DNA of 64,000 bases from a virus. Made by a program: the position numbers and the translations under genes. This document shows positions 1-64,000 of this stretch, in pieces. Under the pieces are notes generated by a model. That model was not told where the DNA came from, searched no databases, and worked only from the letters and a program-made list of their open reading frames with translations. Where the stretch lies: positions 64,001 through 128,000 of IMG/VR virus record IMGVR_UViG_3300032285_001268. The stretch is one strand, 5' to 3'. How positions within the stretch are numbered: position 1 is the stretch's first letter; every line of letters begins with the position of its first letter.

Positions 1-411
1 GGTAAGTCCGTTATCTCCGCCGGCAGCATCATTGTCTAATTTCTGCTTCTTAAGCTGTAGATCTATCATTTTTAGCTTCTTATCTAACTTGGCTGTTTTA
101 GCTTGAATAGCATTGCCTAGCATACTAGCGGCTACTTCAAACAGACGTCCGCTGTATCTAGCTTCTACGTTCATACCTAAATCCATGATATCTTCATAGG
201 CATCAACTGCACGTTTGGCTAGATCATCTAACTCAGCGTCGCTAACATCTCCCAATCCCTTTACCTGCGGTAAAGCCGCTGAAATCTTGTCAAACTCTGA
301 AATATCACGAAGTAGTGGCTTGGCCGCTTCTTGTGGTTGTTTCTTTTCTTCTTGCTTGACAATCTTTTTGCTTTCGGGCAAATTTAATAGTTCTTCTAAT
401 TTTTTAGTCAT
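1..411 (-). CDS. Partial conserved phage protein (MTKKLEELLNLP...), helical; possibly terminase small subunit-like; runs off the window start
   Basis: Not in ORF track. ATG at 411, open frame of 137 codons to the window edge; directly downstream of gp4; TAAGTA 5 nt upstream of ATG. Function is inferred from context only. Confidence 0.6.
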   Translation of the reverse strand, partial: MTKKLEELLNLPESKKIVKQEEKKQPQEAAKPLLRDISEFDKISAALPQVKGLGDVSDAELDDLAKRAVDAYEDIMDLGMNVEARYSGRLFEVAASMLGNAIQAKTAKLDKKLKMIDLQLKKQKLDNDAAGGDNGLT

Positions 412-416
412 ACTAT

Positions 417-422
417 TACTTA
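417..422 (-). promoter_or_regulatory. Late-promoter variant TAAGTA, 5 nt upstream of ATG
   Basis: Same spacing to ATG as the TAAATA sites elsewhere; one mismatch. Confidence 0.4.
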
Positions 423-854
423 TCAGCCGCCGGTATGGAATAAATCATTTTCGTTAATGATTCTAAACTTAATACCCTGTTGTTTACACCAATGATTTGC
501 GGCTGCCCATTTTGCCTGATTTTTAACGAACTGTGCTTGATTATATTTGTTTTTGCCCACACGCTCTAGTATACTTTGACTCGCTGGTTTTATCTCAATT
601 AGTTCGACATTTGTTCGATTCATCTTGTCAGCATATTGTATGAAAAAATCTGGCACATATACTGTCTGTCTGCCAGTAAGCGGATCTCTGTAGGGTATTT
701 GTATCGCTTCGCTAGCCCATTTTTGTACACTAACATTCGTGTCACAAAAATTCATAAAACTCCACTCCCAACTGGATCTATATGTAGGAACCTTAGTACC
801 TACATACTTTTCCGGGTGTCGCATATTGAATTTACCACGAGCAAACTTTGCCAT
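423..854 (-). CDS. gp4: Head completion nuclease, T4 gp4-like (TnsA-like PD-(D/E)xK)
   Basis: YRSSWE, W.SE...IPY, YVPDFFI and ELIEIKP motifs. Confidence 0.85.
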   Translation of the reverse strand: MAKFARGKFNMRHPEKYVGTKVPTYRSSWEWSFMNFCDTNVSVQKWASEAIQIPYRDPLTGRQTVYVPDFFIQYADKMNRTNVELIEIKPASQSILERVGKNKYNQAQFVKNQAKWAAANHWCKQQGIKFRIINENDLFHTGG

Positions 855-855
855 G

Positions 856-1227
856 TTATACTAAGATGTTTCTACTTTCAAAGGTATCTTCTATCTTTGC
901 AACACGGTATCCTAGTAGACTAGTGTTTTCTCTGTAGGCATTGAGTACCTGCGCTACAATCTGACTAAGTTGAATGTCTGTCAGTGATTTTAGTGAGTCA
1001 AGTAAAGAAAACGGTGCTACGTTATCAATACGTGCTTGGTTTAATAGCACAATAGTAATGGATCGAGAACTGTCTTGGTCAAAGCCGCGTTTTAAAAAGA
1101 ATCCAACAACTGCATCAATTTCGTATGATGGAAAACTAACTTGTTGTTTAAAGAATTTATCAAAGAACGCTTTAGTTTGAATGTTGTTAACTGACTGCTG
1201 TAGTTGAGGTAGATTTAGTGTTGCCAT
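856..1227 (-). CDS. Conserved hypothetical phage protein (123 aa)
   Basis: Tightly packed in the tail operon; AGGAAA upstream of ATG. Confidence 0.75.
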   Translation of the reverse strand: MATLNLPQLQQSVNNIQTKAFFDKFFKQQVSFPSYEIDAVVGFFLKRGFDQDSSRSITIVLLNQARIDNVAPFSLLDSLKSLTDIQLSQIVAQVLNAYRENTSLLGYRVAKIEDTFESRNILV

Positions 1228-1228
1228 G

Positions 1229-2227
1229 TTATTTTCCTAGATTTACTTGACTAGCAATAATAGGACTTGATGTTTGTGCAACTGTAGAATTTGGAAAATT
1301 AATACCAAGCGTGTTGCCAGTTCCAGTTACGTTTGCTCCATCCACATTGATCACACCCATGTTTCCTGGAACTGTACCTTGACTAGCATTTTGATAGTTG
1401 TTTACAGTTTGTATCATGTTAGATAAAAAGTTATTTGCATTAGATTGATTGTTTTGACTGCTCAAAACACTACTAACACCGATACGAGTGTCGCCGACTA
1501 ATGGGCTAGGTGTTGGATCATAATGCTCTCTACCGAACCCTTCTATAGTATCGGAACCTACAACACCAAGACCATATTCTACTGCTTCGCATTGAAGTTT
1601 CATATCAAATTCTTGTGTTTGCTGGCCCTGCGCATAGTCTACTCTGTTGTAGTTCCAAAAAGTAATAATAGGATTAACGAGTTTATAACTGACAAACTCA
1701 TGACGAGCCATTTGATAGATAATAATATAATTAAAGAACGGTTCTGTACTTCCGTTGTCTAAACCATAGGGCTGAGTAATATAGTTAGAATTTTTTGTAG
1801 CAGTCCTACTGTACGCACCTGGAACTCCTGCACTATTAAAATCAGCATAGTAATAGCTGTAATAATTTTGCCATAGTTGATTTATTATGCCTGTATTATC
1901 ATCATGAAATTTCATAGTAATTTCACCAGGCTTAGATTGATATTGCATTACTTTTTTTCTGTTATACTGATTTAACAATTCTGTCGAAACAGTATAGCTA
2001 GGCAAGTCTGTGCTTTTAACCAACATACCAATAGTTGATCCAAATCTTTCAACTAGGTCAGTAGTTCTAAGTGCGCCCTTGTTAAGACTAAATGCCACAT
2101 GGAATAAAAATTTAGATTTTGGTGCCAGCGCAAATTGTTCGTCCGCAAATAGACGAGCCGCATGCTGTTGATCTCGTAGACTAATATACGGATCGGAAAC
2201 TAGTTCATTGGTGGGAGTGAATGACAT
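1229..2227 (-). CDS. Tail tube-fold protein (gp19 paralogue; gp54/gp48-like tube initiator)
   Basis: VKSTDLPSY...NQYNRK...ITMKFHDD tube-fold motif; adjacent to gp19. Confidence 0.7.
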   Translation of the reverse strand: MSFTPTNELVSDPYISLRDQQHAARLFADEQFALAPKSKFLFHVAFSLNKGALRTTDLVERFGSTIGMLVKSTDLPSYTVSTELLNQYNRKKVMQYQSKPGEITMKFHDDNTGIINQLWQNYYSYYYADFNSAGVPGAYSRTATKNSNYITQPYGLDNGSTEPFFNYIIIYQMARHEFVSYKLVNPIITFWNYNRVDYAQGQQTQEFDMKLQCEAVEYGLGVVGSDTIEGFGREHYDPTPSPLVGDTRIGVSSVLSSQNNQSNANNFLSNMIQTVNNYQNASQGTVPGNMGVINVDGANVTGTGNTLGINFPNSTVAQTSSPIIASQVNLGK

Positions 2228-2232
2228 AATAT

Positions 2233-2239
2233 TATTTAT
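2233..2239 (-). promoter_or_regulatory. T4-type late promoter ATAAATA (5 nt before ATG)
   Basis: Match to T4 gp55 consensus TATAAATA. Confidence 0.65.
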
Positions 2240-2273
2240 TAACGGTTATTATCTACGCACTTAATGATTATGC

Positions 2274-2298
2274 ATAAAAAAGCCCACTAATGTGGGCT
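2274..2298 (-). terminator. Rho-independent terminator after gp19
   Basis: AGCCCAC-ATTA-GTGGGCT hairpin followed by a T run on the minus strand. Confidence 0.8.
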
Positions 2299-2304
2299 TG
2301 TTTA

Positions 2305-2952
2305 TTAACCGATTTGACCGCCGCCGCCAGTAGCATTAGTACTACGAGTTTGTTTAAACCCTGGTGTACCAAATCCAGCTGAAGGTCCAATTTGAACAGC
2401 ATTATCCATTTGGATACTGATGTCGATGGTCATCACTGCTTGTTGTGTATATGTTACTGTATTGTAGTTTGTCGATGCTAGATAACAACCATAGCACTCC
2501 CATGTTTCAAGAACATTAGGACCGCCTGTTGGATCAGCACCGTTACCGCCGTCTAACATTTCAATACGCATGGTAAACTTATAGTCACCGCCTGATGCCG
2601 CTGAACTTTGTTCAAAGAAGTCAAACTGTTTCTGATTTTGTTCACCAACTAGCTTGCTAACAGCACCAGTTACATCATCGCGTAACTTGATTGTTAATGG
2701 TTGCCACTTAGGACGACCAGCATAGTGAATTGTTGAGTTGTACACTTGAAGTGTTTGATCTTCAAACTGTACGTTTGGACGAGCCGCATCTTGAACTTGT
2801 TTTGTAAGTTCAGTTGTTGAACCGCTTACACCAAAATTTTCAAAACTAACTCTAAAACGGTACTGCAACTTAGGCATTAACATGCCCTGTGTTGATGCGC
2901 TTTGATTAGAAGCTAGCGGTACTGTAAATCTTGATAATGACGCAATTGACAT
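2305..2952 (-). CDS. gp19: Tail tube protein
   Basis: LMPKLQYRFRV, RPNVQFE, YAGRPKWQPLTIKLRDD, ETWECYGC motifs; directly after the sheath gene. Confidence 0.85.
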   Translation of the reverse strand: MSIASLSRFTVPLASNQSASTQGMLMPKLQYRFRVSFENFGVSGSTTELTKQVQDAARPNVQFEDQTLQVYNSTIHYAGRPKWQPLTIKLRDDVTGAVSKLVGEQNQKQFDFFEQSSAASGGDYKFTMRIEMLDGGNGADPTGGPNVLETWECYGCYLASTNYNTVTYTQQAVMTIDISIQMDNAVQIGPSAGFGTPGFKQTRSTNATGGGGQIG

Positions 2953-2966
2953 TTAATTTCTCCTAA

Positions 2967-5900
2967 TTATTTTCCGCCCAAGCCTTTAATGGCTCCGGTG
3001 TTTTCTAAACGCAACGGTATGTAAATAAATTCTACTGCTTTAACAGGTTCAATTGCTATGTCAAGATGCAATTCGTTACGATCAATTCTTGCAGGTGTGT
3101 TGTTGCTAGTGTCACACACAACTAAGTAATCGTAAATGGCACGCTGACCTACTAATTCTAACATTAGGCTTTCTGCTGCCTGCTTAATTTCATTACGAGT
3201 AATTGTATCGTTTGGTTCAAACACATATGGTTTTGCCAATCTGTCAAGCTGTCTACGTAGATAAACAACTAAACGTGCTACGTTGATACGATCTAATGAA
3301 CTTGCAACTAGCTGACGTGTTTTTTGTCCGTAAGCCACTAAACCTACACCTGTTAAGTATGTAATTGGGTTTACGTTGTTTAATTGCAATGTATCACGTT
3401 GTCCTGTGTTTAATGCTACTGCATTAAATTCTCCAGTTTGTCCATCAACATATCCAACTGAGCTAGCGTTAGTAATACCACCACGACGTACACCAGCTGG
3501 TGCAAACCAAGGATAACTTACGTTGTCATTTAATGCAATAGTACGTAACATCATGTGGCTCGGTGGAACAACAATGTTGTTACCTAACAAGTCTGTTGAG
3601 TAGCCCCATGGATAGTAAATTCCGATATATGCATCTGTAGTTACTAGTCCTTCTTCGCTGTCAGTAACTGCGCTATTAACGTTCTGTGCCCAGTTGCCTA
3701 GTGTAGTTGCATCTGGTTTTAAACGTGCTGGAGTATCAGCAACAATAAATGCTGTTAGGCCGCGATCGTAGTTTAATGATTTCAATGCTGGAGTTGTTTC
3801 AATATAACCTGGGCATGATATTAAATTAAACACACGAGATTCGTTATCACGAATTTCTTGGTTACTATTAATTGTAGCATTTAACGCTGTTACAACAACT
3901 TCACGAACTGCCTTGCGTCCAAAACTTCCTGAACCATCAGCTTGATTAGCCGCGTAGCTTACCCAACGATCTGGGAAGTATGAGCTCATTAGTTCGTTGC
4001 TATGACGTGGATTTCTGTTGCTTGTGTTGATATGATTTTTAACATATTTCTTAACATTGAATCCTGAACGACGTAGATTCCATAACAACATTCCTTTTGG
4101 AAATAATGCTGGATCTGGTGCGTCTGGATCTAAAAAGTCACTGCTTAGTAAATTTATAATAGTACTTGGTGTATCAACAGTACCATTAGTATTCCAACGT
4201 GCATCTGCAAACAAAACACCGTTTTCACTAACTTGGTCAGTCTTGTCAACTAATACCCATAATTTTGTTGTAAAATTATACTTGTAAATTACTGGGAAAT
4301 TTTCAATATCCGCAGTATCGATCCATAGATCGCCGTTAGCCAATGCAGTGCCATCGCTTTGTACAGTAGGTTGTGTTGCTGAAACAATCGGACCAGCTGG
4401 GTCAGTTGTCGAACCGCCTGCTTGATTTTGTGTGAAGTTCAAATAGCCAACCCATGTTGTACCATTGTTAACCATGATATCGATTGCGCCAGTAATGTTA
4501 GTATCATACCAGATAGTACCATCTGCGGCTGTGCTAGTTGGAGCAGAGTTGCTCACATTAGCAAATCCTAATTGTGTACCAGGTGCTACCGAACTCCATA
4601 AGCTAGCAACGTAGCTTCCGTTGGTGCCTGTTGGGCTAGAATAAAAATTAGTTGTAATGCCTGGGGTAAACAACTTACCGACTGGGCCAGTTGTTGCGTT
4701 TGGCGTTGTATCAACTAAGCGGAAGTCACCGCCTGCAATATGTGAAATTGTAATTGTATTATCAGAATTTAATGTTGCTACCAAATTTGAATTTGGTAAA
4801 GCGGCTGTAAATGCTGTTAAAAATGCCTGAGCATCTGCTGTTGCATTTCCTGTTGCTGTGAAACTAACTGTAGTAGACGCTGTTAAACTTGTGCTACCGA
4901 TCACGCTTTCTTGTACTGTAAATGCGTTAGCACCAGAAACAAATGTTGATGCTTGTACAGGAACTGATACAATAGATGCAGCACCTGCACCAGTTCTAAT
5001 GTATAATTTAAAGTTAGACAATGCTGGAGCAACTTCACCGTCATTGTATTTTACATAGATAGATCCTGTAGCTAGATTTGCACCGCCACCTGTTGGATCT
5101 AATACAGCTAATGCGCTTTGTCCGTTTGCGCTAACTGAAACTTTTTGTTCTACCCATGCACTAGTAGTTGCATTGTATTTTTTAACCACCCAATCAGCAC
5201 CAAGATTTGGCTGGGTTGTCTTAACCCAAATAGAACCAGTTGGATAACCATTTGCTGAACTTGTATTATCAGTTCTCTTGAATGTTGGAACTTGATAGTG
5301 CGGAGCAATTACTAAACTTGGAGCAAGATATGTAGTTGAAGACAATCCAACTTTTGCTACAGATGTACCGCTTAGTACAATTGAAACACCTGTTGAAAAT
5401 AAATTCAAATAACCGTTAATATTGCCTGCTGTAACACCAGTGATATTTGCGGCATTGATTGCAGTGATTAAACCAGTTAAGGTTGTTTGTCCTGTAATAG
5501 TATTACCGTTGATAACCAGTGTATCACCTGATAATAATGTTATGCTAGAATTAGGAGTTGTACCAGTCGCTGTAGGCCAACTTGCGGCCCATGCACTAGT
5601 TCCAACTTCTACCCACACACCTGCGGCACTTGCTGAGAGATATTTTTTAAAGAATAATTTTTGTAGTGTTGTAACCGCTACAATAGCGTAGTCACCAATC
5701 GCACCAACGCTTGGATTAATTGTTGTATAGGTTAATGTTGAACCATTCCAGTTAGATAATTTACTAGTATCTGTAATTACAGTAACTGATTGATTTGTAA
5801 ATGTTTGGCCGCCAGTTGTAGTAGCTGCCGCTGAATTCCATTCGAAGATACCGTATTTTGTACCTACAGTGTCTAACCAAATTGTGCCATCTGGAGGTGG

Positions 5901-6287
5901 GCTTGTTGGAGTGTTTGTCGATCCGCTTAGTGATGCTAGGTCAACATCTGCACGTACAACATACGCACGATTGCTTACTCCTAAGAAGCTGTATGCGGCT
6001 TCTAGACCATATTCGTTTTGTTCTCCAGCGTGGATCGGATTGTTTTCTGCGTCGGTATAAAACTTTGGAATACCGAATGTGTCAGAAACATCTTTCTGGC
6101 TGGTTAATAAGTAAACCTTACCAGCGTTTGCCGCTGTTGTGCCGGGAGCAGTACCTGTTCCTGCACCGTTAGCTTTGTTTTGCGCTGACGCAACAACAAA
6201 CAAAGGAACTGTACCTGCTGCCGCCGGAGTATAAAAACTCTCATCAACGACTGTTACCGATACGCCTGGTGAATTTAATGTAGCCAT
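2967..6287 (-). CDS. gp18: Tail sheath protein with large internal insertion (1106 aa)
   Basis: SPGVSVTVVDES N-terminus; PWFAPAG.RRG, NVNPI, RINVARL, FEPND.ITR, PVKAVEFIYIP C-terminal sheath motifs. Confidence 0.92.
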   Translation of the reverse strand: MATLNSPGVSVTVVDESFYTPAAAGTVPLFVVASAQNKANGAGTGTAPGTTAANAGKVYLLTSQKDVSDTFGIPKFYTDAENNPIHAGEQNEYGLEAAYSFLGVSNRAYVVRADVDLASLSGSTNTPTSPPPDGTIWLDTVGTKYGIFEWNSAAATTTGGQTFTNQSVTVITDTSKLSNWNGSTLTYTTINPSVGAIGDYAIVAVTTLQKLFFKKYLSASAAGVWVEVGTSAWAASWPTATGTTPNSSITLLSGDTLVINGNTITGQTTLTGLITAINAANITGVTAGNINGYLNLFSTGVSIVLSGTSVAKVGLSSTTYLAPSLVIAPHYQVPTFKRTDNTSSANGYPTGSIWVKTTQPNLGADWVVKKYNATTSAWVEQKVSVSANGQSALAVLDPTGGGANLATGSIYVKYNDGEVAPALSNFKLYIRTGAGAASIVSVPVQASTFVSGANAFTVQESVIGSTSLTASTTVSFTATGNATADAQAFLTAFTAALPNSNLVATLNSDNTITISHIAGGDFRLVDTTPNATTGPVGKLFTPGITTNFYSSPTGTNGSYVASLWSSVAPGTQLGFANVSNSAPTSTAADGTIWYDTNITGAIDIMVNNGTTWVGYLNFTQNQAGGSTTDPAGPIVSATQPTVQSDGTALANGDLWIDTADIENFPVIYKYNFTTKLWVLVDKTDQVSENGVLFADARWNTNGTVDTPSTIINLLSSDFLDPDAPDPALFPKGMLLWNLRRSGFNVKKYVKNHINTSNRNPRHSNELMSSYFPDRWVSYAANQADGSGSFGRKAVREVVVTALNATINSNQEIRDNESRVFNLISCPGYIETTPALKSLNYDRGLTAFIVADTPARLKPDATTLGNWAQNVNSAVTDSEEGLVTTDAYIGIYYPWGYSTDLLGNNIVVPPSHMMLRTIALNDNVSYPWFAPAGVRRGGITNASSVGYVDGQTGEFNAVALNTGQRDTLQLNNVNPITYLTGVGLVAYGQKTRQLVASSLDRINVARLVVYLRRQLDRLAKPYVFEPNDTITRNEIKQAAESLMLELVGQRAIYDYLVVCDTSNNTPARIDRNELHLDIAIEPVKAVEFIYIPLRLENTGAIKGLGGK

Positions 6288-6320
6288 TCTTTTCTCTCCA
6301 TGATGACATGTGCTTAGTAG

Positions 6321-6328
6321 TATTTATA
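6321..6328 (-). promoter_or_regulatory. Late promoter TATAAATA for the sheath-tube operon
   Basis: Exact T4 late consensus; GGAGAG SD downstream. Confidence 0.8.
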
Positions 6329-6382
6329 GCTTTTGGACTTTTTATGCTAGTTAAAGCACCGAGAAAAGGGGCAAAAAAGGCT

Positions 6383-6388
6383 TAAATA
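6383..6388 (+). promoter_or_regulatory. Late promoter TAAATA (5 nt before the HNH ATG)
   Basis: Core consensus at the same spacing as other sites. Confidence 0.5.
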
Positions 6389-6393
6389 TTTTT

Positions 6394-6729
6394 ATGAGAC
6401 CATTATGCACCTGCGGGTATAGACCAGCCGCTATTAACTATGTTAAGAACGGTCGTACTTACTATCGAAAACTATGCGAAGCCTGCCTTAAGGGCGGAAA
6501 ATATGCTGGTATTGCCAGGTGGCATCGTGCTGGTTATAAAATAAAAACCCAATGCGATAAATGTGGATTTAGATCACCGCACACAGAAGTGTTTAATGTT
6601 TTTCACGTAGACGGTGATCTAAATAACTGCAAACATACTAATCTTAAGACGGTATGTGCAAACTGTCAGCGAACTCTGCATAAAGAGGGAGTGGTGTGGC
6701 GTCAGGGCGATTTAACACCAGACTTTTAA
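6394..6729 (+). CDS. Small Zn-finger HNH endonuclease-like protein
   Basis: CxC, CxxC, CxxC, then HVDGDLNNC..TNL..VCANC HNH motif. Confidence 0.7.
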   Translation: MRPLCTCGYRPAAINYVKNGRTYYRKLCEACLKGGKYAGIARWHRAGYKIKTQCDKCGFRSPHTEVFNVFHVDGDLNNCKHTNLKTVCANCQRTLHKEGVVWRQGDLTPDF

Positions 6730-7324
6730 CTTGAGTGTATAGATCATCAATAGTTTCGTTGTTGTCTAATACATAGTCAAAATTAGTGCCAACCCATGCA
6801 GTTTCGCTAGCGTGTATGCCGTAACTGGCTAGCTTTTCTTTGAACATATCCATGCCCTCGTTGGCGTATTTTGCCACAGCATACCATTCGGGTTCCTCAC
6901 CACGAACTACACGGATAACGATTCCGCCCGCATCTTTGATTGATTTAATTTCGTTAGGGAAACGACAGTCGCTGATAACAATGTCGTCTTTACTATTACG
7001 GAGTTTGTTTTCTAGACTAGCAATCCATATATCATCGTGGAATGCTTTGCGGCATACTTCTGTGCCCCAATATTGTAGTACCCATCGAGGAGTTAAGTTG
7101 GGCATATTCAAGCGTTCGCTCCACCACGGATCTACTTGCTCACGCCATTCGCGAGCAGTTTTTGTTCGGCCTTCTAGCATTGTTCGGTCCCAACCGAATA
7201 CTTGTGCTACTGCATCTTTGAGTGAATTTGCAAACGATTCTCGACGAAAACCGTGAAAGTTAGTAAGATAATCGGCAATAGTATCCTTGCCAGAACCGAT
7301 AAAACCGCACACACCAATAATCAT
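6644..7324 (-). CDS. gp1: Deoxynucleoside monophosphate kinase (T4 gp1-like)
   Basis: IIGVCGFIGSGKDT P-loop; FANSLKDAV, PRWVLQYWGTEVCR, ISDCRFPNE motifs. Confidence 0.9.
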   Translation of the reverse strand: MIIGVCGFIGSGKDTIADYLTNFHGFRRESFANSLKDAVAQVFGWDRTMLEGRTKTAREWREQVDPWWSERLNMPNLTPRWVLQYWGTEVCRKAFHDDIWIASLENKLRNSKDDIVISDCRFPNEIKSIKDAGGIVIRVVRGEEPEWYAVAKYANEGMDMFKEKLASYGIHASETAWVGTNFDYVLDNNETIDDLYTQVKSLVLNRPDATPLPLYAEFADSLHIPS

Positions 7325-7345
7325 AGAGCCCCCTAAAGTAACTCT

Positions 7346-7374
7346 AGTATATAACAGTTTTATTACAAGGTCAA
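7346..7374 (-). promoter_or_regulatory. Sigma70-type promoter for dNMP kinase
   Basis: TTGACC-N17-TATACT on the minus strand, about 20 nt upstream of ATG. Confidence 0.7.
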
Positions 7375-7382
7375 ATTATTTG

Positions 7383-8168
7383 TTAGCCAAGAACAAAATA
7401 GTAGCCCGATCCACCAGCAACGTAGGTGTCCAATTCTTTATCGAGTCTTTCAAAATCTTCTTTTGCACTATTTTTTAAATCAGTACCATTTAGAGTAATG
7501 GGACTTTGTGGGCCAGCAATACTAGCAAACTTACTACGTGCTTCGCCCAAAATTTGTTTACATACTGCTAGGGAATAATCACGTAGCCATTGCTTGGCTT
7601 GGTAATCCTGTAGTAATACCCAGTCTGGTCGATAGTTGTAGCTCTGTACTAGAATCTGTTCGCCTTGGGCAAACGGGCGTTGTAGAATAGTTAAGGTGTG
7701 ACTTGTTGGTTTCCAAGCAAATTCAATATAGCTACCAAACATGCGTCCTACCAGTTTCTGATAGCCAGCAAACATGTCGTAAGTTGCTAGACCGCCCATC
7801 ATACTACCGCTCATCAAGTAGGTGTTTGTGTACGCCAAGTTGAACGGCTCGAACAATGTTCCGCCTGCACCTAAACCACTCCTTGAACCCACTGCTCTGC
7901 GGAATACTTGACGAACTGTCATAACTTCGTCCGGTAATCTATACTCGTTAATGTCCTGTATGAGTTCTAAAAACAAGTAACTTTCTTCTACAGCATTGGG
8001 GCTTTTTTGACGATAGCGTGTTAATGCACGATCTAGCGCAGTTTCATAATGTATAGGGTCTAGTTCTACTTCGATCATGCCGTCGCCCAACATGTTCTTA
8101 ACATAGCTAAAAACCTTGTTGCGTTCTACGGTAGAATTAGATTCAACTGATGATGGTAAATCGTCCAT
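7383..8168 (-). CDS. gp13: Neck protein gp13-like; start reassigned from 8228 to 8168
   Basis: LGDGMIEVELDP.HY..ALD.AL, W..DYSLA.CK..LGEARSKF..I.GP....LNG motifs; GGAGAG SD and late promoter upstream of ATG 8168. Confidence 0.85.
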   Translation of the reverse strand: MDDLPSSVESNSTVERNKVFSYVKNMLGDGMIEVELDPIHYETALDRALTRYRQKSPNAVEESYLFLELIQDINEYRLPDEVMTVRQVFRRAVGSRSGLGAGGTLFEPFNLAYTNTYLMSGSMMGGLATYDMFAGYQKLVGRMFGSYIEFAWKPTSHTLTILQRPFAQGEQILVQSYNYRPDWVLLQDYQAKQWLRDYSLAVCKQILGEARSKFASIAGPQSPITLNGTDLKNSAKEDFERLDKELDTYVAGGSGYYFVLG

Positions 8169-8185
8169 AATTTGCTCTCCATACA

Positions 8186-8192
8186 TATTTAT
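8186..8192 (-). promoter_or_regulatory. Late promoter ATAAATA (gp13)
   Basis: Consensus match; back-to-back with the gp14 promoter. Confidence 0.7.
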
Positions 8193-8217
8193 CGTCATTA
8201 GGCGAGAGTATATTGCG

Positions 8218-8224
8218 ATAAATA
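8218..8224 (+). promoter_or_regulatory. Late promoter ATAAATA (gp14; 4 nt before ATG)
   Basis: Consensus match; no SD present. Confidence 0.7.
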
Positions 8225-8228
8225 TCAT

Positions 8229-9671
8229 ATGCCACGTTTATCCTTATACAAGCCCGAAAAAGGCAACGACTATAAATTTATAGATCGCCAAGCTAGCGAG
8301 ATGTTTCAAGCTGGCGGTACAGATGTGTATTTGCACAAATATTTAGGGTCAAATACCGACCCTGCGAATGCCACAGCCGCTACTCCAAACTATTCAACAC
8401 TTAGCCCAACAAATATCCAAGATTTACTATTTTTAGAAAATCGAGATAGAACTTACGATACTGAAATTTATCGTATCCGAGGCATATACAATGTTCAAAA
8501 TATTGACTTTAATCTAAGTCAATTTGGCCTGTTTATTGATAACGACACATTGTTTATGACTGTGCATATTAACGATTTTATCAAGTATGTGGGTCGAAAA
8601 CCAATCAGCGGCGATGTATTAGAATTACCACATCTAAGAGATACGTTTGCACTCGACGACCACGACGTTAGTTTACCTCGATACTATGTTATAGAGGACG
8701 TTGGCCGTGCAAGTGAAGGATTTTCAGTAACATGGTTTCCACATTTATATCGATTAAAACTTAAGAAGGTTACTGATAGCCAACAGTTTTCACAACTGTT
8801 CAGCCAACCTGTGCTTGATTCTAACGGTGACGCTACTAATACCACACTCAAAGAATTGTTGAGTACATATAACAATGAGTTGGCTATTAATGATCAACTT
8901 ATTGCTCAAGCTGAAGATGATGCTCCTAAGAGTGGTTATGAAACTAGACAGTTCTATACACTATCTGTTGACTCTAAGGGAGTTCCAGTTTTAAACACTG
9001 CCGACGAAGATGATATCGACGCTAGTTCAATGGGGTCTTCTATACATGCTAGTCAAGTTGATGCTGTACCGCAACGTAGCGGATATACTGGATACTTGCT
9101 AGGTGATGGTTTCCCTGTTAACGGATACGATTTTGGATTTGGTATTCAATTCCCTGCATCTGCGGCCAAGGAAGATTTCTTTCTAAGAACAGATTTTTTA
9201 CCTAATAGATTATTTAAATTTGATGGTATTCGTTGGATTAAAGTTGAAGACGCTGTTCGGATGACTATGACTAATAACGATTCTCGCCAGACTCTCAAGA
9301 CAGGATTTATCAATAACGATAAATTTACCTATAATGACGAACTTGCTTCTGATGTAGTTGTCTTGACTGCTGGAGATCATATAATTAACACGACTATTGA
9401 TTACCAAGTACCATTATACGTAACACTAAAACTAGAAACTATTATATTAGAATACGCATTGTCAGACTATTCTGGATTAGTTTCTAGCTACGCTTATACA
9501 GATCCAACGACCCATACAACTAGCAATAAAATTAGAATTACACTACCTATTATATCAACAACACAGCAAACGATCCCATATAACGGACAGTGGACTGTGA
9601 AAATCTATAACTACAGAGAATCACAAAAACAAAGCCTTAGCAAGGCTCTTAGACCTAAGGCAGATTTATAA
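8229..9671 (+). CDS. gp14: Neck protein gp14-like with C-terminal extension
   Basis: QDLLFLENRDR.YD, DFNLSQFGLF, GRKP..GDVLELPHL motifs; divergent from gp13. Confidence 0.75.
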   Translation: MPRLSLYKPEKGNDYKFIDRQASEMFQAGGTDVYLHKYLGSNTDPANATAATPNYSTLSPTNIQDLLFLENRDRTYDTEIYRIRGIYNVQNIDFNLSQFGLFIDNDTLFMTVHINDFIKYVGRKPISGDVLELPHLRDTFALDDHDVSLPRYYVIEDVGRASEGFSVTWFPHLYRLKLKKVTDSQQFSQLFSQPVLDSNGDATNTTLKELLSTYNNELAINDQLIAQAEDDAPKSGYETRQFYTLSVDSKGVPVLNTADEDDIDASSMGSSIHASQVDAVPQRSGYTGYLLGDGFPVNGYDFGFGIQFPASAAKEDFFLRTDFLPNRLFKFDGIRWIKVEDAVRMTMTNNDSRQTLKTGFINNDKFTYNDELASDVVVLTAGDHIINTTIDYQVPLYVTLKLETIILEYALSDYSGLVSSYAYTDPTTHTTSNKIRITLPIISTTQQTIPYNGQWTVKIYNYRESQKQSLSKALRPKADL

Positions 9672-11125
9672 TGCAATATTTTTATGATGGACAGATAAGA
9701 CGATATTTGTTACAGACTATTCGTGTCTTGAGCAACTTTGTTGTCAAATACGGTGACGGCACTTTACATCGAATACCTGTATTGTACGGAGATGCCGACC
9801 GTCAAGTGGCCAGCATCATGCGTAAAAATTCAGAAAATGCTGTCAACTCTATTCCTCGTATGAGTGTGTATATTAAGAGTTTAGCATTAGATCAGTCAAG
9901 ATTAGCTGATTCAACTTATGTTGGAAAACTACATTTTAGAGAGCGCGATATTGACCCAGGCACAGGTAGCTATAATCAAAGTCAAGGCAGAAACTATACA
10001 GTAGAACGTTTGATGCCAACGCCGTTTAAATTGACCATAGCTGTTGATATTTTGACCAGTAGTACTGAGCAGAAATTACAGGTGATGGAACAGATACTAG
10101 TATTGTTTAATCCTAGTTTAGAATTACAAACAACTGACAATTATATTGACTGGACTAGTTTAAGTGTGCTAACACTAAATGATGTACATTGGTCAAGTCG
10201 TAGCGTGCCGGTTGGTAATGATACTCCGATTGACGTGGGAACTTTAACTCTTGATGCTCCGATCTGGATCAGTCCTCCAGTCAAGGTCAAACACTTGGGT
10301 GTAATTACAAAAATATTTACTAGCCTTTATAACAGTGCAACTGAAAGCGAAATTGGCTATGTTGACGGATTAGGCGTAGATGCTACAGATTCTACAATTA
10401 GTTTCAGTGATTTGCTTTCAGAAGATATTACAACGATTTCGACTTATAAAATCGCTGTGTATAATAAACAGGCAGTATTGCTTAAGAACACTGAAAATGT
10501 TGTTCCAGTAGAACCAACACTGGATATTCCAGAGCCACAAGGTACACCAAACAACTGGCAAGAATTTTTAAATCAATATCCTGGAAAATATAAAGCTGGG
10601 TCTAGTCAAATATTTTTAATGCAACCTAATGGTACTGAAGTTATTGGAAGTATTGCTGTTAATACCACTAACAATAGTTTATTAATGATTGACTGGGACG
10701 CTGATACCTTAACTACCAATACCGGTATAGATAGTAATGGTGTTTTTGATTATCAACCGGGCTATGATGCTCCCGGAAGCTATAGAAGTAATAGTCCAGG
10801 AACATTTGATGCTATAGTAAATCCACAAACCTATAATCCAGGGTCATTAAGTGCAGGGCATCGATTCTTAATTATTGATGATATTGGTAGCGAAATTAAC
10901 ACTAATCCTGCACCCGCATGGGGTAGCCTGGTTGCCAAAGCCAATGACATCATTGAATACACTGGCACACATTGGTCTGTTGTCTTTAGGGCTAGTCACA
11001 ACGAGCACAACATGGTCTGGCAAACTAATATATACACAGGAGTTCAGTATCTATGGAACGGTATTTCATGGATTAAGAGCTTTGAAGGTGAATATGGACC
11101 AGGTCAATGGAGACTAAAACTTTAA
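9671..11125 (+). CDS. gp15: Tail terminator / sheath stabiliser gp15-like with C-terminal DUF2793-like domain
   Basis: YFYDGQIRRY, IPV.YGD, PRMSVYI, P.PFKL, QILVLFNP motifs. Confidence 0.78.
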   Translation: MQYFYDGQIRRYLLQTIRVLSNFVVKYGDGTLHRIPVLYGDADRQVASIMRKNSENAVNSIPRMSVYIKSLALDQSRLADSTYVGKLHFRERDIDPGTGSYNQSQGRNYTVERLMPTPFKLTIAVDILTSSTEQKLQVMEQILVLFNPSLELQTTDNYIDWTSLSVLTLNDVHWSSRSVPVGNDTPIDVGTLTLDAPIWISPPVKVKHLGVITKIFTSLYNSATESEIGYVDGLGVDATDSTISFSDLLSEDITTISTYKIAVYNKQAVLLKNTENVVPVEPTLDIPEPQGTPNNWQEFLNQYPGKYKAGSSQIFLMQPNGTEVIGSIAVNTTNNSLLMIDWDADTLTTNTGIDSNGVFDYQPGYDAPGSYRSNSPGTFDAIVNPQTYNPGSLSAGHRFLIIDDIGSEINTNPAPAWGSLVAKANDIIEYTGTHWSVVFRASHNEHNMVWQTNIYTGVQYLWNGISWIKSFEGEYGPGQWRLKL

Positions 11126-11556
11126 ACGAACAGATAGTATGCAGTGGTGCTTTGATCTACAGCAAAGTAACTCATCGATGTCTACTGGTTCAAAAAGCTC
11201 AGGGAAAACATTCGGGAACTTGGGGTTTAGTCGGCGGAACTAACATCGAAGGCGAAACTGCTTGGCAGGGTCTACAGCGCGAAATCCAAGAAGAAATTGG
11301 TTTTATTCCTGAGATAGCTAAAACACTACCTCTTGAAAAATTTACCAGTAATGACAGCGTGTTTAATTTCCACACGTATTTCTGTATAGTAGAACAAGAA
11401 TTTATCCCCATACTAAGCGATGAACACACAGCATGGGGATGGTTTGATCTCAGCTGTTTTCCTAAGCCTGTACACAAAGGACTAGATCTTAGTCTTAGAA
11501 ATAAAATAATCCAAACTAAAATACAAACAATAATAGACATTATTGACAGCCTATAA
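11107..11556 (+). CDS. NUDIX hydrolase
   Basis: Intact Nudix box G-x5-E-x7-REIQEEIG. Confidence 0.88.
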   Translation: METKTLNEQIVCSGALIYSKVTHRCLLVQKAQGKHSGTWGLVGGTNIEGETAWQGLQREIQEEIGFIPEIAKTLPLEKFTSNDSVFNFHTYFCIVEQEFIPILSDEHTAWGWFDLSCFPKPVHKGLDLSLRNKIIQTKIQTIIDIIDSL

Positions 11557-11580
11557 AAAAGCCCCTTTCGGGGCTTTTTG
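11555..11580. terminator. Bidirectional rho-independent terminator
   Basis: AAAAAGCCCC-TTTC-GGGGCTTTTT between convergent genes. Confidence 0.85.
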
Positions 11581-11585
11581 TTTGA

Positions 11586-14500
11586 TTACGCTTGAGCTTC
11601 ACCCCAACGTAGAATCATGTTAGTGTTAATTGGCGCACCTTGTGTAATATACGCATTAACAAACAATACGTCTGGTCCGTTTGGATAAGCACCACGGCCA
11701 CCGATCGCTGTGTTTGTCAATTCTTTCAAGAATGTCAAATCTAACGAGTCTTTGTTAGCTGGTGAGTTAATGAACGAGAATACTGTTTCACCTGGTGTTG
11801 CATAAGTACCGCGGCTAAACGTTATTACGTTACCAGAACTTAGTGCCGCTAGCACTGGTGAACTAATGGTAATGTTTAGGCCGTTAATTGCAGTTACCTT
11901 AGTGTTACCAGACATTGCTGAGTTAGTTGTTACAGAAACAACGTCGTCACCCACTTGAATACCGGTTGTGTTGTTAACTGGAATTACTGAAACACCAATT
12001 GCAACTGTACCTGTACATGTTGTGCTATTAGTAGCAGAGTTTGTAAACACAATGCTAGTACCAGCCGCAACTTGTGAGAAACTTGGTTGACCAGTTGGAA
12101 TAGTTGGGCTGTTCAAACTGTTAAACACAATGTTACTTGCACTTGTTGGGTAATTACTTGGGTTAATAATCGCTTCAATAACAATGGCCGCGTTAGTACC
12201 AGCAGTACCTGTGGTTGATTCTAGACCTTGTAGCAAGAATGACGCACGATTAATAAGTTCACGCTGTCCTAGGTCACCTGTTAGAGCATTACTCACTGAC
12301 GGTGCTAGTCGAATAGCAAACAATGTTGTACGTTTTGTTGTAATGTTAACGTTAATAGACTGATAGCTGAAAATGTATGAACGGTCTGTATCAAAACCAC
12401 CGTCTTGTACAAAGGCCGCACCCCAGTGACTTACAATCGGACTGGCACTTGGCAGTACTAGGATCACACCAGCTGTTGGTGCGTGTACAGTAGGTGCACC
12501 AGCTGTAAATGTTCTGTAACCGCCAGTTGCCCAAGGTACAATAGTAGCTTGACGTGTACAACCAGTTAGTCCGCCTGCGGTAAACCAATACAAGCTGTTA
12601 GGTGCAGTGACCGTAACTTGGTTTAGTTGAGCGCCACCTTGTGTTGCGGCTAGTGTAATTGTTGTTCCGCCTGCTGGAATACTTTGAACATAATATGTAA
12701 CGTTACTTTGCAAATTACCTAGTGTGTTACCATAGTCGTTGACAAAAACAATTGGTTGTCCAACTGCTAGTCCTGCAGAACTATCTACCCTAACCACGTT
12801 ACCTGTTGAACTAGTACCTGTGGCTGTAATTTGATATTTGCCTGTGTAGCTGATCAATTCGTTATCGACATAGACTACCGGAGCAATCGAAGGAGTTGGA
12901 GCCGCTGGGAATAAACTAGCGTCCTTAATAGGAATTACTGTGTCAGTTAGACTTACGTTAACACTTCCCGTGATATAGCTCTTGGCATTTGAATCATTTA
13001 GAACTTCGTAGCGCACAGGCATGTTACCTGCTCGCATCCATGCTTCGTTGTTCAAGTTGTTGTTACGCAATCTGTGACAGAAAACATAATCGCCTTTTGG
13101 ACCACGGAACATCCAATCAATCGCACCAGCACCGTACCATGTCCATTGCATACCGACCATGTTCATCTTGGTTTGATCAATCTTGTATCCTGATGTATTA
13201 TAAGGACTGTTGCTACCGTCCATACGGTCAAAGTTCCATTTGCTTTGCGGAACTACGTAGTCAACTGTCTTGGTAATCTTAATACCTGATACGTTTTGTG
13301 CGCCACGCCATTGTGGGTTGACGTACATTAGTGTGTCTGAAACAACCTGTGTTACCATGTGGCTCATACCGCGGATAACAATCTTGTCGCCTGCGGCCAA
13401 TTGTGCTTGGAAGCGTGTGTTAACACCGATAATTTGTCCAGAGTCAACAACTACAGAAATTGTACCTGCTAGTTGGAATGTTGAACTGCGTCGTACAACT
13501 GAAATAACTTGTCCATCGTACTGGAAGAATACACCGTTTTGTTCGTCGTATGTTCCAGAGCGTACCACAGCACCGTACCAGTTTACTAGACTTAGCAAAC
13601 ATGGATCTTGGATTTGTGCGCCAACTGCTGGGTTAATTGCACCCAATACCTGTGTAGCTGTTACAGTTAGTGTACGTTCGTCAATGATACCAGTTACAAC
13701 ATAGTTGCCGTTAAAACCACTAGTCAATACACCGCTTAGGTTAATAGTAGATCCTACCTGTGCTCCGTGATCAGTATCGTCTGTGGTGATTGTAATTGTT
13801 GATCCAATCGCTGTACCATTGGCCACTACTGAACGAACAAAGTAGTTTGGCGCCATTAGTAAACCAGTATTGAAGTTAATAGCCTTACCAGACTGGTAAC
13901 GAATATATTTCTTACTCATACGTATCGCTTGCGCACCGTGACTTGGTAAACTTGTACCTAGTTGTACACCACCGTCTAGTGGACGATGTGAGTAGAATGA
14001 GTCAGGACGAGCATATAGCTGTCCTTGTACAGTAGTTGCCGCTGTGATAAAACCTGGGCTACGTGCTGTAAATGTAAATGATGTCAAGCTAGTTGTCTGC
14101 TCAACAAAGAATGGTCCTGATAGTAACAAGTGATTGTTATTACCGTTATCAGAGAATATGTAGTTTAGGATTGTACATCCTGGAACAAATCCATGTGGTG
14201 TAACAGTATTAACTGTACAGGTCACATAGGCACTTGTTGACACAAAAGTGTTTGTACTAGATACAGAACCAGTTGAAGTGCTTACTGTGTAAGTACCTGC
14301 GCCACCTGGAGTTCCGTTAACCTGTGCTGTGATAAATGTTAAACTTGGCACAGTATTACCTGTGTTAAGTGCAATACCTTGACCAACTGCTAGTGTACCG
14401 CTGGCCACTGCTGAAACTGTCAGTGTGCTGCCTGTTAGTGCCGCAGTAAACGAACATGAAGTAGTTGGTGTTGAGTAGGTAAATGTTGGCAAACTGACCA

Positions 14501-16082
14501 CTGTACCAAACAAGTAACCGCTACCAGCGTTGACTGATGTTAGTGTTAGTGGAACACCAACTGTTGCGGTCATCGAACCGTAGGCAGTTGATTGAGTTTG
14601 TACTGTACCAGAGCCACCTGCTGTGATCGGTAGTGAGGTTGATAGTTGTGCGTTAACACCGTCAATGATTGCGTAAACATAGTATGTACCCGCTGACACG
14701 TTACCAATAGTTGTACCAGTAACTACAATCTGCTCACCAACAGTCATGTTAGTTGTACCACCAACTTGCTGACCTAAGTATGTGTATCTTGCAAACTGTA
14801 CTAGGTTGTTAGTTGCGTTGGTTGCAACGATTGTCGTAGTGTAGATGATGTTTTGGCTGACGGTAATCTGGTTACCTGCAGGAATACTTGCAATATAGTA
14901 AGTAGTACCGGCTGTGATATTGCCAAAACTTCCGCCAGCTGTAACATACATGTTACCACCGGTGTAGGTTGATGTTGGAACAAAGTTAGTAGTTAAGGCG
15001 ATGTCAGTGCAGAGTGTTACTGTTCTAGTATCAATAATAGTCTTGATATAGTATGTTGAACCAGTAGTTAATCCACCAAATGCACTACCTGAGAAAATTA
15101 AAGACTGTCCAACGACCATACCAACTGTAGTACCTAGTGTAACAGTATTACCTGTAGTGTTTGTCGACACTGCGTTGGTTTGAATCTGTTGGAATGTGAT
15201 AGCATTACCAGTTTGGAAAGAGCCTGTAACTGCCGCACTTAGCGTGATAATGTTTGTACCGCTTGCTGAGGATATAGCTGTCACGTTACTAACAGCATTG
15301 ATGTCAGCGCCGGTATAAAATCCGCCTTGACGTAGTTGAATGAATGCAGTGTAAATGTTGTCGCCATTGACAAAACCTACACGACCTTTGGCAATAAATG
15401 TAAATTGTGTTGTGCTGAGTATTTGATAAACAATAAAAGAACCTTCAGCACGGTCAAAACCCGTAATTGCCGAGTTAAAACCTTTAATTGTAATCGGAGT
15501 ACCAACTTGATAACCGTGTGCTAGTTGTGTAGTGATTGTGATAATAGATGCCGCTGTTGCTGAGCCACCTGAGTTAAATGACGCATCCGAAGTTGCGGCA
15601 GTTACTACTAGGTCAGTACCCGGAATTTCAAAAATTGATGGGTTCTGGCGCATTTGACTAACTGTCAACCACTTAGTTGGTTGCATTCCATATTCAAAGT
15701 CAGCGTCAAGCATGGATTGCGGATTGGCAACACGTTGACGTTCGAACGCATCTGTGCCCATTGGCCAAGGGCGAGTGCGAATTAATTCATCTTCGAAGAA
15801 AATTTGTATAGTATCACTAGCAGATTGGCCTGTTAAGGTTCCAACAAGCGTGATGATCGTAACACCGTCAGCATTGTCCAAGGTTGTTGGAAATGCCACA
15901 TCATTAAAACGAACAAAGTTAACAGTAGTTCCTGAAAAACTAGTATCTGCAAAGTTGTATAAAATTACATTTTTTGTTGTGTTAGTGATGACTAATAATT
16001 GTTGCAGGTCGATTTTACCTGGCACTTCAATAGTATTTGTGCCTGGCGTAAAAACGTACTGTCTCATCTGACTTTTGGCCAT
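11586..16082 (-). CDS. Large virion structural / fibre protein (1498 aa) with a lectin-like core and nested Thr/Gly-rich beta modules
   Basis: DADFEYG, IRYQSGK, WYGAG motifs; repeated FGG/N..GxTYY modules. Confidence 0.7.
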   Translation of the reverse strand: MAKSQMRQYVFTPGTNTIEVPGKIDLQQLLVITNTTKNVILYNFADTSFSGTTVNFVRFNDVAFPTTLDNADGVTIITLVGTLTGQSASDTIQIFFEDELIRTRPWPMGTDAFERQRVANPQSMLDADFEYGMQPTKWLTVSQMRQNPSIFEIPGTDLVVTAATSDASFNSGGSATAASIITITTQLAHGYQVGTPITIKGFNSAITGFDRAEGSFIVYQILSTTQFTFIAKGRVGFVNGDNIYTAFIQLRQGGFYTGADINAVSNVTAISSASGTNIITLSAAVTGSFQTGNAITFQQIQTNAVSTNTTGNTVTLGTTVGMVVGQSLIFSGSAFGGLTTGSTYYIKTIIDTRTVTLCTDIALTTNFVPTSTYTGGNMYVTAGGSFGNITAGTTYYIASIPAGNQITVSQNIIYTTTIVATNATNNLVQFARYTYLGQQVGGTTNMTVGEQIVVTGTTIGNVSAGTYYVYAIIDGVNAQLSTSLPITAGGSGTVQTQSTAYGSMTATVGVPLTLTSVNAGSGYLFGTVVSLPTFTYSTPTTSCSFTAALTGSTLTVSAVASGTLAVGQGIALNTGNTVPSLTFITAQVNGTPGGAGTYTVSTSTGSVSSTNTFVSTSAYVTCTVNTVTPHGFVPGCTILNYIFSDNGNNNHLLLSGPFFVEQTTSLTSFTFTARSPGFITAATTVQGQLYARPDSFYSHRPLDGGVQLGTSLPSHGAQAIRMSKKYIRYQSGKAINFNTGLLMAPNYFVRSVVANGTAIGSTITITTDDTDHGAQVGSTINLSGVLTSGFNGNYVVTGIIDERTLTVTATQVLGAINPAVGAQIQDPCLLSLVNWYGAVVRSGTYDEQNGVFFQYDGQVISVVRRSSTFQLAGTISVVVDSGQIIGVNTRFQAQLAAGDKIVIRGMSHMVTQVVSDTLMYVNPQWRGAQNVSGIKITKTVDYVVPQSKWNFDRMDGSNSPYNTSGYKIDQTKMNMVGMQWTWYGAGAIDWMFRGPKGDYVFCHRLRNNNLNNEAWMRAGNMPVRYEVLNDSNAKSYITGSVNVSLTDTVIPIKDASLFPAAPTPSIAPVVYVDNELISYTGKYQITATGTSSTGNVVRVDSSAGLAVGQPIVFVNDYGNTLGNLQSNVTYYVQSIPAGGTTITLAATQGGAQLNQVTVTAPNSLYWFTAGGLTGCTRQATIVPWATGGYRTFTAGAPTVHAPTAGVILVLPSASPIVSHWGAAFVQDGGFDTDRSYIFSYQSINVNITTKRTTLFAIRLAPSVSNALTGDLGQRELINRASFLLQGLESTTGTAGTNAAIVIEAIINPSNYPTSASNIVFNSLNSPTIPTGQPSFSQVAAGTSIVFTNSATNSTTCTGTVAIGVSVIPVNNTTGIQVGDDVVSVTTNSAMSGNTKVTAINGLNITISSPVLAALSSGNVITFSRGTYATPGETVFSFINSPANKDSLDLTFLKELTNTAIGGRGAYPNGPDVLFVNAYITQGAPINTNMILRWGEAQA

Positions 16083-16112
16083 TTATATTTCTCCGAATTG
16101 GTTCATTATCTT

Positions 16113-16118
16113 TATTTA
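16113..16118 (-). promoter_or_regulatory. Late promoter TAAATA
   Basis: Upstream of a GGAG SD and ATG 16082; AAAAAC tract upstream. Confidence 0.6.
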
Positions 16119-16145
16119 GTTGTTTTTAAGCCTAAGACAGCAATT

Positions 16146-16865
16146 TTACTGTCCCATGCCAAAATACACCAGGGCAAGACCCGTATTTTCAGCGTATCGT
16201 TTAGTGGCGATCTGACTTCGATTACTGTTCCATCTGGCATCAATCGCTGTAATTGTTGCATTTGTAAATTGCGCACTAGCGGGTGTGGTTAAGCCTACAC
16301 TCATGTTATCCATACTGCCAAGGCTGGAAGAACTGATAGTTACAGTTCCAGCAGTTGGGGCAATGTTGATAGACCCGCCATCGGGCATGTTAATAACACC
16401 ATAAAGTGTTGTAGTAACTCCAGTTTTTCCTAGAGTCAAGCCGCCGCTTGGGCTGATAGTGATCGCACCTGGTACATTGAAATTTACACTGGTAGTGGCT
16501 GCTAAGTCTGTAAATGTACCTGCTTTAGGAGTTGTAGCGCCAATGGCAATGTTGTCTAAACTACCGGTACTAGACGGATTAAATGTGATACTTCCGTTAA
16601 CTGCTGACAGACTTCCAGTGATCGAAACTGCACCATTAACTGTTAGTCCAGTTAATGTTCCTGGAATACTGGTAATTGTTGATGCAAGACTAGTGTTGGT
16701 AACTAGGGGACTTCCGTTATAGCTGATATAACTACCTGCTGTTAATTCTAATCTACTACCAGTCAAAGTCAAAGTATTAGCAATGACGTTGCCATTGACG
16801 TCTGCTACAAAATACGGACTAATATATCCGTAGTCACTTCTAAATAGTTTTGCTGTAGTTGACAT
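16146..16865 (-). CDS. Short fibre protein (239 aa) with GS(L/M)DN..IG.TTP repeats
   Basis: Two copies of a repeat shared with the two neighbouring genes. Confidence 0.7.
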   Translation of the reverse strand: MSTTAKLFRSDYGYISPYFVADVNGNVIANTLTLTGSRLELTAGSYISYNGSPLVTNTSLASTITSIPGTLTGLTVNGAVSITGSLSAVNGSITFNPSSTGSLDNIAIGATTPKAGTFTDLAATTSVNFNVPGAITISPSGGLTLGKTGVTTTLYGVINMPDGGSINIAPTAGTVTISSSSLGSMDNMSVGLTTPASAQFTNATITAIDARWNSNRSQIATKRYAENTGLALVYFGMGQ

Positions 16866-16868
16866 AAT

Positions 16869-17543
16869 TTAAGCTAATGCTACTCCATATACTGCGGCCA
16901 ACGCACTGGCGTAACCGTTGGTCACTGCTGAATTTGCTCCAGCTGGTTGTGTAGTCATTGTGACTGTGGTAAACACTGCCGAACTTGGAGTTGTTAATCC
17001 AATGCTCATGTTGTTGATAGAACCTGTAGTAGTTGGGCCAATAGTAACTTGTCCAGTACCGGTTGGGCTTAGGTTTACACTGGCATTTGCACCAGTTACG
17101 CTAACAGCACCTATAGCTGACAAGCTGGTGAACTGTCCAGTGTTTGGTGTTGTAGCACCAATACTCATGTTATTAATAGTGCCTAGCTGGGTAGGTCCTA
17201 TAGTAAGCACACCGTTGCCAGTTGGCGCAATGGTAATATTACTGTTTGCGCTAGAAAATGTAACGTCGCCAGTAATGGTCAATGTTGAAAAAGTACCAGC
17301 TCTTGGAGTAGTTGCACCAATTACCACATTGTCTAAAGATCCTGTAGTTGCAGGATTAACTGTGAATGTGTTATTAACGGATAGGTTAGGAATAGTTCCG
17401 CTAGTGGCAAACGACAATGTATTTGTAGTTGCATTTGTAGTTATTGCCAGTCCGTTTGAACTGGTTAGGTTCAACGTATTGTTTGACGAGTTTAAGGCAA
17501 TTGTATTTTGGCCTGAAACCGCAAGGTAGGTATAAGAGTTCAT
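16869..17543 (-). CDS. Short fibre protein (224 aa) with GSINNMSIG.TTP repeats
   Basis: Three copies of the repeat; paralogous to its neighbours. Confidence 0.7.
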   Translation of the reverse strand: MNSYTYLAVSGQNTIALNSSNNTLNLTSSNGLAITTNATTNTLSFATSGTIPNLSVNNTFTVNPATTGSLDNVVIGATTPRAGTFSTLTITGDVTFSSANSNITIAPTGNGVLTIGPTQLGTINNMSIGATTPNTGQFTSLSAIGAVSVTGANASVNLSPTGTGQVTIGPTTTGSINNMSIGLTTPSSAVFTTVTMTTQPAGANSAVTNGYASALAAVYGVALA

Positions 17544-18976
17544 ATTGCCACTGCTCCGAGTAATAATCTTGATAGTAATTTGCTTCTAGTAATCAATGCT
17601 GTTCCGTTTGTAGATGGATTGTTGATTGTGATCGACGTAAATCGACCAGATGCCGCATAACCTGTACTGGTATAGAAACCAGCAAATGTAACAGGGTCTG
17701 CCAGCAATGCTGGTATTAGTGTGCCAGTGATGTAGGGCGCATACGTTTGTGTATTGTTTTGAAGATATGCCGTCATGGCCAATGCATCTGCACTAGTTAC
17801 TGATCCGTCGTTAGTGATATCAAATAATAAACGACCATTAACTGTTGGAGACGGAAGGCCGCCCACAGCCGCTCGCAATATATTTGCCGGAAGATTTGCA
17901 TAATCTAATCCAGTACCTACACTCATATTGTTTATACTACCTAATACGCCGCTAGTAATTTGTACAGATCCTGTAGGAGTTAACGAAATATTTTGATTAT
18001 TAGAATTTAACGATAAAATCGTTTGTGCTGTTAAACTTGTAAACTTGCCAGTAGTCGGTGTTGTAGCACCAATACTCATATTGTTGATAGATCCAGGTAA
18101 TCCAGATGCAATAGTTACTAGACCGGTTGCAGGAACTAGAGCAATATCTAATCCAGTTCCCGAAATGTTTAAATTTCCACCAGCTGTTAAATTTGTAAAT
18201 CTAGCGTCGACTGCTACAGATCCGCCAATAATTACGTTATTCAAAGATCCAGCAGTTACCGGAGTCGCTGTAAAAGTGTTATTGACATTTAGATCTTTAA
18301 CATAATTTAAATTAAAATTAATTGAATTGTTATTTGATGTTGTTACACCAATTGACGGATCAGCGGCAAATGTCAGTGTGTCAAAGATAAACTTTGATGT
18401 TAGTGTTGGCTGACTTAGGGTGTTTATAGTACTAATGTGTGCAACAACAATACTGCCGGCATCATTTAATTGTATAGCACCGTTGGGTAAATTTGTGCCA
18501 GACCAGTTTAAATTAGTTCCAGACTGTCCGCCTAAACTGGTCGTTTCACCAACTAGTGCTGTTGGTTGTAGGGGTTTTAATCTTTCAGAATAGGTAGCTT
18601 TAAATGTTACTTTAATACCGCTAAGGGCTGTTATGCCATCTGCATCCAAGAACGGGTTGGCAATTATCTGTACTTTTGAATTGTCAATTGTTGCTGACAG
18701 GTTAATTAGGTCTTTACCTGTATTTGAGCGACCGTAAACTACAACACTAGCTTGGCTGTAGTGAGCTATAACTTTTACTTCAAGATGCTCGACATTGTCT
18801 TTGTCGTATTCTGCAATAATTTCATAATTGGCGCTAGAAAAATCTCCAATAAAGAAGGTATCAATTACAGTATTTGTAAAAACCGGTATTGCTTCGCCCT
18901 TAAAAGAAAAGTTTGCACGATTCTTAAATTTAAGAGTGTTGCCCAGTCCTTTTGTAAAATAGTCAAGAAAGTTCAT
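17540..18976 (-). CDS. Fibre protein (478 aa) with the same repeats and a dockerin/EF-hand-like insertion
   Basis: GSINNMSIG repeats; FDITNDGSVTSADAL motif. Confidence 0.7.
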   Translation of the reverse strand: MNFLDYFTKGLGNTLKFKNRANFSFKGEAIPVFTNTVIDTFFIGDFSSANYEIIAEYDKDNVEHLEVKVIAHYSQASVVVYGRSNTGKDLINLSATIDNSKVQIIANPFLDADGITALSGIKVTFKATYSERLKPLQPTALVGETTSLGGQSGTNLNWSGTNLPNGAIQLNDAGSIVVAHISTINTLSQPTLTSKFIFDTLTFAADPSIGVTTSNNNSINFNLNYVKDLNVNNTFTATPVTAGSLNNVIIGGSVAVDARFTNLTAGGNLNISGTGLDIALVPATGLVTIASGLPGSINNMSIGATTPTTGKFTSLTAQTILSLNSNNQNISLTPTGSVQITSGVLGSINNMSVGTGLDYANLPANILRAAVGGLPSPTVNGRLLFDITNDGSVTSADALAMTAYLQNNTQTYAPYITGTLIPALLADPVTFAGFYTSTGYAASGRFTSITINNPSTNGTALITRSKLLSRLLLGAVAI

Positions 18977-18996
18977 AAGATTCCACCAATCATATA

Positions 18997-19003
18997 TATT
19001 TAT
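18997..19003 (-). promoter_or_regulatory. Late promoter ATAAATA
   Basis: Upstream of a GGTGGA SD and ATG 18976. Confidence 0.65.
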
Positions 19004-19018
19004 TCATAACCAGTTTGG

Positions 19019-19047
19019 TTGCAGTCCTAGTTAAAATCTGCTAAATT
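19019..19047 (+). promoter_or_regulatory. Possible sigma70-type promoter for the GmhB-like gene
   Basis: TTGCAG-N17-TAAATT; AAGGA SD downstream. Confidence 0.4.
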
Positions 19048-19075
19048 AATGTAATTAGTATTCAAGGAAAAATAC

Positions 19076-19714
19076 ATGAGTTTACGCAAACTTTTGGGCG
19101 ATGAGGAATTTAATCCGGGCGATTTGTCAAGATTTTCCGTAGGAGGCAAGACAAATTTCAACCCCAAGCCAGTCATTGGCATTGCCCGCGATGGTATTAT
19201 TAATCAATTCAAGCCTAATCACGTAAAAACCCCGGATGATTTTGATCCTATTCCCGATGCCCTAAAAGCCATTGCTTTGATCCGTAGCAAGGGTTACAGG
19301 ATTGTTATTTTTGCCAGCCAGTGGGGCATCAGTGAAGGCCGATTAACTCAAGTAGACGTTGATCTCGTACATCAAAAAATGCTCCAACTATTCGGTGAAG
19401 CGGGTTGTTCTAGCATCGAAGGCATCTATTACAGTACTAGCAAGATGAAAGAAGACATTTATGCGTTCCCTAATACCGGAATGTTTGAACGTGCTGAGAA
19501 AGAAGCCCGAGTTAAATTTAAAGAAGGCTGGTTCGTGGGCCATACTATTGCCGAAATCAAGGCCGCACAAAATATCAAAGCAAAGCCGATCTTAATTACA
19601 ACTGGGGAAGGCTTGGAAACTGAGAAAAAACTAAACAGTTATGCCAATCGAGACCTCAAACAAAAGACTAAAGTCTTTAGTACTTTACTAGAATTTGCAG
19701 AAAGTTTAGAATAA
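19076..19714 (+). CDS. gmhB: GmhB/HisB-like HAD-fold protein with degenerate active site
   Basis: (A)RDGIIN, F.PIP.AL.A+..+R.KGY, PNTGMF, AA......PILI.TG.G fold motifs; catalytic Asp and Lys substituted. Confidence 0.75.
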   Translation: MSLRKLLGDEEFNPGDLSRFSVGGKTNFNPKPVIGIARDGIINQFKPNHVKTPDDFDPIPDALKAIALIRSKGYRIVIFASQWGISEGRLTQVDVDLVHQKMLQLFGEAGCSSIEGIYYSTSKMKEDIYAFPNTGMFERAEKEARVKFKEGWFVGHTIAEIKAAQNIKAKPILITTGEGLETEKKLNSYANRDLKQKTKVFSTLLEFAESLE

Positions 19715-19742
19715 TAAAAAAGCACCCGAAGGTGCTTTTTTT
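19715..19742. terminator. Bidirectional rho-independent terminator
   Basis: AAAAAAGCACC-CGAA-GGTGCTTTTTT between convergent genes. Confidence 0.85.
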
Positions 19743-21543
19743 ATGAGTTTGCTACTTTAATCATTTTGCCGTATTCTGGCAAGTATAGATATTCGATATC
19801 ACTCTTAGATAGTGTACTTACTGCATCGTACAATGTTTCAACTAGAGGATCACCACCTAGATTAAAGCTGGTATTAAACACGATAGGACAACCAGTCTTT
19901 TCTTCAAAGGTTTTGATTAGATCGTAGTAGTGTTTATTCTGTGTTGGATTAACTGTTTGAATACGGCAAGTTCCGTCAACGTGAATGATACTAGGAATCT
20001 TATCTTCAATTCCTGGCTGGCAGTTTACCGCATACATCATAGTAGGGCTGGATTTCATACCGCGTAAGTCAAACCATTCGTGTACACGTTCTTCTAGGAT
20101 AGATCCAGCGAACGGACGGAAATATTCACGACGTTTAACTTCGTTGACAAAATCTTTACCATCTTTAAAGCGTGGATCAAACAAGATTGTACGATTTCCC
20201 AATGCACGTGGGCCGTTTTCTGAACGTCCTTGGAACATGGCTACAATATTCTTGCTGGTGATTAGTTCTACAACATCTGCATGTGTAGCATCACTGACTT
20301 CACCACCAAACTCTGCGGCTGTTTGGGAGATTTCGTCATCTGTATAACAGTATGCTGGTCCAAGATATAGTGTGTCTACTTGTGGTCCTACTGTTTCGTC
20401 TTGTGTTAACGAACGATGGAACATCAGTGCCGCACCAATAGCAGTACCTGCATCGTTACTTACTGGCTCGACATACAATTCAATGCCGTCGTCTTTGAGT
20501 GCTTCTAAGTAGTGATAGTTAGCAACACAGTTTAAACCATAACCGCCACTTAGTACAACCTTGTTACGGCCTGTATCTTTAACTGCCTTGCGGATCAATT
20601 TAACCACTTGATCTTGTGTTTGTGTTTGGCAAGCATAGGCTAAATCTCTGCGATTCTGTAATTTAGTTAAATCACTACCTGTGAAGCCGCTAAGTTCTGG
20701 GTACATACCAGAGTTAACAATAGCACCGTTGGGATAATTTGGGATGATTACATTGCGATCCGAAGTTTGATATACTGCATTTTCATCATCTGTAAACAAC
20801 TTAGGAATATTATCATTAGGCTTACCGTACGGGAATAGCCCCATGGTCTTGCCTGCTTCGATACTGCTGAATCCGCAATATTCTGTTACAGCTTCATATA
20901 CCTTGGTAATACCTGCGCGATCTGTGATTAATACTTCATGTACACCATCTTCTCCGTAGAACGAACTACTCATAGCAGGATCATGCTGTGTTATTGTAGG
21001 TGTGCGTAGTCCAATGTGTTTGTAAACCGTTTTAAAGTTTGAAGGATAATCGCAAGTAATAACAGATTCAGTTTCCCAACCAATAGTTGCTTCGCCATTA
21101 GAGCTTAATGGAATAAATGTACCCGCACCGTCAACTACCACGCTGACTGCTGTGTCAAAACCTGAACGATAGAACGCACAGGCCGCATGTAGTTTGTGAT
21201 GGATATAACTTAGATCAACTACCTGTGGATGTTGATAGATATTTTCTGTTCTGCGGATAAGGCCAAGTTTACGTGCTAAACCTGTATAGACGTCATCGCT
21301 GGTAAAATCTACACGTCCGGCAGTATCTTTAAGACTTTGTGTATGTGCGATTACAAGATAATCTAGCCTATCTGTATATTCTAAAATTTTAACCATCGAA
21401 GCGTACGGACCGCCATCGTATTTGTGTCGGCTTAGACGCTCTTCTTCAATACTAAAAACGATTTCACCGTCTTTAAGTAAACATACGCCTGCATTGTGGC
21501 CGCGAGCAATAGCCGCTATCCAAACTGAATTATCTTTATTCAT
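19741..21543 (-). CDS. O-carbamoyltransferase (CmcH/NodU family)
   Basis: GHNAG.CL, EEERLSR.K, HH..HA, VVDGAG, GGYGLNCVAN, GPRALGNR, RE.FRPFA, HVDGTCR.QTV, NTSFN motifs all present. Confidence 0.92.
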   Translation of the reverse strand: MNKDNSVWIAAIARGHNAGVCLLKDGEIVFSIEEERLSRHKYDGGPYASMVKILEYTDRLDYLVIAHTQSLKDTAGRVDFTSDDVYTGLARKLGLIRRTENIYQHPQVVDLSYIHHKLHAACAFYRSGFDTAVSVVVDGAGTFIPLSSNGEATIGWETESVITCDYPSNFKTVYKHIGLRTPTITQHDPAMSSSFYGEDGVHEVLITDRAGITKVYEAVTEYCGFSSIEAGKTMGLFPYGKPNDNIPKLFTDDENAVYQTSDRNVIIPNYPNGAIVNSGMYPELSGFTGSDLTKLQNRRDLAYACQTQTQDQVVKLIRKAVKDTGRNKVVLSGGYGLNCVANYHYLEALKDDGIELYVEPVSNDAGTAIGAALMFHRSLTQDETVGPQVDTLYLGPAYCYTDDEISQTAAEFGGEVSDATHADVVELITSKNIVAMFQGRSENGPRALGNRTILFDPRFKDGKDFVNEVKRREYFRPFAGSILEERVHEWFDLRGMKSSPTMMYAVNCQPGIEDKIPSIIHVDGTCRIQTVNPTQNKHYYDLIKTFEEKTGCPIVFNTSFNLGGDPLVETLYDAVSTLSKSDIEYLYLPEYGKMIKVANS

Positions 21544-22649
21544 TACGCTTTTTCCTTTATTTGTCCTACTGGTAATTTATCTCTTACCACTTGTGGCATT
21601 TGTATTGGGCCACTTGATTGTTGTGTAAATTCAGGAGCAGGTGCTTGTACAGTCGGTGCTTGTGGTGCAACTAACTTTGGAGCAGGCCTTCCTTCTTGTT
21701 TTACATAAAACTTTTTAACCATTTTATCGACAGATTCTACAATTACATCTTCAATCTTATCGTTCATGGCCATGATACCATCATTATTTCTATCAGCAAC
21801 TTCGTCTGGGCAGATGCGTATTGGACTATACATTCTAACACCTTCGCCCATGTCTAGTACATCAAATTTTTCGTAGTCGGGGTATGAAATATTTTCTGGG
21901 AATGTAGATCCTGCAACAACTGTAGCAGTTCTATCTAGTGCGTAGGCAATATGTTGTCCCACTGAATCACAGCCTAAAAAGTGATCACAACTGGCAATAA
22001 GTCCAGCCCACTGGCGGATATGTATTTGATTTGGTTGCGCAACAGGATCTTTACAGCCTTCAGTTTCAAAATTAATTTGAAACTCTGCCATTAACATTAC
22101 GGCATAACCTTTTTGTTGTAGCTTTTTAACAATGCTAATGACATTCTTATATTCAAAGCTACGTCCTGACGAATCATATATTACACTGTCATTAACAGTT
22201 ACACCACGACCAAATGGTTGGAATACTACAACTTTGTCTTTGCCTGTACGTTGTTTAACATCAGCAATGGTTAACTGTCCTTGAACTAGTTCTTCTGTAC
22301 TAAGTTTGAGTTTAGGTCTTGGCAGTTCACGAACACCTTTTCCATTGATTTCGATATCAAATGCCTGGGATAAGTTGCATTTTTGATTATAATACTCCCA
22401 AACACGATATGGTTCTGGTGTTTTAACTTCTGTATTAACTAGCAAATCTCTAAAAATATTCTTATGCCAGTTGTCGTAAGTTTTGTTGTACAGTTTTGGA
22501 TGGCCTTTGTAAAAGTCTGTACCACCTTCACAAATAATTAAAAAATCCTCATCTGGATTTTCTTCGGCATATAGTTCAAGTGCCGGAATTGAGCAAATTA
22601 CGCGGCCTGCGCCGCCGTTAATAAAGAAGGCTGCTGGTCTTTTATTCAT
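21543..22649 (-). CDS. GT-B glycosyltransferase, GT9 (heptosyltransferase)-like
   Basis: GGAGRVICSIPAL N-terminal motif; LIA.CDHFLGCDSVGQHIAYAL C-terminal motif; TAATG coupling to the carbamoyltransferase. Confidence 0.7.
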   Translation of the reverse strand: MNKRPAAFFINGGAGRVICSIPALELYAEENPDEDFLIICEGGTDFYKGHPKLYNKTYDNWHKNIFRDLLVNTEVKTPEPYRVWEYYNQKCNLSQAFDIEINGKGVRELPRPKLKLSTEELVQGQLTIADVKQRTGKDKVVVFQPFGRGVTVNDSVIYDSSGRSFEYKNVISIVKKLQQKGYAVMLMAEFQINFETEGCKDPVAQPNQIHIRQWAGLIASCDHFLGCDSVGQHIAYALDRTATVVAGSTFPENISYPDYEKFDVLDMGEGVRMYSPIRICPDEVADRNNDGIMAMNDKIEDVIVESVDKMVKKFYVKQEGRPAPKLVAPQAPTVQAPAPEFTQQSSGPIQMPQVVRDKLPVGQIKEKA

Positions 22650-22685
22650 ATGATCCTTTTATCTACACAGTTAATGATTGTGAGA

Positions 22686-22693
22686 TATTTATA
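22686..22693 (-). promoter_or_regulatory. Late promoter TATAAATA for the GT / carbamoyltransferase operon
   Basis: Exact consensus just after the upstream terminator. Confidence 0.78.
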
Positions 22694-22713
22694 GTATACA
22701 GGATCTTGACCGA

Positions 22714-22742
22714 TAAAAAAAGGCCTATTGCTAGGCCTTTTT
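22714..22742 (-). terminator. Rho-independent terminator ending the giant-fibre operon
   Basis: AAAAAGGCCTA-GCAA-TAGGCCTTTTTTT on the minus strand. Confidence 0.85.
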
Positions 22743-22759
22743 GATTGATTTCACCAAAA

Positions 22760-23536
22760 TTACAAACGAGGATTTTTATCGCCAGGTGCTGGTGCTTTTG
22801 GCTGTGCATTAACTGCCGCTGGAGGTGCTGGAGGTGTACCATCATGCACTTCTGCAGGTGTAAATGCTTCTGCACGTGGATCATTTGGGAATGGAATCAT
22901 CCATGGATCTAAATGTCCGTGTGTATCAGGAATCGCTTCTAATTCTTTAATAACATCGTTGATTTTAGCAACTACTTCTTCGCTGTACTCGTTATATGGA
23001 TCAGCTAGATCACGCTTGTAACCTTCGATGATCATTAAACGAGCTGTTTCGTGTTGCTCGGCTGTAACGTGTGGCTCTTTCCATGGGAAAGGTTTATTCC
23101 ACTTTTGACCAGCGATATCGTAATTAACTTTAGCTACTTCATATGTATGATCTGGATATGTTGGATCAGGACGTACATAGTGTACAGTACCGTCATCCAA
23201 TGCATACTCTTTATCAGTATATGTATCTTCGTGTAGGTCAACAAAGAAACTAGCAACCACTGGTTCTGTCTTAGCATCAACTAGTACAGCGGTACTGTGT
23301 AGACCAGCTTTACTAACTGCAACTTGACGTGCAAACTCTGGATCACGAGGATCTACTTCTACATAGTGCATTGCTAGATTCAATGCGCCGGTGTTGTTAT
23401 CAACCAGCACCCAAATCTGTGCAGGACCTTCATAAATGCCTTTAGCCTTTAGCCCTTTAGTGGCTTGTTGAGAAAGGTATTCATCAGGCAAGTCGTATTC
23501 AAATTCAAATTTAATATTTGCCACTTTTATCTCCAA
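22760..23536 (-). CDS. Acidic protein, probable tail-fibre assembly chaperone-like
   Basis: Last gene of the fibre operon; C-terminal helix pair then DPWMIPFP.DP, resembling tail assembly chaperone ends. Confidence 0.5.
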   Translation of the reverse strand: MEIKVANIKFEFEYDLPDEYLSQQATKGLKAKGIYEGPAQIWVLVDNNTGALNLAMHYVEVDPRDPEFARQVAVSKAGLHSTAVLVDAKTEPVVASFFVDLHEDTYTDKEYALDDGTVHYVRPDPTYPDHTYEVAKVNYDIAGQKWNKPFPWKEPHVTAEQHETARLMIIEGYKRDLADPYNEYSEEVVAKINDVIKELEAIPDTHGHLDPWMIPFPNDPRAEAFTPAEVHDGTPPAPPAAVNAQPKAPAPGDKNPRL

Positions 23537-25003
23537 TTATCTGTAAGTGATTCTAATCATTCCAGGCATTCCTGGCTGTCCTTGCGCACAACTGCCGCCA
23601 ACAACATAATATGTTGATCCGCCTGTGCCAGGACTATACTGCGAGCTAACATACGCCCAACCTGCCATACTTACTGCGTTACAGTATGGTGTAGGATCGT
23701 AGCCGTTACCAGTTCTTCCTTGAACTACCCAACCACCGCATTGGTTAACTAAACCAGCTGGGAATGGTACAAATGTCTTATTCCAGCATACGTTGTCGCA
23801 ACAAACATGATAGTAACAACCTTTAACGCCTTGAATATTTATATCGCCGCCATATGCACAAGCATTAATCGGGGCAAATCCACTAATAGTTGTCGCTGCC
23901 GCTGTACTTGAACGGTCAACAGTCCAAACTGTAGGGCTTGTACAACCAATAATAGTTGTACCACCTGTTACGTTTGTACCAGTTAGTGTGTAGTTTAAGC
24001 CAAACGATCCAGATACTGTACCGCCTGCTGTAAATGTTGTTCCGCTGATTGTACCAGCAGATGCTGTTGCGGTTGCTGTTTGTGAACAACCTGGTGCGCA
24101 AGTACAGAATGAGAAACAGCATGCTGGGTAGCAGTAAGAGCATCCACCAAATCCGCCTTCAGCGCAGAAGTTGTTTACACAGTATGGGTTACCGTACTGT
24201 ATTGTATATAATGTATTGTTTGAGTTAGTTGCTGAAGCCGCATTACTCATTGTAGCCGCAAAACCATAGATCGGAGCAGGACCCCATGTAAAGTTTTGGT
24301 TAATACCCCAAATAGAACCTTGGCCAGAACCGCTAACGTTAGAACAAATGTAGGTATTATTTGAGAAACATGTACCGCCAGTTTGGAAAGTTTGCTGTGC
24401 CCAAATACACATACCAACAACTGGAGTTCCGCAAACGATTGGACCTACACAGAACTGGTTGCTACCTACGCAACCACAACTTGTGTAGAAGCTGTTGACT
24501 GCTGTAATTGTTGTACTTCCAGGAATACCTGTACCAGTGATAGTTGCACCAACCATACCTAGAGTACACATACATGTACCAAATGTTGTTGATGTATTAC
24601 ATGTTGTACCGCAAACGTTTAGGATTGGACCGCATACTACTGTAGTACAACCTCTTGAACCAGTTGTACCGCATGCGCAGTCTGTTGCGCCAGCTTGGCA
24701 TGTGATAAAGCAAGTGCAAGGAATAACTGTTAAGGTCTTTTTGCTGTATGCACCTGATGATCCTGGAGGACCGCCAGCGCAACAGCATGAGCCTGCACCG
24801 CCACCGCCACCGCCCCATAGTTCGATGGTTGCAACGCAATATTGTAGTGTTGGTGGAACTACCCAAGCACGGCAGCAAATCTCATGAACTGCCGCAAAAC
24901 AGCACTGCCAACAACCAGACCACATGAACCATTGACATCCATTTGGTAAGTTTTGGGCTGCCGCCTCTCCTGGTTGTGATAGTAAACTTCGTAAATTTGA
25001 CAT
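23537..25003 (-). CDS. Cys/Gly-rich fibre-tip-like protein 3 (488 aa), with two inserted modules
   Basis: W.VP...ELWGGGGGGAGSCC..GG.GAY..KT...FCAEGG...GMIRITYR scaffold; about 46 Cys by manual count. Confidence 0.75.
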   Translation of the reverse strand: MSNLRSLLSQPGEAAAQNLPNGCQWFMWSGCWQCCFAAVHEICCRAWVVPPTLQYCVATIELWGGGGGGAGSCCCAGGPPGSSGAYSKKTLTVIPCTCFITCQAGATDCACGTTGSRGCTTVVCGPILNVCGTTCNTSTTFGTCMCTLGMVGATITGTGIPGSTTITAVNSFYTSCGCVGSNQFCVGPIVCGTPVVGMCIWAQQTFQTGGTCFSNNTYICSNVSGSGQGSIWGINQNFTWGPAPIYGFAATMSNAASATNSNNTLYTIQYGNPYCVNNFCAEGGFGGCSYCYPACCFSFCTCAPGCSQTATATASAGTISGTTFTAGGTVSGSFGLNYTLTGTNVTGGTTIIGCTSPTVWTVDRSSTAAATTISGFAPINACAYGGDINIQGVKGCYYHVCCDNVCWNKTFVPFPAGLVNQCGGWVVQGRTGNGYDPTPYCNAVSMAGWAYVSSQYSPGTGGSTYYVVGGSCAQGQPGMPGMIRITYR

Positions 25004-25015
25004 TTCCTTCTTACC

Positions 25016-26047
25016 TTATCTATATGTTATTCTAATCATGCCTGGACCACCTGGGTATCCGTAACAGCAAGGGTTACCGCATGATGTTGCAGTCATACCG
25101 CCCTGTCCTGGTAAGAATCCAGTACGGTCTGTTGCTGTATCAATGGGGAATCCAATGTTTACTGTACAACGTGACCAGTCTTGTAAACAAGCATCGCCCT
25201 GTGTACGCTGTGGCATATATCCACCGCCGGTATTTACTAGGCCGCCTGGGAATGGTACATATTGGAACCAATAGCATGATGATCCGCAACCACACATAGT
25301 CCATAAGTAACCTGAACGTCCTGGAGCTCCGCAATCTGCACCGAAGAAACAAACACAACTTTGTTCGTTATAAGATCCCAAATAAATTGCACCGTAGTAG
25401 CAACATTGGCTAGCGAATGTCGGATAGTTACCCCAGAATGTGAAACAGCAACCAACACCGCCCATACCGCCTTCAGCACATAGGTTGCATAGTCCCTGTC
25501 CCTGTACCCATGTTGTACAACCAGTACAGCCACGTGGGTCGATACTACAACCAGCTGGATAAGCAACTGCCATACAGTAACAGCATCCTGGGCTTGTATA
25601 ACCCCAAACGTTGCCGCAATTACACAGTGAACCTGTGTTTTGTAAGTAACCGGTTTGATTTTGCTGAAGACCTGCGCCAGGTCGTCCTGCTGAGTTATCA
25701 GTACCAATACAGCATACTGCACCTGTACCTGCACAAACTTGTTGTGAAATTAATAATGTTTTAACCGCATAAGCACCAGAACCGCCTGGCATACCTTGCA
25801 TACAGCAACATCCGCCTGCGCCTGCGCCGCCACCACCGATTAATTCAAATGTTACACAGCAACGTGTGTCAGCTGGTACGCACCACTGTTGCATACAGTT
25901 GGCGTTATATGAGTTGTCAGGTGTATTTTGGCAGTGGTTCATAAAAATGAACGTACAGCCTTGAGGGACATATGGTGAGTTCGTAAAGCTCTGACTGCAT
26001 TGGAACTTCTGTCCTGGTTGATATAATAATGATCGTAATGTTGCCAT
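25016..26047 (-). CDS. Cys/Gly-rich fibre-tip-like protein 2 (343 aa)
   Basis: Same scaffold; about 38 Cys by manual count. Confidence 0.75.
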   Translation of the reverse strand: MATLRSLLYQPGQKFQCSQSFTNSPYVPQGCTFIFMNHCQNTPDNSYNANCMQQWCVPADTRCCVTFELIGGGGAGAGGCCCMQGMPGGSGAYAVKTLLISQQVCAGTGAVCCIGTDNSAGRPGAGLQQNQTGYLQNTGSLCNCGNVWGYTSPGCCYCMAVAYPAGCSIDPRGCTGCTTWVQGQGLCNLCAEGGMGGVGCCFTFWGNYPTFASQCCYYGAIYLGSYNEQSCVCFFGADCGAPGRSGYLWTMCGCGSSCYWFQYVPFPGGLVNTGGGYMPQRTQGDACLQDWSRCTVNIGFPIDTATDRTGFLPGQGGMTATSCGNPCCYGYPGGPGMIRITYR

Positions 26048-26060
26048 AGTTTTCTTCTTT

Positions 26061-26993
26061 TTATCTCACACAAACTGTATCGTAGGACATTGAAATTCTA
26101 ATCATGCCGCCAGCACCACCAGTACCGCAATAACAGTTACCTGCACATGCTACCGCTGTTGCACCGCCAACACCCGGAGTTCTAATGTTTGAGCCGCCAA
26201 TGATACCGTAGCCTACACGACAGCTATCCCATGAACCTGGCTGGTTTGCATCACATATACGTTCAGCAATATAAGTTTGACCAGCCGCTGTTTGCGATGG
26301 ACTTGTCATATGACTTGGCACAGCAAAAATATGCTTGTATTGACATGAGTTTTGGTTGCATGAGTCAGTGTACAAGAAGCTGTTGCATCCTGGTGCACCG
26401 TAGTCAGCACCAAAATAACATGCACACCATTGGCCTACAAAGCAACACATTGATCCTTGTGACCAACCTGCGTTACATTTACCAGTAAACAATGGGTTAC
26501 ATTGATACGGGAAAAATGGCCAGCAATATGAACATCCTGGTATTCCACCTTCTGCACAGAAATTACTTAGACCGTAACCTGTGATGTAGGTTGTACATCC
26601 TCTAAATCCACAGCCCATTGTTGGTGCGCAACATGTTGCGTATCCTGGGAATAGCTGATAACAGCATCCTGCTAGACCGCCCATTGTAGTTGCACAAACT
26701 GTTTTTCTTGCATAAGCTCCTGCGCCGCCGGGGATACCCCACGAACAGCAACACGAACCTGCACCACCACCACCGCCACCCCAGATTTCAAAAGTCAAGC
26801 GAGTCACGCCGGCAGGCACTACCCAACAACATAATGCATTTCTGCAATAGTTGTTGTCAAAACTGATGTTACACATGCCCACAAAGACTAACTCTGAACC
26901 TGTCTTCAGACGACTCAGAGGCTGAGTCCTGTTAGACATATCAGGTGTCGTATAATCTGCGTAAGCTGGTAACAGTGATCTAAGATTAGACAT
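26061..26993 (-). CDS. Cys/Gly-rich fibre-tip-like protein 1 (310 aa)
   Basis: Same scaffold; about 32 Cys by manual count. Confidence 0.75.
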   Translation of the reverse strand: MSNLRSLLPAYADYTTPDMSNRTQPLSRLKTGSELVFVGMCNISFDNNYCRNALCCWVVPAGVTRLTFEIWGGGGGGAGSCCCSWGIPGGAGAYARKTVCATTMGGLAGCCYQLFPGYATCCAPTMGCGFRGCTTYITGYGLSNFCAEGGIPGCSYCWPFFPYQCNPLFTGKCNAGWSQGSMCCFVGQWCACYFGADYGAPGCNSFLYTDSCNQNSCQYKHIFAVPSHMTSPSQTAAGQTYIAERICDANQPGSWDSCRVGYGIIGGSNIRTPGVGGATAVACAGNCYCGTGGAGGMIRISMSYDTVCVR

Positions 26994-27009
26994 TTATTTT
27001 TCCTACTGA

Positions 27010-27336
27010 TTAAGATCCTGCTATGATCCAGCCGCTGTAAGCGGTTACCCAGATTAATGTTATACTTGCAAAGCTAACGTTGATAGTTAGAGCTTCAGTC
27101 AAATTTTGAATTTTATTACCGTTGTTGTTAACTGTAATATTGTTTGTAAAAGCATTACCACCGACGTCGATGATTTGAATTGTATCACCGTCTATACCTG
27201 TTGAAGGTAGGGTGATAGTAAAAGCGCCGCCTGTGCTGTTTGCTAAAATTCTATCGTTGGCTACTGCTGTGTAAGTTGTACTAATTTGTCGTACTACTGC
27301 ACCAGCGGTACCAGTTGTTGTAATATATCGTCCCAT
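27010..27336 (-). CDS. Small beta-sandwich fibre-associated protein (108 aa)
   Basis: FTITLP...GD.IQIID..G...NNITV..NG..I motif typical of phage fibre modules. Confidence 0.65.
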   Translation of the reverse strand: MGRYITTTGTAGAVVRQISTTYTAVANDRILANSTGGAFTITLPSTGIDGDTIQIIDVGGNAFTNNITVNNNGNKIQNLTEALTINVSFASITLIWVTAYSGWIIAGS

Positions 27337-27359
27337 ATAAATTCCCCTAACAGTATTAT

Positions 27360-27686
27360 TTATGACGTTGAGGTCTCAATCCCATAGGCCACAGCATTTA
27401 CGTTTGTTGTGCTAGAGCGCACTAAAATGCTGTTTCCAGGACTTAAAACCAACCCTGTTCTTTCTAAAACACCCCTTGCTAGTATTTCTGTTTCATATTC
27501 AATAAATTCACCGTTAGCAATCGATGAAGTTGAAGCACAAATGCCCATTCTCACCGTGATTGATTGGTTGGATCTATTGACAATGTTCACAGAAGCTACT
27601 GTAAAAAATCCTGTAGGAGCCGTATAAAGTAGGGTGTCTGTTCCTGCTGAAACAATGTCTACCGCTCCTAGTCTTCCTGATGCCAT
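27360..27686 (-). CDS. Small ~110-aa beta-sandwich connector-like protein A
   Basis: Paralogous to 45989-46318 and 49532-49864. Confidence 0.65.
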   Translation of the reverse strand: MASGRLGAVDIVSAGTDTLLYTAPTGFFTVASVNIVNRSNQSITVRMGICASTSSIANGEFIEYETEILARGVLERTGLVLSPGNSILVRSSTTNVNAVAYGIETSTS

Positions 27687-27701
27687 ATTAATTCTCCGTT
27701 T

Positions 27702-30700
27702 TTATGATAGTAAGAAATTCATTGCTAGTGGGACGCCGTCAATTCCGCCTACAAAGTACATCTTATTGTTTACAGTAATCTGTACACCTGTAGTTGTAGA
27801 AATTGAGTTACCTGAAATGTATATTACGCCTGCTGTCAATGTATTTACGTTTAATGTGCTTCCGCCGCCACCAATTTGGCTACTAATGTAGGACTTGATT
27901 GCCTTCTGTGTAGGGACAATGTTGTCTGAGTTAGCAGTAAAATATGGATCTGTTGAAAACTGTGTGATAGTTGCGCTACCACTACCCACCGCTACTGAGC
28001 CTAACTGTAAGCTCTGTAGACCAGCTAAGTTGAATGCGTTAGCGTTCAATGTTGCAACACCTGTACTTTGTACAACTGTAAACAAGTTACCAACGTTGAA
28101 GTTACCGTCTTGGTCAGTGCTTGTAAAGAATGTACGTCCGCCGCCGAACGCAACAGTTTGTTTTGTTGAGTCAGCCGCGATAGCTGGGGTATTTGGATAA
28201 TTGGTGCTAACTTGGTTGCCTGTACCAACGTTCAAGAAGTCATGTCCAGTTAAACGAACCTGACTGTACTTCAACCTTAATGTTGCCGTCGCATTGTGCG
28301 CAGGTGCTGGTGTTGAGCCAGCCGCAGTAAACGATGGATTAATTTGGAACTGAGCAGTATATGGAGCAAGTCCGCTGCCGCCCGTTGGTAGAATATTTGT
28401 GATAGCTACTAGCTTGTAGTAGTTAGGATCGCCTGCAAATGTTATGTTACTACCAGGTGTTGGAGTTGTGTAAATTCCAGACACGTTGATGTAACTTCCT
28501 AACTGATACAAATCAGAGTAACCATTACCTGTTACTGATACGTTACTTACTGTTGCGTAGCTAGTACCTCTATTGGTAAATGTTGGATTAGCCAATACGC
28601 CAGTACCTCTACGTACAATAAAGTTTGTAGTAAATGTTGCACCAGGTGTTGCAGTACCGGTAGTTGTTGTTAAGGCAAATACTGGACTTGCGGCTGTAGC
28701 ATTAGCGTAAGTATCTGTAATTTGAATACTTGTAGAGCTGTTTACTTTGCCCACATAGTAGGTTGTACCAGTAGAGTAGCTACCAATACTACCGCCTGTG
28801 AATGTGCCAGTAACTACGATAGCCTGTCCAACATAGTAAGTACCTGCTGTTACAGTTAGTGTACCTACTAGATCAGCAATTACCACTGAAGCAATAATAC
28901 TTGTTGGCGATGTTGCGCTTTGGTTTGGATCAACTACAGATACTACTGGAGTTGTTGTATATCCGCTACCTGGCTCAACTATACGCCATTCAGTAATTAA
29001 ACCGCCGGCAATTTTTACACGACCTTGTGCAGTTGGACCAGTTACGATACTATTAGCAGTAGTGCTACCAGTTGTAAATGCTACCCATAGTGGGTTTCCG
29101 CCTGGGTTACCAAATACAGAGAATGGCCATGTGTTGCTTGTGGTCAATGTCTGTTTAGTCCATGTGATACCGTCTTCTGATGTTGCCGCAGTTGCAGTTT
29201 GACCAGCTGTTGAGTTCCATGAACCGCCCTGTGTGCTTAGTGTAGCCACAGGAACTAGTGTAGAACTTGTACTTAATGTTACTTGGTTGCTGTTGATGCT
29301 AGCAATGTAGTAGGTTGTACCTGATTGTAATCCGCCAAATACTGAACCAAATACTGAAGTCCAACTTGCGACTGATGTTGTCAATGCTAGTGGACTGCTA
29401 CCGTAAGCTGAACCAAGTGTTACTTGTCCGCTTGTTGGTATTGTTAGTACGTAGTAGGTTGCACCGCTAACTAGACCAGCTAAGTTGTATGCACCGCTAG
29501 TAGCATAAGCAGTAATTGTTGTACTTGCTGTCTGTACTGGAAGACCTGAAACTGTATAGCTTATAGCAGTTGTTGGAACACCTGATACGCTTTCTGTTGC
29601 TGGAACATAGGCGTTTGTTGGAGTGCCCGATGTTACTTGGTTCAATGCGTAGGTACCTTGAGCGCCAGCTGTGGTCAATGTAACTGCACCACTTAGCGCA
29701 CCAATTAAGTTTTTGCTGATAGTAATTATACTACCATTGATACCGGTAACTAGTGATCCACCTTGTATTACAGCACCAGTACCGTCACTGATAATCTGTC
29801 CAACTACTACTGATGCAATAGTACCAGTTGTAAATGTGCTCAATGTTATTGTATTAGTACCTGTTGTACCTGTACCAGTTGCGGCAGCCACAGTTGCTAC
29901 TGTACTTGTAGATTGTGTTACAATGTATGAACCGTATGTTACTGAACCACCATATAGGTATTCAGCATTAGCTAGACCAGTTGTACCTGATTGAGTAGTC
30001 AATGTTGGAACAACGCAAGCTGAAACGTTACCAGCAACAGGAGTTGTACCTGTACCGCCAGTGTTGTTGTATACTTGGATTGTAATTACAGTGTTACTTG
30101 TGATAGCTGTTACTGTTACTACACTTGGTGATCCACCAAATATTGCGCCAGTGCCACTGGTTGCTTGTATCCATGAACCAACTTGAACATAACGTAGGTC
30201 AAATGCTGAGCCACCTGTTAGTGTTGCTACCCACGGACTTGCCGATGTTCCAGCTCCACTAATTGCGCTAACTGCCACTGTACCACCGCCAGCTGTAATG
30301 TTGCTGAAAGTTGGAGTTGCAATTGAACCAAATGGTTGTGCTGTCATTGGTGCGTATAGTGCATATAAACCAGGACCGCTTACTGCCTGAACGTTTAAGG
30401 ATGCATTTAGGTTACCAACTAGCGGTGAGCTAATTGTCACTGTGCTTGCGCTTATGTTAATTGCTGTGATTGTAACGCCAGCAAGCAATCCGCTATTAGT
30501 ACCGTTGACTAAATGATTTCCTATTGATATTGAATTAATAGTACCTGTTGTAAAGCCACTTACTGTTAGTACGTTAGATCCTGTATAACCAAAGAATGTT
30601 GCAGTAGCAAGAATTGTGTTAGTATTAGTTGTTTGACCAACAATGTATGTTCCTACTGGAACAACTGCTGAAGCAGTTCCAGATAATTGTTGACCTGCTG

Positions 30701-33700
30701 ACAAGCCTGAGCTTGTTGCGCCAGCATTTAGGTAAACTGTGCTTACGTTAGCCACTATACCTGCAACTGGAGTTTGACCGCCAGTTACTGTGTATGTAAG
30801 TACAGTTCCGCTTGTGATACTTGTTACTACCACGCTTGTTGGTTCACCTTGATATAATGAACCAGTAGTACCTGCTACAGTTGATGTTGTAGCTGTGATA
30901 GTCATACCTACCATGTAACCGCTTGTATTTGCTACAGTTAATGTAGCTGTCCAAGGACCAGTACCTGTAATACTGCTCACAGTACCTGTAGTTGATAATA
31001 CTGGAGTTGTGAATGTTCCAGATACAACTGAACCTGTATTAATTGTACTGATAGTTGAAGCATTCGGATAAACACCGGTTCCAGATACAATCATACCTGT
31101 TGCCAATGTACCAGTTACTGCGGTAGTTGGGGTTAAAACGTTGCCGATTGCACCACCGGTTCCTAATCCAGTTGGGCCAACACCGTTTGAAATAAATCCA
31201 GTAACGCTTGCTTGGTTCCACTGTCCGCCTGCGGTAAATGTCCATGAGCCTACACCGTTGGTCACTGTGAATGGTGAACCGTTATAGCTTGTTGCAACTA
31301 CAATCTGATTAGTACCAGTATTGTTTGTCAATACATAGTATGGATATCCTGCTTGTAATCCGCCTAGTGAAGCGCCGACTAAACTTGTCCATGCTCCTGC
31401 ACCGTTAGCTAGTGAAACTACAGGAGTTAAACTTGCACTGGTAGACAATGTTACGTTTGATCCACTTACAGAAGCAATGTAGTATGTTTGACCTGATGTT
31501 AATCCGCCAAATACTGTACCTGCAACACCTGTCCAATATCCAGCCGCATTACTTTGTGTAATTGCGCCCGAGCTTGGAGCAAGACCAACTGTAATAGTAC
31601 TTGCTGTTCCAGTAATTGTTGTTGATGCAACTGTCTGGCTTGTGCTCACATACCATGTTGAACCTGCGCCACTTCCTGAAATGTTTTGTGTAATATAAGT
31701 ACCAGTAACTACACCAGTTCCTGTTAACACCATACCAACTGTGATTGTTCCTGAACCAACAGTACCAACTGTTAGTACATAACCACTAATTGAACTGGTC
31801 AACATGCTGGCAGTTGCCGAGTTAGTTGCTTGGATATAGTAGGTTGTTCCTGATGTTACACCAGTACCCATTGATGCACCTGCAGAACTTGTCCATGCAC
31901 CTGCGGCATTGCTTACTGACGCATTAGAGCCGCCAAACGATGTAGAAACAGTTACGTTAGAACCTTGGATGCCTGTAATATAGTAAGTTGAACCAGAGTT
32001 CAATCCGCCAAATGATCCACCTGCAACCACAGTCATTGAACCAGTGGCTGTTGATAAGGTAGTGTTTGCACCAGCATACGCACCGCTAATTGACAACTGT
32101 GTTGCGCTGATAATTTCTGTAATGTAATATGTAGTTCCAGAACTAATACCACCAAAACCTGTTCCTGAGAACACAATTGGTTCGCCTACAACCATACCAG
32201 TAGTTGATCCTAATGTGATTGCATTTTGCGTACCAGTAATAGTTGTTGATGAGACTGCAAAGTTAACGCTAGTCTGCCATGTTGAACCAGTACCTGAACC
32301 GCTGATGTTAGCAGTGATATAAGTTAATGGGCTAGTTACTAGACCTTGCTGTGTTAATGAACCTGTTGTGTTGTTTGCATAAGTTACAGAACTTGTGCTT
32401 GCACCAGTTACTACGAATGTACCGTTATAGCCAGCTGGAACAACGCCACTGACAACAATAGTTTGACCAATTACAAACGGTGTTGAACCTTGTGCGCTGA
32501 ATGTTAAAATAGCTGAAGTACCTGTACCAGTTGCACCTGTAATAGTAATTGCTTGTGGTGTTACAACGCCAGTTCCGCTTAGAGCCATACCAACTGAAAT
32601 TGTACCTGACGCTAGTGTTCCAACTGTTAACACACCTGACCCGTTAATGCTTGAACCAGTCATCGATGCTGTTGCGTTAGTTGTAGCTGTTGCGGCACTT
32701 GGAGTTTGCGTTACTGCTGTAAACACAATTGGTTCGCCTACTGCTAGTCCTGCTGTACTGCTTAATTGTAGCAAGTTATTTGCACCTGATGCAAATAGCA
32801 ATGTAGGTGTTTGTGTTGTTGCTGTGAAAACCACTGACTCGTTTACCACTAATCCAGTACCTGAACTTAGATATAACAAGTTACCAGTACTTGATGTAGC
32901 TAGTAGTGTAGGTGTTTGTGTAGCAGTACCAAAAACAACTGATTGACCTTGTAAAATACCTGTAGGTGAACTCAAAGTTGCTAGGTTTGTACCGGCTGCT
33001 GTTGCAGTTAAAGTTGGTGTGTAGGTTGTACCAACGTTGAATACTATTGGAGATCCAAGTGATATACCTGTTGAATTATTAAGTTGTATTGAAACACCAG
33101 CTGACGATGTTGTGCTTATAGTACCAGTTTGTGTTACTGCTGTTGGAATAAATGACTGTCCAACTGCAACACCACTAGTGCTTGACACCGTGACTACGCT
33201 GTTTGTTCCAGTAATTGTTGTTGAGCTAACAGATTGGCTGATACTTACTACCCATGATAGTCCACCGCCAGATACAATATATGTACCTGCAACTACACCA
33301 GTACCAGTTAATACCATACCTACAGTAATTGTGCCCGAACCAACTGAACCAACAGTTAGTGTTGTTCCACTAATTGAAGAAGTGTTCATTACTGCTGGAG
33401 TTGAAACTACTGTTCCTGTAACGCCTGGAGTTTGTGTAACTGCGCTTGGTACAAGAGTTTCGCCTACTGACAAACCTACTGTACTGCTTAGTGTTACCAA
33501 GTTCGAACCTGCTGTGGTTGCAGAAATAGTTGGTGCTAATGAGAATCCAGTAGCTAAGAATAAACCTTGTCCATAACGTACTTTGCCCCATGTTTGTGTA
33601 ACTGGTAGGCCTGATACGCTTTGTGTCCATGTTGTACCATTTAATGAGTATGCAACAATGTTACCAGTTTCTGCAACTGCTACAAAACGTCCACGACCGT

Positions 33701-36700
33701 AGGCAACAGATGTCCATAATTGACTTGATGGAAGAGTTGCTGATACCCACGATGTTCCGTTGGTGCTGTATGCGGCTTGGCTGCTTGCAGTAGTATTACC
33801 TGCGATTGCTACCCATATACCGTTTCCGTATGCAACACCGCACCATGGTGCTGATGTTGGTAGTCCACCTGAACTTAGTGTCCATGATGTTCCGTTGTTG
33901 CTTGAATAGGCTACGTTAGTAGTTCCTGTTGCAACAGCTTGCCATACACCGTTACCATAACCAACAGCTGACCATGTACTTGATGCTGGAAGATTTCCGC
34001 CACCAGTCCATGTAGTACCGTTTGTACTTACTGCGTTTACGTTAGTGCCAGTTGCTACGGCAATCCATGCACCGTTACCGGCTGCGACTGCTGTCCATGA
34101 TTGACTGCTTGGCAATGCGCCGCCTGCTGTCCATGTTGAACCGTTAAAGCTGTACTGTGTTGCTGTGCCGCTTGAAGGAATTGCAACATATACACCGCCT
34201 GCACCTGTACCTGTATAGGTAAAGTTTGTGATTGTACCTGCACTTGGTGTTGATCCAATGTTTGTTACAGTTACAGTGATGTTGTTTGCTGATGTGCCAC
34301 CTAGGCTTGTGCCTGCGATAGTTAATGTATTACCAATCGCATATCCTGAACCGGCACTGGCTAAGGTAACTGAATAAGCGTTACCTGTACGTGCAACAGT
34401 AAATGTTGCGGCTGATCCTGCACCACCGCTTGCGGCAATTGATGAATAAGTTGCTACGATGTCAGTATAGGCTGCGTCAATCCATGAACCTGATTGTTGT
34501 GTCACAGCACTTGGAGTAAATCCTGGGCTAGCATAAACAACTCTTGGTTCAATGATGTATGTTGAAGTGGTATCCATTGAGTTAACAATAGCTGTGCCTG
34601 GAACAGCATGATCCCAACCAGCCGCATTGATAATCATTGTTGATGCTGTTTGGTTGCTTACTGTTACTGGATTACCGCCTGGGGTTGTAGCTACTGAGAA
34701 TTGAGTGCTTAGTAAACCTTGTGGTAGAACATAGTACAACTGAGCTGTAAATAAACCGCCGATGGTCGTACCAGTCATGTACAAAGGCATGCCTGAATAT
34801 AAGCTGCCTGTACTTGGCACTACGATACCATTTTGAGCGCCGGTAATAGTTACTAGGCTATTGTAGTTACCAACAGTTTGGCTAATGTTAAGGTTATAAC
34901 TAATACCAGTCATTGCGATACTAGATGCAGACTGCGCAGGAGTTACATAGTATGTTCCAGCGCCGCTGGTTCCAGTACCTAATGCAGTAATAACTGTACC
35001 ACTACCAACACCTAATCCACTTACTACCATACCAACTGAAATTGCGCCAGTTACTGCACTTGCAGTTAGCACTGTTGGAGTTGCTGTAATTGTTGTAGAT
35101 GTTTGTGTTACTGTGGTATTAATTGTCCAAGTACTGCTTGAGCTTGTACCTGTACCTGTTAGTAAACCTGTAATATATGCACCAGCTGGAATTGTACCGC
35201 CACTTAGTACTTGACCAACTACTAGACCTGCGCCTGTAGGAGTTGATGTTACTGTTAGTGTTGTACCGCTAATGCTGCCTGTAAATGTTACTGCTGTACC
35301 TTGAGCAATCGCTCCAGTAAAGCTAGCTGAGTTTACACTGGTAATGTATGTGTTTGCAGTTACCCCTAGGCCGCCAAGAACTGCGCCAGCGGCTGGTGTT
35401 CCTGTTACTGTAGGCATTGACAGCAATGTTCCATTAATAAAACCACTTGATGAAAATGTGCTATTAATAGTTTGTGTTGCTGTGATAGTTGCTACACTTT
35501 CTTTAGCAACGTTGGCTAATTTACTACCTGCATTGTAACCTACAATGTAACCTGTTTGTCCAGCGCCTGTGCCTGCTGTAACAATAATTCTCATGCCTAG
35601 ATAAGCGTTACTGATCGCTTGATCAGTTGCGGCAATGGTCATTGATGTTGATGTTCCAGACTGTCCAGCATTGGCTACAGATGCGTAAGTTGTGCCTGGT
35701 GAAAATACTCGTGTTTCAAATACGGCATTATCACGGAATTCATTTCCAACAGTTACAGCACCATAACCTGCACCGCTGATTGAGTAGCTGGCAGTATTGT
35801 AGTTAGAACCTGCGTTTAGATATTCAAAACGCCAAATATTGTTTACACCATCAGTTAGTGTATTAGTGATCAGTGCTTGATTATAACGATTATTAATCTG
35901 TACAGTCAATGGTGATTCTGTTGAGTCAACACCTTCTGCTAGTACACCGTATGTGCCGTATGAGCTGTTACCGTTAGTAGCACGAATCTTACCACCTGCT
36001 TCTGCTAGATAACCAGAGTATGCGTAGTATGAGAACACTGATACTAGTTCAGCAAGAGCGTTTGGACCATAAATCCACGATCCGATACCATCTGAAAGAA
36101 CTGTTGTAAAGTCGTTAGCAACAATAGAACGGTTACCGCCATTGTGCAATGTTCCGTCAACTTTCATACCAACGCAACCTGTACCAAACATGGTTACGTT
36201 TTGTGGATATGGTGAACGTGAGTTGATCCATACACGGCTATCAGCTGGTCCCCAACCTGGATCTAAACTTACGTATGCACCAGCTGTTGGACGTTTTGTA
36301 CCGTAGCTATTTGCAGAACTCAATGTTCCTGTTAGGCCCTGTAGTGTACAGTTACGTAAACCTGTGCCGTTGCGTACTAAGAACATGTTCTGTGTTAGTG
36401 ATCCTAATACAGCATTAGTATATAATTGAGCCGCTTGCAATGTTTTGTAGTTACCAGTGTATACGATGTCGTATTGAATTGCTTTGATTGTAAATTCTAC
36501 GTCGCGCTGGCATAGTGCAGTTGGGTAATACATGGTTACTGTACATGTTCCAGATGCGCTTGTCCACGATGCAGGAGAACCGCCTTGCTGTAGAGACACT
36601 GTAATAGTTGTGCCGTTAACAATTTGTGTAACATAATAAATTGTTCCAGCAACAATTCCACCAAATGTTGTTCCGCTGAACACTACACGCATGTTCACCG

Positions 36701-39587
36701 CAAAGTTTGCGCTACTACCAACAGTGATATTTGTACCACTAGCTGTTGCTGTTACTGTAGATGTGTAAGTAGAATTGATATAGGCAATTGCTTCTGCTTT
36801 CAAGAATGCTAAGTTTTCTGTTAAGATTGCTACAGCATCGTAGTTTGCTTGTGTTTGTGTTTGAGTGTTTGTACCTGTTAGGGTAGGTGCACTGCCTGTT
36901 GAATTAACATAATAGTTAACATAGGCATTTAAGTTTGTAAACAAACCTTGAACTTGTGTTACTACTGTGCTGTTACTTGCTGGGCGTGTTGTAACCTGTG
37001 CTACCGAGTTACCTGTACTTGGAGTAACAGTGGCATTGGTTAGCAAGTTAGACATGATACCGCTTAATCTTGTCATAGTTGCAACTGTTGCGGCCACATC
37101 ATATTGATATGCTGTTCCAGCTGGAGCAGGTTGAATATTTGTCGAACGTAGTTCGTCACCAACTACAGATGTGTTTTGTGGAATAATGATCGGCAATACT
37201 TCGTAGTATGTACCTGTCTTAGTATTGATTGTGTAGTTAGGAATTACTACTGCTGGAATGTTAGTACTGCTTTGTGCTGTTAGAGCACTAGTAATTACAC
37301 CCATCAAGTTAGTTAATAAAGTCGATGCTCCAGTTTCTGATACCTGTGTAGCGTCTGAAATTCTAGTAACACTTGACTGATACGTAGTTGTTGGTGCTAG
37401 ATTTTGAATAATTCTTAAAATTACTGCCAATACTTGATTGTAGCTGGCAACGTCTTGTAGATACTGACCTGACAACAAGGTATAGGTACCTGTTGTTGTT
37501 GGGTTACTACCTGTCAATGCGTTAACATAGGCCTGGGCCGCTGCCACAGTCTTTTGATTGCCACCGTGTGACAAGTCGTAGGCCAGTGCATCAACTACAA
37601 AACCAATATCACGTGAACACTTGGTTGTATTATAGGTAAAGCTAGCCCAAATGCCGGTATTAAGGGCGATCTGTGCATTGATCCATGCGATAACTTCAGC
37701 TTGGATATAGCTACGATTACGTGTTAATAGGTTTGTTGCGGCCGGGAATTGTGCGCCCTGTTCAATTTGATATGTTGCATAACGAATTGACTGCCAAGGT
37801 TTATCTACACTTGTACCAAACGCTGGAGCAGGACTGTTAGTGCCTGTTGATGTGCTAACATAGTAGACTTGGTTAACAACACCCCAATATGTCCAGTTTG
37901 GTAAACCAGATGCGCTTACAGTTAGCACTTGTCCTGCTGTACCGATTGGTAAGCGTGTAGGACCTGCTCCACCGTAGTAGACCATGTCGCCTTGTGTTGT
38001 TAGTACAGATGTTGATGTACCTTGTGCCATCAAGTTCCAATAGGTACCAGTTGAATCATTAGCTGGACTATTGCCCGAAGCAGAAGTATGGCCTAGAATA
38101 CAGACATAGGTGCTTGGACCGTAGAATACAGTATCACCTAACACGTATGCTGTTCCGCTAGCCCATGTTGTTGCAATACCAGTGTAGGTAAATGTGCTGA
38201 TTGCGCCAGTGCTTACGCCGGTGATTGTAATGGTAATATCGTTAAACGGTGTTGTACCGCCAACACTTGTACCTAAAATTTTGATAGTATTTGAACCAGC
38301 AGTTGCTGAATAGCCTGTACCGTTGGCTGTCTTAGTTACTGTGTAGTTTGTACCACTTGTGGCTACAGTAAATTGTGCGCCATTTCCAGAACCAGTTACG
38401 TTAGTAGTAGTTACGCCTGTAAATGTCTGAGCAGTTGCTAACCAGCGGAAACCACTGTTTAATCTTGACCAGTATGCTGATGCTGTTGCAGGATTTTGAT
38501 TTGTACCATCTGCTGTGGCCACATAAGTATAGCCACCAACAGTTACAACGTTACCAACTTGGTAAGCTGTTGCACTTGACCATGCACCGATATAGGTAAA
38601 TCCAGATGTAAATAGAGCCCAATTTGATCCACCGTCTGTAGATGGAGTAATGTTGGTATTAACTGATGTTGCAATATAAACGAATCCACCGTAGGTAACT
38701 AGGTCACCGTTTTGATAAGTTGTTGAACTGCTCCAGGTATTGAAGTATTGTAGACCTTCAATGAATTTTGTAAAATTACTAGTCGAGAATGTAGCAGAAC
38801 TTGTGTGGTTTGTTGTACAAATCCAAAGATCTGCACCGTACTTAACTACGTCGTTGGCCTTATAGCGTACTGAACTTCCACTCCATGCGCCGATATAGTT
38901 GAAACCTTTGTGCAGATAATCCCACTTTGATTGATCGTTTTCTAAACCAAGTGTAGCAGTTCCAGCTGAAGTATGTGCAAGATTACAAATGTATAATATA
39001 CCACCGTAGCGTACTACATCGTTGACACGATATTTTGTAGACGTAGTCCAGTCAACAGTCCATAGTAGACCATCTGAAAATACATCCCAGCTACTTTGAT
39101 CGTTTTCTAATCCTAGAGTTGTAGTGGCAGCTGATGTATGTCCAGTTTTACAAACATAAGTTTCAGCACCGTATTTTACTACGTCTTTAGCCTTGTATCG
39201 AGTAGAAGTATTCCAATTACCTACCCAGTTAAAACTGTTGGCAAATACTGTCCACTTTGAAAAATCGTTTTCTAATCCTAACGCACTAGTTGAAGCCGAT
39301 GTGTGAGTAGTATTACACAAATAAACTACACCACCGTATTTTACTAGGTCGTTTAGTTTATAATATGTGCTAGTTGCCCATGCACCAGCCCAGGCTAAAC
39401 CGTCAGCTGTTAACTGCCAATTGCCAGATGCTAAGTCTGTACTAAAGTCTGCCGCGGCAGTGTGTCCAGTTACGCAAAGGAATAGTTTACCGCCTTGACG
39501 AACTACGTCATCTTTAACGTAAACTGTACTTGTAGTCCAAGTACCTTTCCAAATAAAGCGTATTCTACCTAATTTAAATTCAGCCAT
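27702..39587 (-). CDS. Giant virion fibre/appendage protein (3961 aa): 8 CBM5/12-like repeats, helical C.RD repeats, beta-helix, beta-propeller, nested Thr/Gly modules
   Basis: Uninterrupted 11.9 kb ORF; W..ST.Y...D.V.YGG..Y.C...HTS repeats; propeller repeats W..VAYGNG.W.A; paralogous to 39665-45589. Confidence 0.85.
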   Translation of the reverse strand: MAEFKLGRIRFIWKGTWTTSTVYVKDDVVRQGGKLFLCVTGHTAAADFSTDLASGNWQLTADGLAWAGAWATSTYYKLNDLVKYGGVVYLCNTTHTSASTSALGLENDFSKWTVFANSFNWVGNWNTSTRYKAKDVVKYGAETYVCKTGHTSAATTTLGLENDQSSWDVFSDGLLWTVDWTTSTKYRVNDVVRYGGILYICNLAHTSAGTATLGLENDQSKWDYLHKGFNYIGAWSGSSVRYKANDVVKYGADLWICTTNHTSSATFSTSNFTKFIEGLQYFNTWSSSTTYQNGDLVTYGGFVYIATSVNTNITPSTDGGSNWALFTSGFTYIGAWSSATAYQVGNVVTVGGYTYVATADGTNQNPATASAYWSRLNSGFRWLATAQTFTGVTTTNVTGSGNGAQFTVATSGTNYTVTKTANGTGYSATAGSNTIKILGTSVGGTTPFNDITITITGVSTGAISTFTYTGIATTWASGTAYVLGDTVFYGPSTYVCILGHTSASGNSPANDSTGTYWNLMAQGTSTSVLTTQGDMVYYGGAGPTRLPIGTAGQVLTVSASGLPNWTYWGVVNQVYYVSTSTGTNSPAPAFGTSVDKPWQSIRYATYQIEQGAQFPAATNLLTRNRSYIQAEVIAWINAQIALNTGIWASFTYNTTKCSRDIGFVVDALAYDLSHGGNQKTVAAAQAYVNALTGSNPTTTGTYTLLSGQYLQDVASYNQVLAVILRIIQNLAPTTTYQSSVTRISDATQVSETGASTLLTNLMGVITSALTAQSSTNIPAVVIPNYTINTKTGTYYEVLPIIIPQNTSVVGDELRSTNIQPAPAGTAYQYDVAATVATMTRLSGIMSNLLTNATVTPSTGNSVAQVTTRPASNSTVVTQVQGLFTNLNAYVNYYVNSTGSAPTLTGTNTQTQTQANYDAVAILTENLAFLKAEAIAYINSTYTSTVTATASGTNITVGSSANFAVNMRVVFSGTTFGGIVAGTIYYVTQIVNGTTITVSLQQGGSPASWTSASGTCTVTMYYPTALCQRDVEFTIKAIQYDIVYTGNYKTLQAAQLYTNAVLGSLTQNMFLVRNGTGLRNCTLQGLTGTLSSANSYGTKRPTAGAYVSLDPGWGPADSRVWINSRSPYPQNVTMFGTGCVGMKVDGTLHNGGNRSIVANDFTTVLSDGIGSWIYGPNALAELVSVFSYYAYSGYLAEAGGKIRATNGNSSYGTYGVLAEGVDSTESPLTVQINNRYNQALITNTLTDGVNNIWRFEYLNAGSNYNTASYSISGAGYGAVTVGNEFRDNAVFETRVFSPGTTYASVANAGQSGTSTSMTIAATDQAISNAYLGMRIIVTAGTGAGQTGYIVGYNAGSKLANVAKESVATITATQTINSTFSSSGFINGTLLSMPTVTGTPAAGAVLGGLGVTANTYITSVNSASFTGAIAQGTAVTFTGSISGTTLTVTSTPTGAGLVVGQVLSGGTIPAGAYITGLLTGTGTSSSSTWTINTTVTQTSTTITATPTVLTASAVTGAISVGMVVSGLGVGSGTVITALGTGTSGAGTYYVTPAQSASSIAMTGISYNLNISQTVGNYNSLVTITGAQNGIVVPSTGSLYSGMPLYMTGTTIGGLFTAQLYYVLPQGLLSTQFSVATTPGGNPVTVSNQTASTMIINAAGWDHAVPGTAIVNSMDTTSTYIIEPRVVYASPGFTPSAVTQQSGSWIDAAYTDIVATYSSIAASGGAGSAATFTVARTGNAYSVTLASAGSGYAIGNTLTIAGTSLGGTSANNITVTVTNIGSTPSAGTITNFTYTGTGAGGVYVAIPSSGTATQYSFNGSTWTAGGALPSSQSWTAVAAGNGAWIAVATGTNVNAVSTNGTTWTGGGNLPASSTWSAVGYGNGVWQAVATGTTNVAYSSNNGTSWTLSSGGLPTSAPWCGVAYGNGIWVAIAGNTTASSQAAYSTNGTSWVSATLPSSQLWTSVAYGRGRFVAVAETGNIVAYSLNGTTWTQSVSGLPVTQTWGKVRYGQGLFLATGFSLAPTISATTAGSNLVTLSSTVGLSVGETLVPSAVTQTPGVTGTVVSTPAVMNTSSISGTTLTVGSVGSGTITVGMVLTGTGVVAGTYIVSGGGLSWVVSISQSVSSTTITGTNSVVTVSSTSGVAVGQSFIPTAVTQTGTISTTSSAGVSIQLNNSTGISLGSPIVFNVGTTYTPTLTATAAGTNLATLSSPTGILQGQSVVFGTATQTPTLLATSSTGNLLYLSSGTGLVVNESVVFTATTQTPTLLFASGANNLLQLSSTAGLAVGEPIVFTAVTQTPSAATATTNATASMTGSSINGSGVLTVGTLASGTISVGMALSGTGVVTPQAITITGATGTGTSAILTFSAQGSTPFVIGQTIVVSGVVPAGYNGTFVVTGASTSSVTYANNTTGSLTQQGLVTSPLTYITANISGSGTGSTWQTSVNFAVSSTTITGTQNAITLGSTTGMVVGEPIVFSGTGFGGISSGTTYYITEIISATQLSISGAYAGANTTLSTATGSMTVVAGGSFGGLNSGSTYYITGIQGSNVTVSTSFGGSNASVSNAAGAWTSSAGASMGTGVTSGTTYYIQATNSATASMLTSSISGYVLTVGTVGSGTITVGMVLTGTGVVTGTYITQNISGSGAGSTWYVSTSQTVASTTITGTASTITVGLAPSSGAITQSNAAGYWTGVAGTVFGGLTSGQTYYIASVSGSNVTLSTSASLTPVVSLANGAGAWTSLVGASLGGLQAGYPYYVLTNNTGTNQIVVATSYNGSPFTVTNGVGSWTFTAGGQWNQASVTGFISNGVGPTGLGTGGAIGNVLTPTTAVTGTLATGMIVSGTGVYPNASTISTINTGSVVSGTFTTPVLSTTGTVSSITGTGPWTATLTVANTSGYMVGMTITATTSTVAGTTGSLYQGEPTSVVVTSITSGTVLTYTVTGGQTPVAGIVANVSTVYLNAGATSSGLSAGQQLSGTASAVVPVGTYIVGQTTNTNTILATATFFGYTGSNVLTVSGFTTGTINSISIGNHLVNGTNSGLLAGVTITAINISASTVTISSPLVGNLNASLNVQAVSGPGLYALYAPMTAQPFGSIATPTFSNITAGGGTVAVSAISGAGTSASPWVATLTGGSAFDLRYVQVGSWIQATSGTGAIFGGSPSVVTVTAITSNTVITIQVYNNTGGTGTTPVAGNVSACVVPTLTTQSGTTGLANAEYLYGGSVTYGSYIVTQSTSTVATVAAATGTGTTGTNTITLSTFTTGTIASVVVGQIISDGTGAVIQGGSLVTGINGSIITISKNLIGALSGAVTLTTAGAQGTYALNQVTSGTPTNAYVPATESVSGVPTTAISYTVSGLPVQTASTTITAYATSGAYNLAGLVSGATYYVLTIPTSGQVTLGSAYGSSPLALTTSVASWTSVFGSVFGGLQSGTTYYIASINSNQVTLSTSSTLVPVATLSTQGGSWNSTAGQTATAATSEDGITWTKQTLTTSNTWPFSVFGNPGGNPLWVAFTTGSTTANSIVTGPTAQGRVKIAGGLITEWRIVEPGSGYTTTPVVSVVDPNQSATSPTSIIASVVIADLVGTLTVTAGTYYVGQAIVVTGTFTGGSIGSYSTGTTYYVGKVNSSTSIQITDTYANATAASPVFALTTTTGTATPGATFTTNFIVRRGTGVLANPTFTNRGTSYATVSNVSVTGNGYSDLYQLGSYINVSGIYTTPTPGSNITFAGDPNYYKLVAITNILPTGGSGLAPYTAQFQINPSFTAAGSTPAPAHNATATLRLKYSQVRLTGHDFLNVGTGNQVSTNYPNTPAIAADSTKQTVAFGGGRTFFTSTDQDGNFNVGNLFTVVQSTGVATLNANAFNLAGLQSLQLGSVAVGSGSATITQFSTDPYFTANSDNIVPTQKAIKSYISSQIGGGGSTLNVNTLTAGVIYISGNSISTTTGVQITVNNKMYFVGGIDGVPLAMNFLLS

Positions 39588-39623
39588 TCAATGCTCCAGA
39601 ATCTGTTTTTCTTTTATAATATC

Positions 39624-39630
39624 TATTTAT
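39624..39630 (-). promoter_or_regulatory. Late promoter ATAAATA
   Basis: Upstream of a GGAG SD and ATG 39587. Confidence 0.65.
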
Positions 39631-39664
39631 CTACACCGTTTTTATAACTTATCAGATCACTAAA

Positions 39665-42600
39665 TTACGTGGTCCTATTGTTATAAATGTTAGAACCATT
39701 TCTTGCAGTTTGAGAGTTAGTGATCGCTTGTTCAGCAAAACCACCGCTTGAAGCACTACTTGGAGCACTCTTAAACCCATGTGCAAAGAAAGCCATTGCT
39801 AACATATTCCCATCTACACCTGAAGGTACGTTATTGCCTTTACCTTGAAAACTCATTTTATTTGCTATCTTAATTGTACCAGCAACTGTTGAATATATCT
39901 TAAAAGGTCCGACTGCAACTGTACCTGCAATCAATGTACCTGTCTGTGCGTTTGAACCACCACCTGATACGTTTCTTGCCACATACGTTTTAATTGCTCG
40001 TTGTGTAGGTACAACTGAATCAGAATTTGCTGTAAAATAACTGTCAGTACTAAATTGATTAATAACAATTTGATTAGTACCTAAACTTACACCACCTAAA
40101 CTCAATGTGCTTAGTCCTGACAAATTAAACAAACTAGCACTAACAGTAACAATACCAGTTGCCTGTTGAACTGCAAACAAGTTACCAACTTTAAAGTTAC
40201 CGTCTTGGTCAGTACTTGTTTGGAATACTCGACCTAGATTGTTTTCAACAATCTGCTGATAACCCACTGCGGTAGTTATGTCAGTGTTTGGATAATTTGT
40301 TGTTGCTTGATTTCCAGTACCAATTAACAAGAAGTCATGTCCAGTTAAACGACACTGACTATATTTTTGTCTAATGCTTACTGATGTATTGTGTATCGAC
40401 GCAACCGAGTTATCTATATCTGGTGCGATTCCCAGGGTGTAATTACTATTCCCCAATGACGTTGCTGAGACAACTTTATAGGTTGTTGAGTTTCCACTAA
40501 TAGTTAATGCAGAACCTAAACCAGGACTTGATCCAATTCCTCCAACTATTAGAGTTGAACCAGATTGATAAATGTCTGCAAATCCGTTACCTGATACAAC
40601 TACAGTTGTAGTTGTTGTCTGATATCCAGATCCTCTATTAGTCCACGAAGGATTGCCTAGTACACCTTTGCCAGTTCTAACTACAAAAGATGCAACTGTT
40701 CCGCCATTTAGTGACGGATTTGGATCATAAATGGTCACTGATGGTGCTGAAGCATATCCGCTACCTGGTTCCCATAATTTAATTAGGGCAATTTTACTCG
40801 ATGTAATAACGACTCTACCTAGAGCAGTTGCGCCAGTTACAATATTTGATCCCACTGTAGTCGCAGTTGACGCACTTCCAGCTACTGCGATCCATAGAGG
40901 AGTTGCACTGCCTGCGGCTGAGGAATTACCAAATTGTATGTCTGACCACAATGAGCTTGCTGACATTGTGCGAATCGTCCAATTGACACCGTCTTGACTA
41001 GTTGCGGCTATAGCCGAGCCTGATGCCACTGCAAAGAATAATCCTTGTCCGTAAGCAACGGCACTCCATGTAGTATTAGCTGGGAGTGTCGATGCAGTCC
41101 ATGTAATACCATCTAATGAATATGCGGCAGCCGTGCTGTTAGTTGCTATTGCTACATAACGTCCGTTACCGTAGGCCATGTCAATCCATTGACTACTTGA
41201 TGGTAGTGTGCTGGCTGTCCATGTTTGTCCATTTGTACTATAGGCTGCGGCTGTCGATGCACTTCCGCCTCCTGCTATTGCTACAAAATAACCAGGACCA
41301 GAACCGTATGCTATTGCTGACCATGTTGTTGAACTTGGAAGACTGTAGGCTGTCATAGTACTTGTTCCATCGCCAACAATCACTGTAGAAGTGCCTGTGG
41401 AAACTGCGGCAAATGTACCATTACCGTAAGTTAATGAATTAAAGTTATTAGTCGATCCTGTGTTTGCACCCAAGTTCCAATTGATACCATCTGTACTATA
41501 AGCTGTTACAGAATTTGAACTTGTAAAATAATTTCCTGTATTCTGATTTGAAATTGCCACAAACGTATTGTTGGCAAAATAAACATCAGTCCATACTGCT
41601 GTAGGCATTCCTACACCAAGACTCCAACTTGTTCCGTCTGCTGAATAAGCTACTAGACCGTCTGTCGAAACTGTAACATACTTGTTGTTGCCGTATGTGG
41701 CTGCACTCCATTTACCAGAAGTTATAGTAGTTGCAGTAGCAGTAAAACCTGGACTTGTAAATGTAACACGCGGTTCAATCAAATAGTTTGTAGTTGAATC
41801 TAGTACTGAAGCAATAGTTGTTCCTGGAATAGCATGATCCCATCCTGGTGAGTTTGTGCTTTCTGTATAGATTGTTGCAACCTTTGTACCAGAGTTGTAT
41901 GATTGAATGTATCCATATTGTCCTACACCTGTACCGCTAACGATCACTAATCGCAATCCAGTATAGTTTGTAGATGTATTTTGATCATTGCTGGCCAATG
42001 TTATTGATGTAGTGTTACCTGCCTGTGCTTGGTTACCTGCGGTAATGTATCCGTATCCGCCTGCGGCTGCTGTTGAACCTGTAACACGAACTTCAAATAC
42101 TGCGTTATCACGGAATTCATCAGCAACTGTGGCAGCGCCTAAACCAGCACCGTTAACTGTATATGATGCTGATGTATAGTTTTGTCCGGCATTGCTATAT
42201 TCAAATTTTAAGATTTTATTCTGTGCCTGTCCTGCAAATACTGAGGCAACCTGTGCAGGTTTTGTTTGGTTGTTGACAACGGCACTTAATGGTGTTTCAG
42301 ATAAATCATATCCTTCGCTAACAACACCATATACACCATATGAGCTGTTACCGTTGGTAGCACGAATCTTACCACCATTTTCTGCAAAGTATCCTGAATA
42401 TCCATAATATGAGAACACTGATACTAATTCAGTTAAGGCATTTGTACCGGTTACCCACGCACCAATACCGTCTGATAAAATGCAAGTAAAATCATTTGCA
42501 ACGATTGATTTGTTTCCAGAGGCATGTAGTGTTCCATCGACTTTCATACCGACACAGCCTATGCCAAACATGGTTACGTTTTGTATGTATGGTGATCTTG

Positions 42601-45589
42601 TGCTGATCTGTACAGAGGAGTCTAATGTTCCAAATCCCGGATCTAACGATACATACGCACCACCAGTTGGACGTTTTGTTCCGTTAGCGTTTGCTGTTGT
42701 TAGTACACCGCTTAGACCTTTTAAGGTCATATTTCTAATACCGCTACCGTTTCTCACAAAGAACATGTTGCTGATAGCATATCCGCCATAGACTGTTGTT
42801 GTGGTTGAATCGTTAGTTAGTGCAACTGGAACACCGTTTGGTGTTAGAGAAACACTGAATTGTGTTGATGTCAAAGTACTTCCGACAATATAATATGTTT
42901 GTCCCTGTATCAATCCACCAAGCGGTGTTGAGAATTGGACTGCGGTGCTAACGGTTCCACTGATTGAGGTATTCAATACTGTTTGTGCTAGTGTTACAGT
43001 ATAACTAACTCCGCTGGTAATCGCAGGAACTAGTAAGCCAGAATGCACATTGCTAACAGTATATACACCTGTACCACCGTTTGTTCCTGACACAAATCCA
43101 GTAATGTATGTTCCGGGTAACACATTAGTTCCAGATAATACTTGACCGATTGATACTGAGCCGCTTACTAGAGTGATAGAAGCTTGTGATCCAGTAATTG
43201 TGCCGGTGCCAGTAAATTGATTAATTTGCGAAATAGTATTACCGTTTGATACTCCTGAACCGCTAAGTACCATTCCTTTAGTAAAAGTACCTGTAATTGT
43301 GCCAGTAACTGAAAGAATATTACCGTTAATGCTTGCAGTTGTTGTCGAAGCATTGCTATAAGTCATGTTGGCTGTAGACAGAACTGTGATTAAATTCTTA
43401 GAAGCAGTAATTGTTGTTGACAATGCATTCTGACTAACACTAACTATCCAAGTTGATCCTGCTCCTGTGCCAGAAATATTTGAAACAATATATGTTCCAG
43501 TTGTTACGCCTGATCCTGACAGGTACATGCCAGCTTGTAGTGTACCGGCTGATACTGTGCCAACTGTTAGCGTTATACCACTGATTGATGAATTTAATAA
43601 AGTAGCCGTTGTTACAGTTGCGGCTGTTGCAGTAGTGCTTACAGATCCTGATGCTAGAGGTTGGATTGTAGTTCCGCGCAGTTCGTCACCAACTAATGCT
43701 ACACCGGCTGGCACGCTGATTGGTAGCACTTCGCTGTATAAACCTGTTTTAATAAAAATTGTTGCGGGTCCGACAATATTAGCACATGCATAGGCTACCG
43801 ATGCCCACGGATCCTGTAATGTTTGTCCGTAACCTGGTGCATCAACACCACCTGGTGCAACATAATACACTCCGCCGACTATGGCTCCAAAATTATCCCA
43901 ACCAGGAGTTGCCGCTGGAGTTACTTGTAATACGTTACTGACCGTGCCTATGCCTAGTCGTTGCGCGGCGCCGTTATTATACATTTGGAAGTCGCCAACG
44001 TATTCCATAACTTCAAACGGGCTACCTTGAGTATATGTAATCCAATAGGTGTTAGTTGTGTCTGCGGCAGGACTATTTGATGCAGATGATACGTGTCCTA
44101 AGATGCACTGATAGCTAGTACTAATATAGTTTATAGTATCGCCGACTACATATGATGTACCAGTGTTCCAAACATTTTGCCATCTGTTACCTGGAATTAC
44201 TAGTTGCCAAGCCGATGCTGATGTAATTGGTTCTTGTCCTAGATTGTCTGCAATCGCTGTATATAAATTTCCACCTTGGCGGACTGTGTCACCGATATAG
44301 TATTGAGTAGTCAAAGACCAATCGCCTCTAAGTCTATAGTTTTTGTTTAATAGTGTCCAGTTACTACCAGAATCTGTCGATGGTACGTTGTTAACGTTGC
44401 CGTTGATTGCGCTATAGTAGTTGTAACCACCGTAGGATACAATGTCACCGATTTGATATACAATGTTATTGATCCAGCCGTTGAGAAATTCCATACCGGC
44501 AATATAGACTGTGAATTTTGATATGTCAAATCCTGTACCTGCGACAGGTTGTGAATTTAAGTATTGTGTTGCTACAGATGTATGGCCTGCTGTACACAGC
44601 CATAAATCAGCTCCATATTTTACAAGGTCATTGGCCTTGTATCTGACGCCAGTAGTCCAGTTTGATTTTACATCAATACCTGTAATGACCACTTGCCAGT
44701 TTAAGATATCTGCTTCTAAACCGTTAGCTGCCGACGATTGACTCAAGTGACCTGTAGTGCAACGATAGACATTTCCACCGTAACGAACTATGTCGTTGAG
44801 TTTATAGCGATAGCTAGTTTGCCAATCTTTCTGCCATTTGTCTGTTAGAACAACAGTATCCCACTTGGATGAATCTAATTCGAGGCCAAGCTGACTTGTT
44901 CCGCTAATAGTACCGCTAGTTGTAAAACCAGATGTGCCATTAGAATATGACACAGAACTTGTTGATATGTTAGTAACAGTATATGTTCCGTTATAGCCTG
45001 CAGGAACCATGCCTGTAACTGTAATACTTGATCCAACTACATATGGTTGTACTGGCTGTACTGCAAATGACAAGGTTGCCACAGTACCAGAACCCGAAGC
45101 ACTAGTAACTGAAAGCGATGCTATACTTGGAGCACTAGTATGTGCAGTATTACAGCGATAAATGTTTCCGCCGTACTTGACTAGATCATTAAGTTTGTAT
45201 CGAGTACCGTTAGCCCAAGCGCCTAACCAATTGTCAGTAACTGCATAACTGGCCCATTTTGCTTGATCATTTTCTAGACCAAGTGCAGTTGTAGCTGCCG
45301 AAGTATGTTGTAGTGTACAAATATAAACGATGCTACCGTAAACAACGATACTACCTACATCATAAAATGTACTAGGAGTCCAAGCACCTTTAAAGCTGTA
45401 TCCGTCGAACCAAACAGTCCATATCCCGCTGGTTAGGTCTGTATAAAAACTTGTGCCGGCAGTATTACCGGTCAAGCAAACATATGATTTTCCGCCATAG
45501 CTGACAATGTCATCTTTAGTGTATAAAGTAGAAGCGGCCCAAGCACCCTTCCATGTATAGCGTATTCTACTGATTTTAAATTCGGCCAT
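39665..45589 (-). CDS. Giant virion fibre/appendage protein (1974 aa), paralogue of the 3961-aa protein
   Basis: Shared MAEFK..RIR N-terminus, 8 CBM-like repeats, near-identical RSPY.QNVTMFG...ATNGNSSYG core and YSQ.RLTGHDFL C-terminal block. Confidence 0.85.
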   Translation of the reverse strand: MAEFKISRIRYTWKGAWAASTLYTKDDIVSYGGKSYVCLTGNTAGTSFYTDLTSGIWTVWFDGYSFKGAWTPSTFYDVGSIVVYGSIVYICTLQHTSAATTALGLENDQAKWASYAVTDNWLGAWANGTRYKLNDLVKYGGNIYRCNTAHTSAPSIASLSVTSASGSGTVATLSFAVQPVQPYVVGSSITVTGMVPAGYNGTYTVTNISTSSVSYSNGTSGFTTSGTISGTSQLGLELDSSKWDTVVLTDKWQKDWQTSYRYKLNDIVRYGGNVYRCTTGHLSQSSAANGLEADILNWQVVITGIDVKSNWTTGVRYKANDLVKYGADLWLCTAGHTSVATQYLNSQPVAGTGFDISKFTVYIAGMEFLNGWINNIVYQIGDIVSYGGYNYYSAINGNVNNVPSTDSGSNWTLLNKNYRLRGDWSLTTQYYIGDTVRQGGNLYTAIADNLGQEPITSASAWQLVIPGNRWQNVWNTGTSYVVGDTINYISTSYQCILGHVSSASNSPAADTTNTYWITYTQGSPFEVMEYVGDFQMYNNGAAQRLGIGTVSNVLQVTPAATPGWDNFGAIVGGVYYVAPGGVDAPGYGQTLQDPWASVAYACANIVGPATIFIKTGLYSEVLPISVPAGVALVGDELRGTTIQPLASGSVSTTATAATVTTATLLNSSISGITLTVGTVSAGTLQAGMYLSGSGVTTGTYIVSNISGTGAGSTWIVSVSQNALSTTITASKNLITVLSTANMTYSNASTTTASINGNILSVTGTITGTFTKGMVLSGSGVSNGNTISQINQFTGTGTITGSQASITLVSGSVSIGQVLSGTNVLPGTYITGFVSGTNGGTGVYTVSNVHSGLLVPAITSGVSYTVTLAQTVLNTSISGTVSTAVQFSTPLGGLIQGQTYYIVGSTLTSTQFSVSLTPNGVPVALTNDSTTTTVYGGYAISNMFFVRNGSGIRNMTLKGLSGVLTTANANGTKRPTGGAYVSLDPGFGTLDSSVQISTRSPYIQNVTMFGIGCVGMKVDGTLHASGNKSIVANDFTCILSDGIGAWVTGTNALTELVSVFSYYGYSGYFAENGGKIRATNGNSSYGVYGVVSEGYDLSETPLSAVVNNQTKPAQVASVFAGQAQNKILKFEYSNAGQNYTSASYTVNGAGLGAATVADEFRDNAVFEVRVTGSTAAAGGYGYITAGNQAQAGNTTSITLASNDQNTSTNYTGLRLVIVSGTGVGQYGYIQSYNSGTKVATIYTESTNSPGWDHAIPGTTIASVLDSTTNYLIEPRVTFTSPGFTATATTITSGKWSAATYGNNKYVTVSTDGLVAYSADGTSWSLGVGMPTAVWTDVYFANNTFVAISNQNTGNYFTSSNSVTAYSTDGINWNLGANTGSTNNFNSLTYGNGTFAAVSTGTSTVIVGDGTSTMTAYSLPSSTTWSAIAYGSGPGYFVAIAGGGSASTAAAYSTNGQTWTASTLPSSSQWIDMAYGNGRYVAIATNSTAAAYSLDGITWTASTLPANTTWSAVAYGQGLFFAVASGSAIAATSQDGVNWTIRTMSASSLWSDIQFGNSSAAGSATPLWIAVAGSASTATTVGSNIVTGATALGRVVITSSKIALIKLWEPGSGYASAPSVTIYDPNPSLNGGTVASFVVRTGKGVLGNPSWTNRGSGYQTTTTTVVVSGNGFADIYQSGSTLIVGGIGSSPGLGSALTISGNSTTYKVVSATSLGNSNYTLGIAPDIDNSVASIHNTSVSIRQKYSQCRLTGHDFLLIGTGNQATTNYPNTDITTAVGYQQIVENNLGRVFQTSTDQDGNFKVGNLFAVQQATGIVTVSASLFNLSGLSTLSLGGVSLGTNQIVINQFSTDSYFTANSDSVVPTQRAIKTYVARNVSGGGSNAQTGTLIAGTVAVGPFKIYSTVAGTIKIANKMSFQGKGNNVPSGVDGNMLAMAFFAHGFKSAPSSASSGGFAEQAITNSQTARNGSNIYNNRTT

Positions 45590-45612
45590 TTAGTATTCTC
45601 GATAATTTCTAA

Positions 45613-45620
45613 TATTTATA
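45613..45620 (-). promoter_or_regulatory. Late promoter TATAAATA
   Basis: Exact consensus upstream of ATG 45589. Confidence 0.78.
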
Positions 45621-45978
45621 TACCGCTTGGGTAGCTATATTGTGACCCTGTACGGGCAACTAATTCTCCGTTAGCGTCGATATAATAGTATGTACTCTTG
45701 TCGCTCCAGCGATATTGTTCGTAATTTAAATTTGGATATTGCAAATTATGATTGATGTCTCGACCTTCAAAAAAATCAACACCTTCCTGGAAGTCTTGAT
45801 AATCGTCAGCTGAAGCACCTGGATTATTAATAGTTACCGAATCTGATCTGCTCAGTTGATCAATACGAACAAAGTATACTTCACCTGTAGTATCATCTCT
45901 ACGCAAGCCATACATATACCTCGGCATGCCGCCAAGTAATTCGTCCTGTGATCTACCAAATCTATAGTTATCTGACAT
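45616..45978 (-). CDS. Conserved hypothetical virion-cluster protein (120 aa)
   Basis: AAGGAG SD; tight packing. Confidence 0.7.
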   Translation of the reverse strand: MSDNYRFGRSQDELLGGMPRYMYGLRRDDTTGEVYFVRIDQLSRSDSVTINNPGASADDYQDFQEGVDFFEGRDINHNLQYPNLNYEQYRWSDKSTYYYIDANGELVARTGSQYSYPSGI

Positions 45979-45988
45979 TATTTGCTCC

Positions 45989-46318
45989 TTAGACTATCTC
46001 AGCGTAGCTCATTGTTACATCGACACTGTTTGCGGTATCGCTAACAATACCAAGTGTAGCATTGCCTTGAATAATCAATTTCTCTCCATTATTAATAAGT
46101 TTGGCACTAGTGTATGGAGGAATTACTAAGCCGTTAATGTAATTTGCAGTAGTAGGAGTTGTATCTGTAACTGTAACTGTAATGATTACATCGTAATCTG
46201 TTTTGTTTGAAATATTACACCCAATAAGTGTATACACGCTGGTCAACGGAGGAGCCAATAATGTTACTGGACTTGTTCCTATGTTTGTAACCGCTGTTGT
46301 TCTAAAATATGTTGCCAT
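45989..46318 (-). CDS. Small ~110-aa beta-sandwich connector-like protein B
   Basis: Paralogous to 27360-27686 and 49532-49864. Confidence 0.65.
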   Translation of the reverse strand: MATYFRTTAVTNIGTSPVTLLAPPLTSVYTLIGCNISNKTDYDVIITVTVTDTTPTTANYINGLVIPPYTSAKLINNGEKLIIQGNATLGIVSDTANSVDVTMSYAEIV

Positions 46319-46324
46319 TTAAAA

Positions 46325-47377
46325 TTATCCGCCAAATATTAATGCTTGTAAAATAGAAATGTCAGTTGCGGCTGCGGCTGTAACACCTGCGGCACTACCT
46401 GCGGCACTAGTCCAGCCACTACCGTCAAAAATTTCTACAAGGATTTGTTGTGTATTAAAACGTAACATTCCTAATTCTGCTGTAAGCGGGCGATCAGTAG
46501 TTGTTCCGTTAGGAATAACAACACCGTAAGTACCAGCCATCTTAACGTAACCTGTGGCATCTTCAACAAATGTCGATACGCCGCCGCTTGCAATATTAGT
46601 AATTGTATTGTTGCTGAATCTAAAATTACCTAACACGATTCCGCCAGATCCTGATGTAGTTAAATTTATATCAGTATTTGGTGATAGTGCGCTAATTGTA
46701 TTATTTGTTATGTCAATTGAACTAGTTCTAACATCGCTTGCAATTAAATTAGTAATTGTAATATTTGTGATGTTAGCTGTGTTAACATAAATGTTGTTCC
46801 ATTGTAGTAGACTAGAACCTAAATTATATGTATTAGATGCTGAAGGAACAATGTCGCTGTTTACTTCACCAGTAAAAGCAACAGTATCTGTAGTTGCATT
46901 ACCTAGGGTGATATTTCCATCAGCTGTGATAGTACCAGTGGCATGTAGGTCACCGTTGACTAGTGTGTTAGAATTAATTCTAACTATTCCAGTTCCACTA
47001 GCTGTAACATTAATATTGGTATTAGTACCCAACGCACTAATAGTACTACCACTTAATTGTAAATTTCCAGCTTGCAACGTTCCAGAGTAAACACTTGCAT
47101 TTGTGCCCTGGGCTGTGATGTTAATAGTATTTGAAGTACTGCTGATAGTATTACCACTAAATGTGATAGTACCAAGTGTTGTTGAGTTGTTTACGTATAA
47201 GTTTGTTGAGCGTGTTGTACCTACTACATCTAAGTCGTATGCTGGCGCTGTTGTGTTAACACCAATGCGGCTGTTCACAACATCCAAATAGAGTAAGTTC
47301 GTCTCGAAGGCTAAATTATTTCCGTTACGGAGTAAATTATCCTTTAAGAGCGGACCCGAAATACGACCAACAGCCAT
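46325..47377 (-). CDS. Fibre protein (350 aa), GRISGPLL family
   Basis: GRISGPLL..NL.RNG..LAF N-terminus; P.GTT..RP...G.LRFNT C-terminal motif. Confidence 0.75.
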   Translation of the reverse strand: MAVGRISGPLLKDNLLRNGNNLAFETNLLYLDVVNSRIGVNTTAPAYDLDVVGTTRSTNLYVNNSTTLGTITFSGNTISSTSNTINITAQGTNASVYSGTLQAGNLQLSGSTISALGTNTNINVTASGTGIVRINSNTLVNGDLHATGTITADGNITLGNATTDTVAFTGEVNSDIVPSASNTYNLGSSLLQWNNIYVNTANITNITITNLIASDVRTSSIDITNNTISALSPNTDINLTTSGSGGIVLGNFRFSNNTITNIASGGVSTFVEDATGYVKMAGTYGVVIPNGTTTDRPLTAELGMLRFNTQQILVEIFDGSGWTSAAGSAAGVTAAAATDISILQALIFGG

Positions 47378-47514
47378 TATGCTCTCCTTATACCCCGTGT
47401 TTCACGGTTAACCATGTTTGGGTTCATTACCCGCATCTCCATTGCGCACGGAGCTCTTTGTCGGTTTACCACAGTCGAATATCGCAAAATCTTGGTCTGA
47501 TCTTGCAGTACAAG
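47378..47514 (-). ncRNA. Candidate structured 5' leader RNA (about 135 nt)
   Basis: Between a late promoter and AAGGAG SD; at least four hairpins and two mutually exclusive stems. Confidence 0.5.
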
Positions 47515-47520
47515 TATTTA
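47515..47520 (-). promoter_or_regulatory. Late promoter TAAATA
   Basis: Preceded by an AAAAAC tract; heads the structured leader. Confidence 0.6.
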
Positions 47521-47534
47521 GCAGTTTTTGGTTT

Positions 47535-48728
47535 TTAGGCTAAGATAAGGGCCCAAGCATCGGCAGTATCGTAAACTGCTTCTTGACTTAGGATTGGAGA
47601 TGTTCCTGTAATACCAACCCATGTGTTAACCGGATCGCTGTAAACTTCGACTGCCCTATTGTCAGTGTTCCATCTGAAAGTACCAACTTCAGGATTCGGA
47701 GGGCGTTGAGTTGTTGTTCCAGCGGCCACTACCCACGCCTTGGAACCTGCGATCTTCCAATAGCCAGTTCCAGTGCTTGCTAGAGTCAACGGTGTTCCTG
47801 GAGTTGTAGTAAGTGTACTGTCTTTAATTGTTATTCCAGAATTTGGCATGTTGATTTTGCCTGTTCCTGATACTGAAAAAACTACGTTGTTTGAACTGTT
47901 TACGTTGCTGATCGTATCGTTGTTGAAATAAACATTGCCAGCTTGCATGGTGCTCAGTGCAAGTTGGCTTACATTCATAGTACCGGTGAGTCCCCCACCT
48001 ATTAGATTATTAGCATATAAATTTTTCCACTGTAGAGAACCAGACCCTAAGTTGTAAGCTGTTATTCCAGATTCATCATATACTGCTAGTCCATCTTCAG
48101 TGATCCATTGATCTCCAGTAACTTCTAATCCTACAAAATCAGTTGGAGCAGGCACAATGTCACTGTTAACTTCAGCAAGGATTGTGATCAAATCTGAAGG
48201 ATCATTGCCCAGTTGCAGATCACCGTCAAAGGTAATATTTCCAGTTGCATGCAAACTACCGTTAATTAGCACACTATTATTAATGACGGTACTACCGGTT
48301 CCTGATGGATTAAAATTTATATCGCTGTTTGTGCCGTTGCCTCTAATCGCATTAGAAGTTAATAATAAATCGCTGGTGCTAACACCTGATGTAACTATTA
48401 AAGGATTTGTCGATTGATTAGGCTGTATTGTTAGCCCTGTGATAATATTATTAATTGTACTACCGGAAATTTCAAAATTTGCTAGATCGCTAGTACCAGT
48501 ACCAATTAAATTTATAGTGTTAATATTACCAGTGGTTGTTCCGCCTTGATTAGTAAAGGTTCCAACATGCAGGGCAGCCACAGGTGTATTGTTGTTAATA
48601 CCAATGTTGGTATTTCCGCTGTTTACGTTTAGATAGAGTAGGCTAGTGTCAAACGCAAGGTCAACACCGTTGCGTTTTAGATTATCTGCTAGTAACGGGC
48701 CGCTGATTCTACCAAATTGATTGGCCAT
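47535..48728 (-). CDS. Fibre protein (397 aa), GRISGPLL-family paralogue
   Basis: Shares N- and C-terminal motifs with 46325-47377. Confidence 0.75.
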   Translation of the reverse strand: MANQFGRISGPLLADNLKRNGVDLAFDTSLLYLNVNSGNTNIGINNNTPVAALHVGTFTNQGGTTTGNINTINLIGTGTSDLANFEISGSTINNIITGLTIQPNQSTNPLIVTSGVSTSDLLLTSNAIRGNGTNSDINFNPSGTGSTVINNSVLINGSLHATGNITFDGDLQLGNDPSDLITILAEVNSDIVPAPTDFVGLEVTGDQWITEDGLAVYDESGITAYNLGSGSLQWKNLYANNLIGGGLTGTMNVSQLALSTMQAGNVYFNNDTISNVNSSNNVVFSVSGTGKINMPNSGITIKDSTLTTTPGTPLTLASTGTGYWKIAGSKAWVVAAGTTTQRPPNPEVGTFRWNTDNRAVEVYSDPVNTWVGITGTSPILSQEAVYDTADAWALILA

Positions 48729-48740
48729 ATTCGCTCCTGA

Positions 48741-49532
48741 TTAGGAATCAAATCCAGATAATACTATTACTGGTTTTCCGTAGGGTATTGCTGAACTGAA
48801 ATTTAAGTAACTGCCTGTGGCTGTGGCTGTTGGAACAACGATGTTTATAAACGTTCCAGTCGGAATACTGCCAGTTACTGTTGGCTTATTAATAGTGATA
48901 GTATCCAACTGCCCAGATGCATTGGTTGTATAGCTAGACACTGTGGTTGCGCTTTGTATTCTGTTAGAATATGTACCAGTGATAGTCACTGCGGATCCTA
49001 CTAGATTCAAAGAAGGATAAATGATATCCGCTGATGTGTCTAAATTAATAGTTGTTGCACCAATGCTAGTTGATCCTGTAGTTTGCGGTTGATATGTCTC
49101 GCCTGGAATACTTGGATTAGGAACTACTGTATAGTTAGTGTTGAAAATTTGTATAACGTTTTCTACTAGCACAATAAGATTCGCGCCAGTCCACGAATAT
49201 CCGCTTTGAGATACTAGTGGAGGTGCAGGATTTAATGGACCAAAATATGTAGCACTGGCATCACCGTAGCCCACAGTTTGTAGGATAATTGCTCCGGACT
49301 CTCGATATCGTAATGCCCTCCAAGAGTATCCTTGATAAACTTCAACATCGCCTGTGTCTTTGTTGTAACGCATCATACCATTGTCAGGAACAGCTGGTCT
49401 TTCGCTAGTTGCGCCAGCAGGTAACTTCATGGTATTTGTACTACCCATGACTACTGCGTTTGTAGTATCTACATACAACGCATTATCGTATACTGCTCTG
49501 CGATTTAGAGTTTGTCTGCGTAAAAATCTCAT
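48741..49532 (-). CDS. Virion structural protein (263 aa)
   Basis: LPAGATSERP...GMMRYN motif shared with fibre genes. Confidence 0.7.
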   Translation of the reverse strand: MRFLRRQTLNRRAVYDNALYVDTTNAVVMGSTNTMKLPAGATSERPAVPDNGMMRYNKDTGDVEVYQGYSWRALRYRESGAIILQTVGYGDASATYFGPLNPAPPLVSQSGYSWTGANLIVLVENVIQIFNTNYTVVPNPSIPGETYQPQTTGSTSIGATTINLDTSADIIYPSLNLVGSAVTITGTYSNRIQSATTVSSYTTNASGQLDTITINKPTVTGSIPTGTFINIVVPTATATGSYLNFSSAIPYGKPVIVLSGFDS

Positions 49533-49864
49533 TATACCGCCAATGTACTAATTGTTACTACTAGTCTGCTAGCTGTGTCGCTAACTGCTACCAGTGTATC
49601 TCCATTACCTAATACTAATTTTTCTTGATCAAAACTTAATGTTTCACCTGCTGTGATAGGAATGGCCTTGGCTATTAAATTATTATTTGATAGTGTTGCG
49701 CCATTTGGTACAGCATACAAAGTAAGTGTCGCTATATTTGCATTAGGATTTGATGCGTCAAATGCAACAATATTGCAAAAAATCATGCAGGTAATAGCAT
49801 TGTTGCCAGTGCTAGAATATATTGTTGTGTTAGATGTTCCAATTGCTGCCGATGTTAATGCCAT
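49532..49864 (-). CDS. Small ~110-aa beta-sandwich connector-like protein C
   Basis: EKLVLGNGD motif; paralogous to 27360-27686 and 45989-46318. Confidence 0.65.
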   Translation of the reverse strand: MALTSAAIGTSNTTIYSSTGNNAITCMIFCNIVAFDASNPNANIATLTLYAVPNGATLSNNNLIAKAIPITAGETLSFDQEKLVLGNGDTLVAVSDTASRLVVTISTLAV

Positions 49865-49873
49865 AGTTGTTCC

Positions 49874-50860
49874 TTACAATAAAATTCCCAATAGTACCGC
49901 TCTATTCTTACTTACCAATTCGTCTTGTACTGAAGACCTAACTAGATAAAGTCCAGTATTTCCTGGGCCAACTGTAGCACTTGAATATACTTTTGATTTA
50001 CCAGAAACAACTCCACCTTGATTTGTTATAACCGTCGGTGTTTGATCATCGAGATTTAATATAGCATTAACTTCTACGTTTGAATTAATTGCCGTTAATA
50101 TTAAATTGTTGCCAAGGCTTGTGTTTCCAATGGTGTTTTGATACTGATTGATATTACCAACTGTTACTCCGCCTGCTGTTACAGAAGCTACTAGAGTTTG
50201 TGCTACTGAAAAGTTAATACTTGAACCAAAACTTTGAATACTAGTATTAGCTGTGTTAATTGCACCACTAGTTGGGAAATAGATACGGTCTACAGTAGCA
50301 ACTCCGTTATTGGCCGCTACATAGTTTGTTAGATATTTTCTATTAATCAAGTGGTTGTCTTGACTGACGTATTGCTCATAGTTTGGACTGTTAGCAACTA
50401 ACAATGCATGGTTACTGCCTTGCATGTCAAATACGAAGTCTGTTGCGCCGCTGTTTGCAAGAGATCCTACTTGTAAAGCACCGTAGGATCCTGCAGAATC
50501 TTTCATAACCCAAGTTCCAGAAACATAAGTTCCTGTTGTTGGATTATAGTGTGTTACCGAGTCATTAAAATAAAATTGTGCATCTGGATAATTGCCGCGT
50601 TTAATTGCAATACCAGAAACATAACCAAGAGTAGAACTAATTCCGTTGCCAGTTTGGCCTACGTTCAAATATAGAATATTATCACTAATATTAATGTTAC
50701 TAGACTCAACAGTGGTTGTTTTGCCCTTAACATCTAAGTTTCCATATACTATAATATTACCAGTAGTATCGGGATTAGTTCCAGCATCCAACGTGATATT
50801 ACCACCAGTTTGTACCTGGATTCTATAATCGCCTTGGCTTACTTTTAAAATCTTTGACAT
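49874..50860 (-). CDS. Virion structural / fibre-base protein (328 aa)
   Basis: V.GNLDV.G.TTTVES......DNI..LN motif typical of T4-like fibre proteins. Confidence 0.7.
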   Translation of the reverse strand: MSKILKVSQGDYRIQVQTGGNITLDAGTNPDTTGNIIVYGNLDVKGKTTTVESSNINISDNILYLNVGQTGNGISSTLGYVSGIAIKRGNYPDAQFYFNDSVTHYNPTTGTYVSGTWVMKDSAGSYGALQVGSLANSGATDFVFDMQGSNHALLVANSPNYEQYVSQDNHLINRKYLTNYVAANNGVATVDRIYFPTSGAINTANTSIQSFGSSINFSVAQTLVASVTAGGVTVGNINQYQNTIGNTSLGNNLILTAINSNVEVNAILNLDDQTPTVITNQGGVVSGKSKVYSSATVGPGNTGLYLVRSSVQDELVSKNRAVLLGILL

Positions 50861-50900
50861 GTATTATCCTTAATAAGGGGGGTTGCCCTCCCTATATTAA

Positions 50901-51941
50901 TTAAGCGTTTTCGATTTGTACGCTGTAACCGTTAACAGCTGAACCAAATGTCCAAGGAATTTGTTTACCTGCTGTGAACTGTGAACCGGCACTTGAACTC
51001 AAACGTGTAATTGCTTTTGGATTTAGTGTACATGTGTGAGCAGTTAGCTTACGTACTAGATATGTACCACCTGCGCTATCTTTAGCAACGATGTTCATTT
51101 CAACACCTTCAACTGCTGTATAACCAAGTGTACCGTCTGCTTCAGCGTCATAACGAATACGTGCAATACGTGTACCTACACGCTCGTATAGTGCGCTAGT
51201 ATCGCCTGTTTTGTTCACACGATAACGTTTAGATGAAATTTGCTTTTGAATATCAACTTCAACTAGTGAACCACCGATGTATGCGTAGGCAATGATAGCA
51301 TTTTCTTCGTATGTTGCAGAACCAACTGCACCAGTATCTGTTGCCATTGTTACAACGTTCAACGATGGAGCTGTTTGAGTTGTAAATGTATGTCCACCCC
51401 ATGATAGTGTTGGAGCTGTAACATAACCTGAACCTGAGTTAGTAACATCAATACGCTTAACACGGAATGTTACTGTAATTTGTACGTCTGTACCAGTTGG
51501 AGTTTGTCTTGCGTTGAATGTTGTAATACCAGAACCAGTAAAATCACCGCGACGGAATTCGCCACGATTGCCACCTGTTAGGTTAACCGATGTAACTGCA
51601 CCACCACCGTTAACTACAAAGTTAACAACTGCACCACCACCTAGGCCAACAATACTTGTTGAAAGACCTGCTGTGTAACCAGTAGCACCACCCGAAGCGT
51701 ATGTAACTGTTTCAATTTCAAATACTGGTGATAAAACTGCTGTTGTACCGTTAGCAATAGTTGGAGCCGATGCTGTTAGTGTTGGAAAGTTTTGATATGT
51801 GTTGTTAACAACAAAGCTACCAACACCGCCAGCCGGTTGGCTAACACTTCCTACGCCTTGACCACCGATGCCATCATCAGTTGGGCGATTGGTACCGATA
51901 TTGCGGTTACCAAAATATTTTTTATTTAAGGGACGTCCCAT
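50901..51941 (-). CDS. Conserved virion protein (346 aa, MGRPLNKKYFG), possibly head- or collar-associated
   Basis: Strong AAAGGAG SD; own late promoter; located after the capsid operon. Confidence 0.7.
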   Translation of the reverse strand: MGRPLNKKYFGNRNIGTNRPTDDGIGGQGVGSVSQPAGGVGSFVVNNTYQNFPTLTASAPTIANGTTAVLSPVFEIETVTYASGGATGYTAGLSTSIVGLGGGAVVNFVVNGGGAVTSVNLTGGNRGEFRRGDFTGSGITTFNARQTPTGTDVQITVTFRVKRIDVTNSGSGYVTAPTLSWGGHTFTTQTAPSLNVVTMATDTGAVGSATYEENAIIAYAYIGGSLVEVDIQKQISSKRYRVNKTGDTSALYERVGTRIARIRYDAEADGTLGYTAVEGVEMNIVAKDSAGGTYLVRKLTAHTCTLNPKAITRLSSSAGSQFTAGKQIPWTFGSAVNGYSVQIENA

Positions 51942-52031
51942 TTTGTTTTCTCCTTTGTAGAAACAACGGCGTTCTAGGCCGTACGCGGTTGGATTTCCGC
52001 ATAAAACTCACCCCGTGTGAGTCGTACATTG
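51942..52031 (-). ncRNA. Candidate three-hairpin 5' leader RNA (about 90 nt)
   Basis: Three consecutive hairpins between a late promoter and the SD. Confidence 0.45.
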
Positions 52032-52038
52032 TATTTAT
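52032..52038 (-). promoter_or_regulatory. Late promoter ATAAATA, overlapping the upstream stop codon
   Basis: Consensus match. Confidence 0.65.
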
Positions 52039-52547
52039 GCGTAAGTGATACGGACAGCAACTTGGTCAATATAGGCCAGGTCTTTATGTGGTATTAATAT
52101 GTTGCTACGTAGTGCTATAGAAACACCAAACGTAGAATTGTTTACATCAGCTACAGTTAAAGGTGTGCCCCATGTGTTACTTGCACCGCCATAAATTTTA
52201 AGATCAGATATGACAACATCTGCAATGTTATCACCTATAGGTTCACCGTTTAAGGTAAGCTGTATAAGAAAATCTTGTATTCTAGCCAGTCTAATAGAAC
52301 CTAAACGCAATTCTACACCTAGTATAGTTGCGCCAGCAATGTTAAAATTAAAATTAGTACAGACTAGTCTAGCTGTTCTACTGGCAAATACTTCTTGATA
52401 AAGCCCAGGTATAGTGTGCAATGTATCTGAACTAACAGCATAACTGTCTTTTGAAATAATCTCATCAGAATGATTCCACAGGATATCTTTTGCAGTATCT
52501 TGTACTTGCACTATTTGATTAGGAATTAGGAATTCTGTGCGGGCCAT
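52035..52547 (-). CDS. Hypothetical beta-sandwich protein (MARTEF...); start reassigned from 52601 to 52547
   Basis: The longer ORF would cross the MCP terminator; TAAATA lies 4 nt upstream of ATG 52547. Confidence 0.65.
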   Translation of the reverse strand: MARTEFLIPNQIVQVQDTAKDILWNHSDEIISKDSYAVSSDTLHTIPGLYQEVFASRTARLVCTNFNFNIAGATILGVELRLGSIRLARIQDFLIQLTLNGEPIGDNIADVVISDLKIYGGASNTWGTPLTVADVNNSTFGVSIALRSNILIPHKDLAYIDQVAVRITYA

Positions 52548-52551
52548 ACTA

Positions 52552-52557
52552 TATTTA
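52552..52557 (-). promoter_or_regulatory. Late promoter TAAATA (4 nt before ATG)
   Basis: Core consensus directly after the terminator. Confidence 0.55.
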
Positions 52558-52560
52558 CAT

Positions 52561-52587
52561 AAAAAAAGGGCTCCGAAGAGCCCTTTT
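52561..52587 (-). terminator. Rho-independent terminator of the capsid operon
   Basis: AAAAGGGCTC-TTCG-GAGCCCTTTTTTT (UUCG tetraloop). Confidence 0.9.
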
Positions 52588-52610
52588 AGATTGACAAACA
52601 AAAACCAATA

Positions 52611-53792
52611 TTATTGGAATTTTACGTTTGCTGATGTGATACCAACTAAACCTAAGTAGTCAGCCGCGTTACCTAGAGATGATGCTGTGTTTGACAACTC
52701 AACATATCCATAACGTGTCATGAAGCTTACTACTGGTTCAAATGTTGATGGATCCAATACAACACCGCTTGACATCAATGGGATGTATGGGCAGTAGAAT
52801 GCTGGAGCATCTGATTCGCTTGCGCCTTTGTAACCAACTAGGATGCTTGTTGAATCTGAAGCATAGCTGTTTACATAGATCTTCATAGCACCGTTCAATG
52901 TACCAACAAACTTAGTGTTTGTAGGTGCTTCGAATGTGCCTTCTGTTGTACGAGCAAAAGCTGAAGTAGTAGCAGACTGTAGAATTGTTAACGCAAATGG
53001 GCTAACAACTGCATAGTTACCTGCACCACGACGTGTACGTTGAGCGATCAAGTTACTTACGCGGTTGATCATAACTGCCAAGGCAGCATGTTCATCACCA
53101 ACGAATGTAGCTGTACCACTTACGGCAGCTTGGTCGTATGTGTATAGAGCTGTACCAGCCAATGTTGATAGGCTTGATAGGATCTCTTGGTCGATTTCAG
53201 CAGTGATTTCTTGTGCCAAAGCAGCCATGATTTCTGCTTCAACGTCAATACCTTGTTGGGCTTGTGCGTCTTGAGCAGCCTCGAATGTCCAGCGAGCTGA
53301 TAACTTACGTGTCTTAGCTTCAACTGTTTGTTTCAAGATCTGGATGCTTAGTTTGTTACCTGGACGACCTTCTAAAGAAGCTGTTGAAGCTGCCTTAGCG
53401 CCTGGAGGTACAGTACCTTCAGAGTCATTACCAGAGTAAGCACTAGCAATTTTGAATGGGCTTAGAGCCTCTTCACCAGCTACTGTGCTGTTTGTTGCAT
53501 CAGCATAACGCACACGTAGAGTGTGGATCTGACCAACTGGACCAGTCATTGGTTGTACGCCTAATAGTTCGTTAGCAATAACGGTAGGCATTACTCGACG
53601 GATTACTGGAAGAATCACGCGATTTAGTGTTGCAACGTTGCCAGCAGAAGTAGCACCAGCTGAAGCAGATTCTTGCAAATACTTACGAGTATTCTCTAGA
53701 GTCACGCCCATTACTGATTTCTTAGTGCCTTGTAGGCCTTCTAATAATGCTTCTTTAGTCTCTGCCCAACGTCCGTTTAGTAGTTCTGACAT
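52611..53792 (-). CDS. gp23: Major capsid protein (T4 gp23-like)
   Basis: IRRVMP..IA.EL.GVQPMTGPVGQI..LR, VEAKTRKL.ARWT.EAAQD, E..AEID.EI, FYCPYIPL, TRYG motifs. Confidence 0.95.
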   Translation of the reverse strand: MSELLNGRWAETKEALLEGLQGTKKSVMGVTLENTRKYLQESASAGATSAGNVATLNRVILPVIRRVMPTVIANELLGVQPMTGPVGQIHTLRVRYADATNSTVAGEEALSPFKIASAYSGNDSEGTVPPGAKAASTASLEGRPGNKLSIQILKQTVEAKTRKLSARWTFEAAQDAQAQQGIDVEAEIMAALAQEITAEIDQEILSSLSTLAGTALYTYDQAAVSGTATFVGDEHAALAVMINRVSNLIAQRTRRGAGNYAVVSPFALTILQSATTSAFARTTEGTFEAPTNTKFVGTLNGAMKIYVNSYASDSTSILVGYKGASESDAPAFYCPYIPLMSSGVVLDPSTFEPVVSFMTRYGYVELSNTASSLGNAADYLGLVGITSANVKFQ

Positions 53793-53803
53793 TTAAATTC
53801 TCC

Positions 53804-54907
53804 TTAAATTTTTAGTCCTGCGAGTTTACGAATGCTAATAATATTGCTATCGTCCTCACTGCTACGGTTGGTGTTGGAAATTTTATTTCCTGTAACTTCT
53901 TTTGCCTCTACAAGTGCCTGTTTCTTCTGCGGAGCTTTACCTGCGTGTCCATTTAGAACTGCTGGTAGATACTTGTCAAAACTTTCATTAAGTTTTGATG
54001 TTTTCACACTCTCCATTAATTCACCCATGATTGCTTTTTGCTCACTGTTAAGTGGAGCAAGTAATTCGCTCATGATTGCTTTTCTTTCTTGCGCTTCTTT
54101 CAACGCACGGATTTCTGCTTCTTTACTTTCTAGGATTTGTTCAGCTTGCACCACTGCTTGAGCGGCTTCTTGCATTGCTAAATCTTTCGTGTCTATGACC
54201 TTGAGTAATTTTGCAGTCTCCGATTTTTCATTTAGGTAACTAGATTGATATTCTTGAGCGAAAGCTTCGAACAGCTTACGACCAAAATCTGCACGACGAG
54301 CGGCTTCGATGTCTTCTTTCAGTGATGTAATTTCAGAACGTAAATTCTGACTTACTACTGATTCTACCATCTTTGCGGCACGTTGCACAAAAGCTTCTTT
54401 TACCTTCTTGATTTCTTCGCGACCTTCACGCACTAGACGAACTTTAGTTTCGGCTAAATCACGTTTGTCTTGCATAAACTCTGTAATTTCTTGTGCTAGA
54501 GCTTCAACAACAAATGTTTCAAGTTTGCCAAATTTACCGGCCATCTCAACTTGATCTTCGTGCAATTCTTTAACTTCAGAAGCTAGTTGACGTGTAACGA
54601 ATTCCTTCATTACTTCGGCATCTTTCTTCATCTTTTTAGCATACTTGACTTTCATCTCTGCTAATTGCTTACGATCATCTGAGAACTCAACAAGTTCCGC
54701 GGCTAGTTGCTCGCTGATCATACGATCAACTGCTTCTACCATTGCTTCCTTGTCGTGCTCGTATTTCTGAGCGAACTCTTCACGTAGTTGTTCAGCTACT
54801 TGTTGACGATTCTCATTGATCTTCGTGTCCCAAGCGGCTTGAATTGATTGCTGAATCTCTTCGGAAATCACATTGTTTTCAAATAACTGCTTTAGTGCAT
54901 CCAACAT
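53804..54907 (-). CDS. gp22: Prohead scaffold (core) protein
   Basis: Coiled-coil, Glu/Lys-rich; between protease and MCP genes. Confidence 0.85.
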   Translation of the reverse strand: MLDALKQLFENNVISEEIQQSIQAAWDTKINENRQQVAEQLREEFAQKYEHDKEAMVEAVDRMISEQLAAELVEFSDDRKQLAEMKVKYAKKMKKDAEVMKEFVTRQLASEVKELHEDQVEMAGKFGKLETFVVEALAQEITEFMQDKRDLAETKVRLVREGREEIKKVKEAFVQRAAKMVESVVSQNLRSEITSLKEDIEAARRADFGRKLFEAFAQEYQSSYLNEKSETAKLLKVIDTKDLAMQEAAQAVVQAEQILESKEAEIRALKEAQERKAIMSELLAPLNSEQKAIMGELMESVKTSKLNESFDKYLPAVLNGHAGKAPQKKQALVEAKEVTGNKISNTNRSSEDDSNIISIRKLAGLKI

Positions 54908-54920
54908 ATGATTCTCCTTG

Positions 54921-55550
54921 TTATTGGAGTTTGCTTATTATTGATAATAAGCTCTCTTTGAGATATTTTTGTGCTTTAGGATCACCCTTTACCTCTTGCG
55001 CTATGCGAAAGGCATTAAGACCACCGCGATTATTCATCAAGTGTTCATAAATTGGTGTAGGATATGCTCCAGGGGCACTAGGTTGAGCTACCATATCTAC
55101 TGTGATAATCTCAAAATCTGATACTTCACCGGATCCGTCATCTCTGACGTTTCCGGATCCGCGTGAACTAACACCTAATTTTACACCACTTTCAAGCATG
55201 GTGCGAATTAGTTGTCCCATAGGGGTAGGAAGTATTTTCAACTTCCCGTAACCATTTGGCCCGTCCATCCACATATTTGTTATCATGTGGGATACACGAT
55301 CCAGGTTAATTTTTAGATCATCTGGATGATCCACTTCTCCGAGTACTGAATAACCGTTTTGAATCTGATCGTTAAGGGTTTTGACAGCCTTGCCAATCTC
55401 ACTCACAGGGTAAACACGCTGGTTAGCGTTACGTATACCGCCCTGGATACAAATCCCTGACATGTATAAGTTTTTACCGTCTTTGTCATCAGATTCAACG
55501 ATCATTTGTGCTTCGTTGAAACTGAGATTCTCTCGGAGGTATAAAGACAT
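54921..55550 (-). CDS. gp21: Prohead protease
   Basis: NANQRVYP, LGEVDHP, VSH, GKLKILPTPMG, GVSSRGSG, D.VAQPSAP motifs. Confidence 0.93.
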   Translation of the reverse strand: MSLYLRENLSFNEAQMIVESDDKDGKNLYMSGICIQGGIRNANQRVYPVSEIGKAVKTLNDQIQNGYSVLGEVDHPDDLKINLDRVSHMITNMWMDGPNGYGKLKILPTPMGQLIRTMLESGVKLGVSSRGSGNVRDDGSGEVSDFEIITVDMVAQPSAPGAYPTPIYEHLMNNRGGLNAFRIAQEVKGDPKAQKYLKESLLSIISKLQ

Positions 55551-55568
55551 ATTTTTAATAGTCTCTTA

Positions 55569-56477
55569 TTATTTCTTAATTGCTTTTAGAACGCTTTGCT
55601 TGTTGTCAGCTGATTCTTTTGAACCTGCTTTCTCTGCACCGTGTCCTGGTTCTTTCTTAGTAAAAGCTGTTTTACCTGCTTTAGAATCAACACGGTTTTG
55701 GATTGTACCTAAACCTGCTGTTAAATCTTCAGTAGTTGGCTTTGCTAAACCACCTTGTGTACCACCAGTAGTTGTTGAAAAGCCTTGAGCGATGTTAGCA
55801 GAAGTACCGCCCATATCGTTCTTACCAGCTACGATTGACTTAGTGTTTAAACCGTCGTCACCCATTTTACCGTATGTGTTGTATGTGTTGCCACCTACTT
55901 TGTTAACATATTCCATTAGGTCAGCTAGCTCGTCGTCACCGCCGCCCATTTGATCGTCACCACCTACTTGTGCGGCTAAATCGTGCATTGGTTCTCCGTC
56001 GCCGTGAATTCCTGGCTCTGTTTCTTCTTCGTGTTCTTCACCAGCTAATAGCTCTTCAAATTCAGCTTTTAGCTCTTCTAAGGCATCTTCTAGGTCCATA
56101 ACGCGATCTTCGATTGCGCCGTCTGATTCTTCACCTTCTTCATCGCCGAAATCAGGAGTTTCTTCTTCACCTTCTTCGTCGCCGGCTTCTTCTTCACCTT
56201 CTTCTTCCTCTTCGCCTTCTTCCTCTTCTTCACCTTCTTCCTCTTCTTCACCTTCTTCTTCCTCTTCTGCTGGAGGGAAAGTTTCTGAAACAGGTTGTGC
56301 GGCATTGGTGTCAGCGGCTGTGATACCTTCTTCTAAATCAAAATCTTCTGATAGTAGTTCTTCGTAAATCTCGCGAGATTTAGCAACTACGATGTTATGA
56401 AATATTTCCTTGGCTGTGTCTTGATCTTCGTTGATCAGAGCATTCAGCATGGCTTCAAATTGAGCGCGGTCAGTCAT
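55569..56477 (-). CDS. Highly acidic prohead core protein (gp67-like position); start reassigned from 56528 to 56477
   Basis: AGGAG SD before ATG 56477; Glu/Asp-rich; upstream of gp21. Confidence 0.7.
   Translation of the reverse strand: MTDRAQFEAMLNALINEDQDTAKEIFHNIVVAKSREIYEELLSEDFDLEEGITAADTNAAQPVSETFPPAEEEEEGEEEEEGEEEEEGEEEEEGEEEAGDEEGEEETPDFGDEEGEESDGAIEDRVMDLEDALEELKAEFEELLAGEEHEEETEPGIHGDGEPMHDLAAQVGGDDQMGGGDDELADLMEYVNKVGGNTYNTYGKMGDDGLNTKSIVAGKNDMGGTSANIAQGFSTTTGGTQGGLAKPTTEDLTAGLGTIQNRVDSKAGKTAFTKKEPGHGAEKAGSKESADNKQSVLKAIKK
56160..56267 (-). repeat. In-frame tandem repeat encoding (EEEEEG)x4 plus acidic tail
   Basis: Approx. 18-bp unit ttcttcctcttcttcacc repeated on the plus strand. 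Confidence 0.8.
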
Positions 56478-56517
56478 GTTTAATTCTCCTGTGATGTAGT
56501 GATACAAGGCTGTATTA

Positions 56518-56523
56518 TATTTA
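56518..56523 (-). promoter_or_regulatory. Late promoter TAAATA for the core-protease-scaffold-MCP operon
   Basis: Core consensus in the intergenic gap. Confidence 0.6.
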
Positions 56524-56588
56524 CACAAAGTGGTAAAAATATAGGCAGATATAGCGAAAAAACAGCCTGTTTTTGTCGTTTTTTCAAA

Positions 56589-56828
56589 TTATACAGTAGG
56601 GGCTACTGGTGTTACGTACATTGAATGAATAAAATCTAATTCATTCTCCTGTTCTAGTATGTGCGCTTCGCTAGTTTTTCTTAGCTCGTTAATTTGTTTT
56701 AATGTTAATCTAGTCTTACGTGTATCTGCTCTATGCAGTTGTCCGCCATCGCGTTGAGGCTCGTAGCGCAAATCATTTGCTACACGGCGACTATCCGGAT
56801 CAATATAAAACAATTCTCTTAAAATCAT
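56589..56828 (-). CDS. Small conserved protein after portal (79 aa; gp68-like position)
   Basis: RKTRLTLKQIN.LRK motif; own late promoter. Confidence 0.7.
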   Translation of the reverse strand: MILRELFYIDPDSRRVANDLRYEPQRDGGQLHRADTRKTRLTLKQINELRKTSEAHILEQENELDFIHSMYVTPVAPTV

Positions 56829-56833
56829 AGTAA

Positions 56834-56841
56834 TATTTATA
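56834..56841 (-). promoter_or_regulatory. Late promoter TATAAATA (5 nt before ATG), overlapping the portal stop
   Basis: Exact consensus. Confidence 0.72.
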
Positions 56842-58588
56842 CCGCAGGCGCCGGAGCAGTGCCTGGCGCAGGTGCCGGTGCTCCACCTACTGGAGGCATT
56901 TCACCTTCTTCTCCAGTTGGTTCTTCAGCCATATCTTCTGGGGCTTCCATGTCTGCGGCTGCACCTAAATCACCTTCAATGCCTGCGGCACTGATGCCTG
57001 CTGAACGTAATTCTCCTGCGGCATCAGTATGACTTGGCTCGCCTTTGCCGTTTTCTTGTGCCCATAGACGTTCGTTTTCTGCTACTTCTTCTTCTGTTAA
57101 ACCTAAGAAACGTTTAAGAGCAAAGCGTTTGCTCATGAATGGTACTGCTTGAATTGTATTAAATGTGTTGATACGTTCAGCATCAATTGTTGCTTGACGG
57201 CTACTTGCAAAGTTAAGCGGTGGATTAAACTGTAATTCAAAGATATTAGCATCAATATTAAGACCTTTGAAGTACATGAATCGCTTAAATTCTTCGTCAA
57301 ATACACCAGAAATTAATGCTTGTAGACGTTCACAATATTTGTTAAAACGTAGTTCTTGAATGTAGGCTGTACCTACACGACCGTCATTAAAGTTACTTTG
57401 ACTGTCGTCTTGTCCTGTTGGCAAGTAGCTACTAGGTATACGCAAACCACGGAATAACTTGTTAGTAAAGTACTTCAAGTCATCAATTTCACCAATATTC
57501 TTACCGCCTTCTAGCATTGTCACATCGGAACCTTTGCCGTCTGCTGTCTTAGGGAAGAAGTAGTCTTCATTAATGCTTAGAGGGTTGTATGCAGAGTCTA
57601 TGACGTTCTGTCCGCCACCACTTTGTGACGGAATACGGCGTTGATGTATTTCGTTTTTAACACGTTCTACGAATGCCATAGCCAAGTGACTTGGCATGTT
57701 GCCCACGTCAATGTGGAACACACGACGTTCCGGAGCACGTTGTATGCGATAGATTAGAATCGCATCTTCTAATAATTCTTTCTGCTTGTAAACTTTAAAG
57801 ATGTTTTCAAGCAGACTGTTGCCAAATGGGAAGTTATTGTCCAGACCTTCTGATAAACTTAGGTGTATCATATGTTCTGCGTCAATAGCACTTTCTTTTT
57901 CGCTTAGTCCAAATCTGCCTTGGCCGCTGTTGTAAGGTGTGCTGGCGCCGCCTACAAAGCTAGACTGGCCAGCAGTTGCACCACCGCCACCTGCTGTACC
58001 GCCAGCATTATTTTTAGGATTAATATTTGTAGTAATCTGTGTTGCAACTAGACTTTCAAAGTTTGGTGCTAGATTTTTAACGATATACTGCTCAGGTTTT
58101 TTACCTTCGCTTTCGTTTACAATAATTTTAACAATCTGTGTTGGGTCGATGTAAGACCACTTTTGTGTTTCTGGATCACGAATAAAGAACGCATCACCGT
58201 ATTTGAATGTGTTACGTACGATACGGAATATACGTGTGTCAAATTTCTGTAGTTTGTTCCATTGCTGTAGATATTCGCTTAGGATTTTAACTTCTGCGTT
58301 TGTACCTTTACTGCGCCAATATGTTGTAAATGGACTCTTGCCATCTTTTAATTTTTGTGTGCAAAATTCTGCAAGGATGTCTAGTGCGGCGTTAACTTCT
58401 GGATCACTGTCCATTACTTCATACTGATTATAACGCTCAATACGATTGGGACTACCAGTATATACGTCGGGAAGATAACTGCTGTAGTTTGTTCGCGCAG
58501 GTCCAGGACGGTTGCCCGTTCCAAAATTACCCGATGTGATTACAGAACCACTAACAGGTACAGGTGTAAAGAATTTTTTCCATGACAT
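56837..58588 (-). CDS. gp20: Portal protein
   Basis: LEDAILIYRIQRAPERRVF.IDVGNMP, EDYFFP, G..V..L.GG, IDDL.YF..KL.RGLRIP.S, EL.F..YC.RLQ motifs. Confidence 0.93.
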   Translation of the reverse strand: MSWKKFFTPVPVSGSVITSGNFGTGNRPGPARTNYSSYLPDVYTGSPNRIERYNQYEVMDSDPEVNAALDILAEFCTQKLKDGKSPFTTYWRSKGTNAEVKILSEYLQQWNKLQKFDTRIFRIVRNTFKYGDAFFIRDPETQKWSYIDPTQIVKIIVNESEGKKPEQYIVKNLAPNFESLVATQITTNINPKNNAGGTAGGGGATAGQSSFVGGASTPYNSGQGRFGLSEKESAIDAEHMIHLSLSEGLDNNFPFGNSLLENIFKVYKQKELLEDAILIYRIQRAPERRVFHIDVGNMPSHLAMAFVERVKNEIHQRRIPSQSGGGQNVIDSAYNPLSINEDYFFPKTADGKGSDVTMLEGGKNIGEIDDLKYFTNKLFRGLRIPSSYLPTGQDDSQSNFNDGRVGTAYIQELRFNKYCERLQALISGVFDEEFKRFMYFKGLNIDANIFELQFNPPLNFASSRQATIDAERINTFNTIQAVPFMSKRFALKRFLGLTEEEVAENERLWAQENGKGEPSHTDAAGELRSAGISAAGIEGDLGAAADMEAPEDMAEEPTGEEGEMPPVGGAPAPAPGTAPAPAV

Positions 58589-58595
58589 ATATGTT

Positions 58596-60788
58596 TTAGC
58601 CTAATCTATTACCGCCGGATTGAACAGCTGACGCTAGTTTTTCACTATAGCTGGCTGTTTGTTCCATCCAATGAACAGCCATGCTCATAGTCTTATTTAA
58701 CATAGTTATACCCTCACTCATATCTTTTTGTAGATTAGTTTCGTCTACAGAAGATGAAGTTGTCTGCGGTTTTGGCTGTTCAAATACCGTTGGCTGTTGT
58801 GGAATTTCTTGTCTAATATCTGCACCATTTGGAGGATTAAAGTCAATAGATGGAGGCATAAAGTTAGGCATTGACCTGCCCATTGTTTCAAGATTACCAA
58901 ACATCTGTTGGAACGGTCCGAACATAGTCTTAATGTCTGGTAACTCTGTACCAGCATTAAATTTAGGAAATGTCTTAAACTGCTTTTCAAGTTCTGGTGC
59001 TATTCTATCAACATTTCCTGCAAAGTCATTGCCAAAGTTAGACATCTGGCCCATCATACGCTGTGTCTGTGGATTACCTATAATGTCTTTGAACATCTCT
59101 GGAAACTTGGCCAATTGATCTCTAACGAACTCGCCACGCTGTCCAAACGGAACCGTAGCTTCCGCTTCACCTGCTTTTTCGTTAACTTGAATAATACGAC
59201 CTTTAGGACCAGCAAACCAATCACCCCAGATAGCTTTAGAACCAAACTCTTCTCGTTCTGGCTGTCCCCATGTCTGCCCACCACCAGTTGGTGTATTGCT
59301 ACGTCCAGTCACGTTTGGAACCAACGATTGTATATTTGATGCAAGGCCTTGTGTTGTACGAATGCCTGTTAATGCTCTGTTAAACTTAGCTAGATTGCCG
59401 CCAGCAGATCCGACTTCATCATTCATTTTCTTTAATTCGTTAGCAGCCATAGATCCCATTAGCTTGCCCATACGATCTGCGCCACGGATCGCTTCTGCTA
59501 GTTCTGCTCCAGGTAAAGGTTTACCGTCTGGTCCCTTTCCTTGTGTGTCTCTTTCAACTTTTTTTCTTAAACTTAATTCTGCACTTTCAAAGCTAACACG
59601 ATCAGATGTTAGAGCTTGTAATCGTTTTTGTTCAGCTTCTACCGCTCTAGTATAAGTTACTACACCTGAATATACAGCTTTAACTTCAGCTTCATCGCTG
59701 TTGGCCACACGTTGCCTATACTGGCTATTGTTCATAGCCTTAGCCAGCTCAGTCCTATCCATCTCTAAGCGTCTTTGTGCTATTTCAATACGTTGTTGAT
59801 CACCGGCTTTTGATGCGGCTTCTAATTCTGCAAAAGAATTTTGCAGTCTGCTGACTACTGCTGTAGGTAATGCACCTGCTATTGCATTTGCGGCTTCACT
59901 GCGGATCGGTCCTGATGCTAGTTCTCCGATAAAGTTTGTTACAGCATCGCCCATAGTTGAAAATTTCTGAACAGCCGAAGTAGCTTGTCGCTGATATTCT
60001 TCGCCTTTTTCTGCAATACCTGCATCAACTTCTGCTTTGTCTAGAACACGCTTAGTAGCTTCCATTTGCGATTCTTTACTCTTACCAGTTATCTTAGCAA
60101 GCTCGTCCATTTGCAGGGCTAGTCCAGCGGCACTGGCTATCATTCTCTGCTTAGACTCAGCATCAACTTTTGAAAATCCTCTAGAGTTATAGTTGGCTAG
60201 TAGTGTAGCTTCTGCCATTTCTCTAGTACTAACACCTGCTTTACCTAGTTCAATACCGATGTCACTGTTGACTACTTGTTGTGTTATATCCAACCATGCC
60301 TTAGCTGATCGGTTAACACCACCTGCTAAACCAACAAGCGAGCTAGAATTGTATTTGATTAGTTGTTCAAACTCAGGAAGTGTCAGCTGTGCGCCTTTGA
60401 TTGCCTTGTTGGCTGCCCCTAGGTCATTACTAAAATTTAATCCTACAGCACTAGTACGTCGAAGCGTTTGATCAACATCACTGACAGCATCAATCATGTC
60501 TTTTATACCAAGACCTGCAAGTCGTCCAACCATGCCAAAATTATCAAGCGGCATTGCTAGTAATTTTGCAATATCAGCGGCACTGGCAGTGCCTTTGATA
60601 ATATTCATGCCGGCGCCTTCAACATTTTTTACAAAACTTTCAACACCCTTAAACAGGGAATCTAAAAAGTTACCACTGTAGGTTGCTGTATCGCTACTGC
60701 CACGTAATGTTGCGCCTCCTGGAGAGCCGTTGCGGCTTGCTCGCATTTCATCAATCAGCGCATCAATTTTTTGTTCTAGGCTGCTCAT
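58596..60788 (-). CDS. Tape measure-like protein (730 aa; gp29-like role)
   Basis: Long alanine-rich helical protein; GEAEATVPF motif like tape-measure GE.G.EAV+P; divergent from the gp26-like gene. Confidence 0.6.
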   Translation of the reverse strand: MSSLEQKIDALIDEMRASRNGSPGGATLRGSSDTATYSGNFLDSLFKGVESFVKNVEGAGMNIIKGTASAADIAKLLAMPLDNFGMVGRLAGLGIKDMIDAVSDVDQTLRRTSAVGLNFSNDLGAANKAIKGAQLTLPEFEQLIKYNSSSLVGLAGGVNRSAKAWLDITQQVVNSDIGIELGKAGVSTREMAEATLLANYNSRGFSKVDAESKQRMIASAAGLALQMDELAKITGKSKESQMEATKRVLDKAEVDAGIAEKGEEYQRQATSAVQKFSTMGDAVTNFIGELASGPIRSEAANAIAGALPTAVVSRLQNSFAELEAASKAGDQQRIEIAQRRLEMDRTELAKAMNNSQYRQRVANSDEAEVKAVYSGVVTYTRAVEAEQKRLQALTSDRVSFESAELSLRKKVERDTQGKGPDGKPLPGAELAEAIRGADRMGKLMGSMAANELKKMNDEVGSAGGNLAKFNRALTGIRTTQGLASNIQSLVPNVTGRSNTPTGGGQTWGQPEREEFGSKAIWGDWFAGPKGRIIQVNEKAGEAEATVPFGQRGEFVRDQLAKFPEMFKDIIGNPQTQRMMGQMSNFGNDFAGNVDRIAPELEKQFKTFPKFNAGTELPDIKTMFGPFQQMFGNLETMGRSMPNFMPPSIDFNPPNGADIRQEIPQQPTVFEQPKPQTTSSSVDETNLQKDMSEGITMLNKTMSMAVHWMEQTASYSEKLASAVQSGGNRLG

Positions 60789-60812
60789 TTATTTTTCCTG
60801 AAAAACTGCGTA

Positions 60813-60820
60813 TATAAATA
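60813..60820 (+). promoter_or_regulatory. Late promoter TATAAATA (gp26-like)
   Basis: Exact consensus; GAGGTG SD downstream. Confidence 0.78.
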
Positions 60821-60831
60821 CTGTTATATAA

Positions 60832-60838
60832 TATTTAT
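60832..60838 (-). promoter_or_regulatory. Late promoter ATAAATA (tape measure-portal operon)
   Basis: Consensus match; faces the plus-strand promoter. Confidence 0.68.
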
Positions 60839-60850
60839 CCGAGGTGTGAA

Positions 60851-61675
60851 ATGGCAGAAAATCCGTTAAAGCAGTATTTTAGGCAACCAAAAATCTACAT
60901 TAGTTTGCCCAGCAAAGGTGTATACAACAAGATTGGCAGTATCCAAGGTGATCCTACAAACTTGCCAGTATTTGGTATGACCGGCATGGACGAAATCATG
61001 ATGAAAACTCCAGATGCTCTAATGACAGGTGAAAGTACTGTAACAGTTATACAAAGCTGTTGTCCTAATATCAAAGACGCATGGGATGTTAATATTCTCG
61101 ATACTGATTTGATATTTGCGGCCATACGTATAGCTACCTATGGTAACACCATGCCCATGGCCAACACCTGTAGCAAATGCAGTGAAACTACAGAATTCGA
61201 TGTGGATTTGACCAAAATTATCGATCACTATTCATCACTGTCCTTTGACAATAAAATTGTACTAGACAATCTAGCCATCAATCTGCACCCGTTAAATTTT
61301 AAACAAAGTACAGAATACAGTCTTAGAAACTTTGAAGTACAAAAGAAGCTACAACAGTCATCTACACTATCTGAAGAAGAACAGAAAGAGTTGATCACAC
61401 AAATTTTCAAAGACATGGCCATAACACAGTTCAAGATGTTTTGCGACATCATTGAAAGTGTTGAAACTCCAACAGGTCTAGTCACTGAAAAAACATTCAT
61501 TGCTGAATGGTTGGAAAACTGCGAAGGCATAGTCTATGACAAGATCAAAGATCATTTTGATCAAAATAGAGAGCGTATGAAAATCCCAGGACAAACTGTA
61601 ACCTGTACAGCTTGTAAACATGAAGATGAAGTAGTTATTACGCTAGACCAAGCTGATTTTTTCGTCAACGCCTAA
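60851..61675 (+). CDS. gp26: Baseplate hub / tail assembly chaperone, T4 gp26-like
   Basis: LPSKG.Y, MT..DEI.., D..LI..AIR.A.YG, CxxC ... CxxC motifs. Confidence 0.8.
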   Translation: MAENPLKQYFRQPKIYISLPSKGVYNKIGSIQGDPTNLPVFGMTGMDEIMMKTPDALMTGESTVTVIQSCCPNIKDAWDVNILDTDLIFAAIRIATYGNTMPMANTCSKCSETTEFDVDLTKIIDHYSSLSFDNKIVLDNLAINLHPLNFKQSTEYSLRNFEVQKKLQQSSTLSEEEQKELITQIFKDMAITQFKMFCDIIESVETPTGLVTEKTFIAEWLENCEGIVYDKIKDHFDQNRERMKIPGQTVTCTACKHEDEVVITLDQADFFVNA

Positions 61676-61896
61676 TTAGATTAGACGCCTCGGGTATTGA
61701 AGAATATCTAGTTGGGCTTGATAAAGAAGTTAGAGAAATTAAAAAAGAATTAGTTCAGTTAAGTTGGTATATGCGAGGCGGTGTAACAGTAAATGATTTA
61801 CTGCATATCTACAGCTTTGACGATAGAGAAGCCATGTACGAAATTGTCAAAGGCAACTTTGAACTAACCAAAAACTCAGGAATGCCTTTAATTTGA
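61657..61896 (+). CDS. gp51-like ORF in the -1 frame, probably read as a frameshift extension of gp26
   Basis: Not in ORF track. Open frame from 61657 to TGA at 61894-61896 reading ...RLIRLDASGIEEYL...LSWYMRGGVT..D......DR..M.EI.K.N.E.TK.SG.PL; first ATG only at 61771; T TTT TTC at 61657-61663. Confidence 0.65.
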   Translation, partial: FFRQRLIRLDASGIEEYLVGLDKEVREIKKELVQLSWYMRGGVTVNDLLHIYSFDDREAMYEIVKGNFELTKNSGMPLI

Positions 61897-62721
61897 TCTG
61901 CTGATATTCCAAGGATTATCAGCTGTGGGATTGGCCCGTAATCCCGGAACTCCTAAACTGGTATTAGGCGAAGGCTGTGCTCCGCTACCTGATAGAGCAT
62001 TTCTTTCACTACCGCTGCCGGCATCTGCTGATCCTGGTTTACCAGCATTGGGATCTTTAGGATTGTACTTGTCCGGATCTATATCAAACTTATAGCCAGT
62101 GGCTTTGGTAATATAACTCTTAAGCTCATCCCATAGATTTAACACAGGTGTTGCTAGCCAGTCAGCGGCCAAGCCTGTGATAGAATCCTCAGCACCTACT
62201 GCTAAGATTGTGGCAAAGAACTTTTTACCACTAGGACTGTTTAACCACTGCATGACAGCGCCTTGGATAGCCATGTTGCCCGTGGTGATCAACTCACCAA
62301 ACTGGATCAGGCTGTTCCATTTTTTAAATTTACCAAACTCTCTACATACCCAAGCTAGTTTGCCAAACGGTATGCGCAGAGCCCATGTGGCTATTAGCAA
62401 GCCCACGCTGTATTCTAGTTTCCAAAATTCAGCTTGGCGATTCTTTTTAAACTGTTCTAGACTAATGTTCTTTTTATCTAATTCATCTTTCCAGTGCATG
62501 ACTGCATCGCTGTACTCAGAAATAGGACTAGTGAATTCATAACCGATAACCAACCACCATACACCATTGCGTAGAATAACAGAAGGTGCTTTGGCACCTT
62601 TTGAATTCCAAGCGGGTTTTTCTACAGGTGTTTCAGGGCCTGTGCTAGGTGTTTTTGTCTTAGGCGATTTAAACTTAAACCACTTGCCTTCGCTAACAGA
62701 GATGATATCATAGACTTTCAT
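61888..62721 (-). CDS. Hypothetical protein (277 aa), possible internal head / ejection protein
   Basis: Late promoter; MKVYDIISVSE N-terminus; two hydrophobic segments. Confidence 0.65.
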   Translation of the reverse strand: MKVYDIISVSEGKWFKFKSPKTKTPSTGPETPVEKPAWNSKGAKAPSVILRNGVWWLVIGYEFTSPISEYSDAVMHWKDELDKKNISLEQFKKNRQAEFWKLEYSVGLLIATWALRIPFGKLAWVCREFGKFKKWNSLIQFGELITTGNMAIQGAVMQWLNSPSGKKFFATILAVGAEDSITGLAADWLATPVLNLWDELKSYITKATGYKFDIDPDKYNPKDPNAGKPGSADAGSGSERNALSGSGAQPSPNTSLGVPGLRANPTADNPWNISRSN

Positions 62722-62726
62722 AATGA

Positions 62727-62733
62727 TATTTAT
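62727..62733 (-). promoter_or_regulatory. Late promoter ATAAATA (5 nt before ATG)
   Basis: Consensus match; no SD. Confidence 0.68.
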
Positions 62734-63201
62734 CTAGTGTTAAAAGAAGAACTTGCGTTCTTCTGTGTTTTCGCTTGCCGCTCAAACACATTTCTTTCTT
62801 TCTAATCTTTAAGAACTATCAAGTGCGAAGCACTTAGATATTATCTAGATTGTTCAGTCACACTTTGCCCAAGCAGGGCAAAATATGGACATTATCTGAG
62901 TTGAACATGTACACAGTAGCAATATGGCGTTGCAGAGGCGGTCATCCGGTACCTCGAGCCAAGTCTTTATATGACGGCAATTAGTGGGCATTCGCTACCA
63001 TGCACACTAATCCAGGGTTTTTCTCCCTTCTTTTAGCCTTGAAATTCGTTGCTTGCAGTTTAAACCGGTTATAGGCATATCCGATCCGCGTCCTGTTAAG
63101 GATAGTAAACTGGTACTCTGCGCCAAGCAGAGCTTCCGTACCGCCACACATCAGAGCGGATTTAGGGCACTTTAACTGCGCCAGTGCGGGCTTATTTGGC
63201 G
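62734..63201 (-). ncRNA. Candidate large structured ncRNA or structured DNA element (about 470 nt)
   Basis: Largest intergenic gap in the window; about 10 inverted repeats; no ORF of 60 aa or more. Confidence 0.5.
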
Positions 63202-63648
63202 TTATTTTGCCTTGTTTTCTTGAAGTTTCTTTATGTGTGAACCATGTACACGCACTTGAATATGACCGTTATAATAGTCATCAGATTCAAGAACGCGGCG
63301 TGCAAACTGCTCACGAGCCTCGATGTAACTGCATTCTGCCTTACTGGTGCAATAAAATAGTATTTCTCTACGGAAGTTTTCAGCGCCTGTTGCTTGGATG
63401 TCTCGGGTAAGTTCCGGGCTTGAACCATAGTATTCACGCCAGTCACTATCAATCTTTGACTTAATTTTCTTCTTTTTCTTTGTGCCGTTCTTTTGTTTAA
63501 CAACTCTGTAGGTAGTTTTGCTAAACTTTGCCAGTTTTTTGCCTATGTATTTGCGCTGATTGGTTGTGTTAGTGATGATATAAACGAAGCCTATACATTC
63601 TTCGGGTAAGGTTTCCACTAGTTGATTTTGATAGTACCAAGACATCAA
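63202..63648 (-). CDS. Stand-alone GIY-YIG (Seg-like) nuclease
   Basis: GFVYIIT..N.RKYIGKK, YYGSS, YIEAREQF, YYNG motifs; Lys-rich insert. Confidence 0.8.
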   Translation of the reverse strand: MMSWYYQNQLVETLPEECIGFVYIITNTTNQRKYIGKKLAKFSKTTYRVVKQKNGTKKKKKIKSKIDSDWREYYGSSPELTRDIQATGAENFRREILFYCTSKAECSYIEAREQFARRVLESDDYYNGHIQVRVHGSHIKKLQENKAK

Positions 63649-63663
63649 CTATGTAGCAGATCC

Positions 63664-63915
63664 CTAGTTCCCAGTGCCTTTCTTTTGAGCCTTTCTTTTT
63701 AGTTTACGTTCTAATAACTGTTGATCCTTGTCCCGCTGCCACAAGAGTATTTCTTTGCGGCGCTTGAGACACAGATGTTTTATTTCATTTAGGCAGTTGC
63801 GCACCCGTATGCTACTGGCCTTGCTGGCATCCGCCTGCCAAGTTTGATTTTCGTTAAAGTACTGACGGAATACACGCATGAGTTCCTGATGCAGTTCTTC
63901 ATCTTGCGGGTACAT
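63664..63915 (-). CDS. Small basic helical hypothetical protein (83 aa)
   Basis: TAATG coupling to the upstream gene. Confidence 0.7.
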   Translation of the reverse strand: MYPQDEELHQELMRVFRQYFNENQTWQADASKASSIRVRNCLNEIKHLCLKRRKEILLWQRDKDQQLLERKLKRKAQKKGTGN

Positions 63916-64000
63916 TAGTCAGTGATCTCCAAGTCTGTAGCATAGCTGGTAAAGCCATTTTCCTTGATAACCTTCAAGACATTGTTGACACGACCAATGA
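63915..64000 (-). CDS. gp46: 3' end of recombination exonuclease subunit (gp46 / Rad50-SbcC-like); partial
   Basis: Not in ORF track. Translates to IGRVNNVLKVIKENGFTSYATDLEITD*, like the segment after the H-loop of gp46; only 27 codons are visible. Confidence 0.55.
   Translation of the reverse strand, partial: IGRVNNVLKVIKENGFTSYATDLEITD

What the first reader, a model, noticed from the sequence alone, without database searches (positions are those of the whole stretch)
29202..33540. Matryoshka protein: seven split modules nested inside one another, inserted in a single propeller blade
Seen in sequence: the 1974-aa paralogue reads YGQGLFFAVASGSAIAATSQDGVNW continuously. The 3961-aa protein reads YGQGLFLATGF-[about 1,445 aa]-QTATAATSEDGITW. 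The insert has seven N-half motifs (e.g. NLVTLSSTVGLSVGETLVP, NLLQLSSTAGLAVGEPIVF) in a row, mostly joined by the linker (A/T)(V/T)TQTP. Seven C-half motifs follow (FGG(L/I).SG.TYYI...VT(L/V)S...W...AG). Only the central pair (GEPIVFSGTG-FGGISSGTTYYI) is contiguous, and the same module occurs whole at about 36540-36780. Inference: the order is N1..N7-C7..C1. Each copy sits in the same loop of the previous one, so the chain runs out and back as a rigid monomeric stalk of split domains projecting from the propeller, with further modules budding from side loops. This differs from ordinary tandem repeats and is a way to lengthen an appendage recursively.
Basis: partly seen in the sequence, partly recalled or inferred. 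Interest (0 to 1): 0.85.

Follow-up and report, generated by a model that had tools for sequence, protein, structure and literature searches.

The report
Self-nested barrel stalk in phage fibre
A 3,961-residue tail-fibre-type protein of a T4-like phage carries, in one loop of a propeller-like domain, seven copies of a small beta-barrel inserted one inside the next, so the chain runs out through seven first halves and back through seven second halves. Recursion of this kind is published for cyanobacterial RNA polymerase, but I found no published case in a phage fibre.

Summary
Between residues 2015 and 3463 of the 3,961-aa protein (window 27702-39587, minus strand), profile searches find seven N-halves and then seven C-halves. 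Neither kind occurs in the other's territory, and only the central pair is contiguous.

The nested reading is well supported, but through relatives rather than the window's own sequence:
- A two-level N-N-C-C array from a relative folds with AlphaFold2 at pLDDT 92 and pTM 0.83.
- One contiguous 82-residue barrel, the E1 FCCH domain, superimposes on the inner contiguous copy and also on outer-N plus outer-C.
- Across 45 full-length homologues, N and C counts are matched (383 versus 373, r = 0.93). Their order is a balanced bracket word far beyond shuffles, with depth from 0 to 13.

One correction: the "TQTP linker" is the first strand of the next barrel. Each half has three strands, and the insertion site is the beta3-beta4 loop.

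The window's own nest could not be folded (pLDDT 35). "Rigid", "monomeric" and "stalk" remain inference.

The closest published analogue is the recursively inserted HABAS/SBHM domains of cyanobacterial RNA polymerase Si3, six levels deep and of a different fold. Earlier unpublished notes of this scan describe similar nests in other phage genomes. I rate it a new variant of a known kind.

The parts
27702..39587 (-). Gene of the 3961-aa tail-fibre-type protein (P0001)
   Evidence: ORF list and translation. PHROG phrog_9851 'tail fiber protein', E 7e-169. CBM_5_12 repeats at the N-terminus.
33543..33575 (-). Host blade strand where the chain leaves the propeller-like repeat (residues 2005-2015)
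   Evidence: Motif position. The paralogue reads through at this point.
33435..33536 (-). N1: first three strands of barrel 1 (residues 2018-2051)
   Evidence: N35 HMM, E 2e-10
33204..33383 (-). Side module of type B (residues 2069-2128) in the loop of barrel 1, before barrel 2
   Evidence: B HMM, E 2e-20
33132..33239 (-). N2 (residues 2117-2152)
   Evidence: N35 HMM, E 1e-7
33030..33134 (-). N3 (residues 2152-2186)
   Evidence: N35 HMM, E 1e-5
32919..33026 (-). N4 (residues 2188-2223)
   Evidence: N35 HMM, E 5e-10
32814..32921 (-). N5 (residues 2223-2258)
   Evidence: N35 HMM, E 2e-12
32709..32816 (-). N6 (residues 2258-2293)
   Evidence: N35 HMM, E 3e-13
32229..32654 (-). Side module of type B (residues 2312-2453). 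It is itself split by a third module type, at about 2345-2420.
   Evidence: B HMM hits 2312-2369 (profile columns 2-59) and 2421-2453 (columns 33-65). Sequence read.
32160..32255 (-). N7 (residues 2445-2476), the innermost N-half, contiguous with C7
   Evidence: N35 HMM, E 4e-12
32019..32156 (-). C7 (residues 2478-2523)
   Evidence: C HMM, E 5e-18
31875..32012 (-). C6 (residues 2526-2571)
   Evidence: C HMM, E 6e-19
31518..31871 (-). C5 (residues 2573-2690), with a type-B side module (2597-2661) after its first strand
   Evidence: Ca HMM at 2576, E 2e-3. B HMM, E 7e-24.
31374..31511 (-). C4 (residues 2693-2738)
   Evidence: C HMM, E 1e-16
31227..31367 (-). C3 (residues 2741-2787)
   Evidence: C HMM, E 3e-20
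29490..31220 (-). Large side branch of about 577 aa (residues 2790-3366) in the loop of barrel 2, after barrel 3 closes. It holds B-like and other repeated modules.
   Evidence: Sequence. B HMM at 2810-2877. The orthologue P0004 is 256 aa shorter overall, and the gap between its C3 and C2 is about 255 aa shorter here.
29346..29486 (-). C2 (residues 3368-3414)
   Evidence: C HMM, E 2e-18
29202..29339 (-). C1 (residues 3417-3462), which closes the outermost barrel
   Evidence: C HMM, E 7e-19
29160..29201 (-). Return to the host blade (residues 3463-3476), with an Asp-box-like S-x-D-G-x-x-W motif
   Evidence: Motif position. Aligns with paralogue residues 1527-1537.
36528..36770 (-). Whole, uninterrupted copy of the barrel (residues 940-1020) in a helical region of the same protein. 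Many relatives carry a two-level nest at this site.
   Evidence: N35 and C HMM hits. Two-level nests of relatives.
40979..41053 (-). Uninterrupted version of the same blade in the 1974-aa paralogue (residues 1513-1537): nest depth 0

Best explanation
The 1,447-residue insert is a recursive self-insertion of one small six-stranded beta-barrel of about 82 residues.

Anatomy:
- Strands 1-3 make up each N-half. The supposed TQTP linker is strand 1.
- Strands 4-6 make up each C-half.
- The next copy sits in the loop between strands 3 and 4.
- N_i and C_i therefore fold together into barrel i, and barrel i+1 is enclosed in its beta3-beta4 loop. This runs seven deep. The outermost barrel sits in a hairpin of one blade of an Asp-box-type propeller-like repeat.
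- Other small modules and a side branch of about 577 aa share some of the loops, so the polypeptide is a tree rather than a string.

Geometry (inferred). Each half has an odd number of antiparallel strands. The chain ends of a barrel should therefore lie at one pole and the insertion loop at the other. If so, the nest makes a doubly connected, out-and-back stack of barrels that holds the side modules away from the fibre body.

Function (inferred from gene context and from analogues). It most likely acts as a spacer or display arm for host-surface binding on a tail-fibre-type virion protein.

Shown versus inferred:
- Shown: the order of the halves; the matched numbers in homologues; the fold and split topology in a relative's two-level nest.
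- Inferred: that the same holds for all seven levels in the window; the stack geometry; the function.
For: 1. Order in the window. Seven N-halves are followed by seven C-halves, with no mixing.

2. Structure of a relative's two-level nest.
- AlphaFold2 on L055:6677-7201, with a 50-sequence alignment, gave pLDDT 92.2 and pTM 0.83.
- The strand pattern is 3+3 in the outer part (9-17, 22-25, 36-40 / 136-143, 146-150, 169-172). The same 3+3 pattern occurs in the inner part (44-52, 57-60, 71-76 / 87-93, 98-102, 115-123).

3. The outer halves form one barrel.
- The contiguous FCCH barrel of ubiquitin E1 (about 82 aa) aligns to model range 6..175 with only 74-80 aligned residues. The rmsd is 2.0-2.7 A and Z is 8.0-8.9, in 35 entries.
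- It also aligns to the inner copy at 42..124, with Z 7.8.
- So outer-N plus outer-C make one barrel around the inner one.

4. Link to the window. The window's N3-N4 and C4-C3 strings align column for column with the N-N and C-C parts of these two-level nests.

5. Homologues.
- In 45 full-length proteins, N = 383 and C = 373, with r = 0.93 per protein.
- Only 72 of 756 tokens are unmatched in a bracket parse. Shuffles give 196.7 +/- 17.4, with a minimum of 138 in 5000. The reversed order gives 464.
- Depth at the blade site is 0, 2, 3, 5, 6-7 or 7, with N = C +/- 1.
- P0012 has a clean 13-deep nest at another site.
- P0016, read by eye, is a balanced branched nest.

6. Matched gain at another site. 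The site of the window's single barrel at 940-1020 holds a two-level nest in many relatives, so N and C were gained together.

7. A second predicted model. BFVD entry A0A6J7WHK8_2, a homologous stretch, matches at TM 0.76 with 46% identity.

8. Context. Both paralogues hit PHROG 'tail fiber protein'. Tail sheath and portal genes lie nearby.
Against: - The window's own nest (levels 3-7) gave a useless model: pLDDT 35 with a 4-sequence alignment. The topology in the window therefore rests on homology with the two-level nests.
- Structural ranges from the aligner give only the first and last aligned residue. The split alignment is deduced from 74-80 aligned residues spanning 170, not read residue by residue.
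- Within-nest similarity of N-halves does not significantly mirror that of C-halves. For P0001, r = 0.25 and 861 of 5040 permutations do as well. Other proteins were mostly not significant.
- About 10% of tokens remain unmatched in the automatic parse. I attribute these to detection misses. That was checked by eye only for P0016, and by a dedicated model for C5 of P0001.
- Stack geometry, rigidity and oligomeric state were not measured.
Confidence: 0.83

Rival explanations
1. Two independent tandem arrays. The N-units form their own repetitive beta structure with their sequence neighbours (for example a solenoid, or a trimeric beta-helix of a fibre shaft). The C-units form a separate array. 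The equal numbers are coincidental.
For: - The arrays look like ordinary tandem repeats, with regular periods of about 35 and about 48 aa.
- The window's own nest could not be modelled.
- The mirror-similarity tests were not significant.
Against: - N and C numbers match at depths from 2 to 13 in many lineages.
- The innermost N and C are always contiguous and form a whole barrel that also occurs alone.
- In the confident two-level model, the outer halves superimpose together on a contiguous barrel.
Confidence: 0.05
2. Same barrels, but closed between chains. In an oligomeric fibre, the N-halves of one chain pair with the C-halves of a neighbouring chain (domain swapping). The array would then zip subunits together rather than form a monomeric hairpin.
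For: - Phage fibres are usually oligomers (general knowledge).
- Recursively inserted HABAS domains of RNA polymerase Si3 sometimes exchange secondary-structure elements (PMC11515920).
- Only a single chain was modelled here.
Against: - The single-chain model closes both barrels intramolecularly, with pTM 0.83.
- C_(i+1) runs into C_i with almost no linker, and N_i runs directly into strand 1 of N_(i+1). This fits closure within one chain.
- The host is a propeller-like domain rather than a coiled shaft.
Confidence: 0.08
3. The nested topology is right, but the barrels do not form an extended stalk. They fold back into a compact or flexible cluster whose role is to display variable surfaces (or to carry glycans) rather than to provide length.
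For: - No coordinates or inter-barrel angles could be read.
- Many side modules and a branch of about 577 aa crowd the loops.
- The sequence is very rich in Ser, Thr and Gly.
Against: - The 3+3 antiparallel strand count puts the chain ends and the insertion loop at opposite poles (inference).
- pTM 0.83 indicates one defined orientation between two successive barrels.
- P0012 has 13 levels with no side modules at all, which is hard to explain other than by length.
Confidence: 0.2

Closest known systems
Si3 insertion of cyanobacterial RNA polymerase beta' (RpoC2): recursively inserted HABAS / sandwich-barrel hybrid motif domains (PMC11515920; PMC13114784)
   Same: One small beta domain is inserted into copies of itself over several levels, with branching. 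Sequence halves close last-in-first-out. It projects from a host domain.
   Different: - The fold differs: a HABAS/SBHM open sheet there, against a six-stranded closed barrel of the EF-Tu-domain-2 / FCCH / I-domain type here.
- Six levels and nine domains are reported there. Here there are seven levels, and 13 in relative P0012.
- That case is a cellular enzyme, this one a virion fibre.
- Here the depth varies widely between close relatives.
Split domains of RTX adhesins that project ligand-binding domains from the fibre axis (Aeromonas hydrophila AhLap and others; PMC12077191)
   Same: A small beta domain of a long surface fibre is split by an inserted domain, which is thereby displayed sideways. 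This suggests the side modules here are the functional cargo.
   Different: - Those are a single level, with a different fold inserted into the host domain and no self-recursion.
- They are bacterial adhesins, not phage proteins.
Phage endosialidases (K1F endoNF, phi92; PDB 3ju4, 4hiz): a beta-barrel domain emerging from a six-bladed propeller
   Same: - A barrel is inserted in a propeller of a phage tail-spike or fibre protein.
- phi92 residues 255-340 match the barrel structurally: Z 6.7, rmsd 2.3 A, 72 residues aligned.
- BFVD lists endosialidase-barrel proteins among the weaker matches.
   Different: - One barrel only, with no nesting.
- No Pfam endosialidase family is detected in the window's barrel or propeller-like region, so homology is open.
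Single inserted barrels of the same fold: P22 coat protein I-domain (PDB 2m5s) and the FCCH domain of ubiquitin E1
   Same: - A six-stranded barrel with adjacent chain ends, used as an insertion domain.
- Structural Z is 5.7-8.9.
- Weak sequence similarity of the nest profile to the I-domain, E 0.039.
   Different: They occur once and are not hosts for further copies. The sequence relation is not significant.

Membership tests
Recursive self-insertion architecture (as in RNA polymerase Si3) | A domain is interrupted by a copy of the same domain family, so that halves close last-in-first-out | tested here: met
   Seven N then seven C in the window. Balanced bracket order across homologues, against shuffles. 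The outer halves of a two-level nest form one barrel.
Recursive self-insertion architecture (as in RNA polymerase Si3) | More than two levels, shown structurally in this protein | tested here: inconclusive
   The model of window levels 3-7 had pLDDT 35. Only a two-level relative was modelled with confidence.
HABAS / SBHM domain family (the Si3 building block) | HABAS / sandwich-barrel hybrid fold | tested here: inconclusive
   The best structural matches are six-stranded barrels (E1 FCCH, EF-Tu domain 2, P22 I-domain). No RNA polymerase or lipoyl/biotinyl chain was among the rows listed, but an unlisted family is not excluded.
EF-Tu domain-2-like / I-domain-like six-stranded beta-barrel fold | Six antiparallel strands forming a closed barrel of about 80 residues that superimposes on known members | tested here: met
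   - E1 FCCH: Z 8.0-8.9, rmsd 2.0-2.7 A, 74-80 residues aligned.
- EF-Tu domain 2: Z 6.7-6.9.
- P22 I-domain: Z 5.7.
. Z in this range shows a shared fold, not homology.
P22 I-domain family (homology) | Significant sequence relation | tested here: inconclusive
   Nest profile against PDB sequences: 2m5s E 0.039; P22 coat 2xyy E 0.083.
Endosialidase barrel-in-propeller (Pfam End_beta_barrel / End_beta_propel) | Pfam family match of the barrel or the propeller | tested here: not met
   There were no such Pfam hits up to E 10. This holds for the window's whole barrel, the relative's two-level nest and the paralogue's propeller-like region. The only structural similarity is to phi92 residues 255-340.
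Beta-propeller host domain | Repeated blades recognisable by sequence or structure | tested here: inconclusive
   - A periodic motif of about 45-50 aa with S-x-D-G-x-x-W, seen.
- A designed six-bladed propeller, 7onh, at E 0.0018.
- Pfam Beta-prop_HVO_0234 below threshold, E 0.081.
- The region was not modelled.
Phage tail fibre protein (PHROG phrog_9851) | Profile match | tested here: met
   P0001 E 7e-169. P0002 E 1e-169. tblastn hits to annotated cyanophage and pelagiphage tail-fibre genes at about 35% identity. The name is an annotation, not a tested function.
CBM_5_12 (PF02839) | Pfam match above the gathering score | tested here: met
   105.8 bits over 7 stretches in P0001; 130 bits over 6 stretches in P0002. 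These lie at the N-terminus, outside the nest.

The most novel reading that the evidence does not exclude
Nest depth acts as an evolvable length ruler. By matched gain or loss of N- and C-halves, a single polypeptide builds a doubly connected hairpin rod of 1 to at least 13 barrels. It would not need the trimeric shafts that phage fibres normally use. Lineages would then tune reach and side-branch display by changing depth. That would be a distinct construction principle for viral appendages, and a natural template for designing length-programmable protein rods.
Probability: 0.3. Interest if true: 0.8.

Novelty: new variant of a known kind. Interest (0 to 1): 0.68.

Why it matters
- Fibre construction. 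Long phage fibres are thought of as strings of domains or trimeric shafts. Here length and branching are produced by recursion of one insertion-tolerant barrel.

- Depth and spread. Depth reaches 7 in this window and 13 in a relative, beyond the six levels reported as the most complex case in a survey of 2.7 million domains (PMC13114784). The barrel family is common: 2,162 clusters at 50% identity, many of them giant proteins. It has no Pfam model.

- Annotation. Annotation pipelines that expect contiguous domains miss it, and repeat finders misread it as two unrelated tandem arrays.

- Open questions it makes testable. How do such proteins fold co-translationally, when the outer barrel cannot close until more than 1,400 residues later? 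How are matched N/C numbers maintained during evolution? What do the displayed side modules bind?

Tried and rejected
- AlphaFold2 of the window's own levels 3-7 (631 aa, 4-sequence alignment) gave pLDDT 35 and pTM 0.27. It is unusable.
- I planned a fragment-complementation prediction of window N3-N4 against C4-C3, and built alignments A5 and A6 for it.
- Mirror-tree test: does similarity among N-halves track similarity among C-halves under nested pairing? It was mostly positive but not significant in 16 nests. With curated coordinates for P0001, r = 0.25 and 861 of 5040 permutations did as well.
- Level-by-level orthology between a 7-level relative (P0021) and a shallower one (P0027, 4-5 levels detected), to see which levels were gained or lost. 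The sequences are too diverged, about 55% identical even outside the nest, so no clear mapping emerged.
- Megablast of the region against GenBank phages found no match.
- Pfam on the barrel and on the two-level nest found nothing meaningful.
- Foldseek against PDB on the two-domain model found nothing at E <= 0.001. The VIA alignments were needed instead.
- DNA for the closest homologue, P0003, was not available.
- A locus search with the 32-sequence alignment failed for lack of conserved columns.
- My first 22-aa N-half model under-detected N-halves, giving a spurious excess of C. A 36-aa model that includes strand 1 corrected this.

Full report
**What is there**

The window is the structural-gene region of a T4-like myovirus. 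It holds a tail sheath gene, a portal gene and virion structural proteins. Two neighbouring giant genes lie on the minus strand:
- P0001: 3961 aa, window 27702-39587.
- P0002: 1974 aa, window 39665-45589.

Both start with CBM_5_12 repeats and match the PHROG family phrog_9851, 'tail fiber protein'. Their nearest annotated relatives are tail-fibre-like genes of Synechococcus, Prochlorococcus and Pelagibacter myoviruses, at about 35% identity.

In the C-terminal third, both proteins have a periodic repeat of about 45-50 aa with an Asp-box-like S-x-D-G-x-x-W motif. Its sequence similarity to beta-propellers is only weak: a designed six-bladed propeller at E 0.0018, and a Pfam propeller family below threshold. 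'Propeller' is therefore likely but not shown.

P0002 reads straight through one blade at residues 1513-1537. P0001 leaves the same blade after residue 2015 and returns at 3463. Profile models seeded from coordinates find the following:
- Seven N-halves, at 2029, 2130, 2165, 2201, 2236, 2271 and 2455.
- Six intact C-halves, at 2478, 2526, 2693, 2741, 3369 and 3417.
- A seventh C-half at 2573, which is interrupted after its first strand by a 65-aa side module. A model of that strand alone recovers it.

No N-half lies among the C-halves, and no C-half among the N-halves. Only N7 and C7 touch.

**What the unit is**

The window's own levels 3-7 did not fold, because only three relatives could be aligned (pLDDT 35). 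I therefore collected 50 two-level arrays of the form N-N-C-C from related viral contigs and folded one of them, L055:6677-7201.
- The model is confident: pLDDT 92.2 and pTM 0.83.
- It has twelve strands. Three are outer, six are inner and three are outer again. The outer 3+3 repeats the pattern of the inner 3+3.
- Residues 42-125 (the inner N plus inner C) superimpose on six-stranded barrels:
  - the FCCH domain of ubiquitin E1: Z 7.8
  - EF-Tu domain 2: Z 6.7
  - the P22 coat I-domain: Z 5.7
  - a barrel of the phi92 endosialidase: Z 6.7
  - inserted domains of phage tail-tube proteins: Z 7.4-7.5.

The decisive read-out came from the second look at Foldseek's list. In 35 entries, the same contiguous E1 barrel of about 82 residues aligns to model range 6..175 with only 74-80 aligned residues, at rmsd 2.0-2.7 A and Z 8.0-8.9. 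An ordered alignment of about 75 residues that spans 170 residues must skip about 95, and the inner barrel occupies 84 of them. The outer N part and the outer C part therefore form one barrel of the same fold, with the inner barrel in its beta3-beta4 loop.

A separately predicted BFVD model of a 46%-identical protein has the same shape (TM 0.76).

The (A/T)(V/T)TQTP 'linker' is strand 1 of the next barrel, and each half has three strands.

**Transfer to the window**

The window's N3-N4 string (residues 2150-2224) aligns without trouble to the N-N parts of the 49 other two-level nests. Its C4-C3 string (residues 2690-2790) aligns in the same way to their C-C parts. The conserved positions are shared. 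The planned direct test of complementation could not be run. For the window, the nested topology therefore rests on two things: homology with the folded nest, and the comparative evidence below.

**Comparative evidence**

A search restricted to long proteins found 44 homologues. A 36-aa N model that includes strand 1 and a 22-aa model of the first C strand have similar sensitivity. With them, the 45 full-length proteins (the 44 proteins returned, P0001 among them, plus the paralogue P0002) hold 383 N-halves and 373 C-halves, with r = 0.93 per protein.

Read as brackets, the order is strongly nested:

| Measure | Observed | Shuffled within proteins | Order reversed |
|---|---|---|---|
| Unmatched tokens (of 756) | 72 | 196.7 +/- 17.4 (minimum 138 in 5000) | 464 |
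| Summed maximum depth | 249 | 172.8 +/- 7.5 | not computed |

Further points:
- At the same blade site, the nest holds 0 (the paralogue), 2, 3, 5, 6-7 (branched) or 7 barrels, always with N = C within one detection error.
- One such mismatch, P0016, is an exactly balanced branched nest when read by eye.
- P0012 carries a clean 13-deep nest at a different host site, with no side modules.
- The site of the window's single barrel at 940-1020 carries a two-level nest in many relatives.
- Homologues therefore do not gain or lose halves independently.
- In 142 more distant representatives, the order is still balanced beyond shuffles (256 unmatched of 1404, against 475 +/- 22). Their depth is mostly 1-3, so this window is near the deep end.
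- The barrel family itself is large: 2,162 clusters at E <= 1e-3. It has no Pfam model.

**How it probably works**

This part is inference. With three antiparallel strands per half, the two chain ends of a barrel should lie at one pole and the beta3-beta4 loop at the other. Successive barrels should then stack end to end and be joined by two strands, one outgoing and one returning. The pTM of 0.83 suggests a defined orientation between neighbours.

The window's nest also carries other modules in its loops:
- A type-B module between N1 and N2.
- A second type-B module between N6 and N7, itself split by a third module type.
- A third type-B module inside C5.
- A branch of about 577 aa after barrel 3.

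The nest thus looks like an arm that displays other modules, as split domains do in RTX adhesins (PMC12077191). P0012 shows that a bare rod also exists.

How depth changes is open. Deleting a complete inner sub-nest is a single event, and tandem duplication of a sub-nest gives the branched forms that are seen. Deepening, however, needs either insertion of a whole copy into a loop or two matched duplications. My attempts to trace this history were inconclusive.

**Comparison with what is known**

Recursive self-insertion is published for the Si3 region of cyanobacterial RNA polymerase beta'. There, nine HABAS/SBHM domains are nested, six levels deep by one count (PMC11515920; PMC13114784). The principle is the same. 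The fold, the protein class, the depth and the variability differ.

My literature searches found no description of such nests in phage fibres. The library does not hold most subscription journals, so this is not proof of absence.

Earlier unpublished notes of this scan report similar self-nested barrels in other phage genomes. The phenomenon is therefore recurrent in giant phage proteins rather than unique to this window.

**Verdict**

- The nested interpretation is supported in its core, through relatives. It is corrected in one detail and untested for rigidity, oligomeric state and function.
- It is a new variant of a known kind, of clear interest to structural and phage biologists.

Noticed in passing
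P0012 residues 817-1900 (homologue; no locus fetched): A clean 13-level nest with no side modules: 13 N-units at a 35-aa period, then 13 C-units at about 49 aa. It is inserted in a helical region, not in the propeller blade. A separate two-level nest follows at 1945-2110.
   Followed up: partly
window 36528-36770 (-), and L016:6674-7201, L055:6677-7201 and others: At the site where the window's protein has one whole barrel (residues 940-1020), many relatives have a two-level nest. Depth therefore varies at a second, independent host site.
   Followed up: partly
window 43042-43592 (-), P0002 residues about 666-849: In the paralogue, the single barrel (C-half at about 887-935) seems to have its N-half interrupted after the first strands by three type-B modules. 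That would be a second insertion site within the barrel.
   Followed up: no
window 32229-32654 (-), P0001 residues 2312-2453: The type-B side module is itself split (profile columns 2-59 and 33-65) by a third module type of about 60-75 aa. That third type also occurs in the N-terminal CBM repeat region of the paralogue. Other module families therefore follow the same insertion habit.
   Followed up: partly
window 29490-31220 (-), P0001 residues 2790-3366: The side branch of about 577 aa contains an internal duplication of roughly 200-250 aa, with two similar pairs of modules. The orthologue P0004 is about 255 aa shorter here, as if it had one copy.
   Followed up: no
window 34900-35440 (-), P0001 residues 1382-1561: There are three type-B hits just upstream of another whole barrel (N 1578-1608, C 1606-1654), and the first covers only profile columns 2-45. 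I did not resolve its topology.
   Followed up: no
window 33037-33576 (+): A 179-aa ORF lies antisense to the nest. It is probably an artefact of the Thr/Ser/Gly-rich coding strand and was not examined.
   Followed up: no
P0046 (2842 aa, 30 matched stretches), P0047 and P0164 (7951 aa): Metagenomic giant proteins are packed with this barrel, with up to 30 profile matches in one chain. Most are strings or shallow nests (depth 1-3).
   Followed up: partly
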